DNA of 64,000 bases from Acidobacteriota bacterium (lineage in GTDB: Bacteria; Acidobacteriota; Vicinamibacteria; Vicinamibacterales; CAVVIG01). The notes under the pieces were generated by a model. The model saw nothing but the letters and a program-made list of their open reading frames with translations. It had not been told where the DNA came from and searched no databases. Both the position numbers and the translations under genes were made by a program. The DNA lies in assembly GCA_003222395.1 (NCBI GenBank), contig QHWB01000034.1, positions 147,645 through 211,644 of the forward strand, in the 5' to 3' direction. The first letter of the stretch is position 1, and every line of letters begins with the position of its first letter. Below are positions 1 through 64,000 of this stretch, in pieces.

Positions 1-609
1 CTTGCCCATCGACCAGCTTTCGAGCTGCGTGTTGCGATTGACGCCGGGCATGTAGCGCTCGGCGATGATGTCCCCCTTGTAGAGGACGAGGAACGCGGCG
101 GTCAGCGCATCGGGATCCTCGAACGCGAGATCGACGGCGCGGTCCAGATGCGCGCGATCGATGTCGCGCGGCATCGGCTTGTCGCGCCAGTTGTCGCCCA
201 TCGGCCACGGCTGCATGTCGGCGGATGGCAGCGACGTGACGACGCGCACCGGCGTGAAGTAGATGCCGTCGTGATCCTCGGGATGGATGATACAGCCCTG
301 ATCGCCGTAGTACTTCGCGGTCCGCGTGACGGCGCCGTGCGACATCTTCACGAGCTTCTGCTCGCGATCGACGTCATAGGTGACGCCGGATCTCTGGTCC
401 TCGGGGAAGAGGAAATAGCCGCTGTTCCTGAAGGCTTCCGCCGGATCGCGACCCGAGACGAAGACCGCGGAGCAGAGCACCTTGGCGTATCCCGCGAGGC
501 CGAGCGAGATCGGCGTCCCTTCGGGCGCGAACGCGGATCGCGTCTGCTCGGCCGCAAGCGTCGCGGCCGCGAGGAACAGGATCGTGAGCGGGGCCAGCCG
601 TCTTCGCAC
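1..609 (-). CDS. Serine hydrolase (beta-lactamase/PBP-like family), N-terminal ~203 codons; gene continues past the window start
   Basis: Not in the ORF track because it is cut by the window edge. My minus-strand translation from GTG at 609 (GGAGG about 5 nt upstream) gives VRRRLAPLTILFLAAATLAAEQ (signal peptide), then ...YKGDIIAERYMPGVNRNTQLESWSMGK at the edge. That ending is an S-x-x-K motif at the position usual for this family. Confidence 0.55.
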   Translation of the reverse strand, partial: MRRRLAPLTILFLAAATLAAEQTRSAFAPEGTPISLGLAGYAKVLCSAVFVSGRDPAEAFRNSGYFLFPEDQRSGVTYDVDREQKLVKMSHGAVTRTAKYYGDQGCIIHPEDHDGIYFTPVRVVTSLPSADMQPWPMGDNWRDKPMPRDIDRAHLDRAVDLAFEDPDALTAAFLVLYKGDIIAERYMPGVNRNTQLESWSMGK

Positions 610-624
610 AGCGCACCTCCGAGC

Positions 625-708
625 TTTTTTGCCGCGTGGGGCCGCACCCCCACGCGCAGACGCGCTCGCGGCGTAAACCGCTCGCGCGTATCTAGAACAG
701 AACGTCGC
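625..708. repeat. Copy A (reverse orientation) of a ~90-nt GC-rich double-hairpin intergenic repeat
   Basis: 'cgcgtggggccgcacccccacgcgcagacgcgctcgcggcgtaaaccgctcgcgcgtatctagaacagaacgtc' aligns nearly base for base with the copies at 11498-11590, 33673-33760 and 33814-33905. Confidence 0.7.
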
Positions 709-748
709 CGCCGATAACGACATCGCCAAAATCCATCGTGACGATTGT

Positions 749-1468
749 CTACTGCTCTGCGGGATCGCAAATCGTCCCGAACTCGAACCCTCTTGCGCGC
801 AGCTCCGGGATCAGACGCGCCGTCGCGTCGACCGTGTGCCGTTGATCCTTGAACGGTTCCGATTCGTCGCCGTCGTGCATGACGATGATGTCGCCGTTGC
901 CGGCGCGGGAGCGAAGCCGCGTCACGACCGAATCGGCGGTGCGCTCGCGGAACCAGTTCCAGTCCCACAACATCCAGCCCCAGCCGACCATCCGGTGATC
1001 GATCCGCTTGAGGCCCGCGTACATCGGCCAGCTGCGCCATCCCGCATGCGGCCGGAACGCGCGGCATGGCGGCCGGCCCGCCACCTGCTCGATATGCGCG
1101 GCCGCCGCCGTCAGTGTCTGCGCGAAGTGTTCGGGCGACATCAGCATGTAGGCGCGGGTGTGCGAGTGAAGCGCGACGGCGTGCCCGTCGGCGAATATGC
1201 GCCGGACGATTGGCGCCGTGCGATCGGTGATGTGCCGATCGATTAGAAAGAACGTGGCGCGCACCCGTTCGCGCGCCAGCACGTCGAGCAGATCGGGCGT
1301 CGTCGCAGGGTTCGGACCGTCGTCGAACGTGAGGTAGACCGTCGCCGGCGTTCGCTTAGGCATGTGCCACGCCGATCGTCCGCCGGCGATGAAGTCGAAG
1401 AGAAACGGTACCGGCGCCGTGTGCGCGAGCGCGAGAATGCCGCCGGCGACCGCAATCACAATCCACAT
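749..1468 (-). CDS. Polysaccharide deacetylase (NodB homology domain)
   Basis: 239-aa ORF with the NodB motif 'TFDDGPNP', later His-containing motifs ('ALHSHTRAY') and an N-terminal hydrophobic anchor. Starts 4 nt after the stop of the upstream BNR gene. Confidence 0.8.
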   Translation of the reverse strand: MWIVIAVAGGILALAHTAPVPFLFDFIAGGRSAWHMPKRTPATVYLTFDDGPNPATTPDLLDVLARERVRATFFLIDRHITDRTAPIVRRIFADGHAVALHSHTRAYMLMSPEHFAQTLTAAAAHIEQVAGRPPCRAFRPHAGWRSWPMYAGLKRIDHRMVGWGWMLWDWNWFRERTADSVVTRLRSRAGNGDIIVMHDGDESEPFKDQRHTVDATARLIPELRARGFEFGTICDPAEQ

Positions 1469-1471
1469 CGC

Positions 1472-4400
1472 TTATCGCGTCACGTCTCTCTTCAGCGCGT
1501 TCCACTCGGCGAGAAGCCTGGTCAGCGCGGCGCGGCGCTCGCTGACCGCCGTCACGAGCTGTGTCGTCGGCGTCACATCCGCCTGCTGCAGGATGTTCAT
1601 CAGCTGCCCGAGCGCGCCGCTCATTGCGGTGAACGAGCGCGTCAGCTCGTCGGACCGCTCGGCTGAAAGCCTCGCGCCACCCGCCGTCGTTGCGCTTCGG
1701 GATTTGATCTCGTCGAGCGTCTTCTGCACTTCGATCATGCCGTCGTACATCTGCTTCGACAGTATGAACTGCTGCGCCAGCCCGAGCGGCGGCGTCTTCA
1801 CTCGCGGATCCATTTTCACCGTGAGCGGCTGCGTGTAGCTCCTGCCGTCGACCGTGAGCTTGACCGTGTAGGCGCCGGTCGCGACCCACGGCGCGTTGAT
1901 CGCGGGCGCCGTGTCGTGCGCGATCGCCGCAATCGGCAAGCCGCCACGCCCGCCACCGCCGGGCGCCGGTTGGTAATGGAGATCCCACACGAACCGGTGC
2001 ATGCCGGCCTCCGCCGACAGCAGCTGCGGCGGACGATACCAGTAGAGCGGCACTGGCGCCGTAGATGAATCCGGAAGCTGCGGACGATCGCCGCTGGAAT
2101 AGCTGCGGACGCTTTTTCCGGCCGAGTCAAGAATTTCCAGCGTCACCGGACGGGACGAAGCCGCTTGCAGCGAGTAATTAACGATGGCGCCGTCCGGAGG
2201 ATTGGGCCCCATCGCTTCGTCCGGAGGCAGCGGCGTATCGGTGTTCATGTTCCAGCGCACGCGATACGCGGTCCTTGGTTTGAACAGGACGACGTCCGCC
2301 GCAGGTAGGGGCGGACCGGCGTGTCCGCCCCCCGACGCCGAAGGGCCGACACGCAGGTCGGCCCCTGCCAGAAGCCGATCCATCTGTCTGAGCGGCGTGA
2401 TGTCGTCGAGGATCCAGAAGCCGCGGCCGTGCGTGCCGGCGATCAAGTCGTCGTCCTTCACGATCAGATCGCGCACCGAGCTTGGCGCCATGTTGAGGCG
2501 CAGCGACTGCCAGTGCTCCCCATCGTCGAACGACACGTACACTTCGCGCTCGCTGCCGGCGTAGAGCAGTCCCTTCTTCTTCGGATCCTCGCGGACGACG
2601 TTGATCGTGCCGCCGTCGGGGATGCCGGTCGTGACGTGCGTCCACGTCTTGCCGCCGTCGTGCGTGCGGTAGATGTGCGGCCGCAGGTCGTCGAGGCGCA
2701 GCGTGTTGATCGCCGCGTACGCGTCGAGCGCGCTGAAATGCCCGGCGTCGATGATCGACACCTTCGCGAACGGCTTCAGATCGGAGGGGGTGACGTCGGC
2801 CCAGTGCGCGCCGCCATCGGTCGTCACGTGAATCAATCCATCGTCGGTGCCGGCCCAGATGCGGTTGATGTCGAGCGGCGACGGCGCCACCGCATAGATG
2901 ACGCCGCGCTCGGTCGGCTGCGCCGTCGGTTCGTTGCGGAACTTGCCGATGTTGGCGGGAATCTCGAACGTCTTCCGGGAGAGATCCGGGCTGATTTGCG
3001 TCCAGCTGCGGCCGCCGGTCGACGTCTTCCACAGCGTGTTGCCGGCGAAATAGAGCACGTGCGGATCGACGGGGGAAAAGAGGACCGGTGCGGTCCGCAG
3101 CGTGCGGATGCTACCGCGTCCGCCCGGCAGCGGCGAGATGTTCTGCACCTGGCCGGTCCGGCGATCGGTGCGCGTCGGCGTACGGCCGCCGTAAATAATC
3201 TCGGGGCTCAGCGGATCGGGCGCCGCGTACCCGTACTCGTCGACGCCGACCGGATGCCATTCGCGAAACGTGATGGCGCCGTCGTTGCCGCGGCTCGAGA
3301 CGCACGCCGAACCGCTCTCCTGTTGACCGCTGCACACCCGATACGGAAACGCGTTGTCTGCCGCGACGTGGTACACCTGCGCCGTCGGCTGGTTGTACCA
3401 CGAGCTCCACGTCTCGCCGCCGTTGACGCTGATGATCGTCCCCTGATCGCTCGCGAGCGCGATGATGTCCGGATCGTCAGGGTTGATCCAGCCGCGCTGA
3501 TAGTCGTCGCCTCCCGGCGCGCCGCGGATGCCGCTCCACGTCTTGCCGCCGTCGATCGATCGCCACGTCACGACGCTGGCCATGAAGACGGTGTCGGGAT
3601 TTCTCGGGTGGACGAACGGAACCGGCAGATCGCCTCCGCCGATGCGGCCCGCAGGACGCGCATCGGTCGTGATTCGCGTCCAGCTGTCGCCTGCGTCGTC
3701 AGAGCGATAGATGCCGACCGCCTGCCGCGACGCGACCGACGCGTAGATGCGGCGCGGCTCGCTCGGCGCGATCGCGACGTCGGCCTGCACGACGTCCTCC
3801 GGCAGACCGCGTGTCAGCGGACGCCAGGTCGTGCCGCCGTCGGTCGATTTGAAGATGCCGCCGTTGGTGCCGTTCCAGGCGCCGTTCTCCCACGGACCCT
3901 GACGCGTCTCCCACAGACACGCGTAGACGACGTCGGGATTCCGCGGATCGAGCTCGAGGTCCGACGCGCCGGTGTTCTCGTCCTTGTAGAACACTTTCTG
4001 AAACGTTCGTCCGCCGTCGATCGATCGGAAGACGCCGCGCTCTTCGTTCGGCCCGTACGGATGGCCCAGCACCGCAACGAACAGGCGATTGGCGTCGCGC
4101 GGGTCGACGACGATGTACGGAATCTGCTGGCCGTCGCGAAGGCCGAGGTGCGTCCACGTCTTCCCCGCGTCGGTCGATTTGTAGATGCCGTCGCCGGTGG
4201 AGAGGTCGGGCCGCGCGATGCCTTCGCCGCTGCCGACGTAGATCACATTGGGATCGGACGGCGCAACGGCGATGGCGCCGATCGATCCGGTCGGCTGGTC
4301 GTCGAAAATCGGCTTCCACGTGCGGCCGTAGTCGTTCGTCATCCAGACGCCGCCGTTGACGAAGCCGGTGTAGAAGACATTCGAGTGCCGCGGCACGCCG

Positions 4401-4567
4401 GTGACGGATTTCGCCCGCCCGCCTCGGTACGGACCGATCGCTCGCCAGCGCATCGCTGCCTGAATCGGTCGTTGGTCGCTCGACTGGGTTCGGACGAACA
4501 CACCGGCGACCAACGACGCGACGGACACGAGCACGACGATGACACGGCATCGCGCGGCATTCAGCAC
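1472..4567 (-). CDS. Secreted BNR/Asp-box repeat beta-propeller protein (sortilin/Vps10-like)
   Basis: At least nine S-x-D-x-G-x-T-W type Asp-boxes (STDAGKTW, SIDGGRTF, STDGGTTW, SDDAGDSW, SIDGGKTW, SVNGGETW, TTDGGAHW, THDGGKTW, SFDDGEHW). I place the start at GTG 4567, which has GGGAGG 5 nt upstream and is followed by a hydrophobic signal, rather than at the ORF-track ATG 4669. Confidence 0.8.
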   Translation of the reverse strand: MLNAARCRVIVVLVSVASLVAGVFVRTQSSDQRPIQAAMRWRAIGPYRGGRAKSVTGVPRHSNVFYTGFVNGGVWMTNDYGRTWKPIFDDQPTGSIGAIAVAPSDPNVIYVGSGEGIARPDLSTGDGIYKSTDAGKTWTHLGLRDGQQIPYIVVDPRDANRLFVAVLGHPYGPNEERGVFRSIDGGRTFQKVFYKDENTGASDLELDPRNPDVVYACLWETRQGPWENGAWNGTNGGIFKSTDGGTTWRPLTRGLPEDVVQADVAIAPSEPRRIYASVASRQAVGIYRSDDAGDSWTRITTDARPAGRIGGGDLPVPFVHPRNPDTVFMASVVTWRSIDGGKTWSGIRGAPGGDDYQRGWINPDDPDIIALASDQGTIISVNGGETWSSWYNQPTAQVYHVAADNAFPYRVCSGQQESGSACVSSRGNDGAITFREWHPVGVDEYGYAAPDPLSPEIIYGGRTPTRTDRRTGQVQNISPLPGGRGSIRTLRTAPVLFSPVDPHVLYFAGNTLWKTSTGGRSWTQISPDLSRKTFEIPANIGKFRNEPTAQPTERGVIYAVAPSPLDINRIWAGTDDGLIHVTTDGGAHWADVTPSDLKPFAKVSIIDAGHFSALDAYAAINTLRLDDLRPHIYRTHDGGKTWTHVTTGIPDGGTINVVREDPKKKGLLYAGSEREVYVSFDDGEHWQSLRLNMAPSSVRDLIVKDDDLIAGTHGRGFWILDDITPLRQMDRLLAGADLRVGPSASGGGHAGPPLPAADVVLFKPRTAYRVRWNMNTDTPLPPDEAMGPNPPDGAIVNYSLQAASSRPVTLEILDSAGKSVRSYSSGDRPQLPDSSTAPVPLYWYRPPQLLSAEAGMHRFVWDLHYQPAPGGGGRGGLPIAAIAHDTAPAINAPWVATGAYTVKLTVDGRSYTQPLTVKMDPRVKTPPLGLAQQFILSKQMYDGMIEVQKTLDEIKSRSATTAGGARLSAERSDELTRSFTAMSGALGQLMNILQQADVTPTTQLVTAVSERRAALTRLLAEWNALKRDVTR

Positions 4568-4650
4568 TGCGGCCTCCCGATTGCTCAGTGCTACCAACAA
4601 TGGCAGTTCTGCCAGAATCGTGTATTCGACAAACTCAACCGTAGGTCCAC

Positions 4651-4899
4651 GTGACGGAAAAACATACATCCGGCATCGTCTGGCGCGTGAAGATCACTGC
4701 CGAACCGGACCCGAACGAATTCGACGAATACGATGTACGTCGATTCAGGGTCGGTGAGAACTACGAGGTGTCCGCACGTCTGGGCTCGTTGTTGATCCTC
4801 GGCGGGTACGCCGAAACGGCAGGTCCCTTTGCGCTGGCCGAAGCGGCCGACGCCGGTAAACCGACACCGCCCGCGCCGAAACCGAAACCAAAGGCATAG
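4651..4899 (+). CDS. Hypothetical small protein (82 aa, Pro/Lys-rich tail)
   Basis: ORF with protein-like composition (…DEYDVRRFRVGENYEVSARLGSLLILGGYAE…PAPKPKPKA), a GTG start and no family I recognise. Confidence 0.35.
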   Translation: MTEKHTSGIVWRVKITAEPDPNEFDEYDVRRFRVGENYEVSARLGSLLILGGYAETAGPFALAEAADAGKPTPPAPKPKPKA

Positions 4900-4933
4900 C
4901 CCCGTTCGACCGCCACAATCACGTCGAGATCGA

Positions 4934-6289
4934 CTACTTCACCACGAGAATCGTGAACGTTTCCCACGGACCCGGCGATTGCCGGTTCGCGTTCACGGCG
5001 CCCCCGCCGCCTCGATCGGCTGACATATACCAAGGCGGATCGATGGCCGTACGAAGCCTGATCACGTCGCCGTCGCGAACCGGTCCGCCGTTGCCGTTCT
5101 CGATCGCGAACGTTTCCCACGGCCCCTCGGCCGCGCCCGCAGCGGCCATCGCGTTGCCGCCGCCGCCGGCCGCCTGAAGGTAGCGTCCGTTGCTCGTCCG
5201 AAGCGACACGCGATCGCGGTCGAGCGGCGGACCGCCGTCGAGCGCGGCAACGACAAACGTTTCCCATTCGCCTGGATTCACGCGATCGGCAAGCACCGCG
5301 GATCCGCCGCCGGCTTCGGCGACGACATAGTGCACGCCGTCGCTCGTTCTGAGCCGGGCGCGCATCAGCACCGACGTGACGAAATTCCACTCGGGCTCGA
5401 CTCGTGAGGCGAGCAGATCGCGGAAATGCGCGTGGCGCAAGTCGAAGCCGAACTCGGTGTGAAAGCACCACGCCGCGGCGCCGGCCTGTTTCGCGTTGGC
5501 GCGCGCCTGAATGAAATAATCGGCGCGATCGGTTGACGGAAAGGGAAATCGCGTCGGCTCCTGCAAGTACGCCGGGCGGCCGTTCGCTCTCATCGCGTCG
5601 ACAATCGCCTGCAGACGTCCGCGTTCGTACCAGTTCGGCACCCGGTCGTCGTGGTACGCCGTGACGTCGAGGCGGGTGTCGGCGGTGAACCTCGCGGCCG
5701 CGTCGGCCGACAGGTTCGGCGTGATCGACGCGGTGACGATGCGCTGCGCGTGGACGGCTTTGATCGCGGTGGCGATCGACGCCACGTCGGGCTGTGCGAG
5801 CGGCCGGCCGAACGGCCCGTACACGTCGCGCTCGTTCTGGATGTCGAAGAGGATATTGTCGTACGCGGTCAGGGCGCGGGCGGTCGCGACAATCGCCGTC
5901 TGGAAATGCGCGGCGTCGAGGCCGGCGACGTGCTCGGCCGTAAACGTGACGTCGACGAGCAGGCGGCGCTCGCGCGCGCGGTCGAGCACGAACTGCAGAC
6001 GCGAGAGGCCGTCGGGGTCGAGCGAGCCGTCGGCGCGCACCAGTTCCCGCGTGGGCCAGAGCCGCACGCCGTCGAACCCGGCGTCGCGCAGGAACTGCAG
6101 ATCGCCGGCGACGTCGAGCGCGTTCATCCCATCGAAGTAAGTGATGAACGTCAGGAAGCGGCGCGAGCCGTCGATCGCGAACTGATCGCCGTCAATCGAC
6201 AGGCGCTGAGCGGACGCGCGCGCCGGCAAGAGGAAGACGGCGGCGCTCGCGACGAACAGCAGAGCGGTCAGCCGGCGGCCGATTCCCAC
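4934..6289 (-). CDS. Secreted GH5-like TIM-barrel glycoside hydrolase with a C-terminal threefold beta-trefoil/fascin-like repeat
   Basis: Only the last 451 codons of ORF 4934..7642 look coding. GTG 6289 is followed by the signal peptide '[27 protein letters not shown]'. '[10 protein letters not shown]' and 'WCFHTEFG' resemble the GH5 acid/base and nucleophile strands. The C-terminus has three repeats ending 'PGEWETF', 'EGPWETF' and 'PGPWETF'. The start overlaps the glpK stop by 22 nt. Confidence 0.6.
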
Positions 6290-7761
6290 GCCTTCGACCT
6301 TTGCAAGGCGGCGGCCCACCGCTCGCGCAGCGCCGCCGCCGCCGATCGGGTCATCTGTGGTTCGAACCGGCGGTCGACCTGCCATTGACCCGTGATGGCA
6401 TCGAGCGACGGCCAGTAGCCGACCGCGAGGCCGGCCAGGTAGGCGGCGCCGAGCGCCGTCGTTTCGGTGACGGCGGGACGGACCACCGGCACGCCGAGCA
6501 GATCGGCCTGGAACTGCATCAGCGTGTCGTTGGTCGCCGCGCCGCCGTCGACGCGCAGCTCGGTGAGCGCGATCCCGGAATCGGCCTGCATCGCGTCGAG
6601 CAGATCGGTCACCTGATACGCGATGCTCTCGAGCGCGGCCCGCGCCAGATGGCCGGACGTCGTGCCGCGCGTGATGCCGACGATGGTGCCGCGCGCGTAC
6701 GGATCCCAGTGCGGCGCCCCCAGGCCCGCGAATGCGGGCACGAGGTAGACGCCGCCGTTGTCCGCAACGGAAGCGGCGAGCGCCTCGATCTCCGGCGCCG
6801 TCCGCACGAACCCGAGTCCGTCGCGAATCCACTGAACGACCGCGCCGCCGATGAACACGCTGCCCTCGAGCGCGTAATCCGTCCGGTTGCCGATCTTCCA
6901 CGCGACCGTCGTCACGAGCTTCTGGCGCGAGCGCGTTGGTGTATTGCCGATGTTCTGCAGCAGGAAGCAGCCGGTGCCGTACGTGTTCTTGGACATGCCG
7001 GGTGTACGGCACATCTGACCGAAGAGCGCCGCCTGCTGATCGCCTGCGATGCCGGCGATGGGCACGCCCTGCACCGCGAGTGCGTCCGACGCTTTGCCGT
7101 ACGCCTCGCTCGACGATCGAACTTCGGGCAGCACGCTCGCGGGCACGCCGAACAGCCGCAGCAGCTCGGCGTCCCAGTCGCACGTGTGGATGTCGAACAG
7201 CATCGTGCGCGACGCGTTGCTGACGTCGGTGACGTGCTGCCGCCCGCTCGTCAGCTTCCACATCAGCCACGTGTCGACGGTTCCGAACGCGAGCTTGCCC
7301 GCATCGGCCCGCGCCCGCGCGCCGGGAACGTTGTCGAGGATCCAGCGAATCTTGCTGGCCGAAAAGTACGCGTCGATGAGGAGGCCGGTCTTCGATTGAA
7401 CGACATCGGTCGCGCCGGCGGCTTTCAGCCGCTCGCAGAAGTCGGCGGTGCGGCGATCCTGCCAGACGATCGCGTTGTGGATCGGCTCGCCGGTCCGACG
7501 ATCCCACACGATCGTCGTCTCGCGCTGATTCGTGATGCCGATGGCCGCGATATCGCCGGGCGCGAGCCGCGCGCGTCCCAATGCCTCGGAGGCGACACCG
7601 ATCTGAGACGCCCAGATTTCCTGCGGATCGTGCTCGACCCATCCCGCCTGCGGAAAGATCTGCGTGAATTCCTTCTGCGCGACCGCGCGAATCGCGCCGT
7701 CGCGATCGAAGACGATCGCGCGCGAGCTCGTCGTGCCCTGATCGAGAGCGAGAATATACAT
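6268..7761 (-). CDS. glpK: Glycerol kinase
   Basis: 497 aa. The N-terminus '[19 protein letters not shown]' and full-length FGGY-kinase features are typical of GlpK. Confidence 0.95.
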
Positions 7762-7858
7762 GTCGTCAGTCGTCGGTCTTCGTCATTGGTCGTCAGGTGC
7801 TCATCGTAGTGACCAGCGACCGACGAGCGATGACCAGCCACGGAGTCTACAATACGCC

Positions 7859-8656
7859 ATGCGCAAAGACATCACACGAGAGCTGCTGGCGGAATTCCTC
7901 GGCACCTTCACCCTGATCGTGTTCGGCGTCGGCGTCGTCGCGCAGGTCGTGCTGAGCAAACAGACTGCCGGCACCTATCTCTCGATCAACATCGCGTGGG
8001 GCCTCGCCGTGACGATGGGGTGTTATGTGGCGGCGGGCGTCACCGGCGCGCATCTCAACCCGGCGGTGACGCTGGCGCTCGCCGCGCACCGGCGGTTTCC
8101 GTGGTCCAAGGTGCTGCCGTACTCGTTCGCGCAGATCGCCGGCGCGTTCGCGGCGTCGGCCGTCGTGTTCGTGACGTACCACGAAGCGCTCGGCGTCTTC
8201 GACGGCGGCGCGCGGCAAGTGCTCGGCCCGCAGGGGACCGCCGGCATCTGGGCCACGTATCCGCAGCCGTTCCTGAGCGTCTTCCCCGGCGGCGTCGTCG
8301 ATCAGATCGTCGGCACGGCGCTGCTCGTCGCCGTCATCTTCGCCATCACCGACAACCGCAACTCGCCCGCGCCCGCCGGTCTGGCGCCGGTCGTCGTCGG
8401 CCTGCTCGTCGTGCTCATTGGCGCAACGTTCGGGTTCAACTCCGGATACGCGATCAATCCCGCTCGCGATTTCGGTCCGCGGCTCTTCACGTCGCTCGCC
8501 GGATGGGGGAGCGAAGTCTTCCGCGCCGGAAACGGATGGTGGTGGGTGCCGATCGTCGCGCCCTGCATCGGCGGCATCGTGGGCGGCTGGGTCTACGACG
8601 CCTGCATCGGACATCACTTTCCGGATCGGCAAGCCGCCGTGCGCGCCGAAGCATGA
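7859..8656 (+). CDS. glpF: Aquaglyceroporin / glycerol uptake facilitator (MIP family)
   Basis: Two NPA boxes ('HLNPAVT', 'AINPARD') and six hydrophobic segments. Divergent from glpK. I use the ATG at 7859 (MRKDITRELLAEFLGTF) rather than the upstream ORF start at 7760. Confidence 0.9.
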   Translation: MRKDITRELLAEFLGTFTLIVFGVGVVAQVVLSKQTAGTYLSINIAWGLAVTMGCYVAAGVTGAHLNPAVTLALAAHRRFPWSKVLPYSFAQIAGAFAASAVVFVTYHEALGVFDGGARQVLGPQGTAGIWATYPQPFLSVFPGGVVDQIVGTALLVAVIFAITDNRNSPAPAGLAPVVVGLLVVLIGATFGFNSGYAINPARDFGPRLFTSLAGWGSEVFRAGNGWWWVPIVAPCIGGIVGGWVYDACIGHHFPDRQAAVRAEA

Positions 8657-8783
8657 GGGTTTGAAAATCGTGTAAGGCGATGTCCGGTTTGGAATAGTCC
8701 GATAACGTATTAATGTGCCCCGGAGGAAAAAGGATGATTTCCGGATCGACGCCAGCACGCCTCGTCCCGCGCGTCACCCTGAC

Positions 8784-9734
8784 ATGAGCCGCCGCGCGCT
8801 CCTGTTCGCGTTCGCGCTCGCCGCCGGATCGACGCTCGTCCGCGCGGCGAAGTTCGACACGAGGACCGTATCGTTTGCGATTGCCTTTCACGACGTCACC
8901 TCCGCGTATCGCGACTTCTCGATGTTCGTGCTGCCCGACGCGAAGGTGGCGATCGACGCGGTCGGCGGCCCGCCCGGCGACTATGCGCTGGACGCCAAGG
9001 ACGGCATCGTCGAGCACCTGGACGTGCGCAGGTGGCGGTGGACGGCGCCGGTGCGACCGGGGAGCTACGCGTTGAAACTGGACGGTCCCGGCGGGAAGGA
9101 CACCGTCACGCTGCACGCGTTCGTGCTGGTGCCGTTCAAGCAGGTGACGAGCGGGTGGTTGAACGGCTACCGCATCGGCGACTATCCGCCGCCGCTGAAA
9201 GGCAATCCACTGTACGTCGCGCCGGCGGGGTTCGTCGAAGTGACGCACGACAACGAGCACACGAGAGTCTCCCCGCATTTCGAGCTGAAACAATTCATCT
9301 GCAAGGAGGACACGACGCGGAAGTATCCGAAGTACCTCGTCGTGCAGGAGCGGCTGCTGTTGAAGCTCGAAGCGGTGCTCGAGCGCGTCAACGCGCTCGG
9401 CTTCGCGGCCGACACGCTCAACGTGATGAGCGCGTACCGCACGCCGTACTACAACCACGCCATCGGCGACGTGCGCTACAGCATGCATCAGTTCGGCGGC
9501 GCCGCCGACATCTTCGTCGACCCCGGCAACAAGGGGCGGATGATCGATCTGAACGGCGACGGCGTCGTCGATCTGGGCGACTCGAAATTTCTGTACGACG
9601 AGATCGACCGGATGCTCGCGACGCCGCCGTACCAGAAGTTTCAGGGCGGTCTGGGGTTCTACCGCGCGACCTCTGCGCATCCGCCGTTCGTGCACCTCGA
9701 CGTGCGCGGGACCAAGGCGCGGTGGCAAGGGTGA
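8784..9734 (+). CDS. Secreted peptidase M15A-like zinc peptidase (YcbK/DUF882-type)
   Basis: 'SAYRTPYYNHAIGDVRYSMHQFGGAADI' and 'FVHLDVRG' match the S-x-H-x-x-G-x-A-x-D ... H-x-D zinc-site signature. Signal peptide 'MSRRALLFAFALAAGSTLVRA' from ATG 8784. Confidence 0.7.
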   Translation: MSRRALLFAFALAAGSTLVRAAKFDTRTVSFAIAFHDVTSAYRDFSMFVLPDAKVAIDAVGGPPGDYALDAKDGIVEHLDVRRWRWTAPVRPGSYALKLDGPGGKDTVTLHAFVLVPFKQVTSGWLNGYRIGDYPPPLKGNPLYVAPAGFVEVTHDNEHTRVSPHFELKQFICKEDTTRKYPKYLVVQERLLLKLEAVLERVNALGFAADTLNVMSAYRTPYYNHAIGDVRYSMHQFGGAADIFVDPGNKGRMIDLNGDGVVDLGDSKFLYDEIDRMLATPPYQKFQGGLGFYRATSAHPPFVHLDVRGTKARWQG

Positions 9735-9760
9735 TCCCGGCGCAGTAAGATGGCGAGCCG

Positions 9761-11344
9761 ATGCGCGGATTCGCCCGAGGCGTCGTCAAGAGCCTGATCA
9801 CCACGGTCATATTCTTCGTCCTGCTCGAAGGCGCGCTCCGCGGCGCGTACGTGGTGCGGAACTCGTTCGTTCGCCTCGTGCCGCTGCCGTACTCGGTGGG
9901 CGATGAATACGGCCCGATTCCGCCGTGGCTCGATCGACTGCTGCTGCTCGCTCCCGACGACACGCTCATCTGGCACGTGGTGCCGAACGTCGAGCGCACC
10001 TACGTCGACATCTTCAGCCCCGTGCGCAGCGAAGAGGATCGGATCGCGCTGCTGCGGCGGTTCGTTCCCACGCTGCCACCCGAGTTCCGCCTCAACCCGA
10101 CGTGGCACATCGCGATCAACTCGAAGGGATTTCGCACAGGCGAATTCGGCGTGAAGGCGCCCGGTGTCGTCCGCATCGCGTGCGTCGGCGACTCGTGGAC
10201 GTTCGGCATGCCGGTGAATCAGGACGAGACCTATCCGAACCGGCTCGCGGCGCGGACGCGTGCCGCGTACCCGGATCGGCGGTACGAAGTGCTGAACTTC
10301 GGCATCCTCGGATATTCGTCGTTCCAGGGTCTCCAATTGATGAAGAGCGCCGTGCTCGATCTCGATCCGGACATCGTCGCGATTGGATTCGGGATGAACG
10401 ACTCGGAGGTGGCCGGCTATCGCGACAAGGACATGGTCAGCGGTACGCCACCCTCGCGCGCATGGCAGCCGATGGCTGCGGCCAAAGAGCTGGAGTTCTA
10501 CAAGCTGCTCCAGTACTTCGCGCTCAGGCTCAAGTTCCGTCCGAAGCCGATGAGCGCGTACCTGCAGGAAGAAGCCGACACGAAAGACGGCGCCGTCGAT
10601 TACGACGCGATGGATCCATGGACGCGCGTGTCGCCGCACGACTTCGAGCAGAACGTCCGCGAGATGATTCGTCTGTCGACGGCGCGCGGCGCCCGCGTCG
10701 TGCTGCTCGACAACGAGCTGTGGGAGCAGAGTCCGTATCGTCCGGTCCTGCATCGCATCGCGGCCGACGTGAACGTTCCGCTCGTCGACAGCCTGACGAT
10801 CGTCGAAGATGCGAAGAACAAACTCGTGGCGGATCTGGAAGCGGGGTTGCACCTCGCCGCCTCCGCTCCCGCCCTTCCTGCCCCTCCCGCCCTTTCTGAC
10901 CGTCCAGCCGTTCCTGCCCAATCCACCGTCATCTTCCGCGTCTCTCGCGCCGCGTTCGACGTGCCGAAGGCGTTGTCGATCGTGGGGCCGCACGCGCAAC
11001 TTGGCGATCTCGTACCGAACCGCGTGCTCATGCATGACGATGGGAAGGATGGCGACGAGCGGGCGGGCGACGGCGTGTGGAGCGTCGCCGCGTCGTTCCC
11101 TGCACGCACGCGCGTGACGTACGTCTATACCAACAGCGGCGCCGCCGGACGATGGGAAGGACTCGACATTCCGCATACACGCCACGTGTACGTTCCCGAA
11201 TCGCGCGACGGCGGACCGATCTATTTACCGGTGGAGACGTTCGGTCAGCTCTATATGCAAGGCGACGGCTGGCACCCGAATGCTGCTGGGTACGATCTGA
11301 TCGCTAAAGCCGTCGTGAAGGCGCTCGCTGGGTACGAGCGCTAA
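9761..11344 (+). CDS. SGNH/GDSL-family hydrolase with an N-terminal membrane anchor
   Basis: Block I 'IACVGDSWTFG', block III 'IGFGMND' and a C-terminal 'DGWHPNAAGYDLIA' (D-x-x-H-like). Confidence 0.75.
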   Translation: MRGFARGVVKSLITTVIFFVLLEGALRGAYVVRNSFVRLVPLPYSVGDEYGPIPPWLDRLLLLAPDDTLIWHVVPNVERTYVDIFSPVRSEEDRIALLRRFVPTLPPEFRLNPTWHIAINSKGFRTGEFGVKAPGVVRIACVGDSWTFGMPVNQDETYPNRLAARTRAAYPDRRYEVLNFGILGYSSFQGLQLMKSAVLDLDPDIVAIGFGMNDSEVAGYRDKDMVSGTPPSRAWQPMAAAKELEFYKLLQYFALRLKFRPKPMSAYLQEEADTKDGAVDYDAMDPWTRVSPHDFEQNVREMIRLSTARGARVVLLDNELWEQSPYRPVLHRIAADVNVPLVDSLTIVEDAKNKLVADLEAGLHLAASAPALPAPPALSDRPAVPAQSTVIFRVSRAAFDVPKALSIVGPHAQLGDLVPNRVLMHDDGKDGDERAGDGVWSVAASFPARTRVTYVYTNSGAAGRWEGLDIPHTRHVYVPESRDGGPIYLPVETFGQLYMQGDGWHPNAAGYDLIAKAVVKALAGYER

Positions 11345-11497
11345 TCAACACAAAGGACACGCAGCGAAAGGCCGAGTTGGATGCGTTCAGGCTTGCGATC
11401 CGAGCCGCGCCGTGGAGCAGCGGCGCTCGGCGCCCACAAAGCAACTAGCATCTGGGCGTTGGGCGCCTCTTGGTCAGCTGTCGTGCAGGGCATCTGC

Positions 11498-11590
11498 GAC
11501 GTTCTGTTCTAAATACGCGCGCGGGCTACGGCCCGCGCGCGTCAGCGCGTGGGGGTGGGGCCCCACGCGAATAAGAAAATGTTGTTCGGC
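11498..11590. repeat. Copy B (forward) of the ~90-nt double-hairpin repeat, between convergent genes
   Basis: 'gacgttctgttctaaatacGCGCGCGGGCtacgGCCCGCGCGCgtcagcGCGTGGGGgtggggCCCCACGCgaataagaaaatgttgttcgg' contains a 10-bp and an 8-bp perfect stem. Confidence 0.75.
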
Positions 11591-11591
11591 C

Positions 11592-12206
11592 TCAGCGCAG
11601 TACGCCGTTCTCCATGCGCAGCACGCGCGTCGCCCACGTTCGCGCGAAATCTTCGTCGTGTGTCGCCATGAGGAGCGCGCGGTTCTGTTGCAGCAGACCC
11701 TGCAGCAGCTCGCCGAGCTCGGAGCGGCGCGCGGGATCGAGCGACGCGGTCGGTTCGTCCATCAGCAGCACCGGCGGGTCGACCGCGAGCGCCCGCGCGA
11801 TGGCGACGCGCTGCGCTTCGCCGCCCGAGAGCTGCCGCGGCAGCGCCTCCGCGCGGTGATCGACGCCGAAGGCCGACAGCAGTTCGTGCGCGCGGCGGCG
11901 CGCGTCGTCCGGCGACAGGCCGTGCGCGTGGACCGGCGCCAGACAGATGTTCTGCATCGCCGTCAGATGCTCGAACAGATAGTGGAACTGGAAGACCATC
12001 CCGACTCTCCCCGTCACCGCGACGTGGCCGCGTTCGTACGGTTCGAGCCCGGCGATCGCGCGCAGCACGGTGGTCTTTCCCGATCCCGACGGTCCCATGA
12101 TCGCCACGAGCTCGCCGCGAGCGACCGACAAGCTCACGCCCGCGAGCACCGCGCGCGGCCCGCGGCGCAGGTGCAGGTCATCGACCGTGAGCACGACGTC
12201 GTTCAT
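11592..12206 (-). CDS. Polar amino-acid ABC transporter ATP-binding protein
   Basis: Only the last 204 codons of ORF 11592..14597 are coding. Walker A 'GPSGSGKTT', signature 'LSGGEAQRVAIARAL', Walker B 'VLLMDEPTASLD'. Confidence 0.9.
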   Translation of the reverse strand: MNDVVLTVDDLHLRRGPRAVLAGVSLSVARGELVAIMGPSGSGKTTVLRAIAGLEPYERGHVAVTGRVGMVFQFHYLFEHLTAMQNICLAPVHAHGLSPDDARRRAHELLSAFGVDHRAEALPRQLSGGEAQRVAIARALAVDPPVLLMDEPTASLDPARRSELGELLQGLLQQNRALLMATHDEDFARTWATRVLRMENGVLR

Positions 12207-13765
12207 GCAGCGGACGTTTTCCAGTGGCGCTCGAGACGGCGCGCCGCCGCCGCGAGCGGCAGGGACATGAGAAGGTAGAGCGCGGCGCACAGCGTGCCCG
12301 GGATGACCCAGCTTCCGAGGTTGGTGGCGAAAATCTGCGTCTGCTTCGTCAGCTCCATCACCGTGAGCACCGACACCAGCGACGAATCCTTCAGCAGCGC
12401 GACGAAATCGTTGGTCATCGGCGCGAGCGCGAGACGCAGCGCCTGCGGCCCGCGGATCAGCGTGAGGACCTGACGAGTGCTGAGACCCAGCGTGCGGCCC
12501 GCTTCGAGCTGACCGGCCGGGACGGCTTCGAGCGCCGAGCGGTAAATCTCGCTCTCGTACGCCGCGTAGTTGAGCGCGACGCCGAGCAGAGCGGCGGCGA
12601 ACGCGGGCAGCCGAATCGCCGCGGCGAGGCCGTAATAGATGACGAACAGCTGCAGCAGGAGCGGCGTGCCGCGGATCAGCTCGACGTAGCCGAGCAGGAT
12701 CGCGCGCAGAGGGGGCGCGCCGTACACGCGGCCCGTCGCGATCAGCACACCGATGACGACGGCGACGCCCATCGACAGACACGACAACACGATCGTGACC
12801 AGCGACGCGCGCAGCAGCGCCGGCAGATACCGCTTCATCGCCTCCCACTTGCTCACCGTCACGAGGCTCGACGTCTCGAGGCCGCCTGGCGCCGTGAACG
12901 GCTGCACCGGCTTGCCCTGAAGCAGATCCGCGTACAGCCGCGATTGATCGCCGTTCCACACGTTCCATCGACGAAAGATCCGTTCGAGCGAGCCGTCGCG
13001 CATGGCGCCGCGAAGGATCTCGTCGATCGAATCGCGCAGCGGTGCGTTCTGCGGCGACAGTACGGCGACGTAATGACCGACGGCGATCGTGTCGGGTTGA
13101 ATCGTGAACCCGGGCACGCTGCGATGACGGCGCTCGGCGAGCACCTGATCGAGGAGCACCGCGTCGACGCGCCCGATCACGAGGTCCGTGTACGGATGCA
13201 CGTCGTCGTCGTACGAGACGGCGCGGAGGCCGTACTCGCGCTCGGCGCGGAGCAGGATGTCGTACGCGATCGTGTCGCTGAGCGTGCCGACGGTCCGGCC
13301 GCGGAAATCGGCGAGGGTGCGCAGCGTCGCCGCGTCGGCGTCGCGGACGCTGAGCACCTCGCGGAATTCGTAGTACGGCACCGTGACCGCGAGCGTCGCC
13401 CGCCGCGTCGGCGTGTCTTCGAGGCCGCTCAGGCCGACGTCGGCGTCGCCGCGGACGATCGACTGCACGATCGACGTGAAGGTGATCGTGATGAATTCCG
13501 GCGTCCGGCCGAGGCCCCGCGCGATCAGGTTCGCGATCTCGACGTCGAAGCCGACGAGGCGATCGGGCTGCCGCGGATCCGCTTCGACGAACGGCGCGCC
13601 GCCTTCGGGATCGCCAGCCCAGCGAAAGACTCTGGCAGGTTCTGCGGCGGCACGTGCTTCGGCGATGGTTGTCGCGCAGCCCTTTAGGCCGGCCAGAAAA
13701 GCGATCGCGATGGCGACCGAGGGGATGGCAGCCCTGAAGGGCTGCGCTGCATGAAACCCGTGCAC
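12203..13765 (-). CDS. Amino-acid ABC transporter, fused periplasmic substrate-binding domain and permease
   Basis: The N-terminal half looks like a family-3 solute-binding protein (…GFDVEIANLIARGLGR…). The C-terminal half is a His/Glu/Gln/Arg-type permease (…LEAGRTLGLS…). GTG 13765 is chosen because the divergent gene starts at 13794. There is a 4-nt overlap with the ATPase gene. Confidence 0.8.
   Translation of the reverse strand: MHGFHAAQPFRAAIPSVAIAIAFLAGLKGCATTIAEARAAAEPARVFRWAGDPEGGAPFVEADPRQPDRLVGFDVEIANLIARGLGRTPEFITITFTSIVQSIVRGDADVGLSGLEDTPTRRATLAVTVPYYEFREVLSVRDADAATLRTLADFRGRTVGTLSDTIAYDILLRAEREYGLRAVSYDDDVHPYTDLVIGRVDAVLLDQVLAERRHRSVPGFTIQPDTIAVGHYVAVLSPQNAPLRDSIDEILRGAMRDGSLERIFRRWNVWNGDQSRLYADLLQGKPVQPFTAPGGLETSSLVTVSKWEAMKRYLPALLRASLVTIVLSCLSMGVAVVIGVLIATGRVYGAPPLRAILLGYVELIRGTPLLLQLFVIYYGLAAAIRLPAFAAALLGVALNYAAYESEIYRSALEAVPAGQLEAGRTLGLSTRQVLTLIRGPQALRLALAPMTNDFVALLKDSSLVSVLTVMELTKQTQIFATNLGSWVIPGTLCAALYLLMSLPLAAAARRLERHWKTSAA
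13728..13750. repeat. Member of the small 'GCAG(C/G)CC-loop-GG(G/C)CTGC-GCT(A/G)C' hairpin family, here inside an N-terminal coding region
   Basis: 'gcagccctgaagggctgcgctgc', a 7-bp perfect stem with a TGAA loop. It encodes part of the signal peptide (AAQPFRAA) of the SBP-permease gene. Confidence 0.4.
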
Positions 13766-13793
13766 CGCGATAGATTGTAGCGGGAGGCTCGCG

Positions 13794-14642
13794 ATGGCGA
13801 ACGTGGCGTTTCTCGGAACCGGCATGATGGGCAGCGGGATGGTGGAGGCGATGCTGCGCCGCGGCGAAGCGGTCGCGGTGTGGAACCGCACCGAGTCGAA
13901 GGCGCGCGCGCTCGAACCGCTCGGCGCGAAAGTCGCCGCGTCTCCCGCCGACGCCGTGACCGCCGCGGATCGCGTCCATCTGATGCTCCCCGACGATGCG
14001 GTCGTCGATCGCATTCTGGAGCAGAGTCTTCCGCGCGTCCGGCGCGACGCTGTCGTGATCGATCACTCGACGACCTCGCCGCGCGGCACGAAAGCGCGGA
14101 TCGAGCGTCTGCAGAAGTCTGGCGTCAGCTTCCTGCACGCGCCGGTGTTCATGTCGCCGCAGATGACGCGCGACGCCGTCGGTCTGATGATGGTGTCCGG
14201 GCCGCGGCAGGTCTACGACGCGGTCGGCTCCGTGCTGGAGAAGATGACCGGCGAAGTGTGGTACCTCGGCGAGCGCGGCGATCTGGCCGCGGCGTACAAG
14301 CTGTTCGGCAACTCGATGCTCTTCGTCCTCACCGGCGGCATCGCGGATGTCTTTGCGATGGCGAAGGCGAACGGCATCGAGCCGGCCGACGCGCTCACCG
14401 TCTTCGACAAGTTTCCGGTCGGCAACTTCATCAAGCTGCGAGGCGAGAAGATGGCGCGGCGGGACTTCAGCGCCACTTTCGAGCTGACGATGGCGCGTAA
14501 GGACACGCGCCTGATGCTCGAAGCCGCCGATGGTCAGCCGCTGACCGTACTGCCCGGCATTGCAAAGCGGATGGACGACGCGATCGCGAGCGGGCACGGG
14601 AAGGATGATCTCGGCGCCATCGCCGCCGAGGTGTTGCGATGA
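13794..14642 (+). CDS. NAD(P)-dependent beta-hydroxyacid dehydrogenase (HIBADH / 6-PGDH NAD-binding family)
   Basis: N-terminal Rossmann motif 'VAFLGTGMMGSGM'; length and overall pattern fit the family. Confidence 0.8.
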   Translation: MANVAFLGTGMMGSGMVEAMLRRGEAVAVWNRTESKARALEPLGAKVAASPADAVTAADRVHLMLPDDAVVDRILEQSLPRVRRDAVVIDHSTTSPRGTKARIERLQKSGVSFLHAPVFMSPQMTRDAVGLMMVSGPRQVYDAVGSVLEKMTGEVWYLGERGDLAAAYKLFGNSMLFVLTGGIADVFAMAKANGIEPADALTVFDKFPVGNFIKLRGEKMARRDFSATFELTMARKDTRLMLEAADGQPLTVLPGIAKRMDDAIASGHGKDDLGAIAAEVLR

Positions 14643-16057
14643 GGATGACGGTGCGTGCTCTCGTCGTCGTCTCCGTAGCGCAGGCCTTCGGGCCTGCCTT
14701 TGCGCAACAAAACTCCGACGCGATCGAGAACTTCATCTCCGTCAACGCGGAGGTCATCGCGCTGACGCACGTCCGCGTCATCGACGGCACCGGCGCCGCC
14801 GCGCGCGACGATCAGACGATCATCATTCGCGACGAGGCCATTGCCGCCCTCGGCGATGCGGCGCGCACGCCGCCGCCCGACGGCGCGAAGATTCTCGATC
14901 TGTCCGGCAGGAGCGTGATTCCCGGCCTCGTGATGATGCACGAGCATCTCTACTATCCAACCGGACCCGGCGTGTACGGTCAGCTCGGCGCGAGCTTCTC
15001 GCGTCTGTACCTCGCCGGCGGCGTGACGACGATGAGGACCGGCGGCAACATGCACGGCATCTTCGACATCAATCTCGCCCGCCGTATCGCCGATTGGGAG
15101 TTGCCCGGTCCGGACATCGACGCGACGGCGCCGTACGTCAACGGTCCGAACACCTTCCTGCAGCTGCACGCGGTGAAGACTCCACAAGAGGCGCGATCGC
15201 ACGTCGCGTACTGGGCCGGACAGGGTGCGACGTCGGTCAAGGCGTACATGCAGATCTCGCGCGCCGCGCTGAAGGCGGCCATCGACGAAGCGCATGCCCG
15301 CCGCATGAAGGTGACCGGGCATCTCTGCTCCGTGACGTACGCGGAAGCGGCGGATCTCGGCATCGACAACCTCGAGCACGGCTTCATGCCGGCCACCGAT
15401 TTCGTCGCCGACAAACAACCCGACGTCTGCCCGGGCCAGGCGCGCGGCCAGCAGGCGATCGCCGCGCTCGACGACAACGCCGCGCCGTTCAAGGCGCTGG
15501 TGAAGAAGCTCGTCGATCGCCGCGTCGCGCTGACGTCGACGCTCACCGTGTTCGAGACGTTCACTGCGGGCCGGCCGATCCCGCCGGGTCTCGAGGTGCT
15601 GACGCCGACGCTCAAAGACAGTTTTCTGCGCTCGCGGGAGCGCGCGGCCGCCAACCCGCAGTCGGCGTACGCCAAGCTCTTCCCGAAGAACCTGACGCTC
15701 GAGCGCGCGTTCGCGCGCGCAGGCGGACTGCTGACGGCCGGCACCGATCCGACGGGATTTGGCGGCGTCGTTCCCGGTTTTTCGAATCAGCGCCAGGTGG
15801 AGCTGCTCGTCGAAGAAGGCTTCACGCCGCTCGAGGCGATCTCGATCGCGACGCTCAACGGTGCGAAGTATCTGGGCCGCGACGCGCGCATCGGCACAAT
15901 CGCCGCCGGCAAGCAGGCCGATCTGGTCGTCATCAACGGCAATCCGGCGCGGACGATTGCCGACATCCGACGCGTCGAAACGGTTTTCAAGAAGGGCGTC
16001 GGATTCGATCCCGCGAAGCTGATCGCCTCCGTATCGGGACAGGTCGGGATCTGGTAG
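14639..16057 (+). CDS. Secreted amidohydrolase-superfamily metallohydrolase
   Basis: Signal peptide 'MRMTVRALVVVSVAQAFGPAFAQ'. 'VIPGLVMMHEHL' is the H-x-H metal motif region. ATGA overlap with the upstream gene. Confidence 0.75.
   Translation: MRMTVRALVVVSVAQAFGPAFAQQNSDAIENFISVNAEVIALTHVRVIDGTGAAARDDQTIIIRDEAIAALGDAARTPPPDGAKILDLSGRSVIPGLVMMHEHLYYPTGPGVYGQLGASFSRLYLAGGVTTMRTGGNMHGIFDINLARRIADWELPGPDIDATAPYVNGPNTFLQLHAVKTPQEARSHVAYWAGQGATSVKAYMQISRAALKAAIDEAHARRMKVTGHLCSVTYAEAADLGIDNLEHGFMPATDFVADKQPDVCPGQARGQQAIAALDDNAAPFKALVKKLVDRRVALTSTLTVFETFTAGRPIPPGLEVLTPTLKDSFLRSRERAAANPQSAYAKLFPKNLTLERAFARAGGLLTAGTDPTGFGGVVPGFSNQRQVELLVEEGFTPLEAISIATLNGAKYLGRDARIGTIAAGKQADLVVINGNPARTIADIRRVETVFKKGVGFDPAKLIASVSGQVGIW
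14675..14697. repeat. Member (reverse orientation) of the small hairpin family, inside signal-peptide coding sequence
   Basis: 'gtagcgcaggccttcgggcctgc' is the reverse complement of the GCAGGCC-CGAA-GGCCTGC-GCTAC form. Confidence 0.4.
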
Positions 16058-16060
16058 GGC

Positions 16061-16414
16061 TCAGCGCCGGCTGCGGGAGGCGGTTCTCATCAGCCGCTCG
16101 ACGCGTGGTACTCGCGCCAGTGGCGCAGGCTGACCGACAGAAGCGAAGACTCGTGCGATCGCCGCCGGCGCGGTGACGCGCACCCACTGCTCGATGACCG
16201 GCGCCGCCGCGCGCCACACGAGCGCGCCCGGCACGAACAGCATCGCGTAGACGAGAAGGATGGCTGCCGCCCGCGGAAGCGGACGCTGACGCCGGCCGAC
16301 GTTGATGCGACGCCGGATCGCGTCGACGGCTGGCGCGAGCAGGTAGGAAGAAGAACACCGCCAGGAGTCCGAGAATGCCGGCGGCCCCGAGGAACCGGAT
16401 AATCCTGCGCCCAT
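16061..16414 (-). pseudogene. Possible remnant of the N-terminus of an AI-2E (PerM) family transporter
   Basis: 'YLLAPAVDAIRRRINVGRRQRPLPRAAAILLVYAMLFVPGALVWRAAAPVIEQW' resembles the TM1-loop-TM2 region of AI-2E transporters. A hydrophobic segment just upstream ('RFLGAAGILGLLAVFFFL') lies in another frame, which points to a frameshift. Only ~117 codons precede the stop. Confidence 0.3.
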
Positions 16415-16421
16415 GCGAACG

Positions 16422-17249
16422 TTAAAACGTCGGGGGCGTGTTGATCCAGAGCAGGACCGCTTCGTCGCTCGACGGATTGAACCAGCGGTGACCGACGGTG
16501 CTCTCGAACCAGAAGCTGTCGCCCTGCTGCAGCGTGTGGCACTGGAGCTCGTCGAGCCAGATCTCGAGCGTGCCCGACATCATGTAGATGAATTCTTCGC
16601 CCTGATGCGAGTACGAGCCGTCGCTGCCCGCGCCGGGCGCGACGCGAAAGAGCTGACTCTCGAGCTGCCGCGCGCCGACCGAGAGCAGCTCGATGCGGAC
16701 GCCCGACTGCGTCTGAATCGCGCGCCGATCGCGCGGCCGCACCAGATGGTTCGACTGCTTCGGCACGTCGAAGAAATCGAGCACCGTCGACCCGTACGTC
16801 GAGGCGAGGCGCTGCAGCGTCGCGACGGAGGGATTGGCGCGCGAGAGCTCGATCGCGCTGAGAAAGCCCGCGGAGATCTTCGATCGCTTCGCGGCCTCGA
16901 CGACGCCGAGACCGGTCTTCTTTCGCAGCCTTCGCAGCTTGGCGCCGAGATCCGTCGGGCGCGGCCCCTGCGCGTTCCGCGCCGACGCGGTCTTGCCGAG
17001 CACCTGCTTGATGCCGGGCAGGTTCAGCAGCTTGACGTCGCGGAGGTACTTGATTCGCTTGAGGACCTCGAGCAGCTCCGGGCTGTAGAGCCGATACCGG
17101 CCGTTGCTGCGCGCCGGCGCGACCAGCCCGACGCTCTCCCACAGCCGCAGCGTCGACGGACTGACGCCGAGGATCCGCGCGGTTTCACCGACCGTCAGCA
17201 GTCCGATCCGCGATGCGCGTCCGCGCCTGGCCTTCGTGCGACGTCTCAT
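16422..17249 (-). CDS. Transcriptional regulator with MerR-type HTH, XRE-type HTH and a cupin sensor domain (the last two thirds are PuuR-like)
   Basis: 'LTVGETARILGVSPSTLRLWESVGLVAPARSNGRYRLYS' (MerR HTH); 'LGAKLRRLRKKTGLGVVEAAKRSKISAGFLSAIELSRANPSVATLQRLA' (XRE HTH); C-terminal cupin 'HQGEEFIYMMSGTLEIW…GDSFWFESTVGHRW'. I prefer the start at ATG 17249 because it leaves the divergent promoter free. Confidence 0.8.
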   Translation of the reverse strand: MRRRTKARRGRASRIGLLTVGETARILGVSPSTLRLWESVGLVAPARSNGRYRLYSPELLEVLKRIKYLRDVKLLNLPGIKQVLGKTASARNAQGPRPTDLGAKLRRLRKKTGLGVVEAAKRSKISAGFLSAIELSRANPSVATLQRLASTYGSTVLDFFDVPKQSNHLVRPRDRRAIQTQSGVRIELLSVGARQLESQLFRVAPGAGSDGSYSHQGEEFIYMMSGTLEIWLDELQCHTLQQGDSFWFESTVGHRWFNPSSDEAVLLWINTPPTF

Positions 17250-17289
17250 GAACGCGCCGCGATCATAAGGCAATCGCCGCGCCGATGTG

Positions 17290-17318
17290 TTGACAGCCAT
17301 ACATCTTTCTAGTAGAAC
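17290..17318 (+). promoter_or_regulatory. Sigma70-like promoter with a conserved spacer motif (P2), possibly giving a leaderless mRNA
   Basis: TTGACA (17290-17295), a 17-nt spacer 'gccatacatctttctag', then TAGAAC (17313-17318). The ATG at 17327 is only ~8 nt downstream and has no SD. The motif recurs at 30640-30668 and 30572-30601. Confidence 0.45.
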
Positions 17319-17326
17319 CGCGGGCC

Positions 17327-18676
17327 ATGGCCGCCATCAGCATCCGCACGGAGATTCCCGGGCCAAGGTCGCGCGCGCTCATGCGGCGCCGCGCCGCGGC
17401 GGTCCCGAGGGGCGTCGCGCACGCCGCGCCGGTGTTCGCGGCGTCCGCCGACGGCGTCCGCGTGACCGACGTCGACGGCAACGTGTACCTCGACTTCGCC
17501 GGCGGCATCGGCGTGATGAACGTCGGCCACTCGGCGCCGTCGGTGGTGGCCGCCGTCGGCCGGCAGGCCGAACGCCTGACGCATGTCTGCTTCGCCGTGC
17601 AACCGTACGAATCGTACGTGGCCCTGGCCGAACGCCTCGCGGCGCTGACGCCCGGAAGGTTCGCGAAGAAAACGCTGCTCGTCAACAGCGGCGCTGAAGC
17701 GATCGAGAACGCGATCAAGATCGCACGTCATGCGACTGGCCGTCCGGGCGTGCTGTGCTTCGAAGACGCGTTCCACGGGCGCACGCTGCTCGCGCTGTCG
17801 CTCACGAGCAGAGTCGCGCCGTACAAACTCGGGTTCGGTCCGTTCGTGCCGGACGTGGTGCGCGTGCCGTACGCCTATTGCTATCGCTGCGCGTATCACA
17901 CCGAGCATCCGGACTGCGCTGTGGCGTGCGTCGACGCCATCGAGCGGCAGTTCCAGCGCCACGTCGATCCGCGGACGATTGCCGCGGTCGTCGTCGAACC
18001 GGTACTCGGAGAAGGCGGCTTCGTCGTGCCGCCGATCGGCTATCTCTCGAAGCTTGCCGCGCTCTGCCGCCGCCACGGCATCGTCCTCATCGTCGATGAA
18101 GTGCAGACAGGTTTCGGCCGCACCGGTCGCATGTTCGCGTGCGAGCACGACGGCGTCGAGCCCGACCTGCTGGTCGCGGCCAAATCGCTGGCCGCCGGCC
18201 TGCCGCTGGCCGCCGTCATCGGCCGTGCGGAGCTGATGGATTCGCCTGTCGAGGGTGGGCTTGGCGGCACGTACGGCGGCAACCCGATCGCCTGCGCGGC
18301 CGCGCACGCCGTGCTCGATCTCTTCGAGTCGGGAGACCTGCTGCGACGCAGCGAGGCGATTGGCGCGCGCATCGAGGCGCGCGCGCGCGAATGGGCGCGG
18401 AGCTGTCCGCTGGTCGGCGACGTGCGGCGGCGCGGCGCGATGGTCGGCGTCGAGCTCGTCACGAACAGGGAGACGCGCGAGCCCGCCAAGCGCGAGACCG
18501 AAGAAATCATCCGGCTCGCGTGCGAGCGCGGCGTGCTCATGATCGCCGCCGGCACGTTCGGAAACGTCATCCGCTTCCTGACGCCGCTCACGATCACGAA
18601 CGACGAGCTCGACGAGGGGCTCGAGGTGCTGTCCGAGTCGGTCCGGGCGGTGACCTCGCAGCTCGCGGCGCGCTGA
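17327..18676 (+). CDS. gabT: Class-III PLP aminotransferase, 4-aminobutyrate aminotransferase-like
   Basis: 449 aa. 'IRTEIPGPRS', 'DFAGGIGVMNVGHS', 'LVNSGAEAIENAIKIAR', 'IVDEVQTGFGRTG' and the PLP-lysine region 'LLVAAKSLAAG' are typical of GabT. Confidence 0.8.
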   Translation: MAAISIRTEIPGPRSRALMRRRAAAVPRGVAHAAPVFAASADGVRVTDVDGNVYLDFAGGIGVMNVGHSAPSVVAAVGRQAERLTHVCFAVQPYESYVALAERLAALTPGRFAKKTLLVNSGAEAIENAIKIARHATGRPGVLCFEDAFHGRTLLALSLTSRVAPYKLGFGPFVPDVVRVPYAYCYRCAYHTEHPDCAVACVDAIERQFQRHVDPRTIAAVVVEPVLGEGGFVVPPIGYLSKLAALCRRHGIVLIVDEVQTGFGRTGRMFACEHDGVEPDLLVAAKSLAAGLPLAAVIGRAELMDSPVEGGLGGTYGGNPIACAAAHAVLDLFESGDLLRRSEAIGARIEARAREWARSCPLVGDVRRRGAMVGVELVTNRETREPAKRETEEIIRLACERGVLMIAAGTFGNVIRFLTPLTITNDELDEGLEVLSESVRAVTSQLAAR

Positions 18677-18707
18677 ACGCGCGCGCCAGACCTCCGCTCC
18701 CTTCGTC

Positions 18708-20732
18708 ATGTGGTACTTCCGCAAGCTCCCGGACGGCCTGACGGTTCTGCAGACGCGCCCCGAGCACGCGCAGCAGCTCGAGGAGCTGCAGCGCACCTGC
18801 TTTCCAACGCTTGCGGATGCCGAGCGCTTCAAGGCGGCCCACTATCTGAAACACATCGATCTGTTTCCCGACGGACAGTTCGTCGTCCTCGACGGCGACC
18901 GCGTTGTCGGCGCGACGACGACGCTTCGACTGCATTTCGATTTCGACCACGTCGACCACACGTTCGCGGATCTGATTCAGGGAGGCTGGCTCTCGTCTCA
19001 CGAGCCCGGTGGCGACTGGCTGTACGGCGCCGACGTCGGCATCGATCCTTCTTATCGCCGCCGCGGTCTGGCGACGGCGCTCTACGCGGCGCGGCAGGAG
19101 ACCGTCTGGCGATTGCGGCTGAGAGGGCAGGTCACCGCCGGCATGATTCGCGACTATGGCGCCGTGAAGGATCGCATGTCCCCGGACGACTACTACAGAG
19201 GCGTCGTCGAGCGCCGACTCACCGACTCCACGCTCTCGATGCAGCTCGGCGTCGGCTTCGAGCCGCGAGCGCTGCTCGCCAACTACCTCAACGATCCGGT
19301 GTGCGACAACTACAGCGTGCTGCTCGTCCTCCCGGCCGAGCAAGAGGTGCGAGGCGCATCGCGGAAACACGCCATGTCCTACATCCGTTTGAACACGGAG
19401 ATTCCCGGATCACGCGCGCGCGATCTCATCGCCCGTCGAACGGCCGCCGCTCCGGCGGGTCTCGGCCGCGCGACCGACGTGGCCGTCGAGCGCGCCGATG
19501 GCGGCCTCGTCTTCGATGTGGACGGAAACACGCTCATCGATCTGGCCGGCGGCATCGGCATGCTGGCCGTCGGTCACTCGCCTGCAGAAGTGGTGAAGGC
19601 GATTCAGCAGCAGGCGGCGAAGTACATCCATCCCTGCGCGCTGGTCGCGACTTACGAGCCGTACGTGCAGCTCGCGGAGCTGCTGAACGAGATCACACCG
19701 GGCGCCTTCAGCAAGAAAACGATCCTGGCCAACAGCGGCGCCGAAGCGGTCGAGAACGCGGTCAAGCTCGCGCGCAAGTACACGGGCCGTCCTTCGGTGA
19801 TTTGCTTCGAGGGCGGCTATCACGGGCGGACGCTGCTGACGCTGAGCCTGACGAGCAAGTACAGCTTGTTCAAGAGCGGGTTCGGTCCGTTCGCGCCCGA
19901 GATCGTGCGCCTGCCCGTTCCGCACGTGTACCGCACGCCGCCGGGAATGACCGAGGACGCATACGTCGATTTCGGCATCCGCCAACTCGAGCACGCGTTC
20001 GTCGCGCAGGTGGATCCGAAAGCCGTCGCCGCCGTCATCATCGAGCCGGTCCAGGGCGAGGCGGGCTTCATTCCGGTGCCGCCGCGGTTTCTCGCGCGCA
20101 TCCGCGAGCTGTGCACCGAACACGGCATCGTGATGATCGCCGACGAAGTCCAATGCGGCATGGGGCGCACCGGCCGCCTATTCGCGATCGAACACTACGA
20201 CCTCGTTCCGGATCTCATCACGATCGCGAAGTCGCTGGGCGCAGGGATGCCAATCGCCGCGGCGACCGGTCGCGCCGAGATCATGGACGCGGCGCATCTC
20301 GGCGGCCTCGGCAGCACGTACGGCGGCAGCCCGATCGCCTGCGCGGCGGCGATCGAGGCGATCGGCATCATCCGCCGGCCCGAGTTCCTCGCGCACGCGC
20401 GCGCGCTCGGCGACGTGATGCGCGAGGTGATGAACGCGTGGACGATGAAATACCCGATCGTCGGAGACGTGCGCGGCCTCGGCCCGATGATGGTGGCCGA
20501 GTTCGTCGCCGACCGCAGATCGAAGAAGCCGGCGACGCCGGACGAAACGCTTCAGATCGTGCGCGAAGCAGTCGCCCGCGGCGTCATCCTGATGCGCGCG
20601 GGACTCTACAGCAACTGCGTCCGTTTCCTTCCGCCGCTGGTGATGCCCGAAGACATGCTGCGCGAAGGCCTCGAGGTCGTCGGCGGCGCCATCGAGGCCG
20701 TGTCGCTCCGCCACGCGGGCACGCCGGCATGA
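18708..20732 (+). CDS. Fusion protein: N-terminal GNAT N-acetyltransferase domain (~225 aa) plus a class-III aminotransferase
   Basis: One uninterrupted 674-codon frame. The GNAT acetyl-CoA motif 'YRRRGLATALYAAR' lies in the first third. From 'MSYIRLNTEIPGSRARDL' onward it parallels the upstream aminotransferase ('IADEVQCGMGRTG', 'LITIAKSLGAG'). Confidence 0.8.
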   Translation: MWYFRKLPDGLTVLQTRPEHAQQLEELQRTCFPTLADAERFKAAHYLKHIDLFPDGQFVVLDGDRVVGATTTLRLHFDFDHVDHTFADLIQGGWLSSHEPGGDWLYGADVGIDPSYRRRGLATALYAARQETVWRLRLRGQVTAGMIRDYGAVKDRMSPDDYYRGVVERRLTDSTLSMQLGVGFEPRALLANYLNDPVCDNYSVLLVLPAEQEVRGASRKHAMSYIRLNTEIPGSRARDLIARRTAAAPAGLGRATDVAVERADGGLVFDVDGNTLIDLAGGIGMLAVGHSPAEVVKAIQQQAAKYIHPCALVATYEPYVQLAELLNEITPGAFSKKTILANSGAEAVENAVKLARKYTGRPSVICFEGGYHGRTLLTLSLTSKYSLFKSGFGPFAPEIVRLPVPHVYRTPPGMTEDAYVDFGIRQLEHAFVAQVDPKAVAAVIIEPVQGEAGFIPVPPRFLARIRELCTEHGIVMIADEVQCGMGRTGRLFAIEHYDLVPDLITIAKSLGAGMPIAAATGRAEIMDAAHLGGLGSTYGGSPIACAAAIEAIGIIRRPEFLAHARALGDVMREVMNAWTMKYPIVGDVRGLGPMMVAEFVADRRSKKPATPDETLQIVREAVARGVILMRAGLYSNCVRFLPPLVMPEDMLREGLEVVGGAIEAVSLRHAGTPA

Positions 20733-22318
20733 GCGCTCAGCCCGCGGCCGATCTCGTTCTGTACAACGGCAACGTCATCACCCTCGGCCAGCCCGCGGTC
20801 GCGCGCGCGGTCGCCGTGCGCGGGGGCCGCATCGTCTGCGTCGGGCGCGCTGAAGACGTGCTGAACGGGGCCGGCGCGAAGGCGCACCGGATCGATCTCG
20901 GCGGCCGAACGCTCATCCCGGGGCTGAACGACGCGCACGCGCACATCTGGAAGATCGGCCAGCTGCTGACGACGATGCTCGATTTGCGGCGCGTCGGCAG
21001 CATGGAGGAGTTGGTGTCGCGCGTCGCGGCGCACGGTTGCGCGCTGCCGCCGGGCGCGTGGCTGCTCGGGCGCGGCTACAACGAGGCGGCGATGCGCGAA
21101 CGGCGGATGCCGACGCGCGCCGATCTCGATCGCGCCGACCCGAATCGACCAATCGTCCTCACACGCACCTGCGGTCATATCTGCGCCCTCAACAGCGCGG
21201 CGATGAGCCGCGCCCGCATCGACGCGGCCACGGACACGCCGGAGGGCGGCGTGATCGATCGCGACGATCGCGGCGAGCCGACCGGCGTGCTGCGCGAAAC
21301 GGCGATAGGCCTGATCAACCGCGCGATGCCCGCGCCGGAACGCGGCGAGTACGAGCGAATGATCGTCGCCGCGCTTGACCATCAGCTGTCGCTCGGCATC
21401 ACCTCGTCCGCGGACTGCGGCGTGCGGCCGCAGCTCGTCGACGTGTATCGCGCGATGGACGCGAAAGGCGCGCTGCCATCGCGAGTGAACGTCATGCCGC
21501 TCCGGCGCGTCGACGGCGTAGCGTCTGCGGTGCCGCTGCCGGAGCGATTCGTCTCCGATCGGCTGCGCGTCGACACCGTGAAGTTCCTTGCGGACGGCGG
21601 GCTGAGCGGCGCGACGGCGGCGCTGAGCATGCCGTACCGCCACACCCATTCCAGCGGCGTGCTGCGATTCGCGAACGGCGAGCTCCACGAGCTGTGCGCG
21701 GAGTCGCATCGCGCGGGCTGGCGGATTGCGACGCACGCAATCGGCGACGTCGCAATCGATCAGGTGCTCGACGTGTACGAACGGCTCGGCACCCATCCGC
21801 GCCGGATCGCCCACCGCATCGAGCACTTCGGGCTGCCCGATGCGCGGCAGCTCACGCGTGCGAAGGCGCTCGGCGTGATCGCCGCGCCGCAAGCCATCTT
21901 CATCCACGAACTCGGGCGGAATTTTCGCCAGTACCTGCCCGACGCGCTGCTCCCGCGCGCCTATCCGATTCGCGCGATGATCGATGCCGGCATCCCGGTG
22001 GCGCTGTCGTCGGACGCGCCGGTCGTCGAAGACGACAACCCGCTCGCCGGAATGATGGCGGCGGTGACGCGCATCGACGGCGACGGAGAGCTGATCGCGC
22101 CGTCGCAGGCGATTACGACGCGCGAAGCGCTGTACGGATACACGATGGGCGGCGCCATCGCGACCGGAGACGAAGCCAACCGCGGCAGCATCGACGTCGG
22201 GAAGTGGGCCGACTTTGCGGTGCTTTCCGGCAACCCGCTCGCCGAGTCACCCGGAGCGCTCACGCGCCTGACGGTCGAGATGTCACTGGTCGGCGGCCGC
22301 GTGGTCTTCGAACGATGA
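20729..22318 (+). CDS. Amidohydrolase-3 family (YtcJ-like) metallohydrolase
   Basis: Real start is ATG 20729 (ATGA overlap with the previous stop). '[13 protein letters not shown]', '[11 protein letters not shown]', 'IATHAIGD'. Only the last 529 codons of ORF 18710..22318 are coding. Confidence 0.8.
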
Positions 22319-23679
22319 GCGTGCAGCAGCCGCTCGACATCCCGCGGACGCTCGGCCGGCGGGACCTCGTCCTGCTGAAGATCGTCGCGATCGTCAACAT
22401 TAATAATGTCCCTCCCGTTGCCGTCTACGGCTGGGCATCCCTGGGACTGTGGATGCTCGCGTTCATCACCTTCTTCGTGCCGGAAGCGATTGCCGTGCTG
22501 ACGTTGTCGCGCCGCTATCCGGGAGAGGGCGGGATCTACCTCTGGACGCGCAAAGAGTTCGGCGAAGCGCACGGGTTCCTGTCGGGCTGGTGCTATTGGA
22601 CCAACAATCTGTTTTACGTGCCGGTGCTGCTCGTCTACATGACGGGCGTCTTTGCGTTTGCCGGCGGCGAGGCGCGGGCGGCCGCTCTCGTCAATCAGCG
22701 ATCGTTCGTCGCGGTCGTGTCGTTCGCGTGGCTCGCCGTCATCGCCGTGGCGAACATCCGCGGCCTCGCGGTCGGCAAATGGATTCAGAACGTTGGCGGC
22801 TTCAGCGCGTTTCTGAGCGTCGGACTCGTGCTCGCGGCCGCGGCGGTGATCGGATTCAGCGGCGCGGGCGCCGAGGCGCCTGCGATCGCGCACGCGACGT
22901 GGGAGATGACGACGAGCTTCGCCGTCATGTGCAACGCGCTGGTCGGCATCGAGCTGGCGTCGACGATGGGCGACGAGATCCGCGATCCGGAACATGACCT
23001 GAAGCCTGCCATCGCGACGGCGGGCGTCGTGTCGATCGCCTCGTACCTTCTCGTCACGGGCGCGGTTCTGACGCTCGTGCCGGTCGAGCGCGTCGGCGTG
23101 ATACAAGGCGTGATGCAGGCTGTCGCGGCCGGCGCCGACGCCGCGCGGCAGCGATGGATGATCGCGCCGCTCGCGATCGTGATGGGTCTCGCGACGGGGG
23201 GCGCTGCTTCGGCCTGGTTCGCCGGATCGTCGCGCATCCCGTTCGTCGCCGGCCTGACGAGTGCGCTGCCGCCGGCGCTCGGACGCATCCACCCGCGCTG
23301 GCACTCGCCGCACATCGCCTTGACGGCGTGCGCGCTGATGGCTGGCCTGTTCACGGCGTTTTCGCTGACGGGATCGACCGTCAACGAGGCGTATCAGGTG
23401 CTGTTGAAGGCGGCGGTGGTCATTCAGCTGATTCCGTTCACTTATCTCTTCCTTGCGCTTGCCAGACTCGCCGGGGTGGGCATCTTGTCGCGCGCCGCCG
23501 GCTTCGTCGGCCTCGGCGCCACCATCGTCGGCCTCGGCGCCGCGTTCCTGCCGACCGCGGACGTATCGAGCGTCGTCCTGTTCGAGACGAAAATGATCCT
23601 CGGCGTCATCGGACCGACCGCGATCGGATGGTTTCTGTTCAAGCGGGCACAGCGCGATCAGGCTGAGGTTCCAGCATGA
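22315..23679 (+). CDS. APC-superfamily amino acid/polyamine permease
   Basis: ATG 22315 (ATGA overlap). About 12 hydrophobic segments. The N-terminal 'RTLGRRDLVLLKIVAIVNINN' is typical of APC permeases. Confidence 0.85.
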   Translation: MSVQQPLDIPRTLGRRDLVLLKIVAIVNINNVPPVAVYGWASLGLWMLAFITFFVPEAIAVLTLSRRYPGEGGIYLWTRKEFGEAHGFLSGWCYWTNNLFYVPVLLVYMTGVFAFAGGEARAAALVNQRSFVAVVSFAWLAVIAVANIRGLAVGKWIQNVGGFSAFLSVGLVLAAAAVIGFSGAGAEAPAIAHATWEMTTSFAVMCNALVGIELASTMGDEIRDPEHDLKPAIATAGVVSIASYLLVTGAVLTLVPVERVGVIQGVMQAVAAGADAARQRWMIAPLAIVMGLATGGAASAWFAGSSRIPFVAGLTSALPPALGRIHPRWHSPHIALTACALMAGLFTAFSLTGSTVNEAYQVLLKAAVVIQLIPFTYLFLALARLAGVGILSRAAGFVGLGATIVGLGAAFLPTADVSSVVLFETKMILGVIGPTAIGWFLFKRAQRDQAEVPA

Positions 23680-25643
23680 CGAGCGACAAAGATCTCGGAA
23701 TGCATCGGGCGATCACGCGCCGCGATTTTCTCAACGGGGTCGCGATCGGCGTCGGCGGCGCAATCGCCGGCCGCGCGCTGCCGGAGATTTCCTGGCTCGC
23801 CGCGACGGGGATCACTCAGGATGCTCCGGGCTACTATCCGCCGGCGCTGACCGGCATGCGCGGCAGTCACGACGGCTCGTTCGAGGTCTCGCACGCGCTG
23901 CGCGACGGCCGGTTCCGACCGACCGGACAATCTGTTGCGACGGGTGAAACCTACGATCTCGTCGTCGCCGGCGGCGGCATCAGCGGCCTGTCGGCGGCGT
24001 ACTTCTATCGCGCGCGGGTCCCGTCCGCGCGAATCCTGATTCTCGACAACCACGACGACTTCGGCGGACACGCGAAGCGCAATGAATTTCGTCCCGGCGG
24101 CCGGTTGTGGATCGCCAACGGCGGCACCGCGGGCATCGAGTCGCCGTTTCCGTACAGCAAGGAAGCGCACGAACTGATGGCCGCGCTCGGCATCGATCCG
24201 GTCGCGCTCTCCGCGGAAGCGGGTCGCGCTGCCGATCGATCCGTCTTTCAGGGACTGCAGGCTGCGACGTTCTTCGATCGCGAGACGTTCGGCGTCGATC
24301 GGCTCGTGGTCGGCACGCCTGGCGGCGGCCGCGGCCGGGGTCGCGGCGCCGCACCGGGAGAGACGTGGGAAGCGTTTCTCGCGAAGACGCCGCTTTCGTC
24401 CGAGGCGCAGCGCGACATCGCGCGGCTCGAGACCGCGGCGGTGGACTACATGCCCGACCTCTCGAACGACGAGAAGAAAGATCGTCTGTCGAGAATGAGC
24501 TACAAGGATTTCCTGCTGAACGTCGTGAAGGTGCACCCCGACGTGATTCCGTTCTACCAGGTGCGGACGCACGGGTTGTATGGAATCGGCATCGATGCCG
24601 TCGGCGCGCTCGAGTGCTGGGCCTACCACTATCCCGGGTTCGAGGGGATGAGGCTCGATCCGAAAGCGACCGGCAGAATGAGCTTCACCGCGCGCGGCGA
24701 TGCGACGCCGAAGCCGGCGTACAACTTTCATTTTCCGGACGGCAACGCGTCGATCGCGCGGCTGCTCGTGCGCGCGCTGATTCCGTCGGCGCTGCCGGGG
24801 CACGCGGCGCAGGACAGCGTGCTCGCGAAGGTCGATTACAGCACGCTCGATCGGCCGGAGACGCCGGTTCGCATTCGATTGAACAGCACGGTCGTGCGCG
24901 TGAAGCACGTCGGGTCGCCGGCGTCGGCGAGCGAAGTCGACGTGGAGTACGGCCGCGACAGGAAGGCCTATACGGTTCGCGCCAAACGGGTCGTGCTCGC
25001 CTGCTGGAACGGCATGATCCCGTATCTCTGTCCGGAGCTTCCGGACAAGCAGAAAGAGGCGCTGAAGTACGGCGTGAAGGTGCCGCTGGTTTACACGAGC
25101 GTCTCGCTGCGGAACTGGACCGCGTTCCACGAGCTGGGCATCAACGGCGCCGCCACGCCGGGCATGTATCACACCGGCGTGCGCCTCGAGGTGCCGACCG
25201 TCATCGGCGGCTACGATCCGACGCCGAAGTCGCCGGACGATCCGATCCTCGTCCGCATGACGCGGACGCCGTGCAAGCCGGGGTTGCCGGCCCGCGATCA
25301 GCACCGGGCAGGACACGTCGATCTGCTCACGACGACGTTCCAGACCTTCGAGCGCAGGATTCGCGATCAGCTCGCGCGCGTGCTGAAGGACGGCGGGTTC
25401 GATCCGGCGCGCGACATCGACGCGATCACCGTCAACCGCTGGCCGCACGGCTACGCGTACGAATACAACCCGCTGTGGGACGCCGACTTTCCGTCCGGCC
25501 AGGCGCCGTGCGAGATCGGCCGCAAACCGTTCGGGCGCATCGCGATTGCGAACTCTGACGCGGCAGCTGCGGCGTACACCGATCAGGCGATGGATCAGGC
25601 GTATCGCGCGGTGAACGAGCTGATGGGCGTGAAGAGAACGTAA
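23676..25643 (+). CDS. Tat-exported FAD/NAD(P)-binding amine oxidoreductase (spermidine dehydrogenase SpdH-like)
   Basis: Twin-arginine motif 'ITRRDFLNGV'; dinucleotide fold 'YDLVVAGGGISGLSAAYF'; 'LDNHDDFGGHAKRNEF'. ATGA overlap with the permease gene. The SpdH-like assignment is from memory of that family. Confidence 0.65.
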   Translation: MTSDKDLGMHRAITRRDFLNGVAIGVGGAIAGRALPEISWLAATGITQDAPGYYPPALTGMRGSHDGSFEVSHALRDGRFRPTGQSVATGETYDLVVAGGGISGLSAAYFYRARVPSARILILDNHDDFGGHAKRNEFRPGGRLWIANGGTAGIESPFPYSKEAHELMAALGIDPVALSAEAGRAADRSVFQGLQAATFFDRETFGVDRLVVGTPGGGRGRGRGAAPGETWEAFLAKTPLSSEAQRDIARLETAAVDYMPDLSNDEKKDRLSRMSYKDFLLNVVKVHPDVIPFYQVRTHGLYGIGIDAVGALECWAYHYPGFEGMRLDPKATGRMSFTARGDATPKPAYNFHFPDGNASIARLLVRALIPSALPGHAAQDSVLAKVDYSTLDRPETPVRIRLNSTVVRVKHVGSPASASEVDVEYGRDRKAYTVRAKRVVLACWNGMIPYLCPELPDKQKEALKYGVKVPLVYTSVSLRNWTAFHELGINGAATPGMYHTGVRLEVPTVIGGYDPTPKSPDDPILVRMTRTPCKPGLPARDQHRAGHVDLLTTTFQTFERRIRDQLARVLKDGGFDPARDIDAITVNRWPHGYAYEYNPLWDADFPSGQAPCEIGRKPFGRIAIANSDAAAAAYTDQAMDQAYRAVNELMGVKRT

Positions 25644-25730
25644 AGCGCGTTGCCTGAATCGGCCCGAACGATTTTGGTGCGTTCGTGTCTCGCCGCCTGG
25701 TTGGAAGGCATGCTCGCGCTGCACGAGCGA

Positions 25731-27767
25731 TTATTTATCTGGCACGCCTCCGCTCGATGATGTCTGCTTCGCGTCTGAGAGCGTCAGCGCGATGAGCTCC
25801 GCCGGATGATCCTTCGCGCCGATCGGGACGACGATGAACTGCTTGCCTTTGTGCATGTAGGTCATCGGCGCGCCGGTCGTGCCGGACGGCAGCTCCATTT
25901 CCCACACGACCTTACCCGTCGCCTTGTCGTACGCGCGGAACTTCTTTCCCCACCCCCACGAAACCTGCGGCGTGCCGATGACGGCGTCGCTGCCTTCGCC
26001 GATGAACAGCAGCGTCTTCGTGACGAGCGGCGCCGGGCGGTTCGGGACGCCGAGCGGCGGAAGATGCAAATCCTTCAGCAGCGGATGCTCGCGCGGGCCG
26101 TCGCCGTTGGCGACCATCCACACTTGTTCGCCCGAGTTCAGGTCGAACGCGGTGATGCGGCCATATGGCGGTTTCACGATCGGCAATCCCTTGACCTGCG
26201 GTCCGAGTCCTTGAACGAAATCGGGCGCGTTGTTCTGCTGCGGATTGCCGGAAGGTCCCGCGTAGTCCATCGTCGCGCCTGCATTTCCCTTCGTGCTGGC
26301 GACGGCGCGGATGCCGGGAAGCGTGAGCGACACCGCGTAGTACATCCCGGTCTCGGGATCGAACGCGCCGGTGTGCCAGTTGCCGGCGCCCCACGCGCCC
26401 GGAATCGTGAAGGTGCCTTTCTTGCCGCCGGCGTCAGTGCTGCGGATCGAAGGCGGCGTATAGAGCGGACCGAGCACGAACGCTTTCGCGTAGTCGAGCG
26501 CCGCCTCGCGCAGCTCCGGCGTGAAATCGATCAGATCGTCTTCGCTGATGCCCTGCCGATCGAAGGGCGGCGGCTTGGTGGGAAACGGCTGCGTCGGCGA
26601 CGCCTGCTCGCCCGGCACGCTCGACGCCGGCACCGGCCGCTCGACGATCGGCCAGACCGGATCGCCGGTGACGCGATTGAGCACGTACAGGAATCCATTC
26701 TTGTTCGGCTGCATCACCGCCTTGATCTTCTTTCCGTTGACGGTGATGTCGCCGAGGATCGCCGGGCCGACGTTGTCGTACTCCCACAGATCGTGATGAA
26801 TCATCTGGAAGTGCCACACTCGTCGTCCGGTCTTCGCGTCGAGCGCGACGAGCGCGTCGGAGTACAAGTTCGCGCCAGGACGCCATCCGCCGTACGCCGC
26901 GGCAGTCGGTGCGGTGAGAGGAATGTAGGCGTATCCGAGCTGCTCGTCGGCCGACATCGGGTTCCACGCGCCGATGTCGCCGGCCACCTTCCACGACTCG
27001 TTGCCCCAGCTGTCGCTCCCGAACTCGGCGCCCTGCGGCACGACGTGGAACGTCCACAGCAGCTTGCCGCTGCGCGCGTCGAACCCCCGGACGTTCTCTG
27101 GCGCCGCCTCCTTCTTGTCGCCGCCGTCGCCCGCGCCCGCCGTGTTGCCGGTCACGACGACGACGCTGCCGACGACGAGCGGTCCGGTGCTGTCGTTGAA
27201 CTTCGCGGCGAGCGGCTGGTTCTCCTCGAAGTGCAGGCTCGCGCGCCCGTGATCGCCGAAATCGGCGTACGGCTTTCCGGTCTTCGCGTTCAGCGCATAC
27301 AGATATTCGCCGCGAATCACGAAGATCCGGTGATCGGATCCGCCCCGCCAGTAATCGACGCCGCGGGTACTCTGGCCCTGGAGCTCCTCCTGCGTCCGCG
27401 CGAACGGCTCCTGCTGCCACACCGTCTCGCCCGATCCGGCGTCGAACGCGCTGACGAACCCGTGGACGTCCTGCGTGTAGAGCGTCCCGTCGACCACGAT
27501 CGGCGTGGATCGCAGATACGCGTTGACGCGCAGCTCCGGAAACGCTTCCTTGAAGCTGGTGTTCGTCGCCGGCCGGCGCCACGCGATGCGCAGGTTCTTC
27601 ACGTTGTCGCGCGTGATTTGATCGGCGGGCGAGTAGCGCGTGAACGCCTTGTCGCCGCCGAAGTATCGCCACTCGATCGTGCGGCCCTGCGAATGAACGG
27701 CGAGCGTCGCGGCGCCGAGAAGGCCGACGATCAGCTGCGCGCGAATCGGTAGCGTGAGGCGAACCAC
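25731..27767 (-). CDS. Secreted PQQ-dependent dehydrogenase (quinoprotein glucose/alcohol dehydrogenase-type beta-propeller)
   Basis: N-terminus 'EWRYFGGDKAFTRYSPADQITRDNVKNLRIAWRR' is the classic start of quinoprotein dehydrogenases. Repeated W-containing propeller motifs and a signal peptide are present. Confidence 0.8.
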   Translation of the reverse strand: MVRLTLPIRAQLIVGLLGAATLAVHSQGRTIEWRYFGGDKAFTRYSPADQITRDNVKNLRIAWRRPATNTSFKEAFPELRVNAYLRSTPIVVDGTLYTQDVHGFVSAFDAGSGETVWQQEPFARTQEELQGQSTRGVDYWRGGSDHRIFVIRGEYLYALNAKTGKPYADFGDHGRASLHFEENQPLAAKFNDSTGPLVVGSVVVVTGNTAGAGDGGDKKEAAPENVRGFDARSGKLLWTFHVVPQGAEFGSDSWGNESWKVAGDIGAWNPMSADEQLGYAYIPLTAPTAAAYGGWRPGANLYSDALVALDAKTGRRVWHFQMIHHDLWEYDNVGPAILGDITVNGKKIKAVMQPNKNGFLYVLNRVTGDPVWPIVERPVPASSVPGEQASPTQPFPTKPPPFDRQGISEDDLIDFTPELREAALDYAKAFVLGPLYTPPSIRSTDAGGKKGTFTIPGAWGAGNWHTGAFDPETGMYYAVSLTLPGIRAVASTKGNAGATMDYAGPSGNPQQNNAPDFVQGLGPQVKGLPIVKPPYGRITAFDLNSGEQVWMVANGDGPREHPLLKDLHLPPLGVPNRPAPLVTKTLLFIGEGSDAVIGTPQVSWGWGKKFRAYDKATGKVVWEMELPSGTTGAPMTYMHKGKQFIVVPIGAKDHPAELIALTLSDAKQTSSSGGVPDK

Positions 27768-27778
27768 GAGATTCCTCC

Positions 27779-30547
27779 TTAGAACTGATACCGCAGCCCG
27801 ATCGTGAACGTCCGCGGCCGGACGACGGTGTTGGTCTGCGCGAAGGCGGCGTCGCCCTGCTGCGTGCTGTTGTTCAGTACGGTCAGCACCGTGCCCGTGT
27901 CGAAGATGTTGAACATGTCCAGCGACAGCCGGACGTCGTGCCGGTTCGGCAGCCGGAAATCCTTGTCGATGCGAATCTGGAGATCGTTCACGGCCGGCAT
28001 CGCGTAGACGCCGCGCGGCTCGGCCAGAATGACGACGTTGCCCTGATTGAGGCGCGCCGTGATGAGGCGACCGAACGGACGGCCCGATTCGTACGAATAA
28101 CGCGCGCCGATGAGGAGGTCGAGCGGCGCCCGATACGTGGTCGACAGCTTGACCGAGTTCGTCGAGTTGGTCGGCGTCGGTCCGTACGCGTTGATCAAAT
28201 CATTCGGCGTGCGACCGAAGCCGGCGGTGGAGCTGAGGCTGGCGAAGTCCTGCTGCGTGCTGCCGGTCACCGTTCCGGTCGCATACGCCTGGGAGCTCTG
28301 CCACGTGTAGGACGCCTGACTCTGCCACGCGTTCGAGAAGCGCTTGTTCACCTGGACGAAGAACGCCTTGAAGTCCTGGCTGAAGTCGCCGCGGTTCACC
28401 ACCTCGAACAGGCTCGCCGACGACGGCGAGATGCGGTTGTAGACGGTCAACGGCGTCGTGACGCCGCGGAAGACGTCGTTGAAGACGACCGGCGCATAGG
28501 TTCCGCCGGCATCGGTCAGCCGGATGAAGTCGCCTTCCTTCTTGATCACGAACGACGCGTCGAGACCCGTGTCGGCCATGATCTGACGCTCGATGCCGAC
28601 GAAGAACTGATCGGTGTACTGGTTGCGCAGACTTGGATCGATCGCGAAGTTCGTCTGGTTGTTCACGATCGACACCGGGATGTCGTACTTGCCCGTGATC
28701 GGGTTGTAGCGTTCCGTATCCGACGGGGTGTTGCCGAGCGCCCTGCTGCTGAACATGCTGGTCGCCAGCTTGCCGTAGAGCCGCGCGTAATTCGTCTTGA
28801 ACACCGTCTGGCCCGATCGATCGAGGCGCACGGTCATGCCCAGACGAGGCGACACGTTGTTGAACTTGATCAGATCCGGAATGCCCGGATACGTCACGTC
28901 CGAAGACGCCGATGGGAACGTCTTGTCGATGCCGACGAGCGTCGTCAGCGAGCTCATCGACTGGATGTCGCCGGCCGTGTGGTCGTATCTCACACCGAGG
29001 TTCAGCGTGAGGCGTCCGTTCACCGTCCAGTTGTCCTGCAGATACGCGCCGATCTGACGGATGCGGCCGCCGGTCACCGCGGGATCCTTGAACGTCGCCT
29101 GATCCTTCGCGCCGCGCAGATCGCTGTACGACACGTTCTGGAACGTCAGCGTGTTGGTCTGCTGCGTCGCGTAGACGTCCTGGATTCCGCCCTTGAAATC
29201 GTGCGAGCCCTTTATGACATCGCTGGCGCTCCGCGCGAGCGAGGCATCGATCGTCGTGCGGTTGTGCGCCTGACGGCTGGCGTTCATGGCGTTCACCAGC
29301 GAGAAGCCAGTGCCCGAATCGCTTCGCCCGGGCGTGGTGAAGTCGTCGGTGAACGGCGTGAAGTTGTCGCGGATGTAGATGCCGCCACCTTTGAGCTCGA
29401 AGAGCGTGGCCGATCCGAACGTGTGCGTGTAATGCCCGGCGAGCACGGGATTGTGCCCGTGCTCGATCGTCTGCGTCTCGATGGGCTGGGTCCGGCTCGC
29501 CGTGGCCGCACAGCAGAAGATGTTGTCGTCCCAGGTGAAGTCGCCGGCGTCGTGCTGGCCGATTCTGAACGTGGTTTTCGCAAACGGCTTCGTGCTGTGT
29601 CCGCCGCGGGCGAACGCCGGATCGACGCCGACCCCGGACGATTGCGACTTGCCCCATGGCGCCGCCGCGTAGAACCAGATGCGATCCTTCACGATCGGAC
29701 CACCGAGCTCGCCGGTCGCCTGATAGCTGTAGTCGACGTGGTAGGGAAACTGTTCGCTCGGCGTGTTGTTGCCGACCCACTTCGGAGGAATCCAGTACAG
29801 GCTTTCGATGCCGTGAAACTGATTGCCGCCCGACTTGAGCACGATGTTCACGACGCCGCCCTGGAAGTTCGCGTACTCGGCCGAGACGCCGACCGCCTTG
29901 ACCTCGACTTCCTGCATCATGTCGGGGCTCGGGAAATCCCAGACGCCGCCGTTGGACACGGCGGAAATTTCCACGCCCTCGTACTGGAACGAGTTCTGAT
30001 CGCTGCTCGATCCGAAGATGACGAACCGCGAATCGTTCGGCACCTGGTTGATCTTGACCGACGGCGCGTACGTGACGACGTCGAAGTACGATTGGCGCGC
30101 AGTCGGCACGCTCTGCAGCCAGTCCTTGTTGAAGTTGCTCGTCACGCCGGCGTGAAGCGCGTCGACGACCGGCGATTCGCCGGTGACGGTGATTGACTGC
30201 TCGACGTTGCCGACCTTCAGCTCCACGTCGACCTGAATCGTCCGCCCGACTTCCACGCGGAGTCCCTGACGGCGCACGCTGGTGAACCCCTGAAGCGAGT
30301 ACACCACCGTGTATTCGCCGGGCGGCAGGTTCTCGAATCCGTACAGTCCCTGCGCGTCGGTCACTTCGACGGCAGCGGCGCCGATGCGCGCCGGGCTCGA
30401 AGCTTCGACGGTGACTCCTGCGAGCACGCCGCCGGTGTCGTCCTTGGCAAATCCCCGGATGCCGCCGGTGGCGGTCTGGGCAGAGACGATGTCGGCGCCG
30501 AAGGCGATGAGGACTGTGAGGCAGAGCGTACGTGTGAGTGCGGCCAT
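27779..30547 (-). CDS. TonB-dependent-receptor-like outer-membrane protein with an N-terminal carboxypeptidase-regulatory-like domain
   Basis: Signal 'MAALTRTLCLTVLIAFGADIVSAQ'; Ig-like domain 'GVTVEASSP…DAQGLYGFENLPPGEYTVVYSLQGF'; long beta-barrel; C-terminal 'IGLRYQF'. Ends 12 nt upstream of the PQQ dehydrogenase start, so the two are probably co-transcribed. Confidence 0.8.
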   Translation of the reverse strand: MAALTRTLCLTVLIAFGADIVSAQTATGGIRGFAKDDTGGVLAGVTVEASSPARIGAAAVEVTDAQGLYGFENLPPGEYTVVYSLQGFTSVRRQGLRVEVGRTIQVDVELKVGNVEQSITVTGESPVVDALHAGVTSNFNKDWLQSVPTARQSYFDVVTYAPSVKINQVPNDSRFVIFGSSSDQNSFQYEGVEISAVSNGGVWDFPSPDMMQEVEVKAVGVSAEYANFQGGVVNIVLKSGGNQFHGIESLYWIPPKWVGNNTPSEQFPYHVDYSYQATGELGGPIVKDRIWFYAAAPWGKSQSSGVGVDPAFARGGHSTKPFAKTTFRIGQHDAGDFTWDDNIFCCAATASRTQPIETQTIEHGHNPVLAGHYTHTFGSATLFELKGGGIYIRDNFTPFTDDFTTPGRSDSGTGFSLVNAMNASRQAHNRTTIDASLARSASDVIKGSHDFKGGIQDVYATQQTNTLTFQNVSYSDLRGAKDQATFKDPAVTGGRIRQIGAYLQDNWTVNGRLTLNLGVRYDHTAGDIQSMSSLTTLVGIDKTFPSASSDVTYPGIPDLIKFNNVSPRLGMTVRLDRSGQTVFKTNYARLYGKLATSMFSSRALGNTPSDTERYNPITGKYDIPVSIVNNQTNFAIDPSLRNQYTDQFFVGIERQIMADTGLDASFVIKKEGDFIRLTDAGGTYAPVVFNDVFRGVTTPLTVYNRISPSSASLFEVVNRGDFSQDFKAFFVQVNKRFSNAWQSQASYTWQSSQAYATGTVTGSTQQDFASLSSTAGFGRTPNDLINAYGPTPTNSTNSVKLSTTYRAPLDLLIGARYSYESGRPFGRLITARLNQGNVVILAEPRGVYAMPAVNDLQIRIDKDFRLPNRHDVRLSLDMFNIFDTGTVLTVLNNSTQQGDAAFAQTNTVVRPRTFTIGLRYQF

Positions 30548-30571
30548 CGGAACTCCTCTCCGTCGACCGCG

Positions 30572-30601
30572 CATGTAACAGGAGAAATGCAAGGCTGTCA
30601 A
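30572..30601 (-). promoter_or_regulatory. Promoter-like motif P3 (minus strand) related to P1/P2
   Basis: The minus strand reads TTGACAGCCTTGCATTTCTCCTGTTACATG. The first 9 nt are identical to P2 and most of the spacer is similar. An SD 'GGAGAGGAG' precedes ATG 30547. Confidence 0.35.
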
Positions 30602-30639
30602 CGGCAATCGGCGCGCGCCTGCGCTCGTGTTTCACGTGT

Positions 30640-30668
30640 TTGACAACCATACATGTTTAATGTAGAAG
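30640..30668 (+). promoter_or_regulatory. Promoter-like motif P1 related to P2
   Basis: TTGACA (30640-30645), 17-nt spacer 'accatacatgtttaatg', then TAGAAG (30663-30668). The spacer holds the inverted repeat TACAT-N5-ATGTA. An SD GGAGG precedes ATG 30694. Confidence 0.45.
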
Positions 30669-30693
30669 CCACGCACATCTGGAGGTTGCAGTC

Positions 30694-33537
30694 ATGACCT
30701 TCGTCCGGCGCCTGGCGGCGCTCCTCTGCCTTCTTTTGTTCGTCATCGCGGCGTCCGTCGCGCGTGCGCAGACGGTCAGCACGACCGCCGGCGCGATCAA
30801 CGGCACGGTTACCGATACGACGCACGCCGTCCTTCCCGGCGTCACCATCGCGTTGTCGGGCCCGGCGGTCATGGGAGCGCCGACGACGGTGACCGATCAG
30901 AACGGATTCTTTCGTCTGCCGGGCCTCGCGCCCGGCGATTACCAGCTGACGTTCGAGTTGTCCGGCTTCGGCCCCGTCACGCGCGCAGGCATTCACGTCA
31001 GCCTTGGATTCACCGCGACGGTCAACGTCGAGATGAGTCCGGGTTCGGTTGCCGAAACGATCACGGTCAGCGGCGCGTCACCCGTCGTCGATCTGCAGGC
31101 GACCAACGTGACGACGCATTTCGATACCGAGCGGCTGGCGAGCCTTCCGGGGTCGCGCGATTTCTGGGCCGTGGTGGCGCAGACGCCGGCCGTGTCGATG
31201 TCGCGCGTCGACGTCGGCGGCAGCGGCGCGCTCACACAGCAGCCCTACACCGCGTACGGATTGACGAGCGGCGGCGGCGTCAACCGCGGCGTCGTCGAAG
31301 GCATCATGGTGAACGAAGGCGCGGGCGGCGGCGGCAGCGATTTGTATTACACCGACTATGGATCGTTCGCGGAGATTGCGGTCAATGCCGTCGGCAACAC
31401 CGCGGAGATGCCGAATCCCGGCGTGCTCAGCCAGTTCATCACGAAGTCGGGCGGCAACACCTACCACGGCACGCTCTACGCCGACTACGAGAACGATGCG
31501 ATGGAGTCGCACAACATCGACGCGTCGCAGATTGCCGCCGGCGTGACCGGCAGCAACGTCTTATCGGCGTCCGATACGAATCGGCTCAGCACGTTCAAGG
31601 ACTTCAACGCCGACCTCGGAGGGTTCGTTGCGCGCGACAGGATGTGGTGGTACGGCGCCTATCGGCGGACGACGACCGGACAGCGTTATCCGACGCTGGT
31701 CGACGACGTGCAGGACACGTGGGTGCCGGTCGGCACCGGCAAGGTCACGTACAACTTCTCGGCGTCGCAGAAGTTCATCGGGTACTTCCAGCACGCCGAC
31801 AAGTCTCAGCCCGATTACCTGGGAGCGATTCAAATCCTCGGCGGCCGCACGACGCCCGCCATCATGCACGCCGATGCCGTCTGGAACTCTCATTTTCCGA
31901 CCAACGTGTGGAAGGTCGAATACAACTCGGTGCTGACCAACGCGCTGCTGCTCGAAGTGCGGGCAGGCACGTATCACTCGGTGTGGTGGCGAACGAGCAA
32001 GAGCCCGGCGCCGCGTGTGGAGGACACCGGCAACAACTTCGTCTCCGGCGGCGTGTACGGCATCAACTTCATCCGCAACCGTCCACAACTGAACGGTTCG
32101 CTCAGCTACTCGAAGGCGGGATGGGGCGGCAATCACAACTTCAAGGTCGGCGGCGAGATCATGCGCGACAGCGTCGTGAATCCCTTCTACGGATTCACGA
32201 GCGCGACCAACGCGCTCTCGCTGTTCGTGAACGGATCGCCGAGCCAGGTGTACGTGTATCAGTCGCCGTCATTCTCTCAGAGCGGCGTGTTGACCGACGC
32301 GCTGTACGTCAACGACACGTGGCAGCTGAAGAAGCGGTTGACGCTCAACCTCGGCGTCCGCTGGGATCGCCAGCAGGCGTTCCTGCCGGCGCAGGAAGGC
32401 CCCGGCGGTCTGACGTTCGCCGAAGTCCGCAACGTGATCACCTGGAACAACAACTGGGGACCGCGAATCGGCGTCAGCTACGATCTGACCGGCGACGCGA
32501 AGACGCTCGTGAAGGCGAGCTTCGGACAGTTCTGGCTGTATCCCGGCGCCGACTTCGCGAGCGGCATCAATCCGAATGCAGCGACGTGGTACCGGCAATT
32601 CCGCTGGACGACCGATCTGAATCGCAACGGGGTGTGGGATCCGGGCGAAGAGGGCGCGCTGCTCGGCGTGTCGGGCGGCGCGGCGTCGACCGCGCTCGAC
32701 CGCGATCTGCAGAACACGTTCACGCGGCAGGTGACGACCTATGTCGAGCGTGAAGTCGCCGCGAACTTCGGCGTCCGCTCCGGTTTCGTGTGGAACGGGC
32801 GGCGACAGGTCCGCACGACGATTCGCGCCGATCGCCCGTTCGATGGATACAGCGTGCCGGTCACCATTCGCGATCCCGGTCCCGACGGCCGGCCCGGGAC
32901 GTCCGACGATGGCGCGACGTTGACGGCGTACAACCTGGGGGCGCAGTACGTCGGCCTGGCGGCCGTCAATCTCACGACGAATCTTCCCGACTCGGCCAAC
33001 AGCGACTACTACACGTGGGAGATCACGGCGACGAAACGAGAGACGGGGACGTGGTCGCTCCTTGCGAGCTTTGCCGAGACGTGGAGCCGCGAGACGAATC
33101 TCGGCGGCGGCGCGTCGTTCACGCCCAACGCGCTGATCAGCACCGACGGCGGGCGGCTCGTCTACAAAACGTGGCAGGGCAAGATCAACGCTTCGGTGAG
33201 GCTTCCCTTCGATCTGCGCGTGACGCCGATCTTCCGGCACCAGTCGGGCACGCCGTTCGGCCGCACGTTCGTGGCGACGCTGAACTACGGGAACGCCACC
33301 ATTCTCTCGGAGCCGTTCAGCGCCGAGCGCACGCCGAACATCAACGTGTTCGACGTGCGATCGGAGAAGTCCTTCAGCGTGAACCGCTCGCGCGTCGTCG
33401 GGTTCTTCGACGTCTACAACATCTTCAATACCAATGCCGAGCAGGCGCTCAGCGTCAGCTCCGGCAGCTCGTTCCTGCGGCCGACCGCCATCACGCCGCC
33501 GCGCATCGCGCGCGTTGGTGTCAAGCTTCAATGGTAG
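30694..33537 (+). CDS. TonB-dependent-receptor-like outer-membrane protein with a carboxypeptidase-regulatory-like domain
   Basis: Signal 'MTFVRRLAALLCLLLFVIAASVARAQ'; 'GVTIALSGPAV…DQNGFFRLPGLAPGDYQLTFELSGF'; C-terminal 'VGVKLQW'. Confidence 0.8.
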   Translation: MTFVRRLAALLCLLLFVIAASVARAQTVSTTAGAINGTVTDTTHAVLPGVTIALSGPAVMGAPTTVTDQNGFFRLPGLAPGDYQLTFELSGFGPVTRAGIHVSLGFTATVNVEMSPGSVAETITVSGASPVVDLQATNVTTHFDTERLASLPGSRDFWAVVAQTPAVSMSRVDVGGSGALTQQPYTAYGLTSGGGVNRGVVEGIMVNEGAGGGGSDLYYTDYGSFAEIAVNAVGNTAEMPNPGVLSQFITKSGGNTYHGTLYADYENDAMESHNIDASQIAAGVTGSNVLSASDTNRLSTFKDFNADLGGFVARDRMWWYGAYRRTTTGQRYPTLVDDVQDTWVPVGTGKVTYNFSASQKFIGYFQHADKSQPDYLGAIQILGGRTTPAIMHADAVWNSHFPTNVWKVEYNSVLTNALLLEVRAGTYHSVWWRTSKSPAPRVEDTGNNFVSGGVYGINFIRNRPQLNGSLSYSKAGWGGNHNFKVGGEIMRDSVVNPFYGFTSATNALSLFVNGSPSQVYVYQSPSFSQSGVLTDALYVNDTWQLKKRLTLNLGVRWDRQQAFLPAQEGPGGLTFAEVRNVITWNNNWGPRIGVSYDLTGDAKTLVKASFGQFWLYPGADFASGINPNAATWYRQFRWTTDLNRNGVWDPGEEGALLGVSGGAASTALDRDLQNTFTRQVTTYVEREVAANFGVRSGFVWNGRRQVRTTIRADRPFDGYSVPVTIRDPGPDGRPGTSDDGATLTAYNLGAQYVGLAAVNLTTNLPDSANSDYYTWEITATKRETGTWSLLASFAETWSRETNLGGGASFTPNALISTDGGRLVYKTWQGKINASVRLPFDLRVTPIFRHQSGTPFGRTFVATLNYGNATILSEPFSAERTPNINVFDVRSEKSFSVNRSRVVGFFDVYNIFNTNAEQALSVSSGSSFLRPTAITPPRIARVGVKLQW

Positions 33538-33576
33538 GGAACGACCTTGTCCCGGAGCGCGCTTGCCTTGACGCAC

Positions 33577-33600
33577 GTAGCGCAGGCCCAACGGGCTGCG
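33577..33600 (+). terminator. Hairpin-family member downstream of the TBDR-like gene; candidate terminator
   Basis: 'gtagcGCAGGCCCaacGGGCTGCg' forms a ~9-bp stem with one bulge, 40 nt after the stop. There is no T-tract. Confidence 0.3.
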
Positions 33601-33636
33601 CGGATCGATAGCGCCCTCACGGCGGCGAGACCGCGT

Positions 33637-33933
33637 GCGGGCAACCCTCGCTCTGGCGCACCGTTCGACCGTCCGAACAACATTTACTCGCGTGGGGCCC
33701 CACCCCCACGCGCTGACGCCCTCGCGCCGTAGCGCTCGGGCGTATCCAGAACAGAACGTCACCGAGCCGTAAGCGCTTTGAGACGTCCTCGCGGCGTCAT
33801 GCTCTGCGTGGCGACGTTCTGTTCTTTATACGCGCGCGGGCAACGGCCCGCGCGCGTCAGCGCGGCGGGGGTGGGGCCCCGCCGCGTTAAGAAAATGACG
33901 GCTCAAGGTGCGCCAGAGCGAGGGTTGCCCGCC
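33637..33933. mobile_element. 297-bp MITE-like palindromic composite made of two inverted long copies (C, D) of the ~90-nt repeat
   Basis: Perfect 26-nt terminal inverted repeats: 'gcgggcaaccctcgctctggcgcacc' (33637-33662) and 'ggtgcgccagagcgagggttgcccgc' (33908-33933). The internal arms at 33673-33760 and 33814-33905 are inverted copies of the repeat, separated by a 53-nt spacer. No transposase and no clear target-site duplication. Confidence 0.5.
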
Positions 33934-34247
33934 CGCTCGCGCGACGCCTCCGAGTACGGTCACCTCGGCGACGCCGAGCGTCGTGGAGCGGCGGCGCGTC
34001 GCGCGCCTTCGAGCCGCCGGTCGACCCCCGATCGCTCACAACACGCGCCGTCAGGCACCACACGCGACCGCACGCCTGCGGTCGCGTACGTGGGTACACG
34101 TTGGAAAACATGATGCTGACGGCGCGTGTTGTTCCGACGGCGAGCGGCGCGCCAAGCGCCGCCGCTCCACGACGCGGCTCGGATCGCTGCGCGAGCTAGG
34201 TCAACGCAAGTGCCCTCCGAGATTAGAATGCGCACGGGAGTCGAACG

Positions 34248-36287
34248 ATGAATAGGGAAGACCGCCGGCTCGGCATGGATCGGTCGATCACGCGGCGCGA
34301 TTTCCTCAACGGCGTCGGCCTGACGGTCGTCGGGTCGATCCTCGCGCCGGAGCTCGCCCGCGCGGCGCAGACGGAACTGCACCCCAGCGCGCAAAATCCG
34401 CGCGCTTTGGACCCCGCATTCGCGCCCGAGCGCGCCGCCGATTACTACCCGCCGACGCGCACCGGCATGCGCGGCAGCCATCCGGGATCGTTCGAAGTCG
34501 CGCATCAGCTGCGCGACGCGCGGCAGTGGAACCTTTCTGGCGCGATCGAGACCGATGAATCGTACGACCTGGTGATCGTCGGCGGAGGGCTGAGCGGTTT
34601 GTCGGCCGCGTACTACTTCATCCGCGATGCGGGCCGAAACGCGAAGGTGCTCGTCCTCGACAATCACGACGATTTCGGCGGCCATGCGAAGCGCAACGAG
34701 TTTCATTACAACGGCCGCATGCTCGCGCTGAACGGCGGCACGCTGAACATCGAGTCGTGGAATCGCTACAACGAGCACGCGCGCTCGCTCATCACCGAAA
34801 TCGGCATCGACATCGATCGGTTTCTCGCGTCGAACCAGAAGAACCGCACGCTGTATGCGTCGCTGGGGTTGACCGGACAGGCGCTGTTCTTCGACAAGGA
34901 GACGTGGGGCGCCGACAAGCTCGTCGTTCGACACAGCGCAGGAGGAGGCGGACGAGGCGGCGGCTACAAGGGCGACGATGTGTCGCAGATGCCGCTGTCG
35001 CCCCAGGCGCAGAAGGACCTGCTGCGCCTCTATGGCGGCGCACATGCCGACTACATGCCGGGGCTGACGTCGGCGGAAAAGAAAGTCCGGCTCGCGAAGA
35101 TGAGTTATCAGGACTTTCTCCTGAATCTGGTCAAAGTCGACAAGCAGGTCGTCTGGTTCTTCCACAATCAAGGCGCCGGCAATTTCTGCGTCGGCGTTGA
35201 TTGCTATCCGGCGCTGTTCGGGTGGCAGGACGGACTGCCGGGATTCTCGGGGATGGATCTCGAGGCGAGCCCGAAAGGACTTCTCGCCGATCTGCCCGGC
35301 GGCCATCACGGACGGCAGATCGGACCGGGCGGCGGACCGACGGTGCATTTTCCGGACGGCAACGCGACAATCGCGCGGCTCCTCGCCCGATGGCTGATTC
35401 CGGGCGCGGTGCCGGGCACCTCGATGGAAGACGTCGGCGCCGCGCGCGTCGACTACGCCGCGCTCGATCGATCGGGGCAGACGGTCCGCGTTCGGTTGAA
35501 CAGCACGGTGGTGCACGTCGCGCACGACGGCGACGCGGCCCGCGCGAAGGAAGTCGTCACCAGCTACGTGCGCGGCGGCAGGACATATCAGGTGCGGTCG
35601 CGCGCCGTGGTGATGGCGTGCTGGAACTCGTTCATTCCCTACCTCGTGCCCGATCTGCCGGCGGCGCAGAAAGACGCGCTCGCCTTCGGCATCAAGGGGC
35701 CGCTCGTCTACACCAGCGTCGCGGTGAAGAACTGGACGGCGTTCCAGAAGCTCGGCGTCGCCTCGATCAACGCGCCGACGATGTACCACACGGGCGTGTC
35801 GCTTTCGGAGGCAGTCAGCCTCGGCGATCTGCATCACCCGCAGACCCCGGAAGAACCCGTCGTCCTGCACATGACGCGCTACCCGATGTCGCCCGGTAAA
35901 CCGCGGAAAGAGCAGCACCGAATGGGACGCGCCGACCTGCTGAGCACGACCTTCGAGACCTTCGAGCGCAAGATTCGCGATCAGCTGGCGCGAAATCTCG
36001 GCGGCGGAGGGTTCGACCCCGCGCGCGACATCATCGCGATTGCCGTCAACCGCTGGCCGCATGGTTACGCGTACACGTACAACCCGCTGTACGACCCGCT
36101 CGAGTGGGTCTACACCTCATCGAACGATCGGCCGTGCGTCAAGGCGCGGCAGCCTTTCGGCCTCATCACGATCGCGAACTCGGATGCCGCGGCGAGCCCG
36201 CATACCGACGCGGCGATGCTCGAGGCGCACCGCGCGGTTCAGGAAGTGCTGCAGCGTCGGGCGATGCCGCTGCTCACATCACCGTGA
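34248..36287 (+). CDS. Tat-exported FAD/NAD(P)-binding amine oxidoreductase, paralogue of 23676..25643
   Basis: 'SITRRDFLNGV' twin-arginine motif; 'YDLVIVGGGLSGLSAAYYF'; 'LDNHDDFGGHAKRNEF'. Collinear with the first copy along its length. Confidence 0.65.
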   Translation: MNREDRRLGMDRSITRRDFLNGVGLTVVGSILAPELARAAQTELHPSAQNPRALDPAFAPERAADYYPPTRTGMRGSHPGSFEVAHQLRDARQWNLSGAIETDESYDLVIVGGGLSGLSAAYYFIRDAGRNAKVLVLDNHDDFGGHAKRNEFHYNGRMLALNGGTLNIESWNRYNEHARSLITEIGIDIDRFLASNQKNRTLYASLGLTGQALFFDKETWGADKLVVRHSAGGGGRGGGYKGDDVSQMPLSPQAQKDLLRLYGGAHADYMPGLTSAEKKVRLAKMSYQDFLLNLVKVDKQVVWFFHNQGAGNFCVGVDCYPALFGWQDGLPGFSGMDLEASPKGLLADLPGGHHGRQIGPGGGPTVHFPDGNATIARLLARWLIPGAVPGTSMEDVGAARVDYAALDRSGQTVRVRLNSTVVHVAHDGDAARAKEVVTSYVRGGRTYQVRSRAVVMACWNSFIPYLVPDLPAAQKDALAFGIKGPLVYTSVAVKNWTAFQKLGVASINAPTMYHTGVSLSEAVSLGDLHHPQTPEEPVVLHMTRYPMSPGKPRKEQHRMGRADLLSTTFETFERKIRDQLARNLGGGGFDPARDIIAIAVNRWPHGYAYTYNPLYDPLEWVYTSSNDRPCVKARQPFGLITIANSDAAASPHTDAAMLEAHRAVQEVLQRRAMPLLTSP

Positions 36288-37723
36288 GCGCCGCGGACGC
36301 GAACATTGACGCCGTCGTCATCGGCGGAGGTCCTGCCGGATCGGCAGCGGCGCGGCTGCTGACCACGTGGGGGCACGACGTCGTCGTCCTGACGACGACT
36401 CCCGATCGGTCGCGCGGACTTGCCGAATCGCTTCCTCCGAGCACGCAGAGGGTTCTCGCGGAGGTCGGTGTGCTCGATGCCGTGGACGGCGCCGGCTTCT
36501 ATCGCTCGACGGGCAACACGTCCTGCTGGGCGTCGCGCGAGCGGCGCGTCGAGACATTCGGCTCGCTCGGTTACCAGATCTTCAGACCCGATTTCGATCG
36601 CCTGCTCCTCGACCGCGCGGCGGCCGCGGGCGCCGACGTGCGGGAAGGAACGCGCGTCGGCGCGGTCCGCGTCGCGGACGACGGCGTTCGCGTGGACTAC
36701 ACGCTGAACGGTCGCCCCTCGAGTACCTCGGCTCAACTGGTCATCGATTGTTCGGGAAGAGCGGGCGTCGTCGCGCGGCGCATGCGCAAGTACGAACCGT
36801 CATATCGAACGTACGCGATCGTGGGCGTCTGGCGCAGCGATGACGGCTGGGAGCTGTCCGACGAAACGCACACGGTCGTCGAAACGTTCGAGCACGGCTG
36901 GGCATGGTCGGTGCCGGTGGATCGATCGACGCGCCACGTTGGCGCGATGGTGGATGGTACGTCGCCGCGCGCGGCCACGGGCCGCGAGCTCGAGGCCGCG
37001 TATCGCGGCGAGATCGCGAAGACCGTCGAGATGCGCCGGCTGCTCGCCGGCGCCGGACTGCTGCGCGTGTTCGCCTGCGACGCGTCGCTGTATTCGTCGC
37101 GCGCCTACGCCGGACCGCGGTTCCTGCTCGCGGGCGACGCCGCATCCTTCATCGATCCGCTCTCCTCGTTCGGCGTGAAGAAGGCGCTGGCGTCGGCGTG
37201 GATGGCCGCGGTAACGGCCCACACATGCCTGCTGCATCCGGATCGCCGCCCGGTGGCGGTTGATTTTTTTTCGAACTGGGAGCGCCAGGTTTACGCCGCC
37301 AGCCTGAGGCATTCGCGCGATTTTGCACGCCAGGCATCGGAGCGGCATCCCCACCCATTCTGGGCGGCGCGCGCGGGAGTTGACGTACCACCGCAGGACG
37401 ACATGGACGCTCCGGACGTGCGCGCGGCATTCGAACGCATCAAAGGGGCGTCGTCGATCGCCTTCCGGCTCGCCGACGACGTCCGCCTGGAGAAAGCGGC
37501 GGTGATTCGGGACCACGAGATCGTCGTCGAGGATGCATTTCCGGGTATCCGGTTCTTCGAGAATGTCGATCTCGTGAAGCTCGCCCACATCGCCTGCCAG
37601 CACACGCGCGTGCCCGACGTGTTCGACGCGTATTGCCGCGCGCAGTCGCCGGCGCCGCTACCGTCCGTCATCGCGGGTTTGTGTCTCCTCGTGACCAAAG
37701 GAATCCTTCAGACGCGAGCGTGA
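36284..37723 (+). CDS. qhpG: FAD-dependent monooxygenase (flavin halogenase/geranylgeranyl-reductase-like fold); candidate QhpG
   Basis: GTG 36284 overlaps the upstream stop (GTGA). 'DAVVIGGGPAGSAAA' is G-x-G-x-x-G. 'LLAGDAASFIDPLSSFGVKKAL' is the G-D-A-x-x-F-x-D-P motif of this fold. It is the only such gene next to the qhp structural genes. Confidence 0.6.
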   Translation: MSAADANIDAVVIGGGPAGSAAARLLTTWGHDVVVLTTTPDRSRGLAESLPPSTQRVLAEVGVLDAVDGAGFYRSTGNTSCWASRERRVETFGSLGYQIFRPDFDRLLLDRAAAAGADVREGTRVGAVRVADDGVRVDYTLNGRPSSTSAQLVIDCSGRAGVVARRMRKYEPSYRTYAIVGVWRSDDGWELSDETHTVVETFEHGWAWSVPVDRSTRHVGAMVDGTSPRAATGRELEAAYRGEIAKTVEMRRLLAGAGLLRVFACDASLYSSRAYAGPRFLLAGDAASFIDPLSSFGVKKALASAWMAAVTAHTCLLHPDRRPVAVDFFSNWERQVYAASLRHSRDFARQASERHPHPFWAARAGVDVPPQDDMDAPDVRAAFERIKGASSIAFRLADDVRLEKAAVIRDHEIVVEDAFPGIRFFENVDLVKLAHIACQHTRVPDVFDAYCRAQSPAPLPSVIAGLCLLVTKGILQTRA

Positions 37724-37735
37724 GTATCTTGAATC

Positions 37736-37764
37736 TTGACACCTTACGGGCGGCGGCGTAGAGT
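37736..37764 (+). promoter_or_regulatory. Sigma70-like promoter upstream of the TBDR-like/qhp copy-1 unit
   Basis: TTGACA (37736-37741), 17-nt spacer, TAGAGT (37759-37764). An SD 'GGGGAGGG' precedes ATG 37852. Confidence 0.45.
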
Positions 37765-37851
37765 CGCGCGCAATTTCAATTTCGCGTCATCTCCCTCAAT
37801 TAATCGGCGACCACCGCGATCTTTCGTCTCTTCAAAAGCGGGGAGGGTTGT

Positions 37852-40611
37852 ATGAACCGGTTGTGTGCAGTCCTAGTCCTGCTGCTGGTCGTCGCGGTGG
37901 CCGCGCCGGCGGCCGCGCAGCGGACAACGGGCGAGATCTTCGGTAAAGTCGTCGACGAGAGCGGAAACATTCTGCCGGGCGTCACCGTCACGCTGCGTGG
38001 CGCGGGCGTCGCCGGAGCGCCAACCGCGGTCACCTCCGAGACCGGGACGTACCGGTTTCCCGTCCTGCCGCCAGGCACCTATAGCCTCGAGTACACGCTT
38101 CCCGGATTTGCGACACTGAGACGCGAAGCGATTCCAGTCGACGTCGGCGCGACCGTCGAGCTCGACGCGTCGATGAAGATCGGCGCCATCGAGGAGGCGG
38201 TGACGGTGACGGGCGAATCGCCCGTCGTCAACCTGTCGTCGTCGCAGGTGAGCACGGCCTACAACCACGAATGGGTGATGAACGCGCCCGTGCGGCGTTT
38301 CTCCTATTTCGATCTGATCAACTCCGCTCCCGGCGTGAGCGCGACCTCCAACGTCGGCCAGAGCACGGCGGCGCAGTCGTTGGGTAACAGCACCAACGAG
38401 AACTCCTATCAGATCGACGGCACCGACATCAGTTCGACGCCGTGGCCGAATACCGACGCGGTCGAGACGGTGGAAGTGCTGCAGCTGGGCGCATCGGCCG
38501 AGTACGGCAACGTGCAGGGCGCCGTCTTCAACATCGTCACGCGAATGGGCGGCAACGTCTTTCACGGCGACGCGAATTTCTACTTTCAGAATGACGCGCT
38601 CACCGGCCGGAACACCACGGACGCGGTCGACAAAGGGTTCCCGTATCACCGGGACAAGTGGCGAGACGCCACGATCCAGGCCACGGGTCCGTTCATACTC
38701 GACAAGTTCTGGTTCTTCGGCTCGTTGGAATACCAGCGGGACTGGGATTCACAACCTGGTACGGATCCGAAGTCGCCAGTGAAGAACGACTCGCGGCGTG
38801 TGTTCTGGAAGTTCAACTACAACATCACGCCGAACCATCGGCTGATGCATGGCTACCACAACGACTACTACTTCATTCCGGACATCACGTCCGAGTTCAC
38901 TGCGCCGAGCACCATTTCACTCAGCCATGGCGATAATCCGACGCCCAACCTTGTGTACACCGGTGTGCTGTCGGACAAAACGTTCATCGAGACGCGGTAC
39001 TCCGGTTTCTGGCTGCACAGCTCCAACGATCCGAACGAGTCCGGAGTCTCGCGCGTGCAGCCGCGATTGGAGGATCAGGACACCGGCTTCATCACGGGCG
39101 GCATCGGCCAATGGACCGAGAACCGGAGCTGGCGGTACGGCCTACAGACGAAGGTGTCGCATCTCACGGGGAACGTTCTCGGCGGTACGCACGAATGGAA
39201 GTCCGGCATTCAGTACGTCGGCCATGGCGCCGACACCGTCACCGGCAATAACGATCTCTATCTCACGTACAACGTCACGCACCGCCCGACCACGGGTACC
39301 ACGCAGTTGCCGTATCACGCGGGATCGATGGCTCGAGCGCTCGGCCTGTACGTCGACGACACGTACCGCGTGGGCAACGCCGTCATCAACCTCGGCGTAC
39401 GGTACGACTACAGCAAGGGACTGTTTCAGGCGCTTCCGTTCCTCGATGCGCAAGGGAATCCGACAGGGCTGATGTCGCCGGCCAACGATGATGTCTATCA
39501 CTGGAACACGGTCTCGCCGCGCGCCGGCATCAACTACAGAGTCAACAGCTCGGGAAGAACGCTGCTGAAGGCGCATTTCGGGCGGTATTACAAGCTGCTC
39601 GAAGCCTCGGAATTCCGGCCGGCGGTTCCGTCGGTCACGACGCTGAACACCTTCACGCTGGACTCTGCCGGCAACCGCACTAACATCGTGCCGACTGCCG
39701 CCGCGAACCTGCGCATCGATCCCAACTTCAAGTCGCCGTACAGCAACCAATTCATCGCGCAGCTCGAGCAGGAGTTGGTGGCCAATCTTGGTTTGCAGGT
39801 GAATTACGTTCACAAGTACGGACAGGACTACGGCGCCTGGCAGGACATCACCGGACAGTACGTGCAGGTGCCGTACGTTGACAATCTCGGAACCGGCGCG
39901 ACGGGCCAGACCGTCATGGTCTACAAGCTCACATCCAATGCAGCCGACCGGGTGTTCCTGCAAACGAATCCCGCCGGGATGTACATGCGGTACAACGGCG
40001 TCACGTTCATGGCGACCAAACGGATGTCGAACAACTGGCAGGGCGTCGTCTCGCTGGTGCTCTCGAAAGCGGAAGGGCGGCTCGCCTCCAGTGCAAGGTT
40101 CAGTCCGGTGACGTCGCAGAGCAGTCTGGCGACCTCTCCGAGCGGTTCAGCACAGTTCGGTCGCGAGACAGCTGGCCCCAACGACTTCGTCAACACGGAA
40201 GGGCGGCTCGTAGGCGATCGGCCCGTTGTGGCCAAAGCACAACTCGTGTACCGGTTCCCCTGGGGCATTCTCGCGTCCGGGAACTTACAGCACCAGACCG
40301 GCCGCTTCTACTCGCGCCAGGTGCGCGTCAGTGGACTCGGCTTCCCGGCCGCCGTTCAGATCAACATGGAGTCGAACACCGGCACGCGCCGCGTGGCCGC
40401 CGTCAATCTGTTCGATGCGCGCGTGCAGAAGGAATTCGCGCTGAACGGAAGCCCGATCAGGTTCGACGTCTTCATCGACGCGCTCAACCTGACCAACAGC
40501 GATCAGTACGAGTCGGTTGGATCGTCGCTCGGCACCTCGTCGGCGTTCGGCGTCCCGACGCGATACATCTCGCCGCGCCGAATGCAGCTCGGCGCGAAGA
40601 TTCGATGGTAG
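37852..40611 (+). CDS. TonB-dependent-receptor-like outer-membrane protein (carboxypeptidase-regulatory-like N-domain), qhp-linked copy 1
   Basis: Signal 'MNRLCAVLVLLLVVAVAAPAAAQ'; 'GVTVTLRGAGVAG…ETGTYRFPVLPPGTYSLEYTLPGF'; C-terminal 'RRMQLGAKIRW'. Confidence 0.8.
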   Translation: MNRLCAVLVLLLVVAVAAPAAAQRTTGEIFGKVVDESGNILPGVTVTLRGAGVAGAPTAVTSETGTYRFPVLPPGTYSLEYTLPGFATLRREAIPVDVGATVELDASMKIGAIEEAVTVTGESPVVNLSSSQVSTAYNHEWVMNAPVRRFSYFDLINSAPGVSATSNVGQSTAAQSLGNSTNENSYQIDGTDISSTPWPNTDAVETVEVLQLGASAEYGNVQGAVFNIVTRMGGNVFHGDANFYFQNDALTGRNTTDAVDKGFPYHRDKWRDATIQATGPFILDKFWFFGSLEYQRDWDSQPGTDPKSPVKNDSRRVFWKFNYNITPNHRLMHGYHNDYYFIPDITSEFTAPSTISLSHGDNPTPNLVYTGVLSDKTFIETRYSGFWLHSSNDPNESGVSRVQPRLEDQDTGFITGGIGQWTENRSWRYGLQTKVSHLTGNVLGGTHEWKSGIQYVGHGADTVTGNNDLYLTYNVTHRPTTGTTQLPYHAGSMARALGLYVDDTYRVGNAVINLGVRYDYSKGLFQALPFLDAQGNPTGLMSPANDDVYHWNTVSPRAGINYRVNSSGRTLLKAHFGRYYKLLEASEFRPAVPSVTTLNTFTLDSAGNRTNIVPTAAANLRIDPNFKSPYSNQFIAQLEQELVANLGLQVNYVHKYGQDYGAWQDITGQYVQVPYVDNLGTGATGQTVMVYKLTSNAADRVFLQTNPAGMYMRYNGVTFMATKRMSNNWQGVVSLVLSKAEGRLASSARFSPVTSQSSLATSPSGSAQFGRETAGPNDFVNTEGRLVGDRPVVAKAQLVYRFPWGILASGNLQHQTGRFYSRQVRVSGLGFPAAVQINMESNTGTRRVAAVNLFDARVQKEFALNGSPIRFDVFIDALNLTNSDQYESVGSSLGTSSAFGVPTRYISPRRMQLGAKIRW

Positions 40612-40696
40612 TGGACGGTCTTTAGACCGTCCCACACCGGCACGGTCTGAGACCGTGCCCACCGGAGGTCCCGAGGATACGAAGAGGGAGAATCTC

Positions 40697-41104
40697 ATGA
40701 CATATCTCAGAACCGCGGCCATCGCGCTCCTCGTCTTCGCCATCAGCGCGTCGGCGTTTGCCGGCGATTTGCAGGACAGCATCGCGAAAGCGGCGCAGCA
40801 ACAACAGCAGGAGGAACGGGCGCCGACGAGACACACGAACAAACCGCTGGTCTACACGGGTGCGGCACTGTTCGTCGGCGGCATGGCCGTCGGGCTGTTC
40901 TCGTTCATCAACAATAAGAACGGCTCCTTCTCCGAGTTCGGAGAAGCCAACGCGGTCAACAAGCCGCTCGGCGCCGCGGGTCTCGCCACGGCGTTCGTCG
41001 GCGGGACGATGATGTTCCTTGGCAGCCACAGAGCTAACACAAAAGCGCCGTCGGTCACGATTGGCGCGCGTCAGCTCAAGGTGGTCAAGCAATTGTCGTG
41101 GTGA
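40697..41104 (+). CDS. Small secreted/membrane protein of unknown function (135 aa; signal peptide, two Gly-rich hydrophobic segments, C-terminal …KQLSW), qhp-linked copy 1
   Basis: ATG 40697 with the SD 'GAGGGAG'. 'LLVFAISASAFA|GDLQDSIAKAA', Gly-zipper-like 'GAALFVGGMAVGLFSF' and 'GAAGLATAFVGGTMMFLG'. The stop is 4 nt before qhpA. A clear paralogue lies at 53933..54337. Confidence 0.7.
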   Translation: MTYLRTAAIALLVFAISASAFAGDLQDSIAKAAQQQQQEERAPTRHTNKPLVYTGAALFVGGMAVGLFSFINNKNGSFSEFGEANAVNKPLGAAGLATAFVGGTMMFLGSHRANTKAPSVTIGARQLKVVKQLSW

Positions 41105-41108
41105 CGCG

Positions 41109-42899
41109 ATGTTGAAACCAATTGGTTGTGTTCTGGGTGTGGTTCTCGCGGCGACGTTGGTGCCACGCGCCGTGGCCGATTCCTCTCAGGCACCGGCGAA
41201 TCGGGCCGCACAGACGGCGCAGCCGGGCGGCGAATCGAGAGGCGACGAAGGCATTCCGGTCACCAGCGATCTGGTCAAGCGGAAATGCGGCACCTGCCAT
41301 CTGCCCGACGAAAAAGGCCGGCTGTCGCGCATCTCGTACCGCCGAACGACTCCCGAGGGATGGGAGCAGACGATCAAGCGGATGATCACGCTCAACAACG
41401 TCCCTCTCGAGCCGGCCGAAGCGCGCGACATCGTGCGGTACCTCGCCGATCATCATGGGCTCGCGCCCGACGAGGCGAAGGCGGCGGCATTCGAGGTCGA
41501 GCGCCGGCTCATCGAATACTCATATCCCGGTGACAAAGACACCGAGCGGACGTGCAGCACGTGTCACTCGATGGGTCGTGTTGTCGCCCAGCGGCGCACC
41601 AAGGAAGAGTGGACGCTGCTGTTGGAAATGCACCGCGCGATTTATCCAGGCACGGATACCGTGTTCCGGCGCGGTCTCGGCCAGCGCCGCGGAGGCGCGC
41701 CGCAGTCGGGCGCGCCGCCGGAAGACACCAGACACCCGATGGACCGGGCGATCGAACATCTCTCGTCAACGTTCCCGCTCACGACTGCGGAATGGGCGGC
41801 GTGGTCGGCGACCATGCGGCCACCGCAGCTGCAGGGGCGATGGGCGCTCGCCGGTTATCAACCGGGCCGCGGTCCGGTATTCGGACAAGTGATCGTCAGC
41901 AATCAGGGCGATCCGAGCAGCGGTGATTTCACGACCGAAACCACTTTTACGTACGCGCGCGGGGGACAGACCGTGACGCGCCGCGGCCGCGGTCTCGTGT
42001 ACACGGGGTTTCAGTGGCGCGGCCGATCGAGCGGCGACGGAACGCCGTTCACGATCCCGGGCGTCAGCACCGACTGGCGGGAAGTGTTGTTCGTCGATCG
42101 CGAGTGGCGGAGCGCCGAAGGCCGTTGGTTCACGGGCGGATACAACGAACTGGGGCTGGATGTGCGGCTGCGACGCGTCGGCGCCGATCCGATCGTCCTC
42201 GGCGTCGCCGAGCCGATGATCAAGGCCGGCGTCTCGCAACAGGAGCTGCACCTGTACGGCGCGAACCTTCCGGCAAGTCCATCGCAAGCGGACGTGAACT
42301 TCGGCCCCGGCGTCACGGTCGATCGCATTGTCAGCTCGACGCCGACGCAGATGGTCGTGTCGGTGTCGGTCGCGCCGGGCGCGGCGGTCGGACGGCGCGC
42401 CGTCATTCTTGGCGGCGCCACCGGCGAGGCGGACGTGGCCGTCTACAACACGATCGACTACATCAAAGTGCGTCCGCAGGCCGGCATCGCGCGGCTGGGC
42501 GGCGCGGCGCAGTTCCCGAAGGGATTTCAACAGTTCGAAGCGATCGCGTACGCGAAAGGACCCGACGGAAAGGCCGACACGAAAGACGACGTCGAGCTCG
42601 GACTGATCGACGCGTACTGGACGCTCGAGGAGTACACGGCGACGTTCAACGACGACGACAAGGAGTTCGTCGGCGACATCAACGCCGAGACGGGACTGTT
42701 CACGCCGAACGTCGACGGTCCGAACCCGAAGCGGAGACACAACGCCAACAACTACGGCGACGTCTGGGTCGTGGCCTCGTATCCCCGCAGTCTCGCGATG
42801 AACCGCGGATCGAACGTGCGATCGGTCAAGGGGCGCGCGCACCTGCTGGTTACCGTTCCGGCGTACATCCTCTTCGAACAACCGGAGGTCGGCAGATGA
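41109..42899 (+). CDS. qhpA: Quinohemoprotein amine dehydrogenase alpha subunit (diheme cytochrome c plus beta-barrel domains), copy 1
   Basis: Signal peptide; two C-x-x-C-H sites ('KCGTCH', 'TCSTCH'); 'LSRISYRRTTPEGWEQTIKRM' and 'IVRYLADHHGLAP' match my recollection of the QHNDH alpha heme-binding domain. Confidence 0.85.
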   Translation: MLKPIGCVLGVVLAATLVPRAVADSSQAPANRAAQTAQPGGESRGDEGIPVTSDLVKRKCGTCHLPDEKGRLSRISYRRTTPEGWEQTIKRMITLNNVPLEPAEARDIVRYLADHHGLAPDEAKAAAFEVERRLIEYSYPGDKDTERTCSTCHSMGRVVAQRRTKEEWTLLLEMHRAIYPGTDTVFRRGLGQRRGGAPQSGAPPEDTRHPMDRAIEHLSSTFPLTTAEWAAWSATMRPPQLQGRWALAGYQPGRGPVFGQVIVSNQGDPSSGDFTTETTFTYARGGQTVTRRGRGLVYTGFQWRGRSSGDGTPFTIPGVSTDWREVLFVDREWRSAEGRWFTGGYNELGLDVRLRRVGADPIVLGVAEPMIKAGVSQQELHLYGANLPASPSQADVNFGPGVTVDRIVSSTPTQMVVSVSVAPGAAVGRRAVILGGATGEADVAVYNTIDYIKVRPQAGIARLGGAAQFPKGFQQFEAIAYAKGPDGKADTKDDVELGLIDAYWTLEEYTATFNDDDKEFVGDINAETGLFTPNVDGPNPKRRHNANNYGDVWVVASYPRSLAMNRGSNVRSVKGRAHLLVTVPAYILFEQPEVGR

Positions 42900-44374
42900 T
42901 CACGCTGGCGCCTCGCGAGTTCCACCTGTTCCAGGCGGCGGGCCGCGATTTCCTGTACCTCGTGCCGAGCGCGGCGATCTTCGCGCTCGACGACATCACG
43001 TCGGCCGTGCTCGCAGCCGTAACTGAAACGAAACGTACCGAGGCCGCCGTCGTCGACGCGCTCGCCGAACGGTTCGACGGCGCCACGGTTCACGAAGCCG
43101 TTGCCGACCTCCTGGCCGTCCGCGCGATTGGGTACGAGCACGAGCCCGAGTCGCGCACGCCGCGAGTGCTCCCGTTGATGCCCGCATCGTTGAGCACCGG
43201 GCGGAGCGGCGTCATCCCGCTCACGACGATGGTGATGAACGTCACGAACCAGTGCAACCTGGCGTGCACGTACTGCTATGAGTACGGCGAGGACAAGATC
43301 GTCGACACCGAGCACGGCAAGAAACCGAAGTTCATGTCCGAGCAGACGGCGCGCGAAAGCGTCGAGTTCCTGCTCAGGGAAAGCGGCACCGTTGCGCATC
43401 TGACGTTCTTCGGCGGCGAGACGCTGCTCAATTTTCCGGTGCTGCAATCGACCGTGGCTTACGGCCGGCGGCGCGCCGCGGAGCTCGGGAAATCGATCGA
43501 CTTCAGCCTCACGACCAACGCCACGCTGCTGAGACCGGAGATCATCGAGTTCCTCGTGGAGAACGACGTCGGCGTCACGATCTCGATCGATGGTCCGCGC
43601 GAGATGCAGGACAGGTTCCGCGTCTTCCACAACGGCGCCGGCAGCTACGACGTCGTCGCGCCGAAGATCAAGGAGCTGTTGAAACGGCATCGGAGCAAGC
43701 CGATCGCCGCGCGCGTCACGTTGACGTCGGGCACGCTCGACATCACCCGCATCTATCGCCATCTGACCGAGGAGATTGGCTTCGGCGAGGTCGGATTCGC
43801 GCCGGTCACGACGTCTCCCGGTCAGGGGTACGCGATCGGCGAGCGTGGGTTCGATACCATGCTCGCGCAGTTCCGCGCGCTCGCGCAGGAGTGGCTCGAG
43901 TGCAGTCTCGCGAACCGGCATCACGGCTTCTCGAACGTCACCGAATCGCTCGAAGAGATTCACAAGGGCGTCAGCAAGGCGTATCCGTGCGGCGCTGGTC
44001 TGGGTCTCCTGGGAGTGTCGACCGACGGCGACGTCGCGTTGTGTCATCGGTTCGCGGGATCGGACGCGCACAAGCTGGGCACGGTGCGCGACGGCGTGGA
44101 TCGCGATGCGCAGGTCGCCTTCCTCGAGCGGAATCACATCGCCGACAAAACCGACTGCAGCAGGTGCTGGGCGCGTCCGTTGTGCTCCGGCGGCTGCTAT
44201 CACGAAGCGCACGTGCGCTACGGCACGACGACGCATCCGAATCTTCACTACTGCGAGTGGATTCGCGGATGGACCGACACGTGCCTGCGGCTCTACGGTG
44301 AATTGTCCGAGCGAAACCCGGCGTTCCTGGCCCGGTTCGATCGAGAGGAAGCGAAGGCGGAGGCGGTGGTGTGA
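42896..44374 (+). CDS. qhpD: Radical SAM/SPASM peptide maturase for the gamma subunit (QhpD), copy 1
   Basis: ATGA overlap with qhpA. 'NVTNQCNLACTYCYEYG' is C-x3-C-x2-C. The C-terminal SPASM cysteine cluster is 'CGAGLGLLGVSTDGDVALCHRF…CSRCWARPLCSGGCYHEA'. Confidence 0.85.
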   Translation: MITLAPREFHLFQAAGRDFLYLVPSAAIFALDDITSAVLAAVTETKRTEAAVVDALAERFDGATVHEAVADLLAVRAIGYEHEPESRTPRVLPLMPASLSTGRSGVIPLTTMVMNVTNQCNLACTYCYEYGEDKIVDTEHGKKPKFMSEQTARESVEFLLRESGTVAHLTFFGGETLLNFPVLQSTVAYGRRRAAELGKSIDFSLTTNATLLRPEIIEFLVENDVGVTISIDGPREMQDRFRVFHNGAGSYDVVAPKIKELLKRHRSKPIAARVTLTSGTLDITRIYRHLTEEIGFGEVGFAPVTTSPGQGYAIGERGFDTMLAQFRALAQEWLECSLANRHHGFSNVTESLEEIHKGVSKAYPCGAGLGLLGVSTDGDVALCHRFAGSDAHKLGTVRDGVDRDAQVAFLERNHIADKTDCSRCWARPLCSGGCYHEAHVRYGTTTHPNLHYCEWIRGWTDTCLRLYGELSERNPAFLARFDREEAKAEAVV

Positions 44375-44375
44375 C

Positions 44376-44399
44376 GCAGCCCTGAAGGGCTGCGCTACC
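44376..44399 (+). repeat. Hairpin-family member in the 39-nt qhpD1-qhpC1 spacer
   Basis: 'GCAGCCCtgaaGGGCTGCgctacc', a 7-bp perfect stem. It starts 2 nt after the qhpD stop and sits just before the SD 'AAGAGGAG' of qhpC. Confidence 0.5.
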
Positions 44400-44413
44400 A
44401 AGAGGAGTAACAC

Positions 44414-44746
44414 ATGCGTCATCTCAAACCGATCAATCAAAAGGCTGGCCGCGTCGTCGACTTCGTGGCGAATCAGAAGCACGACGTCGTCGCGCTGCAG
44501 CAGCCGCCGTTCCGGCCGCATCTTCCGCTGGGATGCACCTCCCTCTTCTCGCCCGGCTGGGAAGCGGATCAGGCGGGCGGGACGGCCGGACTCTGCACGC
44601 CCGTCGAGCGCGACATCTTCGACTGTCACATCAGCTGCTTCTGGCCGGCGCAGGTACCCGACATGCTGAATCACTCGCCCGACTGGACGGGCAAGTGCGC
44701 CGCCGCGCAGAAGGACTGGCGGAAGATCGATCTCGTGTTCCCGTGA
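44414..44746 (+). CDS. qhpC: Quinohemoprotein amine dehydrogenase gamma subunit precursor (CTQ / thioether cross-linked peptide), copy 1
   Basis: 110 aa. The core 'GCTSLFSPGWEADQAGGTAGLCTPVERDIFDCHISCFWPAQVPD' has Cys, Glu, Cys, Asp, Cys, Cys, Trp, Asp at relative positions 0, +9, +20, +26, +30, +34, +36, +42. As I recall, this is the Cys7/Glu16/Cys27/Asp33/Cys37/Cys41/Trp43/Asp49 pattern of the characterised gamma subunits. Confidence 0.85.
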   Translation: MRHLKPINQKAGRVVDFVANQKHDVVALQQPPFRPHLPLGCTSLFSPGWEADQAGGTAGLCTPVERDIFDCHISCFWPAQVPDMLNHSPDWTGKCAAAQKDWRKIDLVFP

Positions 44747-44787
44747 GCGCACGCCAGCCGGACCGCTTGAATCGGGAGATCAATGAC

Positions 44788-45942
44788 ATGTTGAAGCGCG
44801 TTTTGTCGGGGGCAGTACTTCTCGCGGCTCTCTTCACGCTCGTTGCCGCAGCGCCCGCGAAGCTCACGGGCGGCAACGGCACCTTGTACATCGGCGGATG
44901 GCCGAACAGGATCTTCGTCATCGACGAGGCGACCGAAAAGGTGACAGGCACCATCGAAGTCACCACGGCCGGGCCGCCGAAGGGCGGTCCTCCGCGATCG
45001 ATGGTGCTGTCGAAGGATCGCAAGCGGTTCTATCTGACGAACTCGCTCGAGCAGGTGGAGATCCTCGACGCCGCCGCGCGCAGGAGCATCGATCACTTCT
45101 CGATGTCCGAAGGGCCGAACAAGCGGACGTACATCCGCGGAATGGTTCCCGATCCGCTCGATCGCTTCCTGATCATGGTTCTGAAGGTCGTCGAGAAGAA
45201 GATCGACCGGTACGAGGTCGGGGCTCCGAAGATGGTCGTCTACGATCTGAAGGAGCACAGGATCGCGCGCACCATTCCCTGGCCGAACAACGAGGAGCGC
45301 GAGAACGTCAACGTGATGTTCTCGCCCGACGGCAAGCTGCTGTACTTCTTCGCCGACGACGTGCTGATCTACGACACGACCGATTTCAAGCAGGTCGACA
45401 CCTGGGAGCTCTCGCGGCCGATCGAGGAGGGGTTCGGCCGCTTCGACTTCGGCCCGCGCGACACGACCTACGAAGAGCCTGGCTACTACAGCGGCATCTT
45501 CACGACCAGGGATCCGATCCAGAACCGCGACATCATGGGCGTCGCGCGCGTGAACCTGACAGCCAAGAGCTTCGACTTCTGGCCGATTGGGCCTGCTGTG
45601 CAGCTTCCCGTCGGAGCTCGGCCGGTGAGCTTTTCGCTCGCGCCGGATCGCAAGCGCGCCTACGGACTGCTGCAGGAGATCGGCCGCTACGAGTTCTGGA
45701 CGTTCGATCTCGACCGCCACAACGTGGCCAAGACGGAATTCGACGGCCGTCCGCGGATGGCATTGCGGACCAGCACCAACGGCAAAATCCTGTACATCTA
45801 TCAAGCCGGCAATACGATCGACTTCTACGACGCCGCGAACTACAAGTACCTTCGCACCCTGACGCTCGATGCCGACGAGACGACCGATCTCATCGTCGTC
45901 CCTGCTGAAACCGGCCGCACGACGTCTTCCTCGCAGCACTGA
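44788..45942 (+). CDS. qhpB: Quinohemoprotein amine dehydrogenase beta subunit (beta-propeller), copy 1
   Basis: ATG 44788 with the SD 'GGGAGA'; signal peptide 'MLKRVLSGAVLLAALFTLVAAAPA'. Repeated strand motifs typical of YVTN-like propellers. Position after qhpC matches the canonical qhpADCB order. Confidence 0.75.
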   Translation: MLKRVLSGAVLLAALFTLVAAAPAKLTGGNGTLYIGGWPNRIFVIDEATEKVTGTIEVTTAGPPKGGPPRSMVLSKDRKRFYLTNSLEQVEILDAAARRSIDHFSMSEGPNKRTYIRGMVPDPLDRFLIMVLKVVEKKIDRYEVGAPKMVVYDLKEHRIARTIPWPNNEERENVNVMFSPDGKLLYFFADDVLIYDTTDFKQVDTWELSRPIEEGFGRFDFGPRDTTYEEPGYYSGIFTTRDPIQNRDIMGVARVNLTAKSFDFWPIGPAVQLPVGARPVSFSLAPDRKRAYGLLQEIGRYEFWTFDLDRHNVAKTEFDGRPRMALRTSTNGKILYIYQAGNTIDFYDAANYKYLRTLTLDADETTDLIVVPAETGRTTSSSQH

Positions 45943-45980
45943 CGAACGACGGGGGCCGGCACGGCGGCCCTCGTTCGTTT
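45942..45980 (+). terminator. Intrinsic-terminator-like hairpin after qhpB copy 1
   Basis: 'ACGAACGAcggGGGCCGgcacggCGGCCCTCGTTCGTtt': 14 bp of pairing with a 3-nt bulge, followed by TT(T). Confidence 0.5.
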
Positions 45981-45997
45981 CCGCGCCGCCTCTGATT

Positions 45998-46102
45998 GCG
46001 GACGCTCGCCTGAAAGGCTCGCGCTACCGTCGGCGGACGCTCGCCTGAAAGGCTCGCGCTACCGTCGGCGGACGCTCGCCTGAGAGGCTCGCGCTACCGT
46101 CG
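45998..46102. repeat. Tandem repeat, 3 x 35 bp
   Basis: 'gcggacgctcgcctgaaaggctcgcgctaccgtcg' occurs at 45998-46032, 46033-46067 and 46068-46102. The third unit has one substitution (a to g). The unit resembles a degenerate member of the small hairpin family (…cctgaaagg…gcgctacc). Confidence 0.9.
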
Positions 46103-46190
46103 ATCGACCGGCCATGCCGCTGCTGAACAGTTGACGAACGGATTTCCGAACGCGCTTCCAACAAAATCCTGTAAGCGGCCGCGCGCAGCC

Positions 46191-46219
46191 TTGACAGGAG
46201 CACACACCGCGCGTAACGT
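46191..46219 (+). promoter_or_regulatory. Sigma70-like promoter upstream of the TBDR-like gene, copy 2
   Basis: TTGACA (46191-46196), 17-nt spacer, TAACGT (46214-46219). An SD 'GGGAGGAG' precedes ATG 46310. Confidence 0.4.
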
Positions 46220-46309
46220 GCGCAAAGCTTTCAAGTTTCATCTAAGGTGACAGTGCTCTCTTCTGGGGTCCAATCTCACGGTCCTGAACGATTTCAAGGG
46301 AGGAGCAGC

Positions 46310-49222
46310 ATGCGGCGAGGCGCGATCGTCTTCGGACTCTTGGTGCTGGTCCTGGTGTCGGCAGCAGCCCCGGCACGCGCGCAGCGAACCACGGGAGAGA
46401 TTGTCGGCGTCGTGACCGACGAATCGAACCTCGTTCTGCCGGGCGTCACGGTGACGCTTCGAGGCCCCGGCGTCGCCGGCACGCCGACGGTCGTCACCAG
46501 CGAAACCGGCGCATACCGTTTTCCGGCGTTGCCACCCGGAGAGTACACGATCGAGTACACGCTTCAGGGCTTCGCGACGCTGAGGCGCGAGAACATCCCC
46601 GTCGGCGTAGGCGCGGTCATCGAGCTGAACGTTCCACTGAAGGTCAGCACGCTGAGCGAGACGGTGACCGTGACCGGCGAATCGCCGGTGGTGAACCTGG
46701 CGTCGACGACGGTGAGCACGAACTACAACAAGGAATGGGTCGCGGCGGCGCCGATCAGACACTTCTCGTTCTTCGATCTCGTCAACTCCGCGCCTGGCGT
46801 GAGCGCCACGTCGACGCTCGGCTCGAACTCTTCAGCGACCACGCTCGGGAGCACGACGAACGACAATGTGTACGCGATCGACGGCACCGATCTGTCCGCA
46901 CCGATCGGCGGCGGCGCCTGGCCGTGGCCGAACGCCGACGCGATTCAGGAAGTCGAGGTTCTGCAGTTGGGCGCTTCAGCCGAGTACGGCAACGTCATGG
47001 GCGCCGTCTTCAACGTCGTGACCCGCCAGGGCGGCAACCAGTTTCACGGCGACGCGACGTACTACGGGCAAACCCAAAAGCTGACGAGCCGCAACACGAC
47101 GGTTGCGCAGGAATGCCTCGGCGTATCGGACTGTCCGTCAAGTGGCCTGCCGTATCACCGCGATCAGTGGCGAGATACCACGGCCCAACTGACGGGTCCG
47201 TTCGTCCGAGACAAGTTCTGGTTCTTCGGATCGTTCGAGTATCAGAACGACTTCGATTCGCAGCCCGGTACCGATCCGTCCGCGCCGGCGAAGTCGACGT
47301 CGCGGCGCGTGTTCTACAAGTTCAACTACAACATCACGCCGAATCACCGGCTGATGCACGGCTATCACAACGACTACTGGGCCTTCCCGGGAGTTCCGAC
47401 AGCCTCCATCGCGCCGAGCGCCGTTGCGCTGTTCCACGGCGACAACCCCACGCCGAACCTGGTGTACACCGGCGTTTTGTCGAGCAAGACGTTCGTGGAA
47501 GCGCGTCTGGCCGGCTATTACGGAAAGGATTCCGGCGATCCGTTGCTTCCCGGTGAGCCGCGCGTCAAACCTCACATCATCAACCAGGATACGGGCCTGA
47601 TTAGCGGCGGCATCTCGTCCTGGGACGATGAGAAGGTATGGCGCACCGGCGTCAGCGGGAAGATCTCGCATCTTGCCGACAGGTTTTTGGGTGGCAGCCA
47701 CGATCTGAAGCTCGGCGTGCAGTACAGCACCGGCGGCCAGGACAGCGTCACCGGACCCAACGACTACCTCTACATCGTCGGCGGACGGCAGTCGTATGGC
47801 TACACACGTTTGCCGTGGCACGCGGGCGGACTCATTCGGATCCTCGGAACGTACGTCGACGACACCTACCGCCTCGGAAATACGTTCACGTTCAACCTGG
47901 GATTGCGGTACGACCATAGCCAGGCGCTCTATCCGTCGTTCCCGGTCCTCGATGCGTCAGGGAATGCCACCGGACAGGTCTCTCCCGGTAATGACGACGT
48001 GTATCACTGGAACGTGGTATCGCCGCGAATCGGTGCGACCTGGAAGGTGAACCAGGCAGGCAAGACCGTCGTCAAGGGCTACTACGGACGCTTGTATCGC
48101 GGAATCCTGCTCGCCGATTTCACCGACGCCAATCCGTCGGTCACCCCCAGGTTCATCTTCGACATCCTGCCTTCGGGTGCGCGCACGAACTTCGACGTCG
48201 TCAGCAGCAACACGAATCTGACGATCGATCGCGGTTTCAAGGATCCGTACTCGCACGAAGCGATCGTTCAGATAGAACAGGAGATGATGCCGAACCTCGG
48301 GCTGCAGGTGAACTACGTCTACAAACGCGGATACGACTACGGCGGCTGGCAGGACACCGGCGGACGTTATTCGCAGGTACCGTATGTGGACAGTGCGGGC
48401 ATCGACGCGAGTAACAGAACACTACAGCTGTTCAGCCTACTGACGCCATTCAGTCAGAGCACGTTTCAGATGACGAACGTGCCGGGGCTGTTCAGCAGAT
48501 ACAACGGAATGACGATCACAGGCACGAAGCGGATGTCGCACAATTGGCAGGGAACGCTTTCTCTCGTGGTGTCCAAATCCGAAGGACGCGAGCCCTCGAG
48601 CACGCGAAGCCCGGCGACTGCTCAATACGGCACGTCCGGAGGCTTCGGGCGGATCGGATGCGGCAGTCCATGCGCCGGCGGTCAGAACGACTTCATCAAC
48701 ACGGATGGCCTGCTGCTCGGCGATCGTCCGGTCGTGGCGAAGGCGCAGGTCATCTACAACTTCCCCTGGGGGATTCTGGTCTCGGGCAACCTGCAGCATC
48801 AGACGGGCCGCCCGTGGGCGCGCCAGATCCGCGTGGCCGGATTGGGATTTCCGAGCCGGCCCACGATCTATATGGAGCCGCTCGATGGCAGCCGGCGGCT
48901 GCCGGCGTTGGATCTGGTCGACGCGCGGGTGCAGAAGTCGATCCCGCTCGGGCGCCCTGGCGTGTTTCTCGATCTCTTCATCGATGCGCTCAATCTGACG
49001 AACAGCGACTCAACCGAGAACGTCCTGAGCCGGCGCGGCGATCAGCCCGATACGTTCGGCGTGTGGTCCGGGGCGGACACGTTGGTCCGCCCCTACCTGT
49101 CTATTTCGGCCAATCGATCACGGGCGGCACTGAATCCCGCATTCAATTCGAGAGTCTTCCGAAAGTACGGCGCCGCTTCTGATGCGCGGTGCTCGCGCTG
49201 GAGCGTGAGCCCGAGATTGTAG
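46310..49222 (+). CDS. TonB-dependent-receptor-like outer-membrane protein, qhp-linked copy 2 (aberrant C-terminus)
   Basis: Collinear with 37852..40611; most of the first ~150 mature residues are identical by eye. Where the paralogue ends '…AKIRW*', this gene reads '…SANRS' and runs on for 33 more codons into the convergent gene. Confidence 0.7.
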   Translation: MRRGAIVFGLLVLVLVSAAAPARAQRTTGEIVGVVTDESNLVLPGVTVTLRGPGVAGTPTVVTSETGAYRFPALPPGEYTIEYTLQGFATLRRENIPVGVGAVIELNVPLKVSTLSETVTVTGESPVVNLASTTVSTNYNKEWVAAAPIRHFSFFDLVNSAPGVSATSTLGSNSSATTLGSTTNDNVYAIDGTDLSAPIGGGAWPWPNADAIQEVEVLQLGASAEYGNVMGAVFNVVTRQGGNQFHGDATYYGQTQKLTSRNTTVAQECLGVSDCPSSGLPYHRDQWRDTTAQLTGPFVRDKFWFFGSFEYQNDFDSQPGTDPSAPAKSTSRRVFYKFNYNITPNHRLMHGYHNDYWAFPGVPTASIAPSAVALFHGDNPTPNLVYTGVLSSKTFVEARLAGYYGKDSGDPLLPGEPRVKPHIINQDTGLISGGISSWDDEKVWRTGVSGKISHLADRFLGGSHDLKLGVQYSTGGQDSVTGPNDYLYIVGGRQSYGYTRLPWHAGGLIRILGTYVDDTYRLGNTFTFNLGLRYDHSQALYPSFPVLDASGNATGQVSPGNDDVYHWNVVSPRIGATWKVNQAGKTVVKGYYGRLYRGILLADFTDANPSVTPRFIFDILPSGARTNFDVVSSNTNLTIDRGFKDPYSHEAIVQIEQEMMPNLGLQVNYVYKRGYDYGGWQDTGGRYSQVPYVDSAGIDASNRTLQLFSLLTPFSQSTFQMTNVPGLFSRYNGMTITGTKRMSHNWQGTLSLVVSKSEGREPSSTRSPATAQYGTSGGFGRIGCGSPCAGGQNDFINTDGLLLGDRPVVAKAQVIYNFPWGILVSGNLQHQTGRPWARQIRVAGLGFPSRPTIYMEPLDGSRRLPALDLVDARVQKSIPLGRPGVFLDLFIDALNLTNSDSTENVLSRRGDQPDTFGVWSGADTLVRPYLSISANRSRAALNPAFNSRVFRKYGAASDARCSRWSVSPRL

Positions 49223-51117
49223 GTGTAGCGCGGTTCCTTCGCGTCGCGCTGCACCGCCTCCCGAAACAGGCGCTCCGCTTCGACGAGATCACCGCCCGCA
49301 CCGACGATCATCCCGAGCGAATTCCACTGCGACGGCTCCGCCGGATCGCGCGCGATGGCGTCCCGAAAGGAGCTCGCGGCCTGCTGGAGATCGCCGCTGT
49401 CGCGATGAAGCTCGCCGAGGCGGCGGTAGATCCGCGCGTCGGTGGGCACGGCGCGGGCGCCGCGGCGCAGCGCATCGATCGCGCCGTGGCGATCCTTGAT
49501 CGCGACGCGGCAGTCGGCGAGCGCCAGATACGTGGCCGCAAATCCCGGCAGCCGCGGAATCGCGCGGTCGAACTGCGCGGCTGCCTCGCGCCACCGCGCC
49601 AGCGCCACGAGCGCCTGGCCGTAGTAGTAGTGCGATTCGAAGCTGTCGATGCCTCTCGCCGCGAGCGTCTTGAAGCGGGTCGCTGCGGCGTCGTACTGCT
49701 TGTCGCGCAGGTTCAGCAATCCCGCATGGAGCAGGGCATTCAGTTCCCTGTAGTCCGCGATCTTGTCCTTCGGATCCGCGTCTGTCGACGCGCCGCCCGC
49801 GGCGCCGCCGCTCACGTACCCGAGGGCGCCGAGCTTTTCGATCAATTCGATTGGCACGTCGCCCGCCTGCGCCTGACCCCGCGTCGCGGCCGCCTCGCTC
49901 GCGAGACGACGATCGATCGCGGCGCGGAACGCGCGGGCTCGCGCCGGCTCGGCGTCGATCACGTTCTTCAGCTCCGACGGATCGCGCGCCAGGTCGTACA
50001 GCTCCGATCGCGGCGCGAGGATGAATTTCCATCGCCCCTCGCGGACGCTGCGGAGATCGCTCCAGCCGTAATGGATCCGCGGCGTCAGCGATTCGGCGAA
50101 CGCCGGCACTTCGTCGCGCGGCGCCGGTTCGCCGCGCAGGAGCGACGCGAGGCTGCGCCCCGGAAGGGATCCGGTCGACCGCGGAGGCGCCACGCCGGCG
50201 AGATCCAGAATCGTCGGGAACAAGTCGACGCTCTGCACGACGAGCGGGAGGCGCGTTCCCGGGACGATGCCGGGTCCGCGCATCAGCAGCGGCACGCGCA
50301 GCGTGGCCTGATACAAGAAGAACCCGTGCACCAGCTCGCCGTGCTCGCCGAGCGCTTCGCCGTGATCGGAGGTGAGCACGAGCAGCGTGTCGTCGCGGAT
50401 GCCGAGGCGCGCCAGCGTCCGGTCGAGGCGTCCGATCAGCTCGTCGGTCCAGGCGACTTCGCCGTCGTACGGGCGCTCGGCGTATCGCGAGGCATAGGGT
50501 TCGGGCGGTTCGTACGGCGCGTGAGGATCGTAGAGATGCACCCACGCAAACGTCCGCTGGCGCCGGTGGCGTTCGAGCCACGCCGACGCGTCGGCGACCG
50601 CGACGTCGCCGCGTTTTTCCAGGATGTCGAGGAAGCGCGCCTCGTCCGGCGCGTCGGTGCCGAGATCGAAACGATCGGAGAACTCGTCGAACCCGCGCGC
50701 CAGACCGGACTGCGACGACAGCACGATCGACGACACGAATCCGGCGGTATCGAACCCGGCGGCCTTGAACGCCTCCGCCATCGTCGGCACATCCGGGGCC
50801 AGCGCGCGCGAGATGTTGTCGCGGATGCCGTGCTGCGCCGGATAGAGGCCGGTGAAGATCGAGACGTGCGACGGCCGCGTGATCGGCGCATGCACCATCG
50901 CGTCGAGCGCCAGCGCTCCTTCGCGCGCGACCCGATCGAAGTTCGGCGTCGCGACATCGCGGCTGCCGTAGCAGCCGAGCCGATCGGCGCGAAGCGTGTC
51001 GATGGTGACGATGAGAATGTGACGAGGCGGGCCTGCGACGGCGTGCGGAGTGTTGTGATCGCAGCCGAGGACACAGAGAGGGCAGAGCACACAAAGAAAG
51101 GCAAACCACAGAGACAC
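49093..51117 (-). CDS. Sulfatase-fold (alkaline-phosphatase superfamily) enzyme fused to C-terminal TPR repeats; lipoprotein-like signal
   Basis: 'HILIVTIDTLRADRLGCYG' is the metal-binding start of the fold. The nucleophile region 'APITRPSHVSIFTGLYP' has T-x-P-x-H in place of C/S-x-P-x-R. The C-terminal third carries TPR-like repeats. N-terminus '…LCVLGC'. Confidence 0.75.
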   Translation of the reverse strand: MSLWFAFLCVLCPLCVLGCDHNTPHAVAGPPRHILIVTIDTLRADRLGCYGSRDVATPNFDRVAREGALALDAMVHAPITRPSHVSIFTGLYPAQHGIRDNISRALAPDVPTMAEAFKAAGFDTAGFVSSIVLSSQSGLARGFDEFSDRFDLGTDAPDEARFLDILEKRGDVAVADASAWLERHRRQRTFAWVHLYDPHAPYEPPEPYASRYAERPYDGEVAWTDELIGRLDRTLARLGIRDDTLLVLTSDHGEALGEHGELVHGFFLYQATLRVPLLMRGPGIVPGTRLPLVVQSVDLFPTILDLAGVAPPRSTGSLPGRSLASLLRGEPAPRDEVPAFAESLTPRIHYGWSDLRSVREGRWKFILAPRSELYDLARDPSELKNVIDAEPARARAFRAAIDRRLASEAAATRGQAQAGDVPIELIEKLGALGYVSGGAAGGASTDADPKDKIADYRELNALLHAGLLNLRDKQYDAAATRFKTLAARGIDSFESHYYYGQALVALARWREAAAQFDRAIPRLPGFAATYLALADCRVAIKDRHGAIDALRRGARAVPTDARIYRRLGELHRDSGDLQQAASSFRDAIARDPAEPSQWNSLGMIVGAGGDLVEAERLFREAVQRDAKEPRYTYNLGLTLQREHRASEAAPYFRKTLELNAGFSAARDRLAEIDR

Positions 51118-51186
51118 GGAGACACCGAGAAAATCAGACGGCGCGATCGCAAAGCGCGCAGAGAGTGAACGCCGATCGGTTCGGCG

Positions 51187-51275
51187 GCCGGCCTGCGCAG
51201 CAGGCCGGCATGCGCGGCCGGATCGGACGGAAACGCGAGCCAGGGTGGATCCTGACGGCTCGCGTTTCCGTCCGA
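51187..51275 (-). terminator. Two strong GC-rich hairpins between the tandem sulfatase-fold/TPR genes; candidate terminator(s)
   Basis: GCCGGCCTGC-gca-GCAGGCCGGC (51187-51209, 10-bp stem), plus a perfect 19-bp stem at 51223-51241 / 51257-51275 with a 15-nt loop containing GGATCC. No U-tract. Confidence 0.4.
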
Positions 51276-51348
51276 CTCCGGTCGCGCGCGGCGCTCCGCG
51301 CCGCCGCCGAACCGAGGCGTCTCTGCACCTCTGTGTCTCCGTGGTTGG

Positions 51349-53700
51349 TTACCTCTGCGCGCTCGTGTTCCTGCGCGCACTCGCGAGCTTCGCGCGCGCT
51401 TCCTCTCGTTCTCCGGCGGCCGCTTCACGTGCGGCGTCGTTCGCGCGTCCGAGACGCGAATAGACGTCGGCCAGCACATAGTGACCGAGTGGAACGACTT
51501 CCGCGTCGGGATGGCGAGCCATTCCCGTTGTCGCCGCGGCTTCGGCGCCGATCAGGTCGCCGGCATCGAGCCGCGCCTTCGCGAGATACAGGTAGCCGCT
51601 GCCGAAGTCCGGATTCGCCCGCACCGCTTCGTCGAAGTGGCGGACCGCATCGGCGGCGCGGCCCGATGCCATGAGGATCTTGCCGAGATTGAAATGGGCG
51701 CGATACGCGTCGGGACTGCGCGCGATCTCGGCCTCGTACTCGCGCGCGGCGGCGTCGGTCTGGCCTCGCGCGTCGCGGACGAGCCCGAGATCGTAATGCG
51801 CCATCGGTTGATCCGCTTTGTCTTTCAGCGCGTCCAAAAGACTCCGTTCGGCCTCGTCGTACCGCTTCATCTCGATGTAGCACTCGCCGAGCTTCGTCAG
51901 AAACGCCGGACGTTCGACGTTGTCGGCGACCGCGCGCTTCAACGCCGCCTCGGCGCGCTCGAACTCGCCGCGCCGCATCCAGATGTCGGTGAGCTGGTAG
52001 CGTGCTTTCGAGTCGCGCGGGTTCAGCGCCAGCACCCGCTCGAAGCCGGCTTCGGCCGCGTCGTTCTTTCCGTCGGTCTTGTAGGCGAGCGCCAGGCTGA
52101 ACGCCGCGGTCTGGTTGTCGGGATCGAGCGCGAGCGCCTTCTGGTACGCCTCGAGCGACTCCTTCGGCCGCTTCGCCTTCGCATTCATGTTGCCGAGCAT
52201 GAGGTACGCCTCGACGATCTCCGGGTCGGCCGCCAGCGCCCGGCGGACTTTTGAGATCCCTTCGTCGAGGCGTCCTTCCACCGAATCGAGCGCCGCCTGC
52301 TTCATCAGGTTGTACAGGGCGATCTTGTCCTTCGGATCGCCGCGGCGCCGCGTCTCCAGCGCGCGCGGGCTGATGCTCGAGCCGACGTACCCCAGCGCGC
52401 GAAGCCGCTGCTCGACGTCGGGGTCGACCGCCCGCGGCGCGGCGGGCGCAGACGCGGATGCCGTGCGCGCGACCAGCTCCTGCAGCGCCTGCGCCTGAAT
52501 GTCGGTGCGACCTGGATTCACTTCGGCGACGTTGCGCGTCTCACCGGGATCGGTTTCGGTGTCGTAGAGCTCGCGCGTTGGTGCGGCGATGAAGTGGTAG
52601 CGCCCGTCGCGAATGGCGGTCAGCTCGCTCCAGCCGTAGTGATGGCGCGGGTACCACGTCTCGGACAGCGCGACGAGGTTCAGCCGTTCACCGCGAACGA
52701 GAGGCAGCAGGCTGCTTCCCTGAACCGCTTTCGGCCCGTCGATGCCGAGCACCTCGAGCACCGTCGGCATCACGTCGACGATGCGCACCTGGTCGGTGAC
52801 GATGCGCGAGGGCAGCGTGGGACCGGCCACGATGAGCGGGATTCTGACGGTTGCGTCGTACACAAAGAACCCGTGCTGCTCTTCGCCGTGCTCGCCGAGC
52901 GACTCGCCGTGATCGCCGAGGACGACGACGACCGTGCGATCGAGGCGGCCGTCGCCGGCGAGATGATCGAGCAGACGGCGCAGCTGCAGATCGGCTGTCG
53001 CAATCTCCGCGTCGTACGCGCCGATCATCGTCGGCGGAAAGCGCTCGCGGATCGATGCGGGCGGATCGTACGGTGCATGCGGCTCGTAGAGATGCACCCA
53101 CGCGAAGAACGGGCGCGTCCGATCCTGGTCGAGCCATTCGATGGCTTTCGCCACGACCTCGCTGCCGGGCCGCTGCACCGCGTCGAGGCCGACGTCCATG
53201 CGGTACTTGCCGAGATCGAAGTCGTCGAAGAAGCGCTCGAAGCCCTGGGCGATGCCCCATCGACGATCGAGGACGAACGCGGCGACGAACCCGCCGGTGC
53301 GGTACCCTCGGGCGCGCACGACTTCTGCGAGCGTCTCCTGCTCCTCGCCGAGATAGAAGCCGCCGTTGTCGCGCACGCGATGCGCGCCGGGGAAGGTTCC
53401 GGTCATGAGCGACGCGTGCGCCGGGAGTGTCAGCGGCGCCGACGTGGCCGCCTGCGCGAACCGGACGCCGCGGGCCGCGAGGGCGTCGAGCGCCGGCGTC
53501 TGCGCCGCGGCATACCCATAGCTGCCGACATGATCCGCCCGCAGCGTGTCGATGGTGACGATGAGGATGTTGAGTCGGGCATCGCGGCGCGCGCGCGCGA
53601 TCCACGAGCCGAACGCGATTGAGGCGAGCGCCAGACCGCACGCGAGCGCGACGAGCGCGGTCGCAGACGCCCTGCGCGTAGCCCCCGTGTCCTTCGGCAC
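51349..53700 (-). CDS. Sulfatase-fold enzyme fused to C-terminal TPR repeats, paralogue of 49093..51117
   Basis: 'LNILIVTIDTLRADHVGSYG'; nucleophile region 'APLTLPAHASLMTGTFP' (T-x-P-x-H); a long C-terminal TPR array. I prefer GTG 53700, which is followed by a membrane anchor/signal 'ATALVALACGLALASIAFG'. The ORF-track start at 53955 would overlap the divergent small gene. Confidence 0.7.
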   Translation of the reverse strand: MPKDTGATRRASATALVALACGLALASIAFGSWIARARRDARLNILIVTIDTLRADHVGSYGYAAAQTPALDALAARGVRFAQAATSAPLTLPAHASLMTGTFPGAHRVRDNGGFYLGEEQETLAEVVRARGYRTGGFVAAFVLDRRWGIAQGFERFFDDFDLGKYRMDVGLDAVQRPGSEVVAKAIEWLDQDRTRPFFAWVHLYEPHAPYDPPASIRERFPPTMIGAYDAEIATADLQLRRLLDHLAGDGRLDRTVVVVLGDHGESLGEHGEEQHGFFVYDATVRIPLIVAGPTLPSRIVTDQVRIVDVMPTVLEVLGIDGPKAVQGSSLLPLVRGERLNLVALSETWYPRHHYGWSELTAIRDGRYHFIAAPTRELYDTETDPGETRNVAEVNPGRTDIQAQALQELVARTASASAPAAPRAVDPDVEQRLRALGYVGSSISPRALETRRRGDPKDKIALYNLMKQAALDSVEGRLDEGISKVRRALAADPEIVEAYLMLGNMNAKAKRPKESLEAYQKALALDPDNQTAAFSLALAYKTDGKNDAAEAGFERVLALNPRDSKARYQLTDIWMRRGEFERAEAALKRAVADNVERPAFLTKLGECYIEMKRYDEAERSLLDALKDKADQPMAHYDLGLVRDARGQTDAAAREYEAEIARSPDAYRAHFNLGKILMASGRAADAVRHFDEAVRANPDFGSGYLYLAKARLDAGDLIGAEAAATTGMARHPDAEVVPLGHYVLADVYSRLGRANDAAREAAAGEREEARAKLASARRNTSAQR

Positions 53701-53879
53701 GGCGACATTGTAGCGAATGCGAAAATCACGCACTTTCCTGATTGCCCGACCTTCGCACGCCCGGTAGGATCTGGGGGCAACCGAACGACCCAATCGCCGA
53801 GTAGCGCGGAGCCGCTCGGTGGATCTACGCGGCACTGAGAGAGCCAATCGCCGATAAACGCCGAGCGGCCGAAGGCCGC

Positions 53880-53922
53880 GAGGTACAGGTCGCGGGGGTG
53901 GGGCCCCGCGACAAATAAGAAA
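53880..53922. repeat. Half copy (E) of the ~90-nt repeat: second hairpin plus A-rich tail only
   Basis: 'GTCGCGGGGgtggggCCCCGCGACaaataagaaaa', a 9-bp stem at 53889-53912. It lies immediately upstream of the SD 'AAGGAG' and ATG 53933. Confidence 0.5.
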
Positions 53923-53932
53923 AGGAGACACC

Positions 53933-54337
53933 ATGCGACGGCTGCGGATCCTCATCGCGTCGAGTGCGATTCTGGCTATCGGAACGTCGAGCTTCGCGGG
54001 CGATTTTCAGGACAGCGTGGCGAAAGCGGCGCGCGACGCCGCCGGGCAGCAGACCGAGCAGCGATCCGGGAACCGCAACCCGTACCTCTGGCCGGGCGCG
54101 GCGCTCTTCGTCGCCGGCATGTCCCTGGCGGTGTACGGCTTCCTGCACACGAGCGGCGGCGAATTCGTGTCGGGCGAAGTGTCGAAGGAATCGAAGACAG
54201 GACTCGGCGGCGCGGGGCTCGCCGTCGCCGCAGCCGGCGGAGCACTGTTGTACTGCGGAACGCTGCGCGCGCGTCACGCGCCGTCGATTACAGTCGGTCG
54301 CGGACGCCTCACCGTCGCGAAGCAGGTTTCGTGGTAA
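53933..54337 (+). CDS. Small secreted/membrane protein of unknown function, paralogue of 40697..41104 (qhp-linked copy 2)
   Basis: 134 aa. 'SSFA|GDFQDSVAKAA', Gly-rich segments 'GAALFVAGMSLAVYGF' and 'GGAGLAVAAAGGALLYCG', C-terminal 'LTVAKQVSW'. Collinear with copy 1. Confidence 0.7.
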   Translation: MRRLRILIASSAILAIGTSSFAGDFQDSVAKAARDAAGQQTEQRSGNRNPYLWPGAALFVAGMSLAVYGFLHTSGGEFVSGEVSKESKTGLGGAGLAVAAAGGALLYCGTLRARHAPSITVGRGRLTVAKQVSW

Positions 54338-54340
54338 TCC

Positions 54341-56284
54341 CTACCGAGCGTAGCGCCGCGCATGCGCGCCGATCTCCGCTGCCATGGCGGCATCGCCCTG
54401 CTCGCGCGCGCGGGCGAGCGCCCGCGATGCCGCGACTCGCGCGTCGTCGAAGCGTCCGACCGCCGCGTAAGCCGCGGCCAGCGTATCCAGCGCGCGCGGA
54501 TCGCGGTCGCCCGTCCGACGATTGACCTCTAGCGCCAGATCGAGCGCGCGCGCGCCGTCGCGGACGCGCGGATCGTCGCTCGTCGCCAGCAGCCGCGCGA
54601 GATTGTGTTTCAGATTGATGTTGTCGGGCTGCGCCGCGGCTGCGCGCGTCAGCACGGCCGCCGCCTGCGCGCTGTCGCCGGTTTGCGCGAGCGCGAACGC
54701 GAGGGTGTTCGGCACTTCCACATCGGTGACGCCGCCGTCGAATGCCTGGCGCAGGTCGTCGGCCGCCTCGCGAAGACGGCCGCGGCGCGCCAGGAGCATC
54801 CCCCGGGCGGCGTGCGCATGCAGGCGGCGTCCATCGAGCGCGATCGCGTCGGCGTAGCGATCGCCCGCTTCCTCGAAGCGTCCGGCCTGCGCCAGGCGAT
54901 CGCCTTCCCGCTCCGCCTGCGTCGCCTTCAGGATCGCGAGGTTCTTCCGCGCAAGATCGTGGTCGGGCACCAGGCGCAGCGTCTCTTCATACCGTCCGAT
55001 CGCTTCGTCCTCGCGGCCGGCTTCGGCAAGGGCAATCGCGAGGTTGTAGGTGGCCACGTCGTCGCGCCGGTCCACATCGGCCGCGCGCGCCCACAACGCG
55101 ATCGAATCGCGCCAGTATGCGGTCTGACGAAACGCAATCGTGCCGGCGGCCGCGACGAGCGCGAGCATCGCGAGCGCGACCGCCGGTGTGCGGGAGCGGC
55201 GTGCCGACAGGCGCGACACGGCAGCGCCGACGACAATCCATGCGATGACGCCCGGCATGTAGGTGTAGCGGTCCGCCGTCGCCTGCAGACCGCTGGGCGT
55301 CAGGCCGGCGACCGGGGCGAGCATCAGCAAGTACGCGAGCGATGCAACTGCAAATGCCGGCCGGCGCACGCGAAGTCTCCACGCGGCGACGGCGGCCACG
55401 GCGATCGCGCCGGTCGCCAGCGCGAGCGGCAGCATGTCGACGGCGGGCGCGATCGCGAGCGGATCGAGCGGCGACAGGCGAACGGGCCACACGATCCGTC
55501 CGAGATATCTGAACGGCGCCGTCGCCGCCATCGTCAGACGCGCTCCAACTCCCACTTCTTGTACTGAGGCGATCTCGCGCGCACGCGACTCCGCGATTGC
55601 AGCAGCCGCTGCGAGAACGGCAAACGGGACTTTCTCGGCGGCGAGCCGACCGGGGCTCGTGCGGCGCCGGCGCTGGAGCGGATAGACGTCGAGGAGCAGC
55701 AGCACAATCGGAAACGCGATGGCGTTGGCGCGCGCGAGCAGCGATGCGCCGTACAGCGCAATCGACGCGATCAACCGTCCGTTCACGTAGGCGAGCAGCG
55801 CGAGCAGCAGCGCCGTCAACGAGAGGACGTACGGAAACGCGCTCGCCCACGCGACCGGTTCGACCTGCAGCGGATGCACGAGAAAGAGGGCTGCGGCGGT
55901 GATCGCCGCGACGCGGCGGCGCCGCGAGTCGAGCGCCGCTCTTTCGACGAGGCGAAGGGTGACGATGTACACAAGCCAGCCGTTGATGAGGTGCCCCGCG
56001 AGGCTCAACGCGTGAAACGGCGTCGGCGACAGACCGAACAGCGACTTGGTCGCCGACCACGCGAGCCAGGCGAGCGGCTGGTAGTGGCCCATGTGCGTGG
56101 TCGTGAACGCCCAGGACCATGTACCCGGCGCGGCGAGGTGTTCGTTATCGACGAGAACGGACGGGTCGTCCCAATTCACGAATCCGTTCCGCAGGACGGG
56201 CCAGAGCGCGGCCAGCCCCGCGAGCGCGAGCGCTCCGGCGTCGACGGCGCGAACCGCCGGGCGACTCTCTGGTAAAGAACTCAT
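54341..56284 (-). CDS. Polytopic GT-C-like (TMTC/PMT-like, DUF1736-type) membrane protein fused to C-terminal TPR repeats
   Basis: ATG 56284 (MSSLPESRP…). The first-loop acidic motif 'FVNWDDPSVLVDNEHL' is followed by ~10 hydrophobic segments and then TPR repeats. Only the last 647 codons of ORF 54341..57544 are coding. Confidence 0.65.
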   Translation of the reverse strand: MSSLPESRPAVRAVDAGALALAGLAALWPVLRNGFVNWDDPSVLVDNEHLAAPGTWSWAFTTTHMGHYQPLAWLAWSATKSLFGLSPTPFHALSLAGHLINGWLVYIVTLRLVERAALDSRRRRVAAITAAALFLVHPLQVEPVAWASAFPYVLSLTALLLALLAYVNGRLIASIALYGASLLARANAIAFPIVLLLLDVYPLQRRRRTSPGRLAAEKVPFAVLAAAAAIAESRAREIASVQEVGVGARLTMAATAPFRYLGRIVWPVRLSPLDPLAIAPAVDMLPLALATGAIAVAAVAAWRLRVRRPAFAVASLAYLLMLAPVAGLTPSGLQATADRYTYMPGVIAWIVVGAAVSRLSARRSRTPAVALAMLALVAAAGTIAFRQTAYWRDSIALWARAADVDRRDDVATYNLAIALAEAGREDEAIGRYEETLRLVPDHDLARKNLAILKATQAEREGDRLAQAGRFEEAGDRYADAIALDGRRLHAHAARGMLLARRGRLREAADDLRQAFDGGVTDVEVPNTLAFALAQTGDSAQAAAVLTRAAAAQPDNINLKHNLARLLATSDDPRVRDGARALDLALEVNRRTGDRDPRALDTLAAAYAAVGRFDDARVAASRALARAREQGDAAMAAEIGAHARRYAR

Positions 56285-56404
56285 GGAGCAACGAATCGAC
56301 GCGACATTGTGGACCGCTTGTGCAGACGTTGCACAGTGTATGCGACCTTCTCTTGCGAAAAAATGTTGCGGAAGCGGCCCCCGTAAGAGGAAACTCATCG
56401 CACC

Positions 56405-58147
56405 ATGGTGAGACAAGCGGCCCTCGGATTGATGGTCGTCGCGGCGCTCGCCGCCGCGAAGCCGGCATACGCCCAAACGACGCCGAAAGACGAAGGCATC
56501 CCGGTCGACAACGCGCTCGTGCGATCGAAGTGCGGCAGCTGCCATCGCGCCGACGACAAGGGACGGATGACGCGCATCTCGTACCGCCGCGCGACGATGG
56601 AGAACTGGGAACGCACGATCCGGCGCATGGTCACGCTGAACCACGTGGCGCTCGAGCCCGCCGACGCGCGCAGCATCCTCAAGTACCTCGCCGATCGCCA
56701 GGGCCTCGCGCCGGAAGAAGTGCGCCCGATCGAATTCGAAGCGGAACGGCGCACGATCGAGTACGCCTACAAAGCCGACGAGACGACGGCCAATCTCTGC
56801 TCGTCGTGCCATTCGGTGTCGCGCGTGATGAGCGAGCGCCGCACGAAGGAGGAATGGGACCTGCTGATTGCGATGCATCGCGGCTATTACCCGCTCGTCG
56901 ACAATCAGCCGCTGAACGGTCCGCAGGGTTTCCGCCGCACGCGTCCGATCGAAACCGAGCCGGGGCCCGACGGCCGTCCGCCCGACAACCGCCACCCGGT
57001 CGATCGCGCGCTCGAGCACCTGACGAAAACCTATCCGCTGCAGACGTCGGAATGGTCCGCGTGGTCGGCCGCGATGCAGCCGCCGAAGCTGGCGGGACGA
57101 TGGGCCGTCGTCGGATCGCAGCTGGGGAAGGGCGCCATCTACGGTCAGGTGACGGTTGCGGCCGACGCGGGCGCGCCCGATTCCTTTACGACTGAGATTC
57201 GCTATACCGTCGCCCGCACCGGCGAATCGGTCTCGCGCAGCGGGAAGGCGCTCGTCTACACCGGGTACCAGTGGCGCGGACGCGGCAACGACTGGCGCGA
57301 GGTGCTCTTCGTCGAACGCGACTGGAAAGAGATGTGGGGGCGCTGGTTCAGCGGCGCCTACGACGAGACCGGCATCGACGTGAAGCTGACGCGCCTCTCG
57401 AGCGATCCCGTCGTCTTCGGCACGAGCGCGACGGCCCTGAAGAGGGGGTCGACAGGGTCGACCGCGTCGTCGGCGCAGAACGTCAAGATCTACGGCGCGA
57501 ATCTGCCGGCGACCGTTCGACCCGAGGACATCGGGCTCGGACAAGGCGTGAAAGTCGCGCGCGTGATCAGCGCGAGGCCGGAGGAGATCGCGATCGACGT
57601 CGACGTCGACGCATCAGCCTTGATCGGCGCCCGCGATGTGTCGGTAGCCGGCACCGTGAAGCCGGCGGTGCTGGTCGTCTACGACAGGATCGACGCCGTG
57701 AAGGTGGAGCCGGTGGCCGGCATGGCGCGCGTCGGCGGCGCCGTGTTTCCGAAGCAGCTCCAGCAGTTCGAAGCGATCGGCATCAACAACGGACCCGATG
57801 GCAAGCTTGGCACTGCCGACGATCTGAACCTCGGGCTCGTCAACGTGAAGTGGTCGCTCGAGGAGTATCCCGCGACCTTCGGAGACGACGACATTCAGTT
57901 CGTCGGCAAACTCGATGAGAGCGGCCTCTTCACGCCGAATGTCGACGGCCCGAACCCGAAGCGGAGCGGGAATCGCAACAACGTCGGCGACGTGTGGGTC
58001 GTCGCGGAGCTGCTTGATGCTCCCGCTACGCCGCCGGCGCCGGGATCGCCGCCGTCGATGTCGGTGCAGCCGCTGCGCGGACGCGCGCATCTGCTCGTCA
58101 CCGTGCCGCTCTACATGAACTGGTTCACCGAGGACACCAAACAATGA
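56405..58147 (+). CDS. qhpA: Quinohemoprotein amine dehydrogenase alpha subunit, copy 2
   Basis: Signal 'MVRQAALGLMVVAALAAAKPAYAQ'; heme sites 'KCGSCH' and 'LCSSCH'; 'MTRISYRRATMENWERTIRRM'. Collinear with copy 1. Confidence 0.85.
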   Translation: MVRQAALGLMVVAALAAAKPAYAQTTPKDEGIPVDNALVRSKCGSCHRADDKGRMTRISYRRATMENWERTIRRMVTLNHVALEPADARSILKYLADRQGLAPEEVRPIEFEAERRTIEYAYKADETTANLCSSCHSVSRVMSERRTKEEWDLLIAMHRGYYPLVDNQPLNGPQGFRRTRPIETEPGPDGRPPDNRHPVDRALEHLTKTYPLQTSEWSAWSAAMQPPKLAGRWAVVGSQLGKGAIYGQVTVAADAGAPDSFTTEIRYTVARTGESVSRSGKALVYTGYQWRGRGNDWREVLFVERDWKEMWGRWFSGAYDETGIDVKLTRLSSDPVVFGTSATALKRGSTGSTASSAQNVKIYGANLPATVRPEDIGLGQGVKVARVISARPEEIAIDVDVDASALIGARDVSVAGTVKPAVLVVYDRIDAVKVEPVAGMARVGGAVFPKQLQQFEAIGINNGPDGKLGTADDLNLGLVNVKWSLEEYPATFGDDDIQFVGKLDESGLFTPNVDGPNPKRSGNRNNVGDVWVVAELLDAPATPPAPGSPPSMSVQPLRGRAHLLVTVPLYMNWFTEDTKQ

Positions 58148-59574
58148 CGGCAATGTGGGCGGCGCGCGAACATCATCGTTTCGAGGCGGCGGGCAGACCG
58201 TTCGTGTATCTGGTCCCCAGCGCGGCGATCTTCGAGCTCGACGAAGCGAGCGACTCGGTGCTTCGAACGCTCAACGAGCGTCCGCGCACGCGCGAGGAAT
58301 TGACGGAGGCGTTCGGCGACGCGGAGCCCGCGATCGCCGAGCTCGCGCGCGTGCAGGCGATCGCTGAGGTCAGCGTCCCTCCGCCCGCGACCCCCAAGGT
58401 CATCCCGCTCGCGCCGTTTCCATTGACCACAATGGTCCTCAACGTCACGAACCAGTGCAACTTGAGCTGCACGTATTGCTACGAGTACGGCGAGGACAAG
58501 ATCGTCGACACCGAGAACGGCCGGCAGCCGAAGTTCATGACCGAGGAGACGGCGCGACAGAGCGTCGATTTCCTGCTCAAGGAATCGGGCAAGGTCGCGC
58601 ACATCACGTTCTTCGGCGGCGAGACGCTGCTGAACTTTCCGGTGCTGCGGAAGACGATTGCCTACGCGCGCCGCCGCGCCGCGGAAGAGGGCAAGGACGT
58701 CGACTTCAGCATGACGACGAACGCGACGCTCCTGAAGCCGGACATCATCGAGTTCCTCGCGGAGAACCGGATCGGCGTCACGATTTCGATCGACGGCCCG
58801 CGCGAGGTGCAGGACAAGTTCCGCGTCTTCAGCAACGGCGCCGGCAGCTACGACGTCGTGGCGCCGAAGATTCGCGAGCTGCTGAAGCGTCACCGCAGCC
58901 GGCCGATCGGCGCGCGGGTGACGCTGACCTCCGCGAACCTGGACGTGAAGCGGATCTACCGTCACCTGACGGAGGAGATCGGATTCTGGGAAGTCGGGTT
59001 CGCGCCGGTGACCACGTCGGCGTCGCGCGGACACGCGATTTCCGACGACGGATACGATCGGATGCTGTCGCAGTTTCGAGAGCTCGCGTACGAGTTCCTC
59101 GAGGCGTCCGTCGCGAACCGCCACCACGGATTCTCGAACGTGAAGGAAACGCTCGAGGAGCTGCACAAGGGCGTCAGCAAGGCGTATCCCTGCGGCGCGG
59201 GGCTCGGACTGCTCGGGGTGGCGACCGGCGGCGACGTCGCGCTCTGTCATCGGTTCGCTGGATCGGATGCGCACAAAGTTGGCAGCGTGACGACCGGCGT
59301 CGATCGTCAGGCGCAGGCCGCGTTTCTCGAGAAGCATCACATCGCGAACAAGACCGACTGCAGCGTCTGCTGGGCGCGGCCGCTGTGTTCCGGCGGCTGC
59401 TACCACGAGGCGCACACGCGGTACGGCGACACCGGTCACGCGAACCTGCACTACTGCGAGTGGATTCGCGGCTGGACCGGCGTCTGCCTGCAGATCTACG
59501 GGGAGCTCTCAGTTCGTAATCCAGCGTTCTTGGCGCAGTTCGACGACCAGGATATGAAGGAGACGGTGTCGTGA
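58144..59574 (+). CDS. qhpD: Radical SAM/SPASM maturase QhpD, copy 2
   Basis: ATGA overlap with qhpA2. 'NVTNQCNLSCTYCYEYG'; SPASM region 'CSVCWARPLCSGGCYHEA'. Confidence 0.85.
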   Translation: MTAMWAAREHHRFEAAGRPFVYLVPSAAIFELDEASDSVLRTLNERPRTREELTEAFGDAEPAIAELARVQAIAEVSVPPPATPKVIPLAPFPLTTMVLNVTNQCNLSCTYCYEYGEDKIVDTENGRQPKFMTEETARQSVDFLLKESGKVAHITFFGGETLLNFPVLRKTIAYARRRAAEEGKDVDFSMTTNATLLKPDIIEFLAENRIGVTISIDGPREVQDKFRVFSNGAGSYDVVAPKIRELLKRHRSRPIGARVTLTSANLDVKRIYRHLTEEIGFWEVGFAPVTTSASRGHAISDDGYDRMLSQFRELAYEFLEASVANRHHGFSNVKETLEELHKGVSKAYPCGAGLGLLGVATGGDVALCHRFAGSDAHKVGSVTTGVDRQAQAAFLEKHHIANKTDCSVCWARPLCSGGCYHEAHTRYGDTGHANLHYCEWIRGWTGVCLQIYGELSVRNPAFLAQFDDQDMKETVS

Positions 59575-59900
59575 TTCACTTGAAACCGATCAATCGCAAG
59601 GCCGTTCGCGTCGAGCAGGCGACTGACCACGACGTCGTCGCGCTGCAGCGGACGGCGCTCCCGCAGAACCCGCACTTCCCGCTCGGCTGCTCGCTGATCT
59701 TCTCGCCCGGTTGGGAAGCCGATCGCACGGGCGGAACCGCGGGACTGTGCCAGCCGGTCGAGCGCGATCTCTTCGACTGCCACATCGGCTGTTACTGGCC
59801 GGCGCAGGTGCCCGACCAGTTGAACCACGCACCCGACTGGACGGCGAAATGCGCCGCGGCCCAGAAGGACTGGCGGAAGATCGATCTCATTTTCCCGTAG
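59571..59900 (+). CDS. qhpC: Quinohemoprotein amine dehydrogenase gamma subunit precursor, copy 2
   Basis: The GTG start overlaps the qhpD2 stop (GTGA). The core 'GCSLIFSPGWEADRTGGTAGLCQPVERDLFDCHIGCYWPAQVPD' has the same eight-residue spacing as copy 1. Confidence 0.85.
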   Translation: MIHLKPINRKAVRVEQATDHDVVALQRTALPQNPHFPLGCSLIFSPGWEADRTGGTAGLCQPVERDLFDCHIGCYWPAQVPDQLNHAPDWTAKCAAAQKDWRKIDLIFP

Positions 59901-59905
59901 CCTCT

Positions 59906-61018
59906 ATGCGCAAACTTGCATTCGCATTCGCACTCGCGCTCGCGGCGTGCGCCATCGTTCATGCCGCCGACAGGAAGGTCAGCGCCGGCAACGGCACGTT
60001 GATCATCGGCGCGTATCCGAAGCAGTTCTGGATTATCGACGAGGCGACGGAGAAGATCGTCGGCACGATCCCGTACCAGTCGGGCATTCCCCGGCGCACT
60101 TCGATCTCGCGCGACCGCAAGCGCTTCTACACCATCGAAGCGCAGATGGAGAAGGTCGAGGTCGTCGACATCGCGGCGCGCAGGACGATCGACACCTTCA
60201 CGCTCAGCGAGGGCAACAAGAAGGTCCGCATTCGAAGCCTCGAGCCGGATCCGCTGAATCGCTTCGTCGTCATGGTGATCGCGTCGGCGACGAAGCTGAT
60301 CGATCGCTTCGATATCGGCAACCCGACGCTGGTCCAGTACGACTTGCAGCAGAAGAAGGTCGTGCGCACGATTCCGTGGCCGAACAACGAGGAGCGCCAG
60401 AACGCGAACATCCTCTTCTCGCCGGACGGCAAGCTGATGTACCTGTTCACCGAACAGGACGTCCTGATCTACGAAACCAATACGTTCACACAGGTCGACA
60501 AGTGGGAACTGTCCAAGCCGATTGAGGAAGGTTTCGGCCGCCTCGAGTTCGGACCGCGCGACGTGATGAACGACGAGCCGGGCTTCTACACCGCCATCTT
60601 CAACGTGTCCGATCCGGTCCAGCATCGGCGGACCATGGGCATCGGCCGCGTGAACCTGGCGGCGAAGACCGTCGATTTCTACACGCTCGGTCCGTCGACG
60701 CCGGTCAGCTTCACGCTGGCGCCCGATCGCAAGAGCGGCTTCGGCTTGTTCGATGACATCGGACGCTACGAATTCTGGAAGTTCGATCTCGAGCGCCACC
60801 GGCTCGCGAACCGCGTCGAGTTCAAGGGGCGGCCGCGCATGGGATTGAAAACGAGCTCCAACGGCAAGGTGCTCTACATCTACGTGGCGGGGAACACGAT
60901 CGATCTCTACGACGCCGACACATACCAGTATCTGCGCACGATCACGCTCGACGGCGACATGACGACGGAGCTGTTCGTCTTCAATACGCCGCCGTCAACG
61001 ACTACGCCATCGCAATGA
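59906..61018 (+). CDS. qhpB: Quinohemoprotein amine dehydrogenase beta subunit, copy 2
   Basis: ATG 59906; signal 'MRKLAFAFALALAACAIVHA'. Collinear with copy 1 (…GNGTLIIGAYPKQFWIIDEATEKIVGTI…). Confidence 0.75.
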   Translation: MRKLAFAFALALAACAIVHAADRKVSAGNGTLIIGAYPKQFWIIDEATEKIVGTIPYQSGIPRRTSISRDRKRFYTIEAQMEKVEVVDIAARRTIDTFTLSEGNKKVRIRSLEPDPLNRFVVMVIASATKLIDRFDIGNPTLVQYDLQQKKVVRTIPWPNNEERQNANILFSPDGKLMYLFTEQDVLIYETNTFTQVDKWELSKPIEEGFGRLEFGPRDVMNDEPGFYTAIFNVSDPVQHRRTMGIGRVNLAAKTVDFYTLGPSTPVSFTLAPDRKSGFGLFDDIGRYEFWKFDLERHRLANRVEFKGRPRMGLKTSSNGKVLYIYVAGNTIDLYDADTYQYLRTITLDGDMTTELFVFNTPPSTTTPSQ

Positions 61019-62814
61019 GCGCCCGCGGCCCGAGCGAGGCGCCGGAGGGAAGCCCGGCGAAGCCGGGCCGCCGAGTGAGCGCGAGCGGGGGTGGGGCCCC
61101 GCGAGCAGTGATTAATGTTGACACCAGCATCCGACGGGCGCTCCGGTTCATCGTCCCCTACTGGCGACGGCTGGCGCTCGTCCTCGCGCTGAGCGCGCTC
61201 AGCACGGCGCTCTCGCTGTACCTGCCGCTCCTCTCTCGCGATTTCTTCGATCGCGCCCTGATCGGCCGCGATCTCGGGACGCTCGTCCGCGTCGTCTCGC
61301 TGTTCGCGGCCGTCAGCGTCGCCAGCTTCGTCGTGAACGTCGTGAGCGGAATGCGATACACGCGCGTGTCGGCCGACATCCTGTTCGACATGCGGCTCGA
61401 GCTGTACCGCCACCTGCAGCGGCTCTCCCCGCGGTTCTACGTGCGCACGCGGATGGGCGACATCATGTCGCGCATCAACAACGACGTCGGCGAGATTCAG
61501 CGGATCGCCGCCGAGACGGCGCTCGCGTGGGTCGGCAACGTGCTGTTCCTCGCCGGAACGATCGCGATGCTCGCGTGGCTCGACGTCCGCCTGTTCGTCC
61601 TCACCGTCGCGACGACGCCGTTCGGCATCTGGGCGCTGGTGCGCTATCGCACGCGGCTCGAAGTCGAAATCGGAAAACTGCGCCAGCGCAGCGCCGACAT
61701 CGGCAGCTTCCTCATCGAGACGCTCCAGTCGGTGAAGCTCGTCGTCACGTCGAACGCGCAGGAGCGCGAGGTCGGACGCTTCCGCGAGCGGAACGCGGCG
61801 TTCATCGACTCGCTGATGTCGATGCAGCTCCTCTCGTACTTGTCCGGCGGGCTGCCGGGCCTCGTTCTTTCCGCCGGAACAGGCGCCGTGTTCGTATACG
61901 GAGGCCTCCGCGTCATAAACGGATCGATCACCGTCGGCACCTTCGTCGCGTTCATGGCGTACCAGATGCGCTTCCTGCCGCCGCTGCAGGCGCTGATGGG
62001 CATGTACGCGAACCTCGCGACCGTTCGGGTCTCCCTGCGCAGGGTCGCGCAGATTCTCGACGAACCGGTCGACGTCATCGAAGCGGCCGACGCGGTCGAT
62101 CTGCCGTCGGTCCGGGGCGACGTCGAATTCGACGAGGTCACCGTATCGTTCGGCCGCGGCGGGCCGGTGCTGGAGCGATTCTCGTTCTCCGTGCGCGCCG
62201 GAGAGACGCTTGCCATCGTCGGCCCGAGCGGCAGCGGAAAGTCCACGATTGCGGATCTGCTGCTGCGGCTCATCGATCCGGACGCCGGCGCCGTGCGCCT
62301 CGACGGTCGCGATCTCCGAACGGTGCGGCTCGCCGATCTTCGCCGCCGCGTGGCACTGGTCGAGCAGGAGCCGTGCATCCTGCACGCGACGATCGCCGAG
62401 AACATCCGATACGCGCGTCCCGGCGCGTCGGACGAAGAGGTGTCGGCCGCGGCCGATCGAGCGGCGCTCGCGCCGTTCATCGAATCGCTGCCGGAGAAGT
62501 TCGCGACCGTGGTCGGAGAGCGCGGCATGGCGCTGTCGGCCGGCGAACGTCAGCGGATCGCCATCGCCCGCGCGCTGCTGGCCGATCCTGACGTTCTCGT
62601 GCTCGACGAACCGAGCGCCGCACTCGATCCGACCTCCGAGCGCCACATCGCCGATGGCTACGAGTCGGTGATGCGCGGCCGCACCACCATCGTCATCACA
62701 CACCGCCTCGACCTCGCGCGCAGGGCCGACCGCGTCATCGAGGTCCGATCCGAGTCGGACCAGGGACGAACCACGGCCAGACCGTGGTTCGGCCACGATC
62801 TGTCTCGAGTCTGA
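61015..62814 (+). CDS. qhpF: ABC exporter (fused 6-TM permease and ATPase), candidate QhpF
   Basis: Walker A 'GPSGSGKST', signature 'LSAGERQRIAIARAL', Walker B 'VLVLDEPSAALD'. The start is uncertain. ATG 61015 gives an ATGA overlap with qhpB2. In-frame GTG 61108 would instead leave a repeat-derived hairpin in the 5' UTR. Confidence 0.75.
   Translation: MSARGPSEAPEGSPAKPGRRVSASGGGAPRAVINVDTSIRRALRFIVPYWRRLALVLALSALSTALSLYLPLLSRDFFDRALIGRDLGTLVRVVSLFAAVSVASFVVNVVSGMRYTRVSADILFDMRLELYRHLQRLSPRFYVRTRMGDIMSRINNDVGEIQRIAAETALAWVGNVLFLAGTIAMLAWLDVRLFVLTVATTPFGIWALVRYRTRLEVEIGKLRQRSADIGSFLIETLQSVKLVVTSNAQEREVGRFRERNAAFIDSLMSMQLLSYLSGGLPGLVLSAGTGAVFVYGGLRVINGSITVGTFVAFMAYQMRFLPPLQALMGMYANLATVRVSLRRVAQILDEPVDVIEAADAVDLPSVRGDVEFDEVTVSFGRGGPVLERFSFSVRAGETLAIVGPSGSGKSTIADLLLRLIDPDAGAVRLDGRDLRTVRLADLRRRVALVEQEPCILHATIAENIRYARPGASDEEVSAAADRAALAPFIESLPEKFATVVGERGMALSAGERQRIAIARALLADPDVLVLDEPSAALDPTSERHIADGYESVMRGRTTIVITHRLDLARRADRVIEVRSESDQGRTTARPWFGHDLSRV
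61072..61112. repeat. Half copy (F) of the ~90-nt repeat at the 5' end of qhpF
   Basis: 'gagcgcgagcgggggtggggccccgcgagcagtg' shares the core 'gggggtggggccccgcg' with copies D and E. The stem is weaker (6 bp). Confidence 0.4.
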
Positions 62815-62819
62815 TCCTG

Positions 62820-63479
62820 ATGCGCGTCAGGGTTGCGATCATCGACAGCGGCGTTCACGCGGCGCATCCTCACGTCGGCGGCGTCGGCGGCGGCGTCGGC
62901 ATCGACGACGAGGGGCGCGAGCACGGCGATTACACCGATCGCCTCGGTCACGGCACCGCGGTCGCCGCGGCGATCAAGGAAAAAGCGCCGGACGCAGAGC
63001 TCTTCGCGGTGAAGGTGTTCGATCGGACGCTGTCGACGCGCGTCGCGAACCTGATTCACGCCATCGACTGGGCGGCGCGGAATCAGATGCACGTCGCGAA
63101 CCTCAGTCTCGGGACTGCGCGGCCCGAGCACGAGACGATTCTCCGCGAGGCCGTTGACCGCGCACGAACCCGCGGCGTCGTCATCGTTGCCGCGCGGGAT
63201 GACGGCGGCGTGCGATGGCTGCCGGGGAGCCTGCGTGGCGTGATTTCAGTTCAGCTCGACTGGGCGTGTCCGCGCGACGAATATCGCGTCGTGGAGATCG
63301 AGGGGGAGACCGTCTTTCGCGCGTCCGGCTACCCGCGCGAGATTCCCGGTGTGCCGCCCGACCGAAATCTCAACGGGATCAGCTTCGCCGTTGCCAACAT
63401 GACCGGGTTCGTCGCCAGAGCGCGCGCTGCCGCTTCGGATGAGTGGATGCAGGCGCTCGTCACCGTGGGTGTGCGATGA
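62820..63479 (+). CDS. qhpE: Small subtilisin-like serine protease, candidate QhpE (leader peptidase for the gamma subunit)
   Basis: 219 aa from ATG 62820. Catalytic-triad contexts are 'VAIIDSGV' (Asp), 'LGHGTAVAAAI' (His) and 'NGISFAVANMTG' (Ser). Lies directly after qhpF. Confidence 0.7.
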   Translation: MRVRVAIIDSGVHAAHPHVGGVGGGVGIDDEGREHGDYTDRLGHGTAVAAAIKEKAPDAELFAVKVFDRTLSTRVANLIHAIDWAARNQMHVANLSLGTARPEHETILREAVDRARTRGVVIVAARDDGGVRWLPGSLRGVISVQLDWACPRDEYRVVEIEGETVFRASGYPREIPGVPPDRNLNGISFAVANMTGFVARARAAASDEWMQALVTVGVR

Positions 63480-63859
63480 CCCTTGTCATCCGTCTGCTGG
63501 TCAACGCGGCGGCGCTGTGGGTGGCGACGCGCATCGTGCCTGGCGTCACCTATCGCGGCGACGCGCTGCCCTTTCTCGGCGTGGCGCTGGTGTTCGGGAT
63601 CGTCAACGCGTTCATCCGGCCCGTCGCAAAGCTTCTCACGTTTCCGATCATCATCCTGACGCTCGGCATCTTCGCCCTCGTCGTCAACGGCCTGATGTTG
63701 TGGCTGACCAGCGCGCTGTCCGGTGCGCTCGGCCTCGGATTCCACGTGAGAGGGTTCTGGGCTGCGCTCGTCGGCGCGCTGGTCGTCAGCCTCGTGAGCA
63801 CGCTTCTATCGCTGATCGTCGTCGATCGCTCGGACGCTAGACGGTCTCACGCCCACTGA
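63476..63859 (+). CDS. Small 4-TM membrane protein (DUF360 / 'phage holin family 4'-like)
   Basis: ATG 63476 (ATGA overlap with qhpE). 'MTLVIRLLVNAAALWVATRIVPGV…FLGVALVFGIVNAFIRPV…' is typical of this family. Confidence 0.6.
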   Translation: MTLVIRLLVNAAALWVATRIVPGVTYRGDALPFLGVALVFGIVNAFIRPVAKLLTFPIIILTLGIFALVVNGLMLWLTSALSGALGLGFHVRGFWAALVGALVVSLVSTLLSLIVVDRSDARRSHAH

Positions 63860-63986
63860 TCAGTCCGACCAGGAAGAGCACGATCGCGATTACGAGCAGT
63901 ACGTGGACAATCGATCCAATCGCGTAGACGCCGCCAAGGCCAAGCGCCCAGGCGATCAATAGAATCAGCGCGAGTGCGAACAACAT
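63837..63986 (-). CDS. 49-aa two-TM membrane peptide (lmo0937-family-like)
   Basis: Not in the ORF track because it is under 60 aa. My translation is MLFALALILLIAWALGLGGVYAIGSIVHVLLVIAIVLFLVGLISGRETV*. An SD 'GGGAGGA' sits 7 nt upstream of ATG 63986. The 3' end overlaps the convergent gene by 23 nt. Confidence 0.5.
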   Translation of the reverse strand: MLFALALILLIAWALGLGGVYAIGSIVHVLLVIAIVLFLVGLISGRETV

Positions 63987-64000
63987 GGTGATGTCCTCCC

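Follow-up and report, generated by a model that had tools for sequence, protein, structure and literature searches.

A family of exported hairpin proteins with glycine stripes in Acidobacteriota and its proposed role as accessory envelope subunit of Oar-subclass transporters

SusD-like and BtuG-type partners of outer-membrane transporters are lipoproteins, mostly with large soluble domains capping the barrel. In these systems, as for the lipoprotein partner of TolC (bioRxiv 10.1101/2025.03.19.644130), the partner is exported, and its gene adjoins that of the barrel and varies together with one particular clade of barrels. Glycine-zipper hairpins of SlyB encircle outer-membrane barrels as transmembrane rings (PMC12408116; preprint 10.64898/2025.12.22.696046). 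For Oar of Myxococcus xanthus, which consists of a CarboxypepD_reg extension and a barrel, the available part of the source describes no small downstream partner (PMC6434023).

Here we describe a small protein, X, whose gene, in one of two subfamilies, follows that of a transporter resembling Oar. Gene adjacency, co-variation with one barrel clade and export are shared with the lipoprotein partners above. In contrast to these, mature X has ~113 residues, is predicted to be non-lipidated and consists mainly of membrane-like helices, and homology to them was not found. Literature searches on QHNDH together with TonB-dependent transport, or on partners of acidobacterial Oar-like proteins, returned nothing on such a protein. 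Among the outer-membrane proteins that soil Acidobacteria encode, Oar-subclass transporters dominate, and their mechanism and cargo are almost unstudied. A dedicated small membrane subunit would, if real, be a new element of transporter architecture, unlike the lipoprotein lids of Bacteroidota.

The paralogous genes X1 and X2 and their surroundings

The window, i.e. the whole stretch of 64,000 nt that was analysed, holds the following features around the two copies:

36104-37723, + strand: qhpG-like flavin monooxygenase gene (NF049967 QhpG model, E 7.6e-70, score 235.9 bits, cut-off 240)
37852-40611, + strand: TBDR1, Oar-subclass TonB-dependent transporter-like gene (CarboxypepD_reg and OMP_b-brl_4), directly upstream of X1
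40611-40659, + strand: two tandem GC-rich stem-loops in the spacer between TBDR1 and X1 (RNA fold -40.5 kcal/mol, z -3.3)
40697-41104, + strand: X1 (copy 1, subfamily 1), 135 aa, stop codon included; ORF with homologues
41109-42899, + strand: qhpA1 (QHNDH alpha subunit), four Qn_am_d/Dehyd-heme_bind Pfam domains
42896-45942, + strand: qhpD1 (radical SAM), qhpC1 (gamma subunit, 44414-44746) and qhpB1 (~44797-45942, assigned by tblastn synteny only)
46307-49222, + strand: TBDR2, paralogue of TBDR1, with an aberrant 3' end in the window
49093-53640, - strand: two sulfatase-TPR genes by Pfam (49093-51117; 51349-~53640), the second divergent from X2
53933-54337, + strand: X2 (copy 2, subfamily 2), 134 aa, loop motif HTSGGEFVSGxVSKESKTG
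54341-56320, - strand: TPR_c, in convergent orientation to X2, encoding a multi-pass membrane protein whose C-terminal part carries TPRs
56405-58147, + strand: qhpA2, first gene of a second qhp operon
58144-59574: qhpD2
61015-62814: ABC exporter

The original prediction had singled out a pair of paralogues, and both ORFs are present where it placed them; a third copy was not found by tblastn of the window. X1 and X2 are 43% identical over their full length (pairwise alignment, E 1e-24). The motifs quoted for them recur in the translations, namely SAFA/GDLQDSIAKAA and SSFA/GDFQDSVAKAA at the N-terminus (the slash marks the predicted cut), GAALFVGGM and GAALFVAGM followed in both by a second Gly-rich segment, and the C-termini VVKQLSW and VAKQVSW (X1 and X2, respectively). 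A Shine-Dalgarno sequence, GAGGGAG, is located at 40684-40690, 6 nt upstream of X1. At the level of sequence X1 and X2 are confirmed as genuine genes and not chance ORFs, because GC3 in their frame (0.81) equals that of the adjoining genes, dN/dS against orthologues is low (0.18-0.28 for X1, 0.19-0.34 for X2) and homologues are numerous (488 matches for X1, 197 for X2). By the same ratios both genes are under purifying selection.

An exhaustive profile search yielded 212 cluster representatives at 50% identity, which we refer to as family X; a further homologue search, started from a divergent alignment, listed at least 10 proteins. All named matches belong to Acidobacteriota, mostly to Vicinamibacterales. 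Neither Pfam and NCBIfam scans of X1 and X2 nor a profile search of PDB sequences gave a family or structure match; BrkB, DUF7139, DUF3040 and GVDTG_CTERM appeared in the scans as sub-threshold noise and were rejected. The expectation of a conserved family without known assignment is thus borne out by ~210 clusters. Hitherto unannotated, the family is now delimited and fit for a Pfam or NCBIfam model.

TBDR1 and TBDR2 both carry a CarboxypepD_reg N-terminal extension in front of the barrel, as Oar does, and their orthologues show a weak Plug match. They are 58% identical to each other and only 26-30% identical to the two Oar-like genes of the window that lack an X. The stem-loops between TBDR1 and X1 have no T-tract and the terminator scan makes no call there; a REP element was rejected for this palindrome, as it is not repeated elsewhere in the window. 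X2 is monocistronic with an upstream spacer of its own. It lies 4.7 kb from a transporter gene, behind two genes on the opposite strand, and adjoins neither a TBDR nor qhpA.

Export signal, domain layout and predicted topology

X1 is divided as follows:

40697-40762, + strand: Sec signal peptide, residues 1-22, predicted cleavage AFA/GD
40763-40840, + strand: mature N-terminus, residues 23-48, a GDLxxSIxKAA helix followed by a Gln-rich polar linker
40841-40909, + strand: apolar helix H1, residues 49-71, stripe G55, G62, G/A66, G/A/S69
40910-40966, + strand: inter-helix loop, residues 72-90, subfamily-1 motif NNxNGxFSEFGEANAVNK
40967-41026, + strand: apolar helix H2, residues 91-110, stripe G92, G95, A99, G102/G103, G109
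41027-41101, + strand: basic C-terminal tail, residues 111-135, a beta-hairpin ending in KQLSW

The X1 signal comprises a basic n-region and a 15-residue h-region. Judged from sequence, X is Sec-exported without a lipid anchor, because the -3/-1 context [ASGT]xA/G occurs in the great majority of 334 family X sequences (A22 is 93% conserved) and a lipobox-like motif in merely 7 of the 334. Cys is absent from the N-terminal region of both X1 and X2. A cleavable signal had been proposed for both copies and is indeed predicted in both, cut at AxA/G.

Behind the cut G23, D24, L25, S28, A32 and A33 are conserved across family X, and this stretch is modelled as a helix. The two Gly-rich hydrophobic segments pointed out earlier correspond to conserved stripes in H1 and H2, where nearly invariant small residues follow a heptad-like spacing. 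In H1, position 62 is G wherever it is occupied (96% weighted, gaps 4%) and position 55 is G in 84%; in H2 conservation reaches 99% (G102), 96% (G95) and 91% (G92). The loop motif is kept within subfamily 1 and differs in subfamily 2. An EF-hand-like Ca2+ loop was considered for NNxNGxFxE and rejected, since position 1 is hydrophobic and a Glu is absent at position 12. Likewise, a PEP-CTERM-like sorting signal was considered for H2 with the basic cluster and rejected, as 20-25 conserved residues come after it.

The last strand of family X shows W/F at position 0, V/I/L at -2 and V/L/I at -6 and -8. The terminal aromatic on which the original prediction had remarked is W or F in 99 of 111 unfiltered representatives. 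With its polar odd positions this profile resembles in part the C-terminal beta-signal of outer-membrane proteins, and the three intact TBDR-like proteins of the window end in AKIRW, LRYQF and VKLQW. Unlike a beta-signal, the strand of X has Lys at -4 in 81%, which breaks the hydrophobic face, and the Gly at -5 is missing, being rare in the family; moreover it belongs to two short strands and not to a barrel. A role of this strand in targeting is conceivable.

AlphaFold2 was run twice. The first model (42-sequence alignment, signal peptide included) was set aside as too poor with a pLDDT of 56.6. The second, based on the mature chain and a 107-sequence alignment, is of moderate confidence (mean pLDDT 67.1) and shows three helices and one short beta-hairpin but no beta-barrel. 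H1 and H2 form an antiparallel hairpin with pLDDT of about 78-87. In a Foldseek search of the PDB every match had an E of 0.7 or more; these were generic hairpins, the majority from proteins of the inner membrane.

X could be a two-helix hairpin of the inner membrane (N-out/C-out, or three-pass if the signal remains uncut), partnering for instance the Ton machinery or periplasmic enzymes. Apolar helices by default undergo stop-transfer at SecYEG, X has two uncharged stretches of ~20 residues each, and the best Foldseek matches, although non-significant (E 0.7-3), are inner-membrane hairpins such as those of ExbB and TolQ. However, several properties of the family argue against this placement. 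Among 111 near-full-length representatives the loop contains 0 (n=73), 2 (n=37) or 4 (n=1) Cys residues and never an odd number. The Cys-bearing loops belong to distant members, and the distance between the Cys residues varies, which fits a hairpin stapled by a disulfide; this would require an oxidising compartment. The parity implies, as far as sequence can tell, an extracytoplasmic loop. The net charge, -0.9 in the loop and +3.7 in the C tail, is the reverse of what the positive-inside rule demands of an N-out/C-out hairpin in the inner membrane, so that strictly even Cys counts and positive charge outside the loop together speak against a cytoplasmic location of the latter. Neither the positive-inside bias nor the reduced cytoplasmic loop of inner-membrane hairpins is found in family X, whose loops contain many Ser, Thr, Asn, Gly and Asp residues. 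Finally the predicted insertion energy is marginal: as a crude, position-independent sum on the Hessa scale, H1 of X1 gives +1.95 kcal/mol and the second helix +2.4 (family means +3.1 and +2.6), values intermediate between those of SlyB (+4.4 and +9.0) and those of true transmembrane helices. We thus consider an inner-membrane hairpin unlikely and infer that X sits in the outer membrane. To our knowledge, no established route brings a non-lipidated alpha-helical protein there. If a hairpin with no lipid anchor does span the outer membrane, it would add to the very few alpha-helical proteins listed for that membrane, and the targeting of such proteins becomes a question.

Gene order in related genomes

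X1 and TBDR1 lie between the qhpG-like gene and qhpA. The neighbours match QhpA, QhpC, radical-SAM and QhpG models, whereas X itself matches none of the Qhp models (QhpA-G, QhpR) in NCBIfam and Pfam. The X1 stop codon (41102-41104) ends 4 nt before the qhpA ATG at 41109, as the idea of co-translation with the dehydrogenase had assumed; but the spacing is not conserved, measuring 84 nt in locus L001 and ranging from 4 to >180 nt across loci.

Loci from other genomes were collected through X itself and are hence a biased sample for the co-occurrence of transporter and X. Conservation next to TBDR-like and qhp genes, on which the original prediction depended, is seen among them. In subfamily 1 the 3' end of a TBDR1/2-clade gene is found directly upstream on the same strand wherever enough upstream sequence is readable; in L049 no marker match was obtained upstream of X. 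Gaps between transporter and X genes amount to 3-25 nt in most loci and, between called genes, to 3-5 nt in L017 and L018. In these two loci the qhp order is qhpDCAB, and X stays with the transporter gene and not with qhpA. One X of L018 (L018:1892-2311) has an amidohydrolase in place of qhp while its adjacency to the transporter is kept.

These gene orders bear on a role specific to QHNDH, as membrane tether, assembly factor or electron-transfer scaffold. In its favour are the short X1-qhpA distance, the position of X and TBDR1 between the qhpG-like gene and qhpA, and the fact that in most subfamily-1 loci the next gene downstream is qhpA. An obligate co-occurrence of X and qhp is however not observed: no qhp is seen within 10 kb on either side of X in L004, over ~7 kb downstream of X in L010, beside the L018 copy mentioned above or in the short downstream stretches of L035 and L055 (only ~0.5 kb readable), none is seen near X in distant clades either, and L001 has a second qhp operon without X. 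Nor does X contain a conserved set of Cys, His or Met ligands or any other cofactor-ligand motif. We know of no such gene in the characterised proteobacterial qhpADCBEFGR operons. The tether or scaffold function suggested at the outset is thus not supported, and a QHNDH-specific role appears very improbable. A role at the transporter is favoured instead, because X remains beside the transporter gene where qhp is reordered, replaced or not seen. From sequence, X is probably a new accessory envelope subunit.

Could X also be a cargo or effector, e.g. a membrane-active glycine-zipper peptide that leaves the cell through the Oar-like transporter in the way PopC is exported by Oar? The genes are adjacent, Oar-subclass transporters can secrete protein according to the available part of PMC6434023, and glycine-zipper toxins exist (accessible portion of PMC12955049). 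Across the order, though, X occurs as a single-copy orthologue on which purifying selection acts; it has a stable place within a catabolic operon and lacks an immunity-like gene nearby, and the basic C-terminal strand and the N-helix, both conserved, have the look of structural elements. A cargo or effector is in our view extremely improbable.

A putative partner of the transporter barrel

Among the closest known parallels of X are SlyB, YfgH and Pcp, glycine-zipper 2TM lipoproteins of the outer membrane (PDB 7OJF, 7OJG). Like X they are small and exported and form an antiparallel hairpin of two Gly/Ala-rich helices whose weak hydrophobicity is untypical of anchors in the inner membrane. The hairpins of SlyB cross the outer membrane and enclose beta-barrels; for X the same mechanism is a proposal only. 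The differences are considerable. SlyB-type proteins are lipoproteins with a lipobox Cys at +1, which X lacks. Their helices show repeated GxxxG, joined by a short Gly turn, in contrast to the heptad-like stripe and the long, conserved and sometimes disulfide-stapled loop of X, and their periplasmic part is a beta-sandwich domain where X has a 16-residue helix and a ~17-residue beta-hairpin. SlyB is linked to a stress regulon, X to one transporter clade. At E up to 10, hmmscan assigned X to none of the Gly-zipper models (PF05433 and related), and hhalign of family X against SlyB (sequence verified as 7ojf_A) gave a probability of 0.1. The earlier description of X as SlyB-like is therefore apt for the hairpin and fails for family membership.

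Of the three functions originally offered, a partner of the TBDR-like barrel fits the synteny best, given the adjacency without qhp or with reordered qhp. We propose, tentatively and rating it as a serious candidate that falls somewhat short of being probable, that X is a non-lipidated helical hairpin of the outer membrane that partners the barrel, SlyB-like in action and not homologous. After cleavage at AxA/G the mature chain would be headed by the short conserved helix. The two ~20-residue apolar helices would zip via their Gly/Ala stripes into an antiparallel hairpin embedded in the outer membrane, with the clade-specific loop that joins them facing outward. The basic beta-hairpin ending in W or F would close the chain and lie, together with the N-helix, at the periplasmic face. 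X would thereby serve one clade of Oar-subclass TonB-dependent transporters in this lineage as accessory subunit, packing against the barrel or ringing it as SlyB-type glycine-zipper hairpins do; a physical contact between the two is presumed here. The transporter has itself been recruited into the qhp operon of quinohemoprotein amine dehydrogenase (QHNDH), presumably so that the substrate or a different ligand can cross the outer membrane. This ties transporter, X and amine dehydrogenase of Vicinamibacterales together in a way that can be tested.

The remaining members of the family are arranged differently. Members of subfamily 2 always have SulfTPR_b on one side and TPR_c on the other (about 35 loci), in the same island as the transporter and not adjacent to it, and the sulfatase-TPR arrangement of the window recurs in all these loci. 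Distant clades, which are not associated with the transporter, belong to other modules, where X is accompanied by a secreted protein of ~270-300 aa and a lipoprotein of ~155-172 aa; their partner proteins Y and Z have no Pfam family match. It follows from these modules that the core function of family X needs no transporter. The distant clades, the monocistronic X2 and the similar hairpin architecture would also agree with a general envelope-stabilising glycine-zipper protein like SlyB/YfgH that forms lipid/OMP nanodomains under stress, the transporter link then reflecting co-expression only. Against such a stabiliser stand the tight and conserved transporter-X spacing, the confinement of X to one transporter clade, the missing SlyB homology and loop motifs strongly kept per subfamily, which suggest a specific contact; we regard it as distinctly unlikely. 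A wider version of the preferred barrel-partner reading, to which we give a low probability, would have X found a class of integral proteins of the outer membrane that are alpha-helical and not lipidated, in which a glycine-zipper hairpin bearing a disulfide-capable surface loop is delivered and docked via a beta-signal-like C-terminal hairpin, as dedicated subunit of Oar-type transporters and, in sister clades, of other envelope modules. The TPR_c gene, too, recurs in other genomes: it is convergent with X in all subfamily-2 loci and additionally in L010, L017 and L055 of subfamily 1.

The two window genes and their protein family

Two genes of the window encode a small exported, glycine-rich protein, here X (copies X1 and X2). 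Both reading frames exist at the coordinates of the original prediction, and the sequence details it quoted are all correct, including the C-termini AKIRW, LRYQF and VKLQW of three TBDR-like proteins. TBDR1 and TBDR2 denote TonB-dependent transporter-like genes of the Oar subclass, and qhp the genes for quinohemoprotein amine dehydrogenase (QHNDH).

Window features referred to in the text
34248-36287, FAD/NAD(P) oxidoreductase of 679 aa with a twin-arginine-like N-terminus, preceding the qhpG-like gene
36104-37723, QhpG-like flavin monooxygenase upstream of TBDR1 (NF049967, 235.9 bits against a cut-off of 240)
40611-40659, two tandem GC-rich stem-loops with the shared core ACGGTCT...AGACCGT in the 85-nt TBDR1-X1 spacer
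40697-41104, + strand, X1, ORF of 135 aa
49069-49222, aberrant 3' end of TBDR2 (ORF 46247/46307-49222), from orthologue comparison
53933-54337, + strand, X2, ORF of 134 aa

A ribosome-binding site (GAGGGAG) ends 6 nt 5' of the X1 start codon, and the X1 TGA is separated by 4 nt from the ATG of qhpA (41109), as had been predicted. The two copies align over their full length with 43% identity (E 1e-24); a third copy was not found in the window by tblastn. In-frame GC3 is 0.81 as in the neighbouring genes (window 66% GC) and dN/dS amounts to 0.18-0.34 (Nei-Gojobori, four orthologues per copy). X1 and X2 are real genes under purifying selection.

Neither copy reaches a Pfam or NCBIfam threshold; the sub-threshold matches are noise. 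Word-indexed searches returned 488 relatives for X1 and 197 for X2, all annotated 'hypothetical', the few named ones being from Vicinamibacterales or Acidobacteria MAGs. An exhaustive profile search covering 1.84 billion representatives gave 212 clusters at E up to 1e-3, of which 96 pass 1e-10 and 22 pass 1e-30; almost all measure 125-150 aa and have the layout of X. Each window copy represents a subfamily with its own conserved loop (FINNxNGxFSEFGEANAVNK in subfamily 1, FLHTSGGEFVSGxVSKESKTG in subfamily 2).

A scan of GTDB species genomes revealed nine X loci, eight of them labelled Acidobacteriota, Acidobacteria or Vicinamibacterales and one 'uncultured Bifidobacterium sp.' (L011, CAYLTD010000024.1). 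The latter shows the typical acidobacterial order qhpG-like, Oar-like transporter, X, qhpADB, and mislabelling or contamination of its bin is probable. A 1.1-kb JGI metagenome contig (L021, Ga0134067_10081746) carries an X1 100% identical to that of the window at the protein level, with the same flanks.

Gene neighbourhood in the window and in other loci

The window is arranged as qhpG-like, TBDR1, X1, qhpA, qhpD, qhpC, qhpB and TBDR2, followed by two sulfatase-TPR genes on the opposite strand, X2, a gene for a multi-pass membrane protein with C-terminal TPRs (TPR_c, opposite strand) and a second qhp operon. The qhpG-like gene upstream of TBDR1 thus places transporter and X inside the qhp gene set. 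The 679-aa oxidoreductase is also kept upstream of a TBDR2-type gene in two further loci (L005, L006). TBDR1 and TBDR2 consist of a CarboxypepD_reg N-terminal extension and a barrel, the hallmark of the Oar subclass of TonB-dependent transporters (PMC6434023). They share 58% identity with each other, against 26-30% of either with the window's two other, X-less Oar-like genes.

The stem-loops between TBDR1 and X1 fold with -40.5 kcal/mol (z -3.3), are not accompanied by a T-tract and have no second occurrence within the window. They could represent an attenuator or an mRNA-stability element setting the expression ratio of transporter, X and qhp. Homology of TBDR2 to its orthologues stops after ...TFGVWS; the final beta-strand (...RFVYPRRLQLGARIKF in L005) is absent in all frames, and about 50 unrelated codons follow, which reach about 130 nt into the 3' end of the convergent sulfatase-TPR gene. 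This could reflect an assembly error or a local deletion, or TBDR2 could be a pseudogene.

In total 88 loci, retrieved via X itself, were marked by tblastn with the window proteins. Wherever enough upstream sequence is readable, subfamily-1 X is immediately preceded on the same strand by the C-terminal end of a TBDR1/2-clade gene; in L049 no marker match was found upstream. The usual downstream gene is qhpA. Its place is taken by TPR_c on the opposite strand in L010, L017 and L055, by a further TBDR-like gene, likewise on the opposite strand, in L035, and by an amidohydrolase gene behind the first X of L018. The divergent loci L017 and L018 have their qhp genes in the order D-C-A-B, and X nevertheless begins 3-4 nt past the transporter stop. 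Fused gene calls, joining a transporter C-terminus to X (P0285, P0300) or X to out-of-frame qhpA sequence (P0244), independently show close packing of the three genes in further assemblies.

Subfamily-2 X is always divergent from a sulfatase-TPR gene and convergent with TPR_c (about 35 loci). The two sulfatase-TPR genes (-), X2 (+) and TPR_c (-), at 49093-56320 in the window, stay together as one unit, placed between TBDR2 and qhpA2, in about 35 loci, the loci with this block including L005, L006, L012-L015 and L054-L085. The convergence of TPR_c with subfamily-1 X in L010, L017 and L055 hints at a link between both proteins; the TPR_c membrane domain has no Pfam match.

In the Vicinamibacterales lineage of the window X has, on the most economical reading, become the constant companion of a single clade of Oar-type transporters, itself embedded in the qhp operon. 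By synteny, subfamily 1 alone can be classed as a putative transporter accessory protein, with a possible physical association. A QHNDH-specific factor would suit the place of X among the qhp genes. The second transporter-X pair of L018 lacks qhp, L004 has the subfamily-2 block with no qhp genes nearby, and X does not qualify as a Qhp protein; such a role is highly improbable.

Predicted anatomy and membrane placement

Weighted conservation (334 sequences), AF2 models and motif counts define five parts. The great majority of the 334 sequences carry a signal peptide of the pattern [ASGT]xA|G and only 7 a lipobox-like motif, hence cleavage by signal peptidase I is expected, leaving no lipid anchor. 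The mature chain opens with the conserved GDLxxSIxKAA, a short helix, and continues into a Gln/Ala-rich linker. The first apolar helix (H1) is framed by aromatic belts at its start (Y/L, W) and end (Y, F70) and bears small residues at G55, G62 (G in all sequences that have a residue here), G/A66 and G/A/S69. After a loop that varies across the family, H2 shows small residues in heptad-like spacing (G92, G95, A99, G102 (99%), G103, G109). A conserved Pro opens the basic tail, whose two strands make a hairpin. AF2 on mature X with 107 aligned homologues (mean pLDDT 67) packs H1 and H2 antiparallel (pLDDT about 78-87), and Foldseek against the PDB gave no match better than E 0.7.

The last strand is hydrophobic at positions 0 (W 290, F 44), -2, -6 and -8 and polar at odd positions, with Lys at -4 in 81%. 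The aromatic end and the alternation are common to X and the beta-signal of barrel proteins, whereas Lys at -4 and the missing Gly at -5 are unlike it. This partial likeness may serve as a lead, not as evidence for BAM dependence; X does not classify as a beta-barrel.

As the N-terminus is periplasmic after cleavage, an antiparallel hairpin in the inner membrane would place the loop in the cytoplasm. Among 111 near-full-length representatives the loop contains 0 (73), 2 (37) or 4 (1) Cys, never an odd number. Their variable spacing would fit a disulfide-stapled beta-hairpin; loops of Cys-free relatives are often either Ser/Thr/Asn-rich with alternation or very acidic. Net charge is -0.9 in the loop versus +3.7 in the tail, the reverse of positive-inside for a cytoplasmic loop. 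For X1, rough, position-independent Hessa sums over the best 19-residue windows come to +1.95 and +2.4 kcal/mol, and the rough family means are +3.1 and +2.6, compared with +4.4 and +9.0 for the SlyB helices. Cys parity, charge and hydrophobicity argue against a cytoplasmic loop, and an inner-membrane hairpin is unlikely. The three results together point to a hairpin escaping the Sec translocon, which would lie in the outer membrane with the loop outward, or buried in a periplasmic/outer-membrane complex.

The precedent is SlyB, whose glycine-zipper hairpins assemble into transmembrane rings that surround outer-membrane barrels, their turn residues touching LPS (PMC12408116), and YfgH is described as a further transmembrane glycine-zipper lipoprotein (bioRxiv 10.64898/2025.12.22.696046). 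The SlyB-like character originally proposed for X stands as a resemblance in working to SlyB, YfgH and Pcp, but X differs from these by having no lipobox, profile match or beta-sandwich. A general SlyB-like stabiliser without specific partner is quite improbable. Tentatively, X may be a non-lipidated glycine-zipper hairpin of the outer membrane that would flank or encircle the transporter barrel, its clade-specific loop facing outside and its N-helix and basic C-hairpin lying on the periplasmic side. We file it as a glycine-zipper envelope hairpin protein, new in being a non-lipidated family and in its genomic partner.

Distant clades outside the transporter context

In more distant clades the transporter context is lost. 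X is found there together with a secreted protein of ~270-300 aa, homologous across L016, L020 and L086, and a lipoprotein of ~155-172 aa, homologous across L019, L020 and L086.

Loci of the separate, conserved module of distant X with two other unannotated exported proteins
L020:3615-5420
L086:7040-8993
L016:164-1322
L019:10001-11441

The gene order varies (X-Y-Z, Y-X-Z) and none of the three proteins matches a Pfam family. All partners in the distant clades either carry a signal for export or belong to the envelope proteins. X is most economically read as a small membrane module of the envelope that associates with other exported proteins; that it is itself a cargo or effector is very improbable. 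A divergent X is flanked by the genes of a cupredoxin lipoprotein and a CBM9/DUF5916 protein (L088:1494-4676), a further setting with envelope proteins only, and one distant X is located upstream of genes for an ECF sigma factor, FecR and a CarboxypepD_reg protein.

Follow-up and report, generated by a model that had tools for sequence, protein, structure and literature searches.

The standard case of a protein stabilized by radical-SAM Cys-Asp/Glu thioethers around a protein-derived quinone is quinohemoprotein amine dehydrogenase (QHNDH), and all that is known of it has, to our knowledge, been learned from two proteobacterial enzymes. The acidobacterial DNA considered here (a stretch of 64,000 nucleotides, hereafter the window; 66% GC) carries two qhp loci. 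The small gene qhpC1 in the first of them raises the question of whether its product is a genuine precursor of the quinone-bearing gamma subunit and, if so, where its leader ends and what the role of an additional fifth Cys might be. The specific pairs Cys7-Glu16 and Cys27-Asp33 of the model subunits were reportedly described by Datta et al. in 2001 and Satoh et al. in 2002. The maturation pathway of the gamma subunit is known for Paracoccus denitrificans and Pseudomonas putida; the subunit has two short helices, a CTQ pair formed by Cys37 and Trp43, a Cys41-Asp49 bond and three Cys-to-Asp/Glu thioethers, and the leader of the model QhpC comprises 28 residues (PMC7876137).

The qhpC1 gene begins with an ATG codon that follows an AGGAG element at a distance of 7 nt, ends with TGA (44744-44746), and encodes the 110-residue peptide MRHLKPINQKAGRVVDFVANQKHDVVALQQPPFRPHLPLGCTSLFSPGWEADQAGGTAGLCTPVERDIFDCHISCFWPAQVPDMLNHSPDWTGKCAAAQKDWRKIDLVFP. 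Its product scores 110.1 bits against Pfam PF08992 (cutoff 25) and 128.7 bits against NCBIfam NF037958 (QH_gamma; cutoff 50), with ORF residues 1-110 covering profile positions 1-104. Because both scores lie well above their cutoffs, the assignment is far beyond chance. The name itself is not new, as related proteins in public records are already called 'quinohemoprotein amine dehydrogenase subunit gamma' and the NCBI equivalog model names qhpC1 as well. In a phmmer comparison with PDB sequences, residues 39-110 match residues 5-76 of both the P. denitrificans gamma chain (1jju_C; E 4.8e-21) and the P. putida gamma chain (1jmx_G; E 3.2e-21), with all 72 residues aligned without a gap. This alignment equates C41, E50, C61 and D67 of the ORF with Cys7, Glu16, Cys27 and Asp33, and C71, C75, W77 and D83 with Cys37, Cys41, Trp43 and Asp49. 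The thioether donors and acceptors (Cys7/Glu16, Cys27/Asp33 and Cys41/Asp49) are thus all present, as is the CTQ-forming pair (Cys37 and Trp43, here C71 and W77). The original prediction had claimed the full pattern of three thioethers plus CTQ on the basis of a reference numbering; that numbering superimposes exactly on the two solved chains, and all eight residues stand at the proposed positions. These eight columns are invariant in both alignments of the family (A1 and A2). By sequence, qhpC1 is a true QhpC precursor, encoding the small cross-linked, quinone-bearing subunit of QHNDH.

Table 1. Features of the two qhp loci, numbered from the first letter of the window
Feature	Positions	Strand	Assignment and basis
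QhpG-like flavoprotein	36104..37723	+	Candidate Trp43 dihydroxylase; sole copy in the window
qhpA1	41109..42899	+	Diheme alpha subunit; TIGR03908 467 bits (cutoff 274), four Pfam QHNDH alpha domains
qhpD1	42896..44374	+	Radical SAM/SPASM thioether-forming maturase; TIGR03906 555.7 bits (cutoff 453)
qhpC1	44414..44746	+	Gamma-subunit precursor, 110 aa; PF08992, NF037958, ungapped alignment with 1jju_C and 1jmx_G
Putative leader (M1-A27)	44414..44494	+	HLKPINxKA near the N-terminus, DVVA at the end; cleavage putative
L28-G40	44495..44533	+	From the putative QhpE site to the first Cys; 13 residues (LQQPPFRPHLPLG), 6 in the models
Cross-link/CTQ core	44534..44662	+	C41, E50, C61, D67, C71, C75, W77, D83
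Fifth Cys codon (TGC)	44696..44698	+	ORF C95, mature position 61
Asp101 codon	44714..44716	+	Mature Asp67, invariant family-wide; candidate (hypothetical) thioether acceptor
qhpB1	44788..45942	+	Divergent beta-propeller subunit; best match TIGR03907, 57.5 bits (cutoff 223)
qhpA2	56405-58147	+	Pfam/NCBIfam profile matches
qhpD2	58144-59574	+	Pfam/NCBIfam profile matches
qhpC2	59571..59900	+	Second gamma precursor, 109 aa, 76% identical; same residue pattern and fifth Cys
qhpB2	59906..61018	+	TIGR03907 70 bits, below cutoff; synteny
qhpF	61015-62814	+	ABC exporter; ABC_membrane and ABC_tran; sole copy in the window
qhpE	62784-63479	+	Subtilisin-like leader protease; NF049966 174.3 bits (cutoff 165); sole copy in the window

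The genes surrounding qhpC1 are those expected of a QHNDH system, distributed over two loci (Table 1). Locus 1 consists of qhpA1-D1-C1-B1, and locus 2 of qhpA2-D2-C2-B2 followed by qhpF and qhpE; the order A-D-C-B common to both is also seen in the majority of the 80 related loci whose length suffices to reveal gene order. The qhpA1 ORF was listed with a start at 41019, and its signal-peptide Met lies at about 41109. The paralogue qhpC2 has a GTG start codon overlapping the qhpD2 stop, with GAAGGAGA upstream. The terminal strings that had been quoted as common to the two gamma precursors, M(R/I)HLKPIN(Q/R)KA...DVVALQ at the N-terminus and WT(G/A)KCAAAQKDWRKIDL(V/I)FP at the C-terminus, were found as quoted in both. 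Within the window, qhpE and qhpF occur only after locus 2, and the QhpG-like gene occurs only 5' of locus 1. With a single gene of each kind, it appears that one QhpG-like protein, one QhpE and one QhpF serve both loci. The same split is observed in the nearest genome, a Vicinamibacterales metagenome-assembled genome (MAG), in which one locus (L001) is of the locus-1 type, with a QhpC 87% identical to QhpC1 and no qhpE or qhpF, and another (L007) is of the locus-2 type.

The QhpG-like flavoprotein gene is situated 6.7 kb 5' of qhpC1, with an outer-membrane receptor gene between it and qhpA1. Its best NCBIfam match is NF049967 (QhpG) at 235.9 bits, just under the cutoff of 240, and its match to the structure of QhpG (7ctq_A) has an E-value of 3e-19. 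A homologue lies 5' of qhpA, mostly directly, in about 30 of the 80 related loci, for which the typical order is G-A-D-C-B-F-E. A reading of this protein as a halogenase, which its best PDB match (CmlS) might suggest, was dropped in view of the NCBIfam result and is further disfavored by the position of the homologues next to qhpA; the likeness to CmlS does not discriminate, as the published QhpG structure is itself CmlS-like.

The dispersed arrangement of these genes bears on whether qhpC1 is functional. The lack of qhpE and qhpF at locus 1 and the upstream displacement of the G-like gene would be compatible with qhpC1 being a redundant, decaying duplicate, the enzyme being made from qhpC2 alone. 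This is very improbable, as all four locus-1 genes are intact and score well, and the dN/dS ratio of qhpC1 is 0.16 against its L001 orthologue. The locus-1 type is moreover kept elsewhere as a lineage of its own in genomes and metagenomes (P0001-P0011 and L001), with all key residues present, and the occurrence of DVVALQ in both paralogues is compatible with one QhpE serving both. Between qhpC1 and qhpC2 the dN/dS ratio is 0.14, and between qhpC2 and its L007 counterpart 0.03; both gamma genes are under purifying selection.

Taken together with the pathway and cleavage described below, the best explanation is that qhpC1 very probably encodes a functional QHNDH gamma precursor in a Vicinamibacterales-like acidobacterium. 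Judging by homology to the model systems, the leader (HLKPINxKA...DVVA) would dock the peptide on the radical-SAM enzyme QhpD1, which would then form the Cys7-Glu16, Cys27-Asp33 and Cys41-Asp49 thioethers. The QhpG-like flavoprotein would hydroxylate Trp43, which would subsequently form CTQ with Cys37. The single QhpE encoded at locus 2 would remove the leader of QhpC1, and the single QhpF of the same locus would export the peptide to the periplasm, where it would assemble with QhpA1 and QhpB1. The cleavage site, cross-links and CTQ of qhpC1 are throughout those predicted from homology.

The original prediction had envisaged a leader of about 34 residues, longer than the 28 of the model system, and the segment preceding the first Cys is indeed longer, with 40 residues in qhpC1 as against 34 in the model enzymes. 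The solved chains start with M-N-A-L-V-G-C7 and M-S-A-V-A-G-C7 (that is, M-x-A-x-x-G-C7), and Proteobacteria-type precursors have 28 residues before the mature Met in 115 of 120 cases, ending in [D/E]-V-[V/T]-A; the model cleavage site was deduced from the PDB chain start and the published 28-residue leader (PMC7876137). In qhpC1, D-V-V-A is followed by L-Q, the motif ends at residue 27, and the extra residues (QQPPFR...) lie between the motif and the first Cys. In the MAFFT alignment, DVVALQ is matched with EVTAME, and the gap falls after the motif. Among 122 Acidobacteria-type sequences, the commonest length from Met1 to the motif end is 27 residues (64 sequences), and, with two exceptions, 13-18 residues separate the motif from the first Cys; this separation is 6 residues in all 104 Proteobacteria-type sequences in which the motif was found. 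Bacilli have EVEG followed by LQLPIGC, with the LQ of the Acidobacteria type and the 6-residue spacing of the Proteobacteria type. The element [D/E]V-x-[A/G] followed by [L/M] is the only leader-end motif conserved across clades, and no part of the leader end is better conserved in the Acidobacteria type or in Bacilli. Further upstream, a weak AlphaFold2 (AF2) model places a helix at residues 9-20 of qhpC1.

If QhpE recognizes this conserved motif, the leader would comprise 27 residues, because the motif stops at residue 27; cleavage after Ala27 (DVVA / LQ) is thus the probable event, yielding a leader close to the 28 residues of the models. For the mature QhpC1, we infer a length of 83 aa with a Q/P-rich, clade-specific N-terminal extension of 7 residues. 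Cleavage could instead follow the distance from the cross-linked core, QhpE cutting a fixed number of residues before the first Cys (R34/P35) to give the predicted leader of about 34 residues and a 76-residue subunit co-linear with the models. The alignment of the mature domain with the PDB chains begins near residues 35-39, PH-x-P-x-G-C is likewise conserved within the clade, and the NCBIfam precursor profile of 104 positions covers the whole ORF, all of which would fit such a cut. It is nevertheless unlikely, given that the sole cross-clade motif stops at residue 27, that the region between this motif and PH-x-P varies in both length and sequence in the Acidobacteria-type clade, and that Pro at P1' is disfavored by subtilases, which makes the bond before Pro35 a poor site. 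What holds of the prediction is the longer segment before the first Cys and probably not the longer leader.

The fifth Cys, at mature position 61 where both solved gamma chains have Ala, had been noted as an extra conserved residue shared by the two paralogues. Comparison with homologues, which could have weakened this point, bore it out, as the residue is invariant across several phyla. Cys61 was found in 119 of 119 in-frame sequences from the 120 closest 90%-identity clusters (at least 69% identical), and in 80 of 80 GTDB species genomes with the best matches, which span Vicinamibacterales, Blastocatellia, Bryobacterales, Terriglobia (including Edaphobacter modestus DSM 18101), Longimicrobiaceae and Gemmatimonadales. 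It is also present in 17 of 17 Bacilli clusters (Aneurinibacillus, Bacillus badius, Sporosarcina and Planococcaceae), in all 15 listed members of a Lindowbacteria/Poribacteria cluster, and in several rarer lineages (P0163, P0167, P0226, P0157 and P0248). Conversely, none of the 120 Proteobacteria-type clusters around the model enzymes carries it; the position is occupied by Ala in 80, Lys in 23, Ser in 7, Val in 3 and other residues in the rest (A/K/S/V/P/E where Cys is absent). Exactly five Cys residues are present in 118 of 119 Acidobacteria-type sequences, and exactly four in the mature chain of 119 of 120 Proteobacteria-type sequences. Many of the representatives of 50%-identity clusters are frameshifted or fragmentary; in a sample biased by the query, 32 of the 40 with an intact C-terminal part carry Cys61. 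Every QhpC sampled from outside the Proteobacteria thus has Cys61, and the only group lacking it is the proteobacterial one to which both laboratory-studied enzymes belong; outside the branch of these two enzymes, it is as conserved as the cross-link residues. No publication mentioning an additional Cys in QhpC turned up in a literature search. Cultivable carriers of the Cys61-type QhpC include E. modestus DSM 18101, Aneurinibacillus migulanus, B. badius and Sporosarcina soli.

The fifth Cys had also been described as lacking an obvious partner. This holds for cysteine partners: Cys is absent from mature QhpB1 and QhpB2, and the only cysteines of QhpA1 are the four of its heme CxxCH motifs. 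In related loci, 36 of 72 QhpB proteins are free of Cys and 59 of 67 QhpA proteins have none beyond the four heme Cys; no conserved cysteine partner of Cys61 emerged when the alpha and beta chains were searched in 80 loci, which rules out a conserved inter-subunit disulfide. Among acidic residues, the invariant Asp67 at +6 is a candidate partner. Asp67 is the only acidic residue C-terminal to Cys61 that is conserved in all Cys61 lineages, and its spacing is that of Cys27-Asp33; in the P0157/P0248 lineage, where one residue is inserted between the two positions, Glu stands at +6. Two other acidic residues were discarded as general partners: conservation of Asp72 is confined to the Acidobacteria type (Lys in Bacilli, Asn or Thr elsewhere), and Asp56 occupies a variable position. 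Gamma-subunit positions tracking Cys61 across lineages were sought, and none did so consistently (Arg32, for instance, does not in the P0157 lineage). An AF2 model of QhpC1 based on a 104-sequence alignment (mean pLDDT 50.8, pTM 0.21) is too poor for geometry or a fold comparison; with low confidence, it places helices at mature residues 44-53 and 64-70.

Because the Cys is strictly kept where it occurs and the site varies, even to Lys, where it does not, the pattern points to a chemical role for Cys61 more than to one in packing. One possibility, which must be regarded as tentative, is that QhpD links Cys61, as the donor, to the beta-carbon of Asp67 in a fourth thioether, forming a C-x5-D ring like that of Cys27-Asp33; gamma subunits from outside the Proteobacteria would in that case have four thioether rings in addition to CTQ. 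All other Cys residues of the peptide are thioether-linked in the model enzymes (PMC7876137). Cys61 is invariant across phyla while positions 58-60, 63 and 65-66 vary, and the site is unconstrained in sequences devoid of the Cys. The invariance of Asp67 at the spacing of a known ring, the retention of an acidic residue at +6 despite the insertion in the P0157/P0248 lineage, and the lack of a disulfide partner in the complex would all be consistent with such a bond. If left unlinked, Cys61 would in many species be the sole free thiol in a periplasmic enzyme, and QhpD is closely related to the permissive Cys-Asp/Glu cross-linkers of the PapB/SCIFF type. However, Asp67 shows the same invariance in the 120 Proteobacteria-type sequences without Cys61, so that covariation provides no signal. 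Moreover, the residues beyond position 61 probably form a helix, in keeping with the two short helices of the published description, with Pro62 as the helix N1 residue in Bacilli and Proteobacteria and with the weak AF2 helix at mature 64-70; residues i and i+6 are not neighbors in a helix.

The same structural hints would suit a free thiol, buried or at an interface at the N-terminus of the last helix, where it might serve packing, redox tuning or contact with a metal or ligand; this too is a possible role, and the probability assigned to it falls short of even. The AF2 model, weak as it is, puts Cys61 three residues before the last helix, Pro directly follows Cys61 in Bacilli, as at a helix start, and segment 57-76 is nearly invariant within the Acidobacteria-type clade, as would be expected of an interface. 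On the other hand, packing alone predicts an occasional Ala or Ser, and more than 230 sequences representing at least four phyla contain neither at this position; the presence of Lys there in 23 of the 120 Proteobacteria-type sequences speaks against tight packing of the site; and lone free thiols are uncommon in periplasmic and extracellular proteins. The fourth thioether and the free thiol are regarded as about equally likely, and most of the remaining probability goes to a different covalent link or a role as a ligand. It is accordingly a speculative, though conceivable, generalization that the gamma subunit of most QHNDH lineages (Acidobacteriota, Gemmatimonadota, Bacilli and Lindowbacteria/Poribacteria) has a fourth covalent link through Cys61, most likely Cys61-Asp67, and that the three-thioether model enzymes represent a reduced, derived state.

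Whatever the state of Cys61, the larger and uncharacterized part of the QhpC family, which includes abundant soil Acidobacteriota and cultivable Bacilli, has one more strictly conserved Cys and a longer N-terminal segment. If Cys61 is cross-linked, the substrate scope of QhpD and the architecture of the gamma subunit would need revision; if it is free, it would be a rare case of a conserved lone thiol in a periplasmic redox enzyme.

Several other systems resemble QHNDH in part. MauA of methylamine dehydrogenase (TTQ) and the CTQ oxidases LodA and GoxA also contain a Trp-derived protein quinone, and LodA and GoxA likewise use a flavoprotein maturase, LodB and GoxB being weak matches of the QhpG-like protein. 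These three proteins nevertheless have no sequence relationship to QhpC. We know of no radical-SAM thioethers in any of them, and MauA is stabilized by disulfides instead.

Closer in chemistry are the ranthipeptide and SCIFF systems (PapA-PapB and ScfA-ScfB), in which sulfur is likewise joined to the beta- or gamma-carbon of Asp or Glu and processing is also leader-dependent. The enzymes are related, QhpD1 scoring 278 bits against PapB and 247 bits against the SCIFF maturase, both under the respective cutoffs. In contrast to these secreted peptides, the QhpC product is a redox-enzyme subunit with a quinone cofactor; its ring sizes are x5, x7 and x8, and its maturation has the extra steps of QhpG hydroxylation and CTQ formation.

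The nearest relatives of qhpC1 are the QhpC proteins of P. denitrificans (1JJU/1PBY chain C) and P. putida (1JMX/1JMZ chain G), which belong to the same curated-HMM family. They share with it the eight key positions, the xHLKxxNxKA start and [D/E]VxA end of the leader, and the neighboring qhpA, qhpD and qhpB genes. At the finer level, qhpC1 falls outside the canonical Proteobacteria type, which is defined by four mature Cys that are all thioether-linked, a 28-aa leader and the 6-residue spacing. Its chain stops at Pro76 without the short C-terminal tail of the models, and position 42 is Phe or Tyr here and Trp in the models. qhpC1 is thus a clear member of the QhpC family that differs from the model systems in its invariant fifth Cys at position 61 (Ala in the models), in the longer stretch between the leader-end motif and Cys7 (13 residues instead of 6), in a very divergent beta subunit (QhpB1, 57 bits against a cutoff of 223), and in a layout of two paralogous loci with QhpE, QhpF and QhpG-like genes in common.

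The accessory genes are divided between the two paralogous qhp loci: a gene for a QhpG-like flavoprotein, the candidate Trp43 dihydroxylase, is found in the window only upstream of locus 1, while those for the ABC exporter QhpF and the subtilisin-like leader protease QhpE follow locus 2 only. The same division is seen in the nearest MAG (L001, of the locus-1 type, versus L007, of the locus-2 type), and the two loci seem to share the one set of accessory genes. The gene immediately upstream of the QhpG-like one encodes a protein of 679 aa that carries a Rossmann motif for FAD/NAD(P) binding at its N terminus and is not assigned to a specific family.

At least three, and probably four, large TonB-dependent-receptor-like genes, combining CarboxypepD_reg with an outer-membrane beta-barrel, flank the qhp loci; three were assigned by Pfam scan, and the probable fourth is the one on the reverse strand. 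One is positioned between the QhpG-like gene and qhpA1, a placement shared with L001 (83% identity), and such proteins may import the amine substrates. The two small proteins encoded upstream of qhpA1 and qhpA2 share 43% identity, and each combines a signal peptide with a hydrophobic stretch rich in glycine. They have no match in Pfam or NCBIfam, and the only loci in which relatives were found are the closest ones, L001 and L036. Two sulfatase genes are located side by side between loci 1 and 2.

Features in and around the qhp loci
Feature	Window position	Strand
CarboxypepD_reg + outer-membrane beta-barrel (large)	27779-30607 (probable)	-
	30694-33537	
	37852-40611	
	46247-49222	
679-aa protein	34248-36287	
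QhpG-like gene and paralogous qhp loci	36104-37723, 41019-45942, 56405-63479	
Small paralogous proteins	40697-41104, 53933-54337	
QhpB1, QhpB2 (TIGR03907)	44788-45942, 59906-61018	
Sulfatase + TPR fusions	49093-51117, 51349-53955	-

In Gram-positive Bacilli (Aneurinibacillus, Bacillus badius, Sporosarcina and Planococcaceae; P0164 and P0425-P0440) the encoded QhpC has Cys61-Pro62, and its leader ends EVEG | LQLPIGC; 'periplasmic' QHNDH is therefore present in monoderm bacteria. A divergent QhpC lineage (P0226/P0420) contains seven Cys residues: the usual five are joined by a sixth that follows Glu16 and a seventh that replaces the Asp found at position 72 in the Acidobacteria type. The Cys27-Asp33 region of this lineage is altered.

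QhpB1 and QhpB2 score 57 and 70 bits, respectively, against a TIGR03907 cutoff of 223 and differ far more from the proteobacterial models than QhpD or the alpha and gamma subunits do.

Follow-up and report, generated by a model that had tools for sequence, protein, structure and literature searches.

A canonical QHNDH operon carrying the exporter and leader protease of a locus with two qhpADCB sets in a soil acidobacterium

How are two sets of QHNDH genes at one locus matured when only one of them carries an ABC exporter and a subtilisin-like protease? We analysed this in a 64-kb stretch of DNA (the window) from a soil acidobacterium; QHNDH, quinohemoprotein amine dehydrogenase, is a periplasmic amine-oxidising enzyme. 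Our reading, to which we give a probability of about 0.6, is that a canonical operon (set 2) stands beside an add-on copy (set 1), and that one qhpG, one qhpF and one qhpE would mature both isozymes.

The gene run at 56405-63859 begins with qhpA2-D2-C2-B2 and continues with a fused ABC exporter, a subtilisin-like protein of 219 aa and a gene of the PF04020/DUF360 family (Table 1). The overlaps listed in the original prediction were present at all four places: ATGA at 58144 (qhpD2 start on qhpA2 stop), GTGA at 59571 (qhpC2 on qhpD2), ATGA at 61015 (exporter on qhpB2) and ATGA at 63476 (DUF360 on qhpE). The qhpB2 start lies 5 nt past the qhpC2 stop and the ATG of the S8 protease lies 5 nt past the ABC stop (62814/62820), and every gene pair of the run is joined by a 4-base overlap or a 5-nt gap. 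DUF360 is followed by a gene on the other strand. In six metagenome contigs of the same species, genes called independently encode the same proteins, with lengths of 580 or 571 aa for A, 476 for D, 109 for C, 370 for B, 599 for F, 219 for E and 127 for DUF360. We infer that the run is co-transcribed as one transcription unit, qhpA2-D2-C2-B2-F-E with DUF360 as a passenger, and we have high confidence in the identities of the genes and in the operon as such.

Table 1. Features of the window that bear on the two QHNDH gene sets.
Feature	Position	Strand	Remarks
Spermidine dehydrogenase (SpdH) homologue	34248-36287	+	Translationally coupled to qhpG, GTGA junction
qhpG-like flavin monooxygenase (Trp dihydroxylase)	36284-37723	+	Only one in the window
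CarboxypepD_reg-type TonB-dependent receptor (TBDR)	37852-40611	+	Pfam OMP_b-brl_4, CarboxypepD_reg, Plug
Small signal-peptide/membrane protein	40697-41104	+	135 aa; immediately upstream of qhpA1
qhpA1	41109-42899	+	NCBIfam alpha, 467.6 bits, above cut-off
qhpD1	42896-44374	+	Radical SAM, 555.7 bits, above cut-off; ATGA overlap
qhpC1	44414-44746	+	Gamma, 128.7 bits, above cut-off
qhpB1	44788-45942	+	Set-1 structural gene
Second TBDR	46247-49222	+	Spacer between sets; Pfam
Sulfatase-TPR gene	49093-51117	-	Spacer between sets; Pfam
Sulfatase-TPR gene	51349-53955	-	Spacer between sets; Pfam
Paralogue of small protein	53933-54337	+	Spacer between sets; tblastn
TPR membrane protein	54341-56119	-	Spacer between sets; Pfam
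qhpA2	56405-58147	+	Di-haem alpha subunit of QHNDH, Sec-type signal peptide
qhpD2	58144-59574	+	Radical-SAM/SPASM enzyme making Cys-to-Asp/Glu thioethers in gamma
qhpC2	59571-59900	+	Gamma-subunit precursor, 109 aa; putative 24-residue leader ending HDVVA
qhpB2	59906-61018	+	Divergent beta-propeller beta subunit, signal peptide
qhpF-like ABC exporter	61015-62814	+	Fused TMD-NBD, 599 aa, without C39 peptidase domain
qhpE	62820-63479	+	Minimal cytoplasmic subtilisin-like leader peptidase, 219 aa, without pre- or pro-region
PF04020 (DUF360/Phage_holin_4_2) membrane protein	63476-63859	+	Last gene of the transcription unit

A tblastn search of the whole window with the set-2 proteins located the other A-D-C-B set at 41109-45942, with identities between the sets of 51% (A), 70% (D), 73% (C) and 55% (B). 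The same search found no second S8 protease and no other TMD-NBD exporter in the 64 kb; the sole other ABC match was a stretch of nucleotide-binding domain at 11733-12167 (38% identical). E and F are thus present once each in the window, in agreement with the claim that the locus holds one of each.

The set-2 ORFs were as originally described, with family scores far above chance. QhpA2 scored 455.7 bits against TIGR03908 (QH_alpha; cut-off 274), has four QHNDH alpha Pfam domains and haem motifs CGSCH at residue 43 and CSSCH at 132, and is 65-74% identical to QhpA of the nearest complete operons. QhpD2 scored 568 bits against TIGR03906 (quino_hemo_SAM; cut-off 453), with the motif CNLSCTYC at residue 105, and QhpC2 scored 127.7 bits against NF037958 (QH_gamma; cut-off 50). 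Alignment to 1JJU chain C placed C40, E49, C60, D66, C70, C74, W76 and D82 of QhpC2 at Cys7, Glu16, Cys27, Asp33, Cys37, Cys41, Trp43 and Asp49, the cross-link and CTQ residues as assigned in PMC8172795; the leader was aligned with that of Paracoccus sanguinis QhpC. QhpB2 matched TIGR03907 with an E-value of 1.8e-19 across profile positions 4-328 of 338 at 70 bits, below the cut-off of 223, and phmmer against the PDB returned no QHNDH beta chain, 1JJU and 1JMX included. Its position after qhpC is conserved in 149 loci.

The protease passed the QhpE equivalog model NF049966 (174.3 bits; cut-off 165). Its motifs IIDSGV, GHGTAV and GISFAV hold D9, H44 and S188, which a profile alignment equates with Asp32, His64 and Ser221 of subtilisin BPN'. 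The triad is invariant across 75 qhp-linked homologues, and a confident AF2 model (pLDDT 87) has the subtilisin fold, with a TM-score of 0.7 to subtilisins. The proposed QhpE-like identity and its catalytic triad were both borne out.

We compared the gene order with that of related qhp loci (labelled by L-numbers). The exporter sits between qhpB and qhpE, in the order B-F-E, in 66 of the 84 informative loci. The order E-F occurred in none of the related loci and only on a Paracoccus sanguinis plasmid (L175), whose copy we used as the sequence proxy for the characterised Paracoccus operon. Because of this placement, F-E is the rule in Acidobacteriota and Gemmatimonadota: the order after copy 2 had been noted correctly, but it is no peculiarity. 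Of 88 loci, 47 have a qhpG homologue immediately upstream of qhpA, and clusters of ADCB only make up 12 of 84. Complete G-A-D-C-B-F-E clusters occur in the clade of set 2 (e.g. L003, L005, L008 and L019) and in that of set 1 (e.g. L088, L090, L106 and L107). Set 2 with F and E has the same order and the same tight junctions as these canonical acidobacterial and gemmatimonadotal clusters, and its genes show individual identities of 61-90% to those of the set-2 clade. It differs in that qhpG does not adjoin qhpA2: between them lie about 18.7 kb with the first TBDR and the small protein, then set 1, then the second TBDR, the pair of sulfatase-TPR genes and the TPR protein. Set 2 with F and E is the canonical QHNDH operon of Vicinamibacterales-type Acidobacteriota, normally G-A-D-C-B-F-E.

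The exporter has the Pfam domains PF00664 and PF00005, with Walker A GPSGSGKS at 403, signature LSAGE at 507, Walker B VLVLDE at 527 and H-loop ITHR at 561. Linkage to qhp genes, set beforehand as the refutation test for its reading as QhpF-like, proved to be conserved, both in the 66 loci above and on a Novosphingobium replicon, where a 45%-identical ABC gene adjoins qhpB and qhpE in the same position. This linkage supports a QhpF-like protein. Alignment with Paracoccus QhpF gave a divided answer. With the window protein as query, generic half-transporters (TM287/288, Sav1866 and BmrA; 245-295 bits) outscored the Paracoccus sanguinis qhp-linked ABC (30% identity, 186 bits), and the best NCBIfam matches were MsbA-like, every one below its cut-off. 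With the Paracoccus protein as query, the window F was the best match (186 bits), ahead of PDB half-transporters (<=139) and full-length PDB transporters (<=168.6). Sequence by itself does not specifically tie the window protein to Paracoccus QhpF. The protein might act like QhpF and yet be no orthologue, as a generic ABCB-type half-transporter independently recruited into acidobacterial qhp operons; the scores from the window side, the MsbA-like matches and the order F-E against E-F in Paracoccus all point that way. We regard such recruitment as a real but minority possibility, since the result from the Paracoccus side fits a fast-evolving orthologue and the copy on Novosphingobium, a proteobacterial replicon, shares the position.

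Set 1 consists of structural genes and their own radical-SAM enzyme, without attached E, F or G, about 10 kb upstream of set 2; its closest complete relatives carry all three. In an A+D+B tree (neighbour-joining, without bootstrap support) the two sets fell in separate clades, each holding complete G-ADCB-FE operons. The original emphasis on set 2 as the second copy is reversed by these comparisons: set 2 is the canonical operon of the lineage, and set 1 is the odd one, an add-on, not vice versa. Set-1-type cassettes recur in other metagenomes as ADCB only (L092, L096 and L099) and, in one case, in tandem with an operon of set 2 (L097, D1C1B1 followed by A2D2). The TBDR-small protein-qhpA arrangement is also found in L096, L099, L020, L022, L023 and L025, and the TBDR and small protein precede qhpD in L077, L113 and L161. 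The spacer between the sets (46247-56119) varies, being a single opposite-strand 494-aa gene in L097; the window, L002 and L013 have the TPR and sulfatase genes in common upstream of qhpA2. The locus is composite: between the single qhpG and qhpA2 stand a TBDR-small protein-A1D1C1B1 cassette of another qhp clade and a variable spacer.

That qhpG has NF049967 (QhpG) as its best NCBIfam match, just below cut-off (235.9 bits; 240), and matches PDB 7CTQ at 3e-19; it probably starts with GTG at 36284, which overlaps the stop of the upstream gene. The adjoining SpdH homologue matched PDB 7D9I SpdH over its full length (E 3e-131), and an SpdH homologue lies between qhpF and qhpE in L002. Identities to set-2-type and set-1-type operons, respectively, were 53-60% and 38-43% for G, 72-80% and 62-65% for F, and 61-78% and 58-62% for E, so that G, F and E all group with the set-2 lineage. 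The cleavage motif HDVVA|LQ is identical in QhpC1 and QhpC2 and aligns with the end of the Paracoccus leader, which has 28 residues (PMC7876137). No promoter, terminator or common upstream motif pointing to co-regulation of both sets was found.

Following the scheme known from Paracoccus and Pseudomonas (PMC7876137), QhpD2 would put three thioethers into the cytoplasmic precursor QhpC2, QhpG would dihydroxylate Trp76, the future CTQ, and QhpE would remove the leader, presumably after HDVVA. A homodimeric QhpF would then carry the knotted gamma subunit to the periplasm, where it would join the Sec-exported alpha and beta subunits. Judging from the 64 kb analysed, a single G, F and E of set-2 ancestry most likely mature two divergent isozymes, with each gamma subunit keeping its own QhpD; we give somewhat better than even odds that set 1 shares E, F and G. 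The two isozymes may differ in substrate range.

It is less probable that set 1 is matured by E, F and G copies elsewhere in the genome and that the window E and F serve set 2 only. Further copies may exist beyond these 64 kb, and the related MAG ASF_11 has two clusters (L028 and L046), each with F and E. QhpE is reported to be a suicidal enzyme, and QhpD, QhpE and QhpG to be single-turnover, which has been linked to their encoding in the same operon as the substrate (PMC7876137); shared E and G would break this one-to-one logic, which favours one copy per substrate gene. The frequency of ADCB-only loci likewise implies that remote accessory genes are common. That frequency says nothing on which accessory copy serves which set. 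Against such copies, the window has no second E, F or G, the precursors share their cleavage motif, and the tandem arrangement recurs in L097. Moreover, the only qhpG lies upstream of set 1 but is of set-2 ancestry, and therefore at least G must cross-serve one set.

The DUF360 protein (PF04020, 110 bits; four hydrophobic segments, four-TM) had been described as translationally coupled to qhpE. The ATGA overlap on the same strand is real, but DUF360 is no conserved part of qhp loci: it follows qhpE in same-species contigs and one other species (L003, 77% identity) and is absent there in all other qhp loci examined, where other genes stand instead, such as M16 peptidases (L090) or a gene for an unknown protein of 297 aa (L088). 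It is probably a lineage-specific passenger. A working part in maturation or export, for instance as an exporter partner, would fit the overlap and its recurrence in L003 but is very unlikely, the protein also lying outside the characterised qhpABCDEFGR set (PMC7876137). Decay or silence of set 1 as a mere duplicate, which would make sharing of E and F irrelevant, is highly unlikely despite its lack of its own E and F and of a detected promoter, as its four ORFs, haem and radical-SAM motifs are intact, both gamma subunits keep the full eight residues of the cross-links and CTQ, the TBDR-small protein-ADCB architecture is kept in L096 and L099, and dN/dS against three orthologous contigs (L096, L097 and L099) is 0.05-0.18; set 1 is under purifying selection.

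The system is known and the locus largely ordinary, with a modest variation in architecture, and its point of modest interest is that the exporter and leader protease probably also serve the stripped-down upstream copy. The qhp systems of Paracoccus denitrificans and Pseudomonas putida (qhpADCBEFG and qhpR; QHNDH, PDB 1JJU and 1JMX) have the same seven functions as the window: di-haem alpha, propeller beta, CTQ/thioether gamma with N-terminal leader, radical-SAM QhpD, subtilisin-like QhpE, ABC exporter and flavoprotein QhpG. Paracoccus also shares the core order A-D-C-B, every cross-link residue of gamma and VVA at the leader end, but has E-F where the window has F-E. In the window's clade G normally runs in the same direction as A and lies immediately upstream of it, whereas it is divergent or downstream in Paracoccus and Pseudomonas. 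In further contrast to these two, the 64 kb hold no AraC-type QhpR, the beta subunit is too divergent for the TIGR03907 cut-off or a phmmer match to 1JJU/1JMX, the mature gamma has a longer predicted N-terminus and one extra conserved Cys, and two A-D-C-B sets occur with one G, F and E. QhpE has the fold, triad order and structural positions of subtilisin BPN' and S8 subtilases. However, it lacks a signal peptide and pro-domain, is about 55 residues shorter, and has Asp128 in place of the oxyanion-hole Asn155 (Asn in 0 of 75 homologues). The qhp system also follows the logic of sactipeptide and ranthipeptide RiPP modules, in which a radical-SAM/SPASM maturase, leader peptidase and ABC exporter provide leader-guided thioether formation, leader removal and export. 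QhpD, regarded as related to sactipeptide maturases (PMC8172795), also scores against PapB and SCIFF maturase models. Unlike in these modules, the qhp product is an enzyme subunit rather than a secreted peptide, and the protease is a separate minimal subtilisin rather than an exporter-fused C39 domain.

The reading frames and overlap junctions claimed for the second quinohemoprotein amine dehydrogenase (QHNDH) gene set, qhpA2-D2-C2-B2 followed by exporter, protease and DUF360 genes, were checked against the ORF list and the sequence at each junction, and agreed base for base. Identical set-2 proteins, with the same gene calls, were carried by six conspecific metagenome contigs. On these contigs the gene after DUF360 encoded a 49-aa DUF5670 protein on the opposite strand, so the set-2 unit ends with the DUF360 gene. 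In one same-species contig (L086; L numbers are our handles for related qhp loci) qhpA2 was called as two ORFs of 383 and 199 aa at 3581-5328, which points either to an assembly error or to a frameshift variant. All same-species contigs had a DDE transposase of the ISAZ013 family (L082 16908-17714) about 7 kb past the downstream end of the operon.

The exporter and the protease had been described as unique to this copy, and tblastn of the set-2 proteins across the whole 64-kb window bore this out: no second S8 protease was found, and the sole other ABC match was to a nucleotide-binding domain. The ATGA overlap said to couple the DUF360 gene to qhpE was also present. Elsewhere, DUF360 followed qhpE only in L003 (77% identity) and the same-species contigs, with different genes downstream of E in the other loci, and we treat it as a lineage-specific passenger despite the translational coupling.

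Coordinates of the qhp genes and surrounding features in the window
Feature	Position	Strand	Remark
Nucleotide-binding-domain match	11733-12167
MerR/HTH/cupin protein	16422-17300
Upstream region	17327-33537		two class-III aminotransferases (one with N-terminal GNAT domain), APC-family permease, SpdH-like gene, two CarboxypepD_reg-type TonB-dependent receptors (TBDRs)
SpdH paralogue	23676-25643
PQQ dehydrogenase	25731-27767	minus
SpdH homologue	34248-36287		upstream of qhpG
qhpG-like gene	36284-37723		GTGA junction at 36284
TBDR1	37852-40611
Two adjacent hairpins	40612-40660
Small protein	40697-41104		between TBDR1 and qhpA1
Set 1 (qhpA1-D1-C1-B1)	41109-45942
Small-protein paralogue	53933-54337		upstream of set 2
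Palindrome	~56319-56335		5' of qhpA2
qhpA2	56405-58147		first gene
qhpD2	58144-59574		ATGA junction at 58144
qhpC2	59571-59900		GTGA junction at 59571
qhpB2	59906-61018		start 5 nt past qhpC2 stop
ABC exporter gene (qhpF-like)	61015-62814		ATGA junction at 61015
S8 protease gene (qhpE)	62820-63479		219 aa; start 5 nt past ABC stop
PF04020/DUF360 gene	63476-63859		ATGA junction at 63476

Family models identified the alpha subunits (TIGR03908, cut-off 274 bits; A2 455.7, A1 467.6), the gamma subunits (NF037958, cut-off 50; C2 127.7, C1 128.7) and the radical-SAM proteins QhpD (TIGR03906, cut-off 453; D2 568, D1 555.7). The alpha subunits carried the four QHNDH alpha Pfam domains, with two CXXCH motifs in each of A1 and A2, and both QhpD proteins had a CX3CX2C motif, each qhpD adjoining its qhpC. 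Alignment with the P. denitrificans gamma subunit (1JJU_C) placed C40/E49/C60/D66/C70/C74/W76/D82 of QhpC2 on Cys7/Glu16/Cys27/Asp33/Cys37/Cys41/Trp43/Asp49, the eight residues that make the three thioethers and CTQ (PMC8172795). QhpC1 likewise retained all eight, and the gamma precursors began with a leader, MxHLKPIN...DVVA, in place of a signal peptide. The beta assignment is the weak point. B2 and B1 scored 70 and 57.5 bits against TIGR03907 (cut-off 223), yet aligned to nearly the whole profile, and the QHNDH beta chains in the PDB were not among the phmmer hits of QhpB2. Position, size, signal peptide and the full-length but weak profile match are the basis for calling these genes qhpB, and the acidobacterial beta subunit would then be a very divergent propeller. 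We hold the gene identities and the set-2 unit itself to be very likely.

The predicted QhpE-like protease scored 174.3 bits against NF049966 (equivalog cut-off 165), and its catalytic triad aligned with that of subtilisin BPN'. D9 and H44 fell on Asp32 and His64 by phmmer and BLASTP, and a profile built from 35 homologues, with an alignment reaching BPN' residue 240, placed S188 (GISFAV) on Ser221 (GTSMAS). All three residues were invariant in 75 of 75 QhpE sequences from qhp loci, one of them proteobacterial. The outcome that would have spoken against the protease reading, a triad that fails to align, was therefore not seen. The AlphaFold2 model (pLDDT 87, pTM 0.87) had H44 and S188 each at a helix N-terminus and D9 at the end of the first strand. 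Foldseek aligned it with subtilisins along essentially its full length (TM ~0.7, E ~1e-14; BPN' variants E 9e-15), as a small subtilisin fold of 219 aa without pre- and pro-regions. Asn155 of BPN' is the oxyanion-hole residue of classical S8 subtilases. Unlike these, the window protein has Asp128 at the equivalent position, which in 75 QhpE homologues (L001-L174) was D, Q, H, A, T, E or others, and never N. The QhpE of the characterised QHNDH system is reported to cleave the leader in a suicidal, single-turnover reaction (PMC7876137), and it is tempting to speculate that the missing oxyanion Asn is linked to this reported behaviour.

The ABC protein was a TMD-NBD half-transporter (PF00664 and PF00005) without a peptidase domain, and its Walker A, signature, Walker B and H-loop motifs were all intact. 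NCBIfam holds no curated QhpF model, and the window protein best matched an MsbA-like model, below cut-off. Linkage to qhp genes therefore served as the main test of the predicted QhpF-like exporter, and such an exporter was found with qhp genes in other genomes: as B-F-E in 66 of 84 loci, and also in Novosphingobium and, as E-F, in Paracoccus sanguinis. This conserved linkage is firmly established. The P. sanguinis plasmid operon (L175) stood in for P. denitrificans in the QhpE/QhpF comparison. Window F and the P. sanguinis qhp-linked ABC protein were 30% identical (186 bits), less than the 245-295 bits of window F against generic half-transporters and more than the best PDB half-transporter matches of the P. 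sanguinis protein (at most 139 bits). These lopsided scores would be explained by a fast-evolving Paracoccus protein, and orthology of window F to Paracoccus QhpF is plausible.

Two collection scans with QhpC alignments gave 160 loci from Acidobacteriota (Vicinamibacterales, Bryobacteraceae, Blastocatellia), Gemmatimonadota and soil metagenomes; the order statistics also include L001 and L088-L094. The order of F and E was counted in 84 non-redundant loci whose sequence extended at least 3.5 kb past qhpB. There, 66 had B-F-E, four F only, two E only and 12 neither, and E-then-F occurred in none (0/84). In 47 of 88 informative loci, the gene directly ahead of qhpA was a qhpG homologue. The usual operon in this part of the tree is G-A-D-C-B-F-E, with F-E as the standard order. 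The F-E order noted after copy 2 was correct and is ordinary. A Novosphingobium replicon, read by tblastn only, had A-D-C-B, a 1-kb interval and F-E; its F and E shared 45% and 50% identity with those of the window. All close relatives best matched set 2 (A2 ~65-74%, D2 ~76-85%, C2 80-90%, B2 ~75-86%, F 72-80%, E 61-78%), so the "second" set, although real and correctly read, is not the extra copy; it is the canonical operon.

More than 1300 species are reported to have the QHNDH system, and the arrangement of its genes varies (PMC7876137). Among our loci, a clade with permuted D-C-A-B order (L047, L054, L063, L077, L108, L111, L113, L151, L159, L161) continued after a gap with F-E-G where the flank was long enough, often with the same TBDR-small protein pair ahead. 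Seven MAG records with acidobacterial-type qhp genes were titled Bifidobacterium, Bifidobacteriaceae or cyanobacterium (L022, L027, L044, L047, L066, L070, L078), and these taxonomy labels are probably wrong.

Set 1 was 51% (A), 70% (D), 73% (C) and 55% (B) identical to set 2 by tblastn, and QhpB1 had many homologues at 68-95% identity. Its distant relatives L088, L090, L106, L107 and L120 (A1 60-63%, D1 ~78%, B1 ~70%) were complete G-ADCB-FE operons. Its close relatives were not: in L092 (B1 86%), A-D-C-B was followed by opposite-strand genes. L096 and L099 had TBDR-small protein-A1-D1-C1-B1, and L097 had D1-C1-B1, one opposite-strand 494-aa gene and A2-D2, a two-set tandem like that of the window with a much shorter spacer. 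When A, D and B were concatenated for a neighbour-joining tree (88 taxa, Novosphingobium root, no bootstrap), the two window sets fell in different clades, both of which held complete operons. With dN/dS of 0.05-0.18 against L096, L097 and L099, set 1 is under purifying selection. The simplest reading is that qhpG and qhpA2 of a canonical operon are now separated by a variable spacer and by a TBDR-small protein-ADCB cassette from a different qhp lineage. A single G, F and E would then be left for the two structural sets, both of which have a QhpD of their own. F and E, like G, are of the set-2 type. This composite architecture is a more interesting feature than the set-2 operon itself.

The small protein of the cassette, a signal-peptide/membrane protein of ~135 aa with no Pfam match, was kept between TBDR and qhp genes in at least nine TBDR-qhp loci (including L096 1649-2044, L099 1835-2242 and L020 6348-6755), and the paralogue upstream of set 2 was 43% identical. 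Two adjacent perfect hairpins, GGACGGTCT-TT-AGACCGTCC and GGCACGGTCT-GA-GACCGTGCC, stood right after the TBDR1 stop; a terminator and a repeat element are both possible readings.

The only qhpG-like gene of the window lay upstream of TBDR1 and set 1. Its best NCBIfam model was NF049967 QhpG, at 235.9 bits on the 539-aa ORF and below the cut-off of 240; it matched PDB 7CTQ at 3e-19, with halogenases scoring higher. The protein was 53-60% identical to the G of set-2-type operons and 38-43% to that of set-1-type operons, which ruled out its assignment to set 1 on the grounds of position.

We put the probability that the two sets share one E, F and G at roughly 0.55. The conserved DEVVA of the P. 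sanguinis precursor ended at residue 28, six residues ahead of Cys7, in agreement with the published 28-residue Paracoccus leader (PMC7876137). Both QhpC1 and QhpC2 had HDVVA/LQ (the slash marks the site) at this point, V-V-A was invariant in five of five aligned precursors, and the N-terminal MxHLKPIN was also common to C1 and C2. The same site and N-terminal motif in both gammas make cross-processing by one QhpE plausible; the window QhpE would be expected to cleave the gamma leader as in the characterised system, and what the sequences show of this is the conserved VVA/ site. The main alternative is that further copies of E, F and G lie elsewhere in the genome, of which only 64 kb is in view. 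In its favour, one related MAG had two clusters, both with F and E (L028, L046). QhpD, QhpE and QhpG are also reported to be single-turnover enzymes, each argued to be encoded in the same operon as its substrate (PMC7876137), and this too counts against sharing. A recent tandem duplication of the two sets was ruled out by their identities (A 51%, B 55%) and tree placement.

Shared use of E, F and G could go further, being obligatory for two deeply diverged QHNDH isozymes that each have their own QhpD and are kept by selection in a Vicinamibacterales subclade, within a TonB-receptor-fed polyamine/amine island. We regard this fuller proposal as falling slightly short of even odds. Under obligatory sharing, maturation of set 1 would require expression of both the set-2 operon and the spdH-qhpG unit. 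Recognition by QhpE, QhpF and QhpG would then be limited to conserved features of leader and core (MxHLKPIN...DVVA/), and QhpD would be the partner obliged to co-evolve with its own gamma subunit.

Control sequences were sought around these units. The only regulator seen was the MerR/HTH/cupin protein. As for the AraC-family regulator QhpR, the AraC-family ligand-binding-domain CDS next to the P. sanguinis operon (205 aa) had no tblastn match in the window (best E 1.2). Scanning 55900-64000 gave no promoter-like sites, and terminator-like sites there occurred at chance level only, so the scan is uninformative on operon boundaries. Rfam had no matches in the whole window. Alignment of the region upstream of qhpA2 with L002, L013 and L097 showed no conserved block, and 9-mers common to the regions 5' of spdH/qhpG, TBDR1, qhpA1, TBDR2 and qhpA2 were scattered GC-rich words only. 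The palindrome 5' of qhpA2, TGTGCA-N5-TGCACA, is unsupported.

The gene upstream of qhpG encoded a homologue of spermidine dehydrogenase (SpdH), matched over its full length (PDB 7D9I, E 3e-131), and its TGA stop overlaps the GTG at which qhpG probably starts. A 52% identical paralogue was present in the window, and a 67% identical homologue lay between qhpF and qhpE of the closest syntenic MAG (L002 13283-15277). These links point to a polyamine connection of the QHNDH clusters. With four CarboxypepD_reg-type TBDRs, two class-III aminotransferases, an amino-acid/polyamine-type (APC-family) permease and a PQQ dehydrogenase around the locus, the neighbourhood reads as an amine/polyamine catabolic island and suggests periplasmic polyamine/amine scavenging by Vicinamibacterales. 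The 45-49% alpha/beta divergence between the sets would fit two isozymes that differ in substrate range.

Both protein-derived cofactors and the RiPP-like processing of an enzyme subunit have a model in QHNDH biogenesis, work on which has to our knowledge been confined to Paracoccus and Pseudomonas. Acidobacteria are very abundant in soil, and those considered here carry the full system in a different standard order, G-ADCB-FE, with a QhpE that keeps the triad and never the oxyanion-hole Asn. Some lineages have two divergent structural sets and yet one G, F and E in the visible DNA. This locus also ties QHNDH ecologically to spermidine dehydrogenase, TonB-dependent receptors and aminotransferases. 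It offers a concrete test of a paralogue-specific step (QhpD) against generic steps (QhpE, QhpF, QhpG), and of whether the rule of one single-turnover enzyme per substrate in the same operon is obligatory.

The P. sanguinis plasmid has a divergent FAD oxidoreductase, A-D-C-B, "subtilisin", "ABC transporter" and AraC, that is, E-F where the window has F-E. An extra gamma Cys (residue 94 of QhpC2 and 95 of QhpC1, KCAAAQ; also in L001, L088 and L092) was invariant in the acidobacterial and Novosphingobium sequences, whereas Paracoccus and Pseudomonas gamma subunits have Ala or Ser. Taking the HDVVA/ site as the cleavage point, the mature gamma N-terminus would be 9-10 residues longer than in Paracoccus. 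The locus is a further member of a well-characterised system, at most a modest architectural variant of it, and not a new kind.
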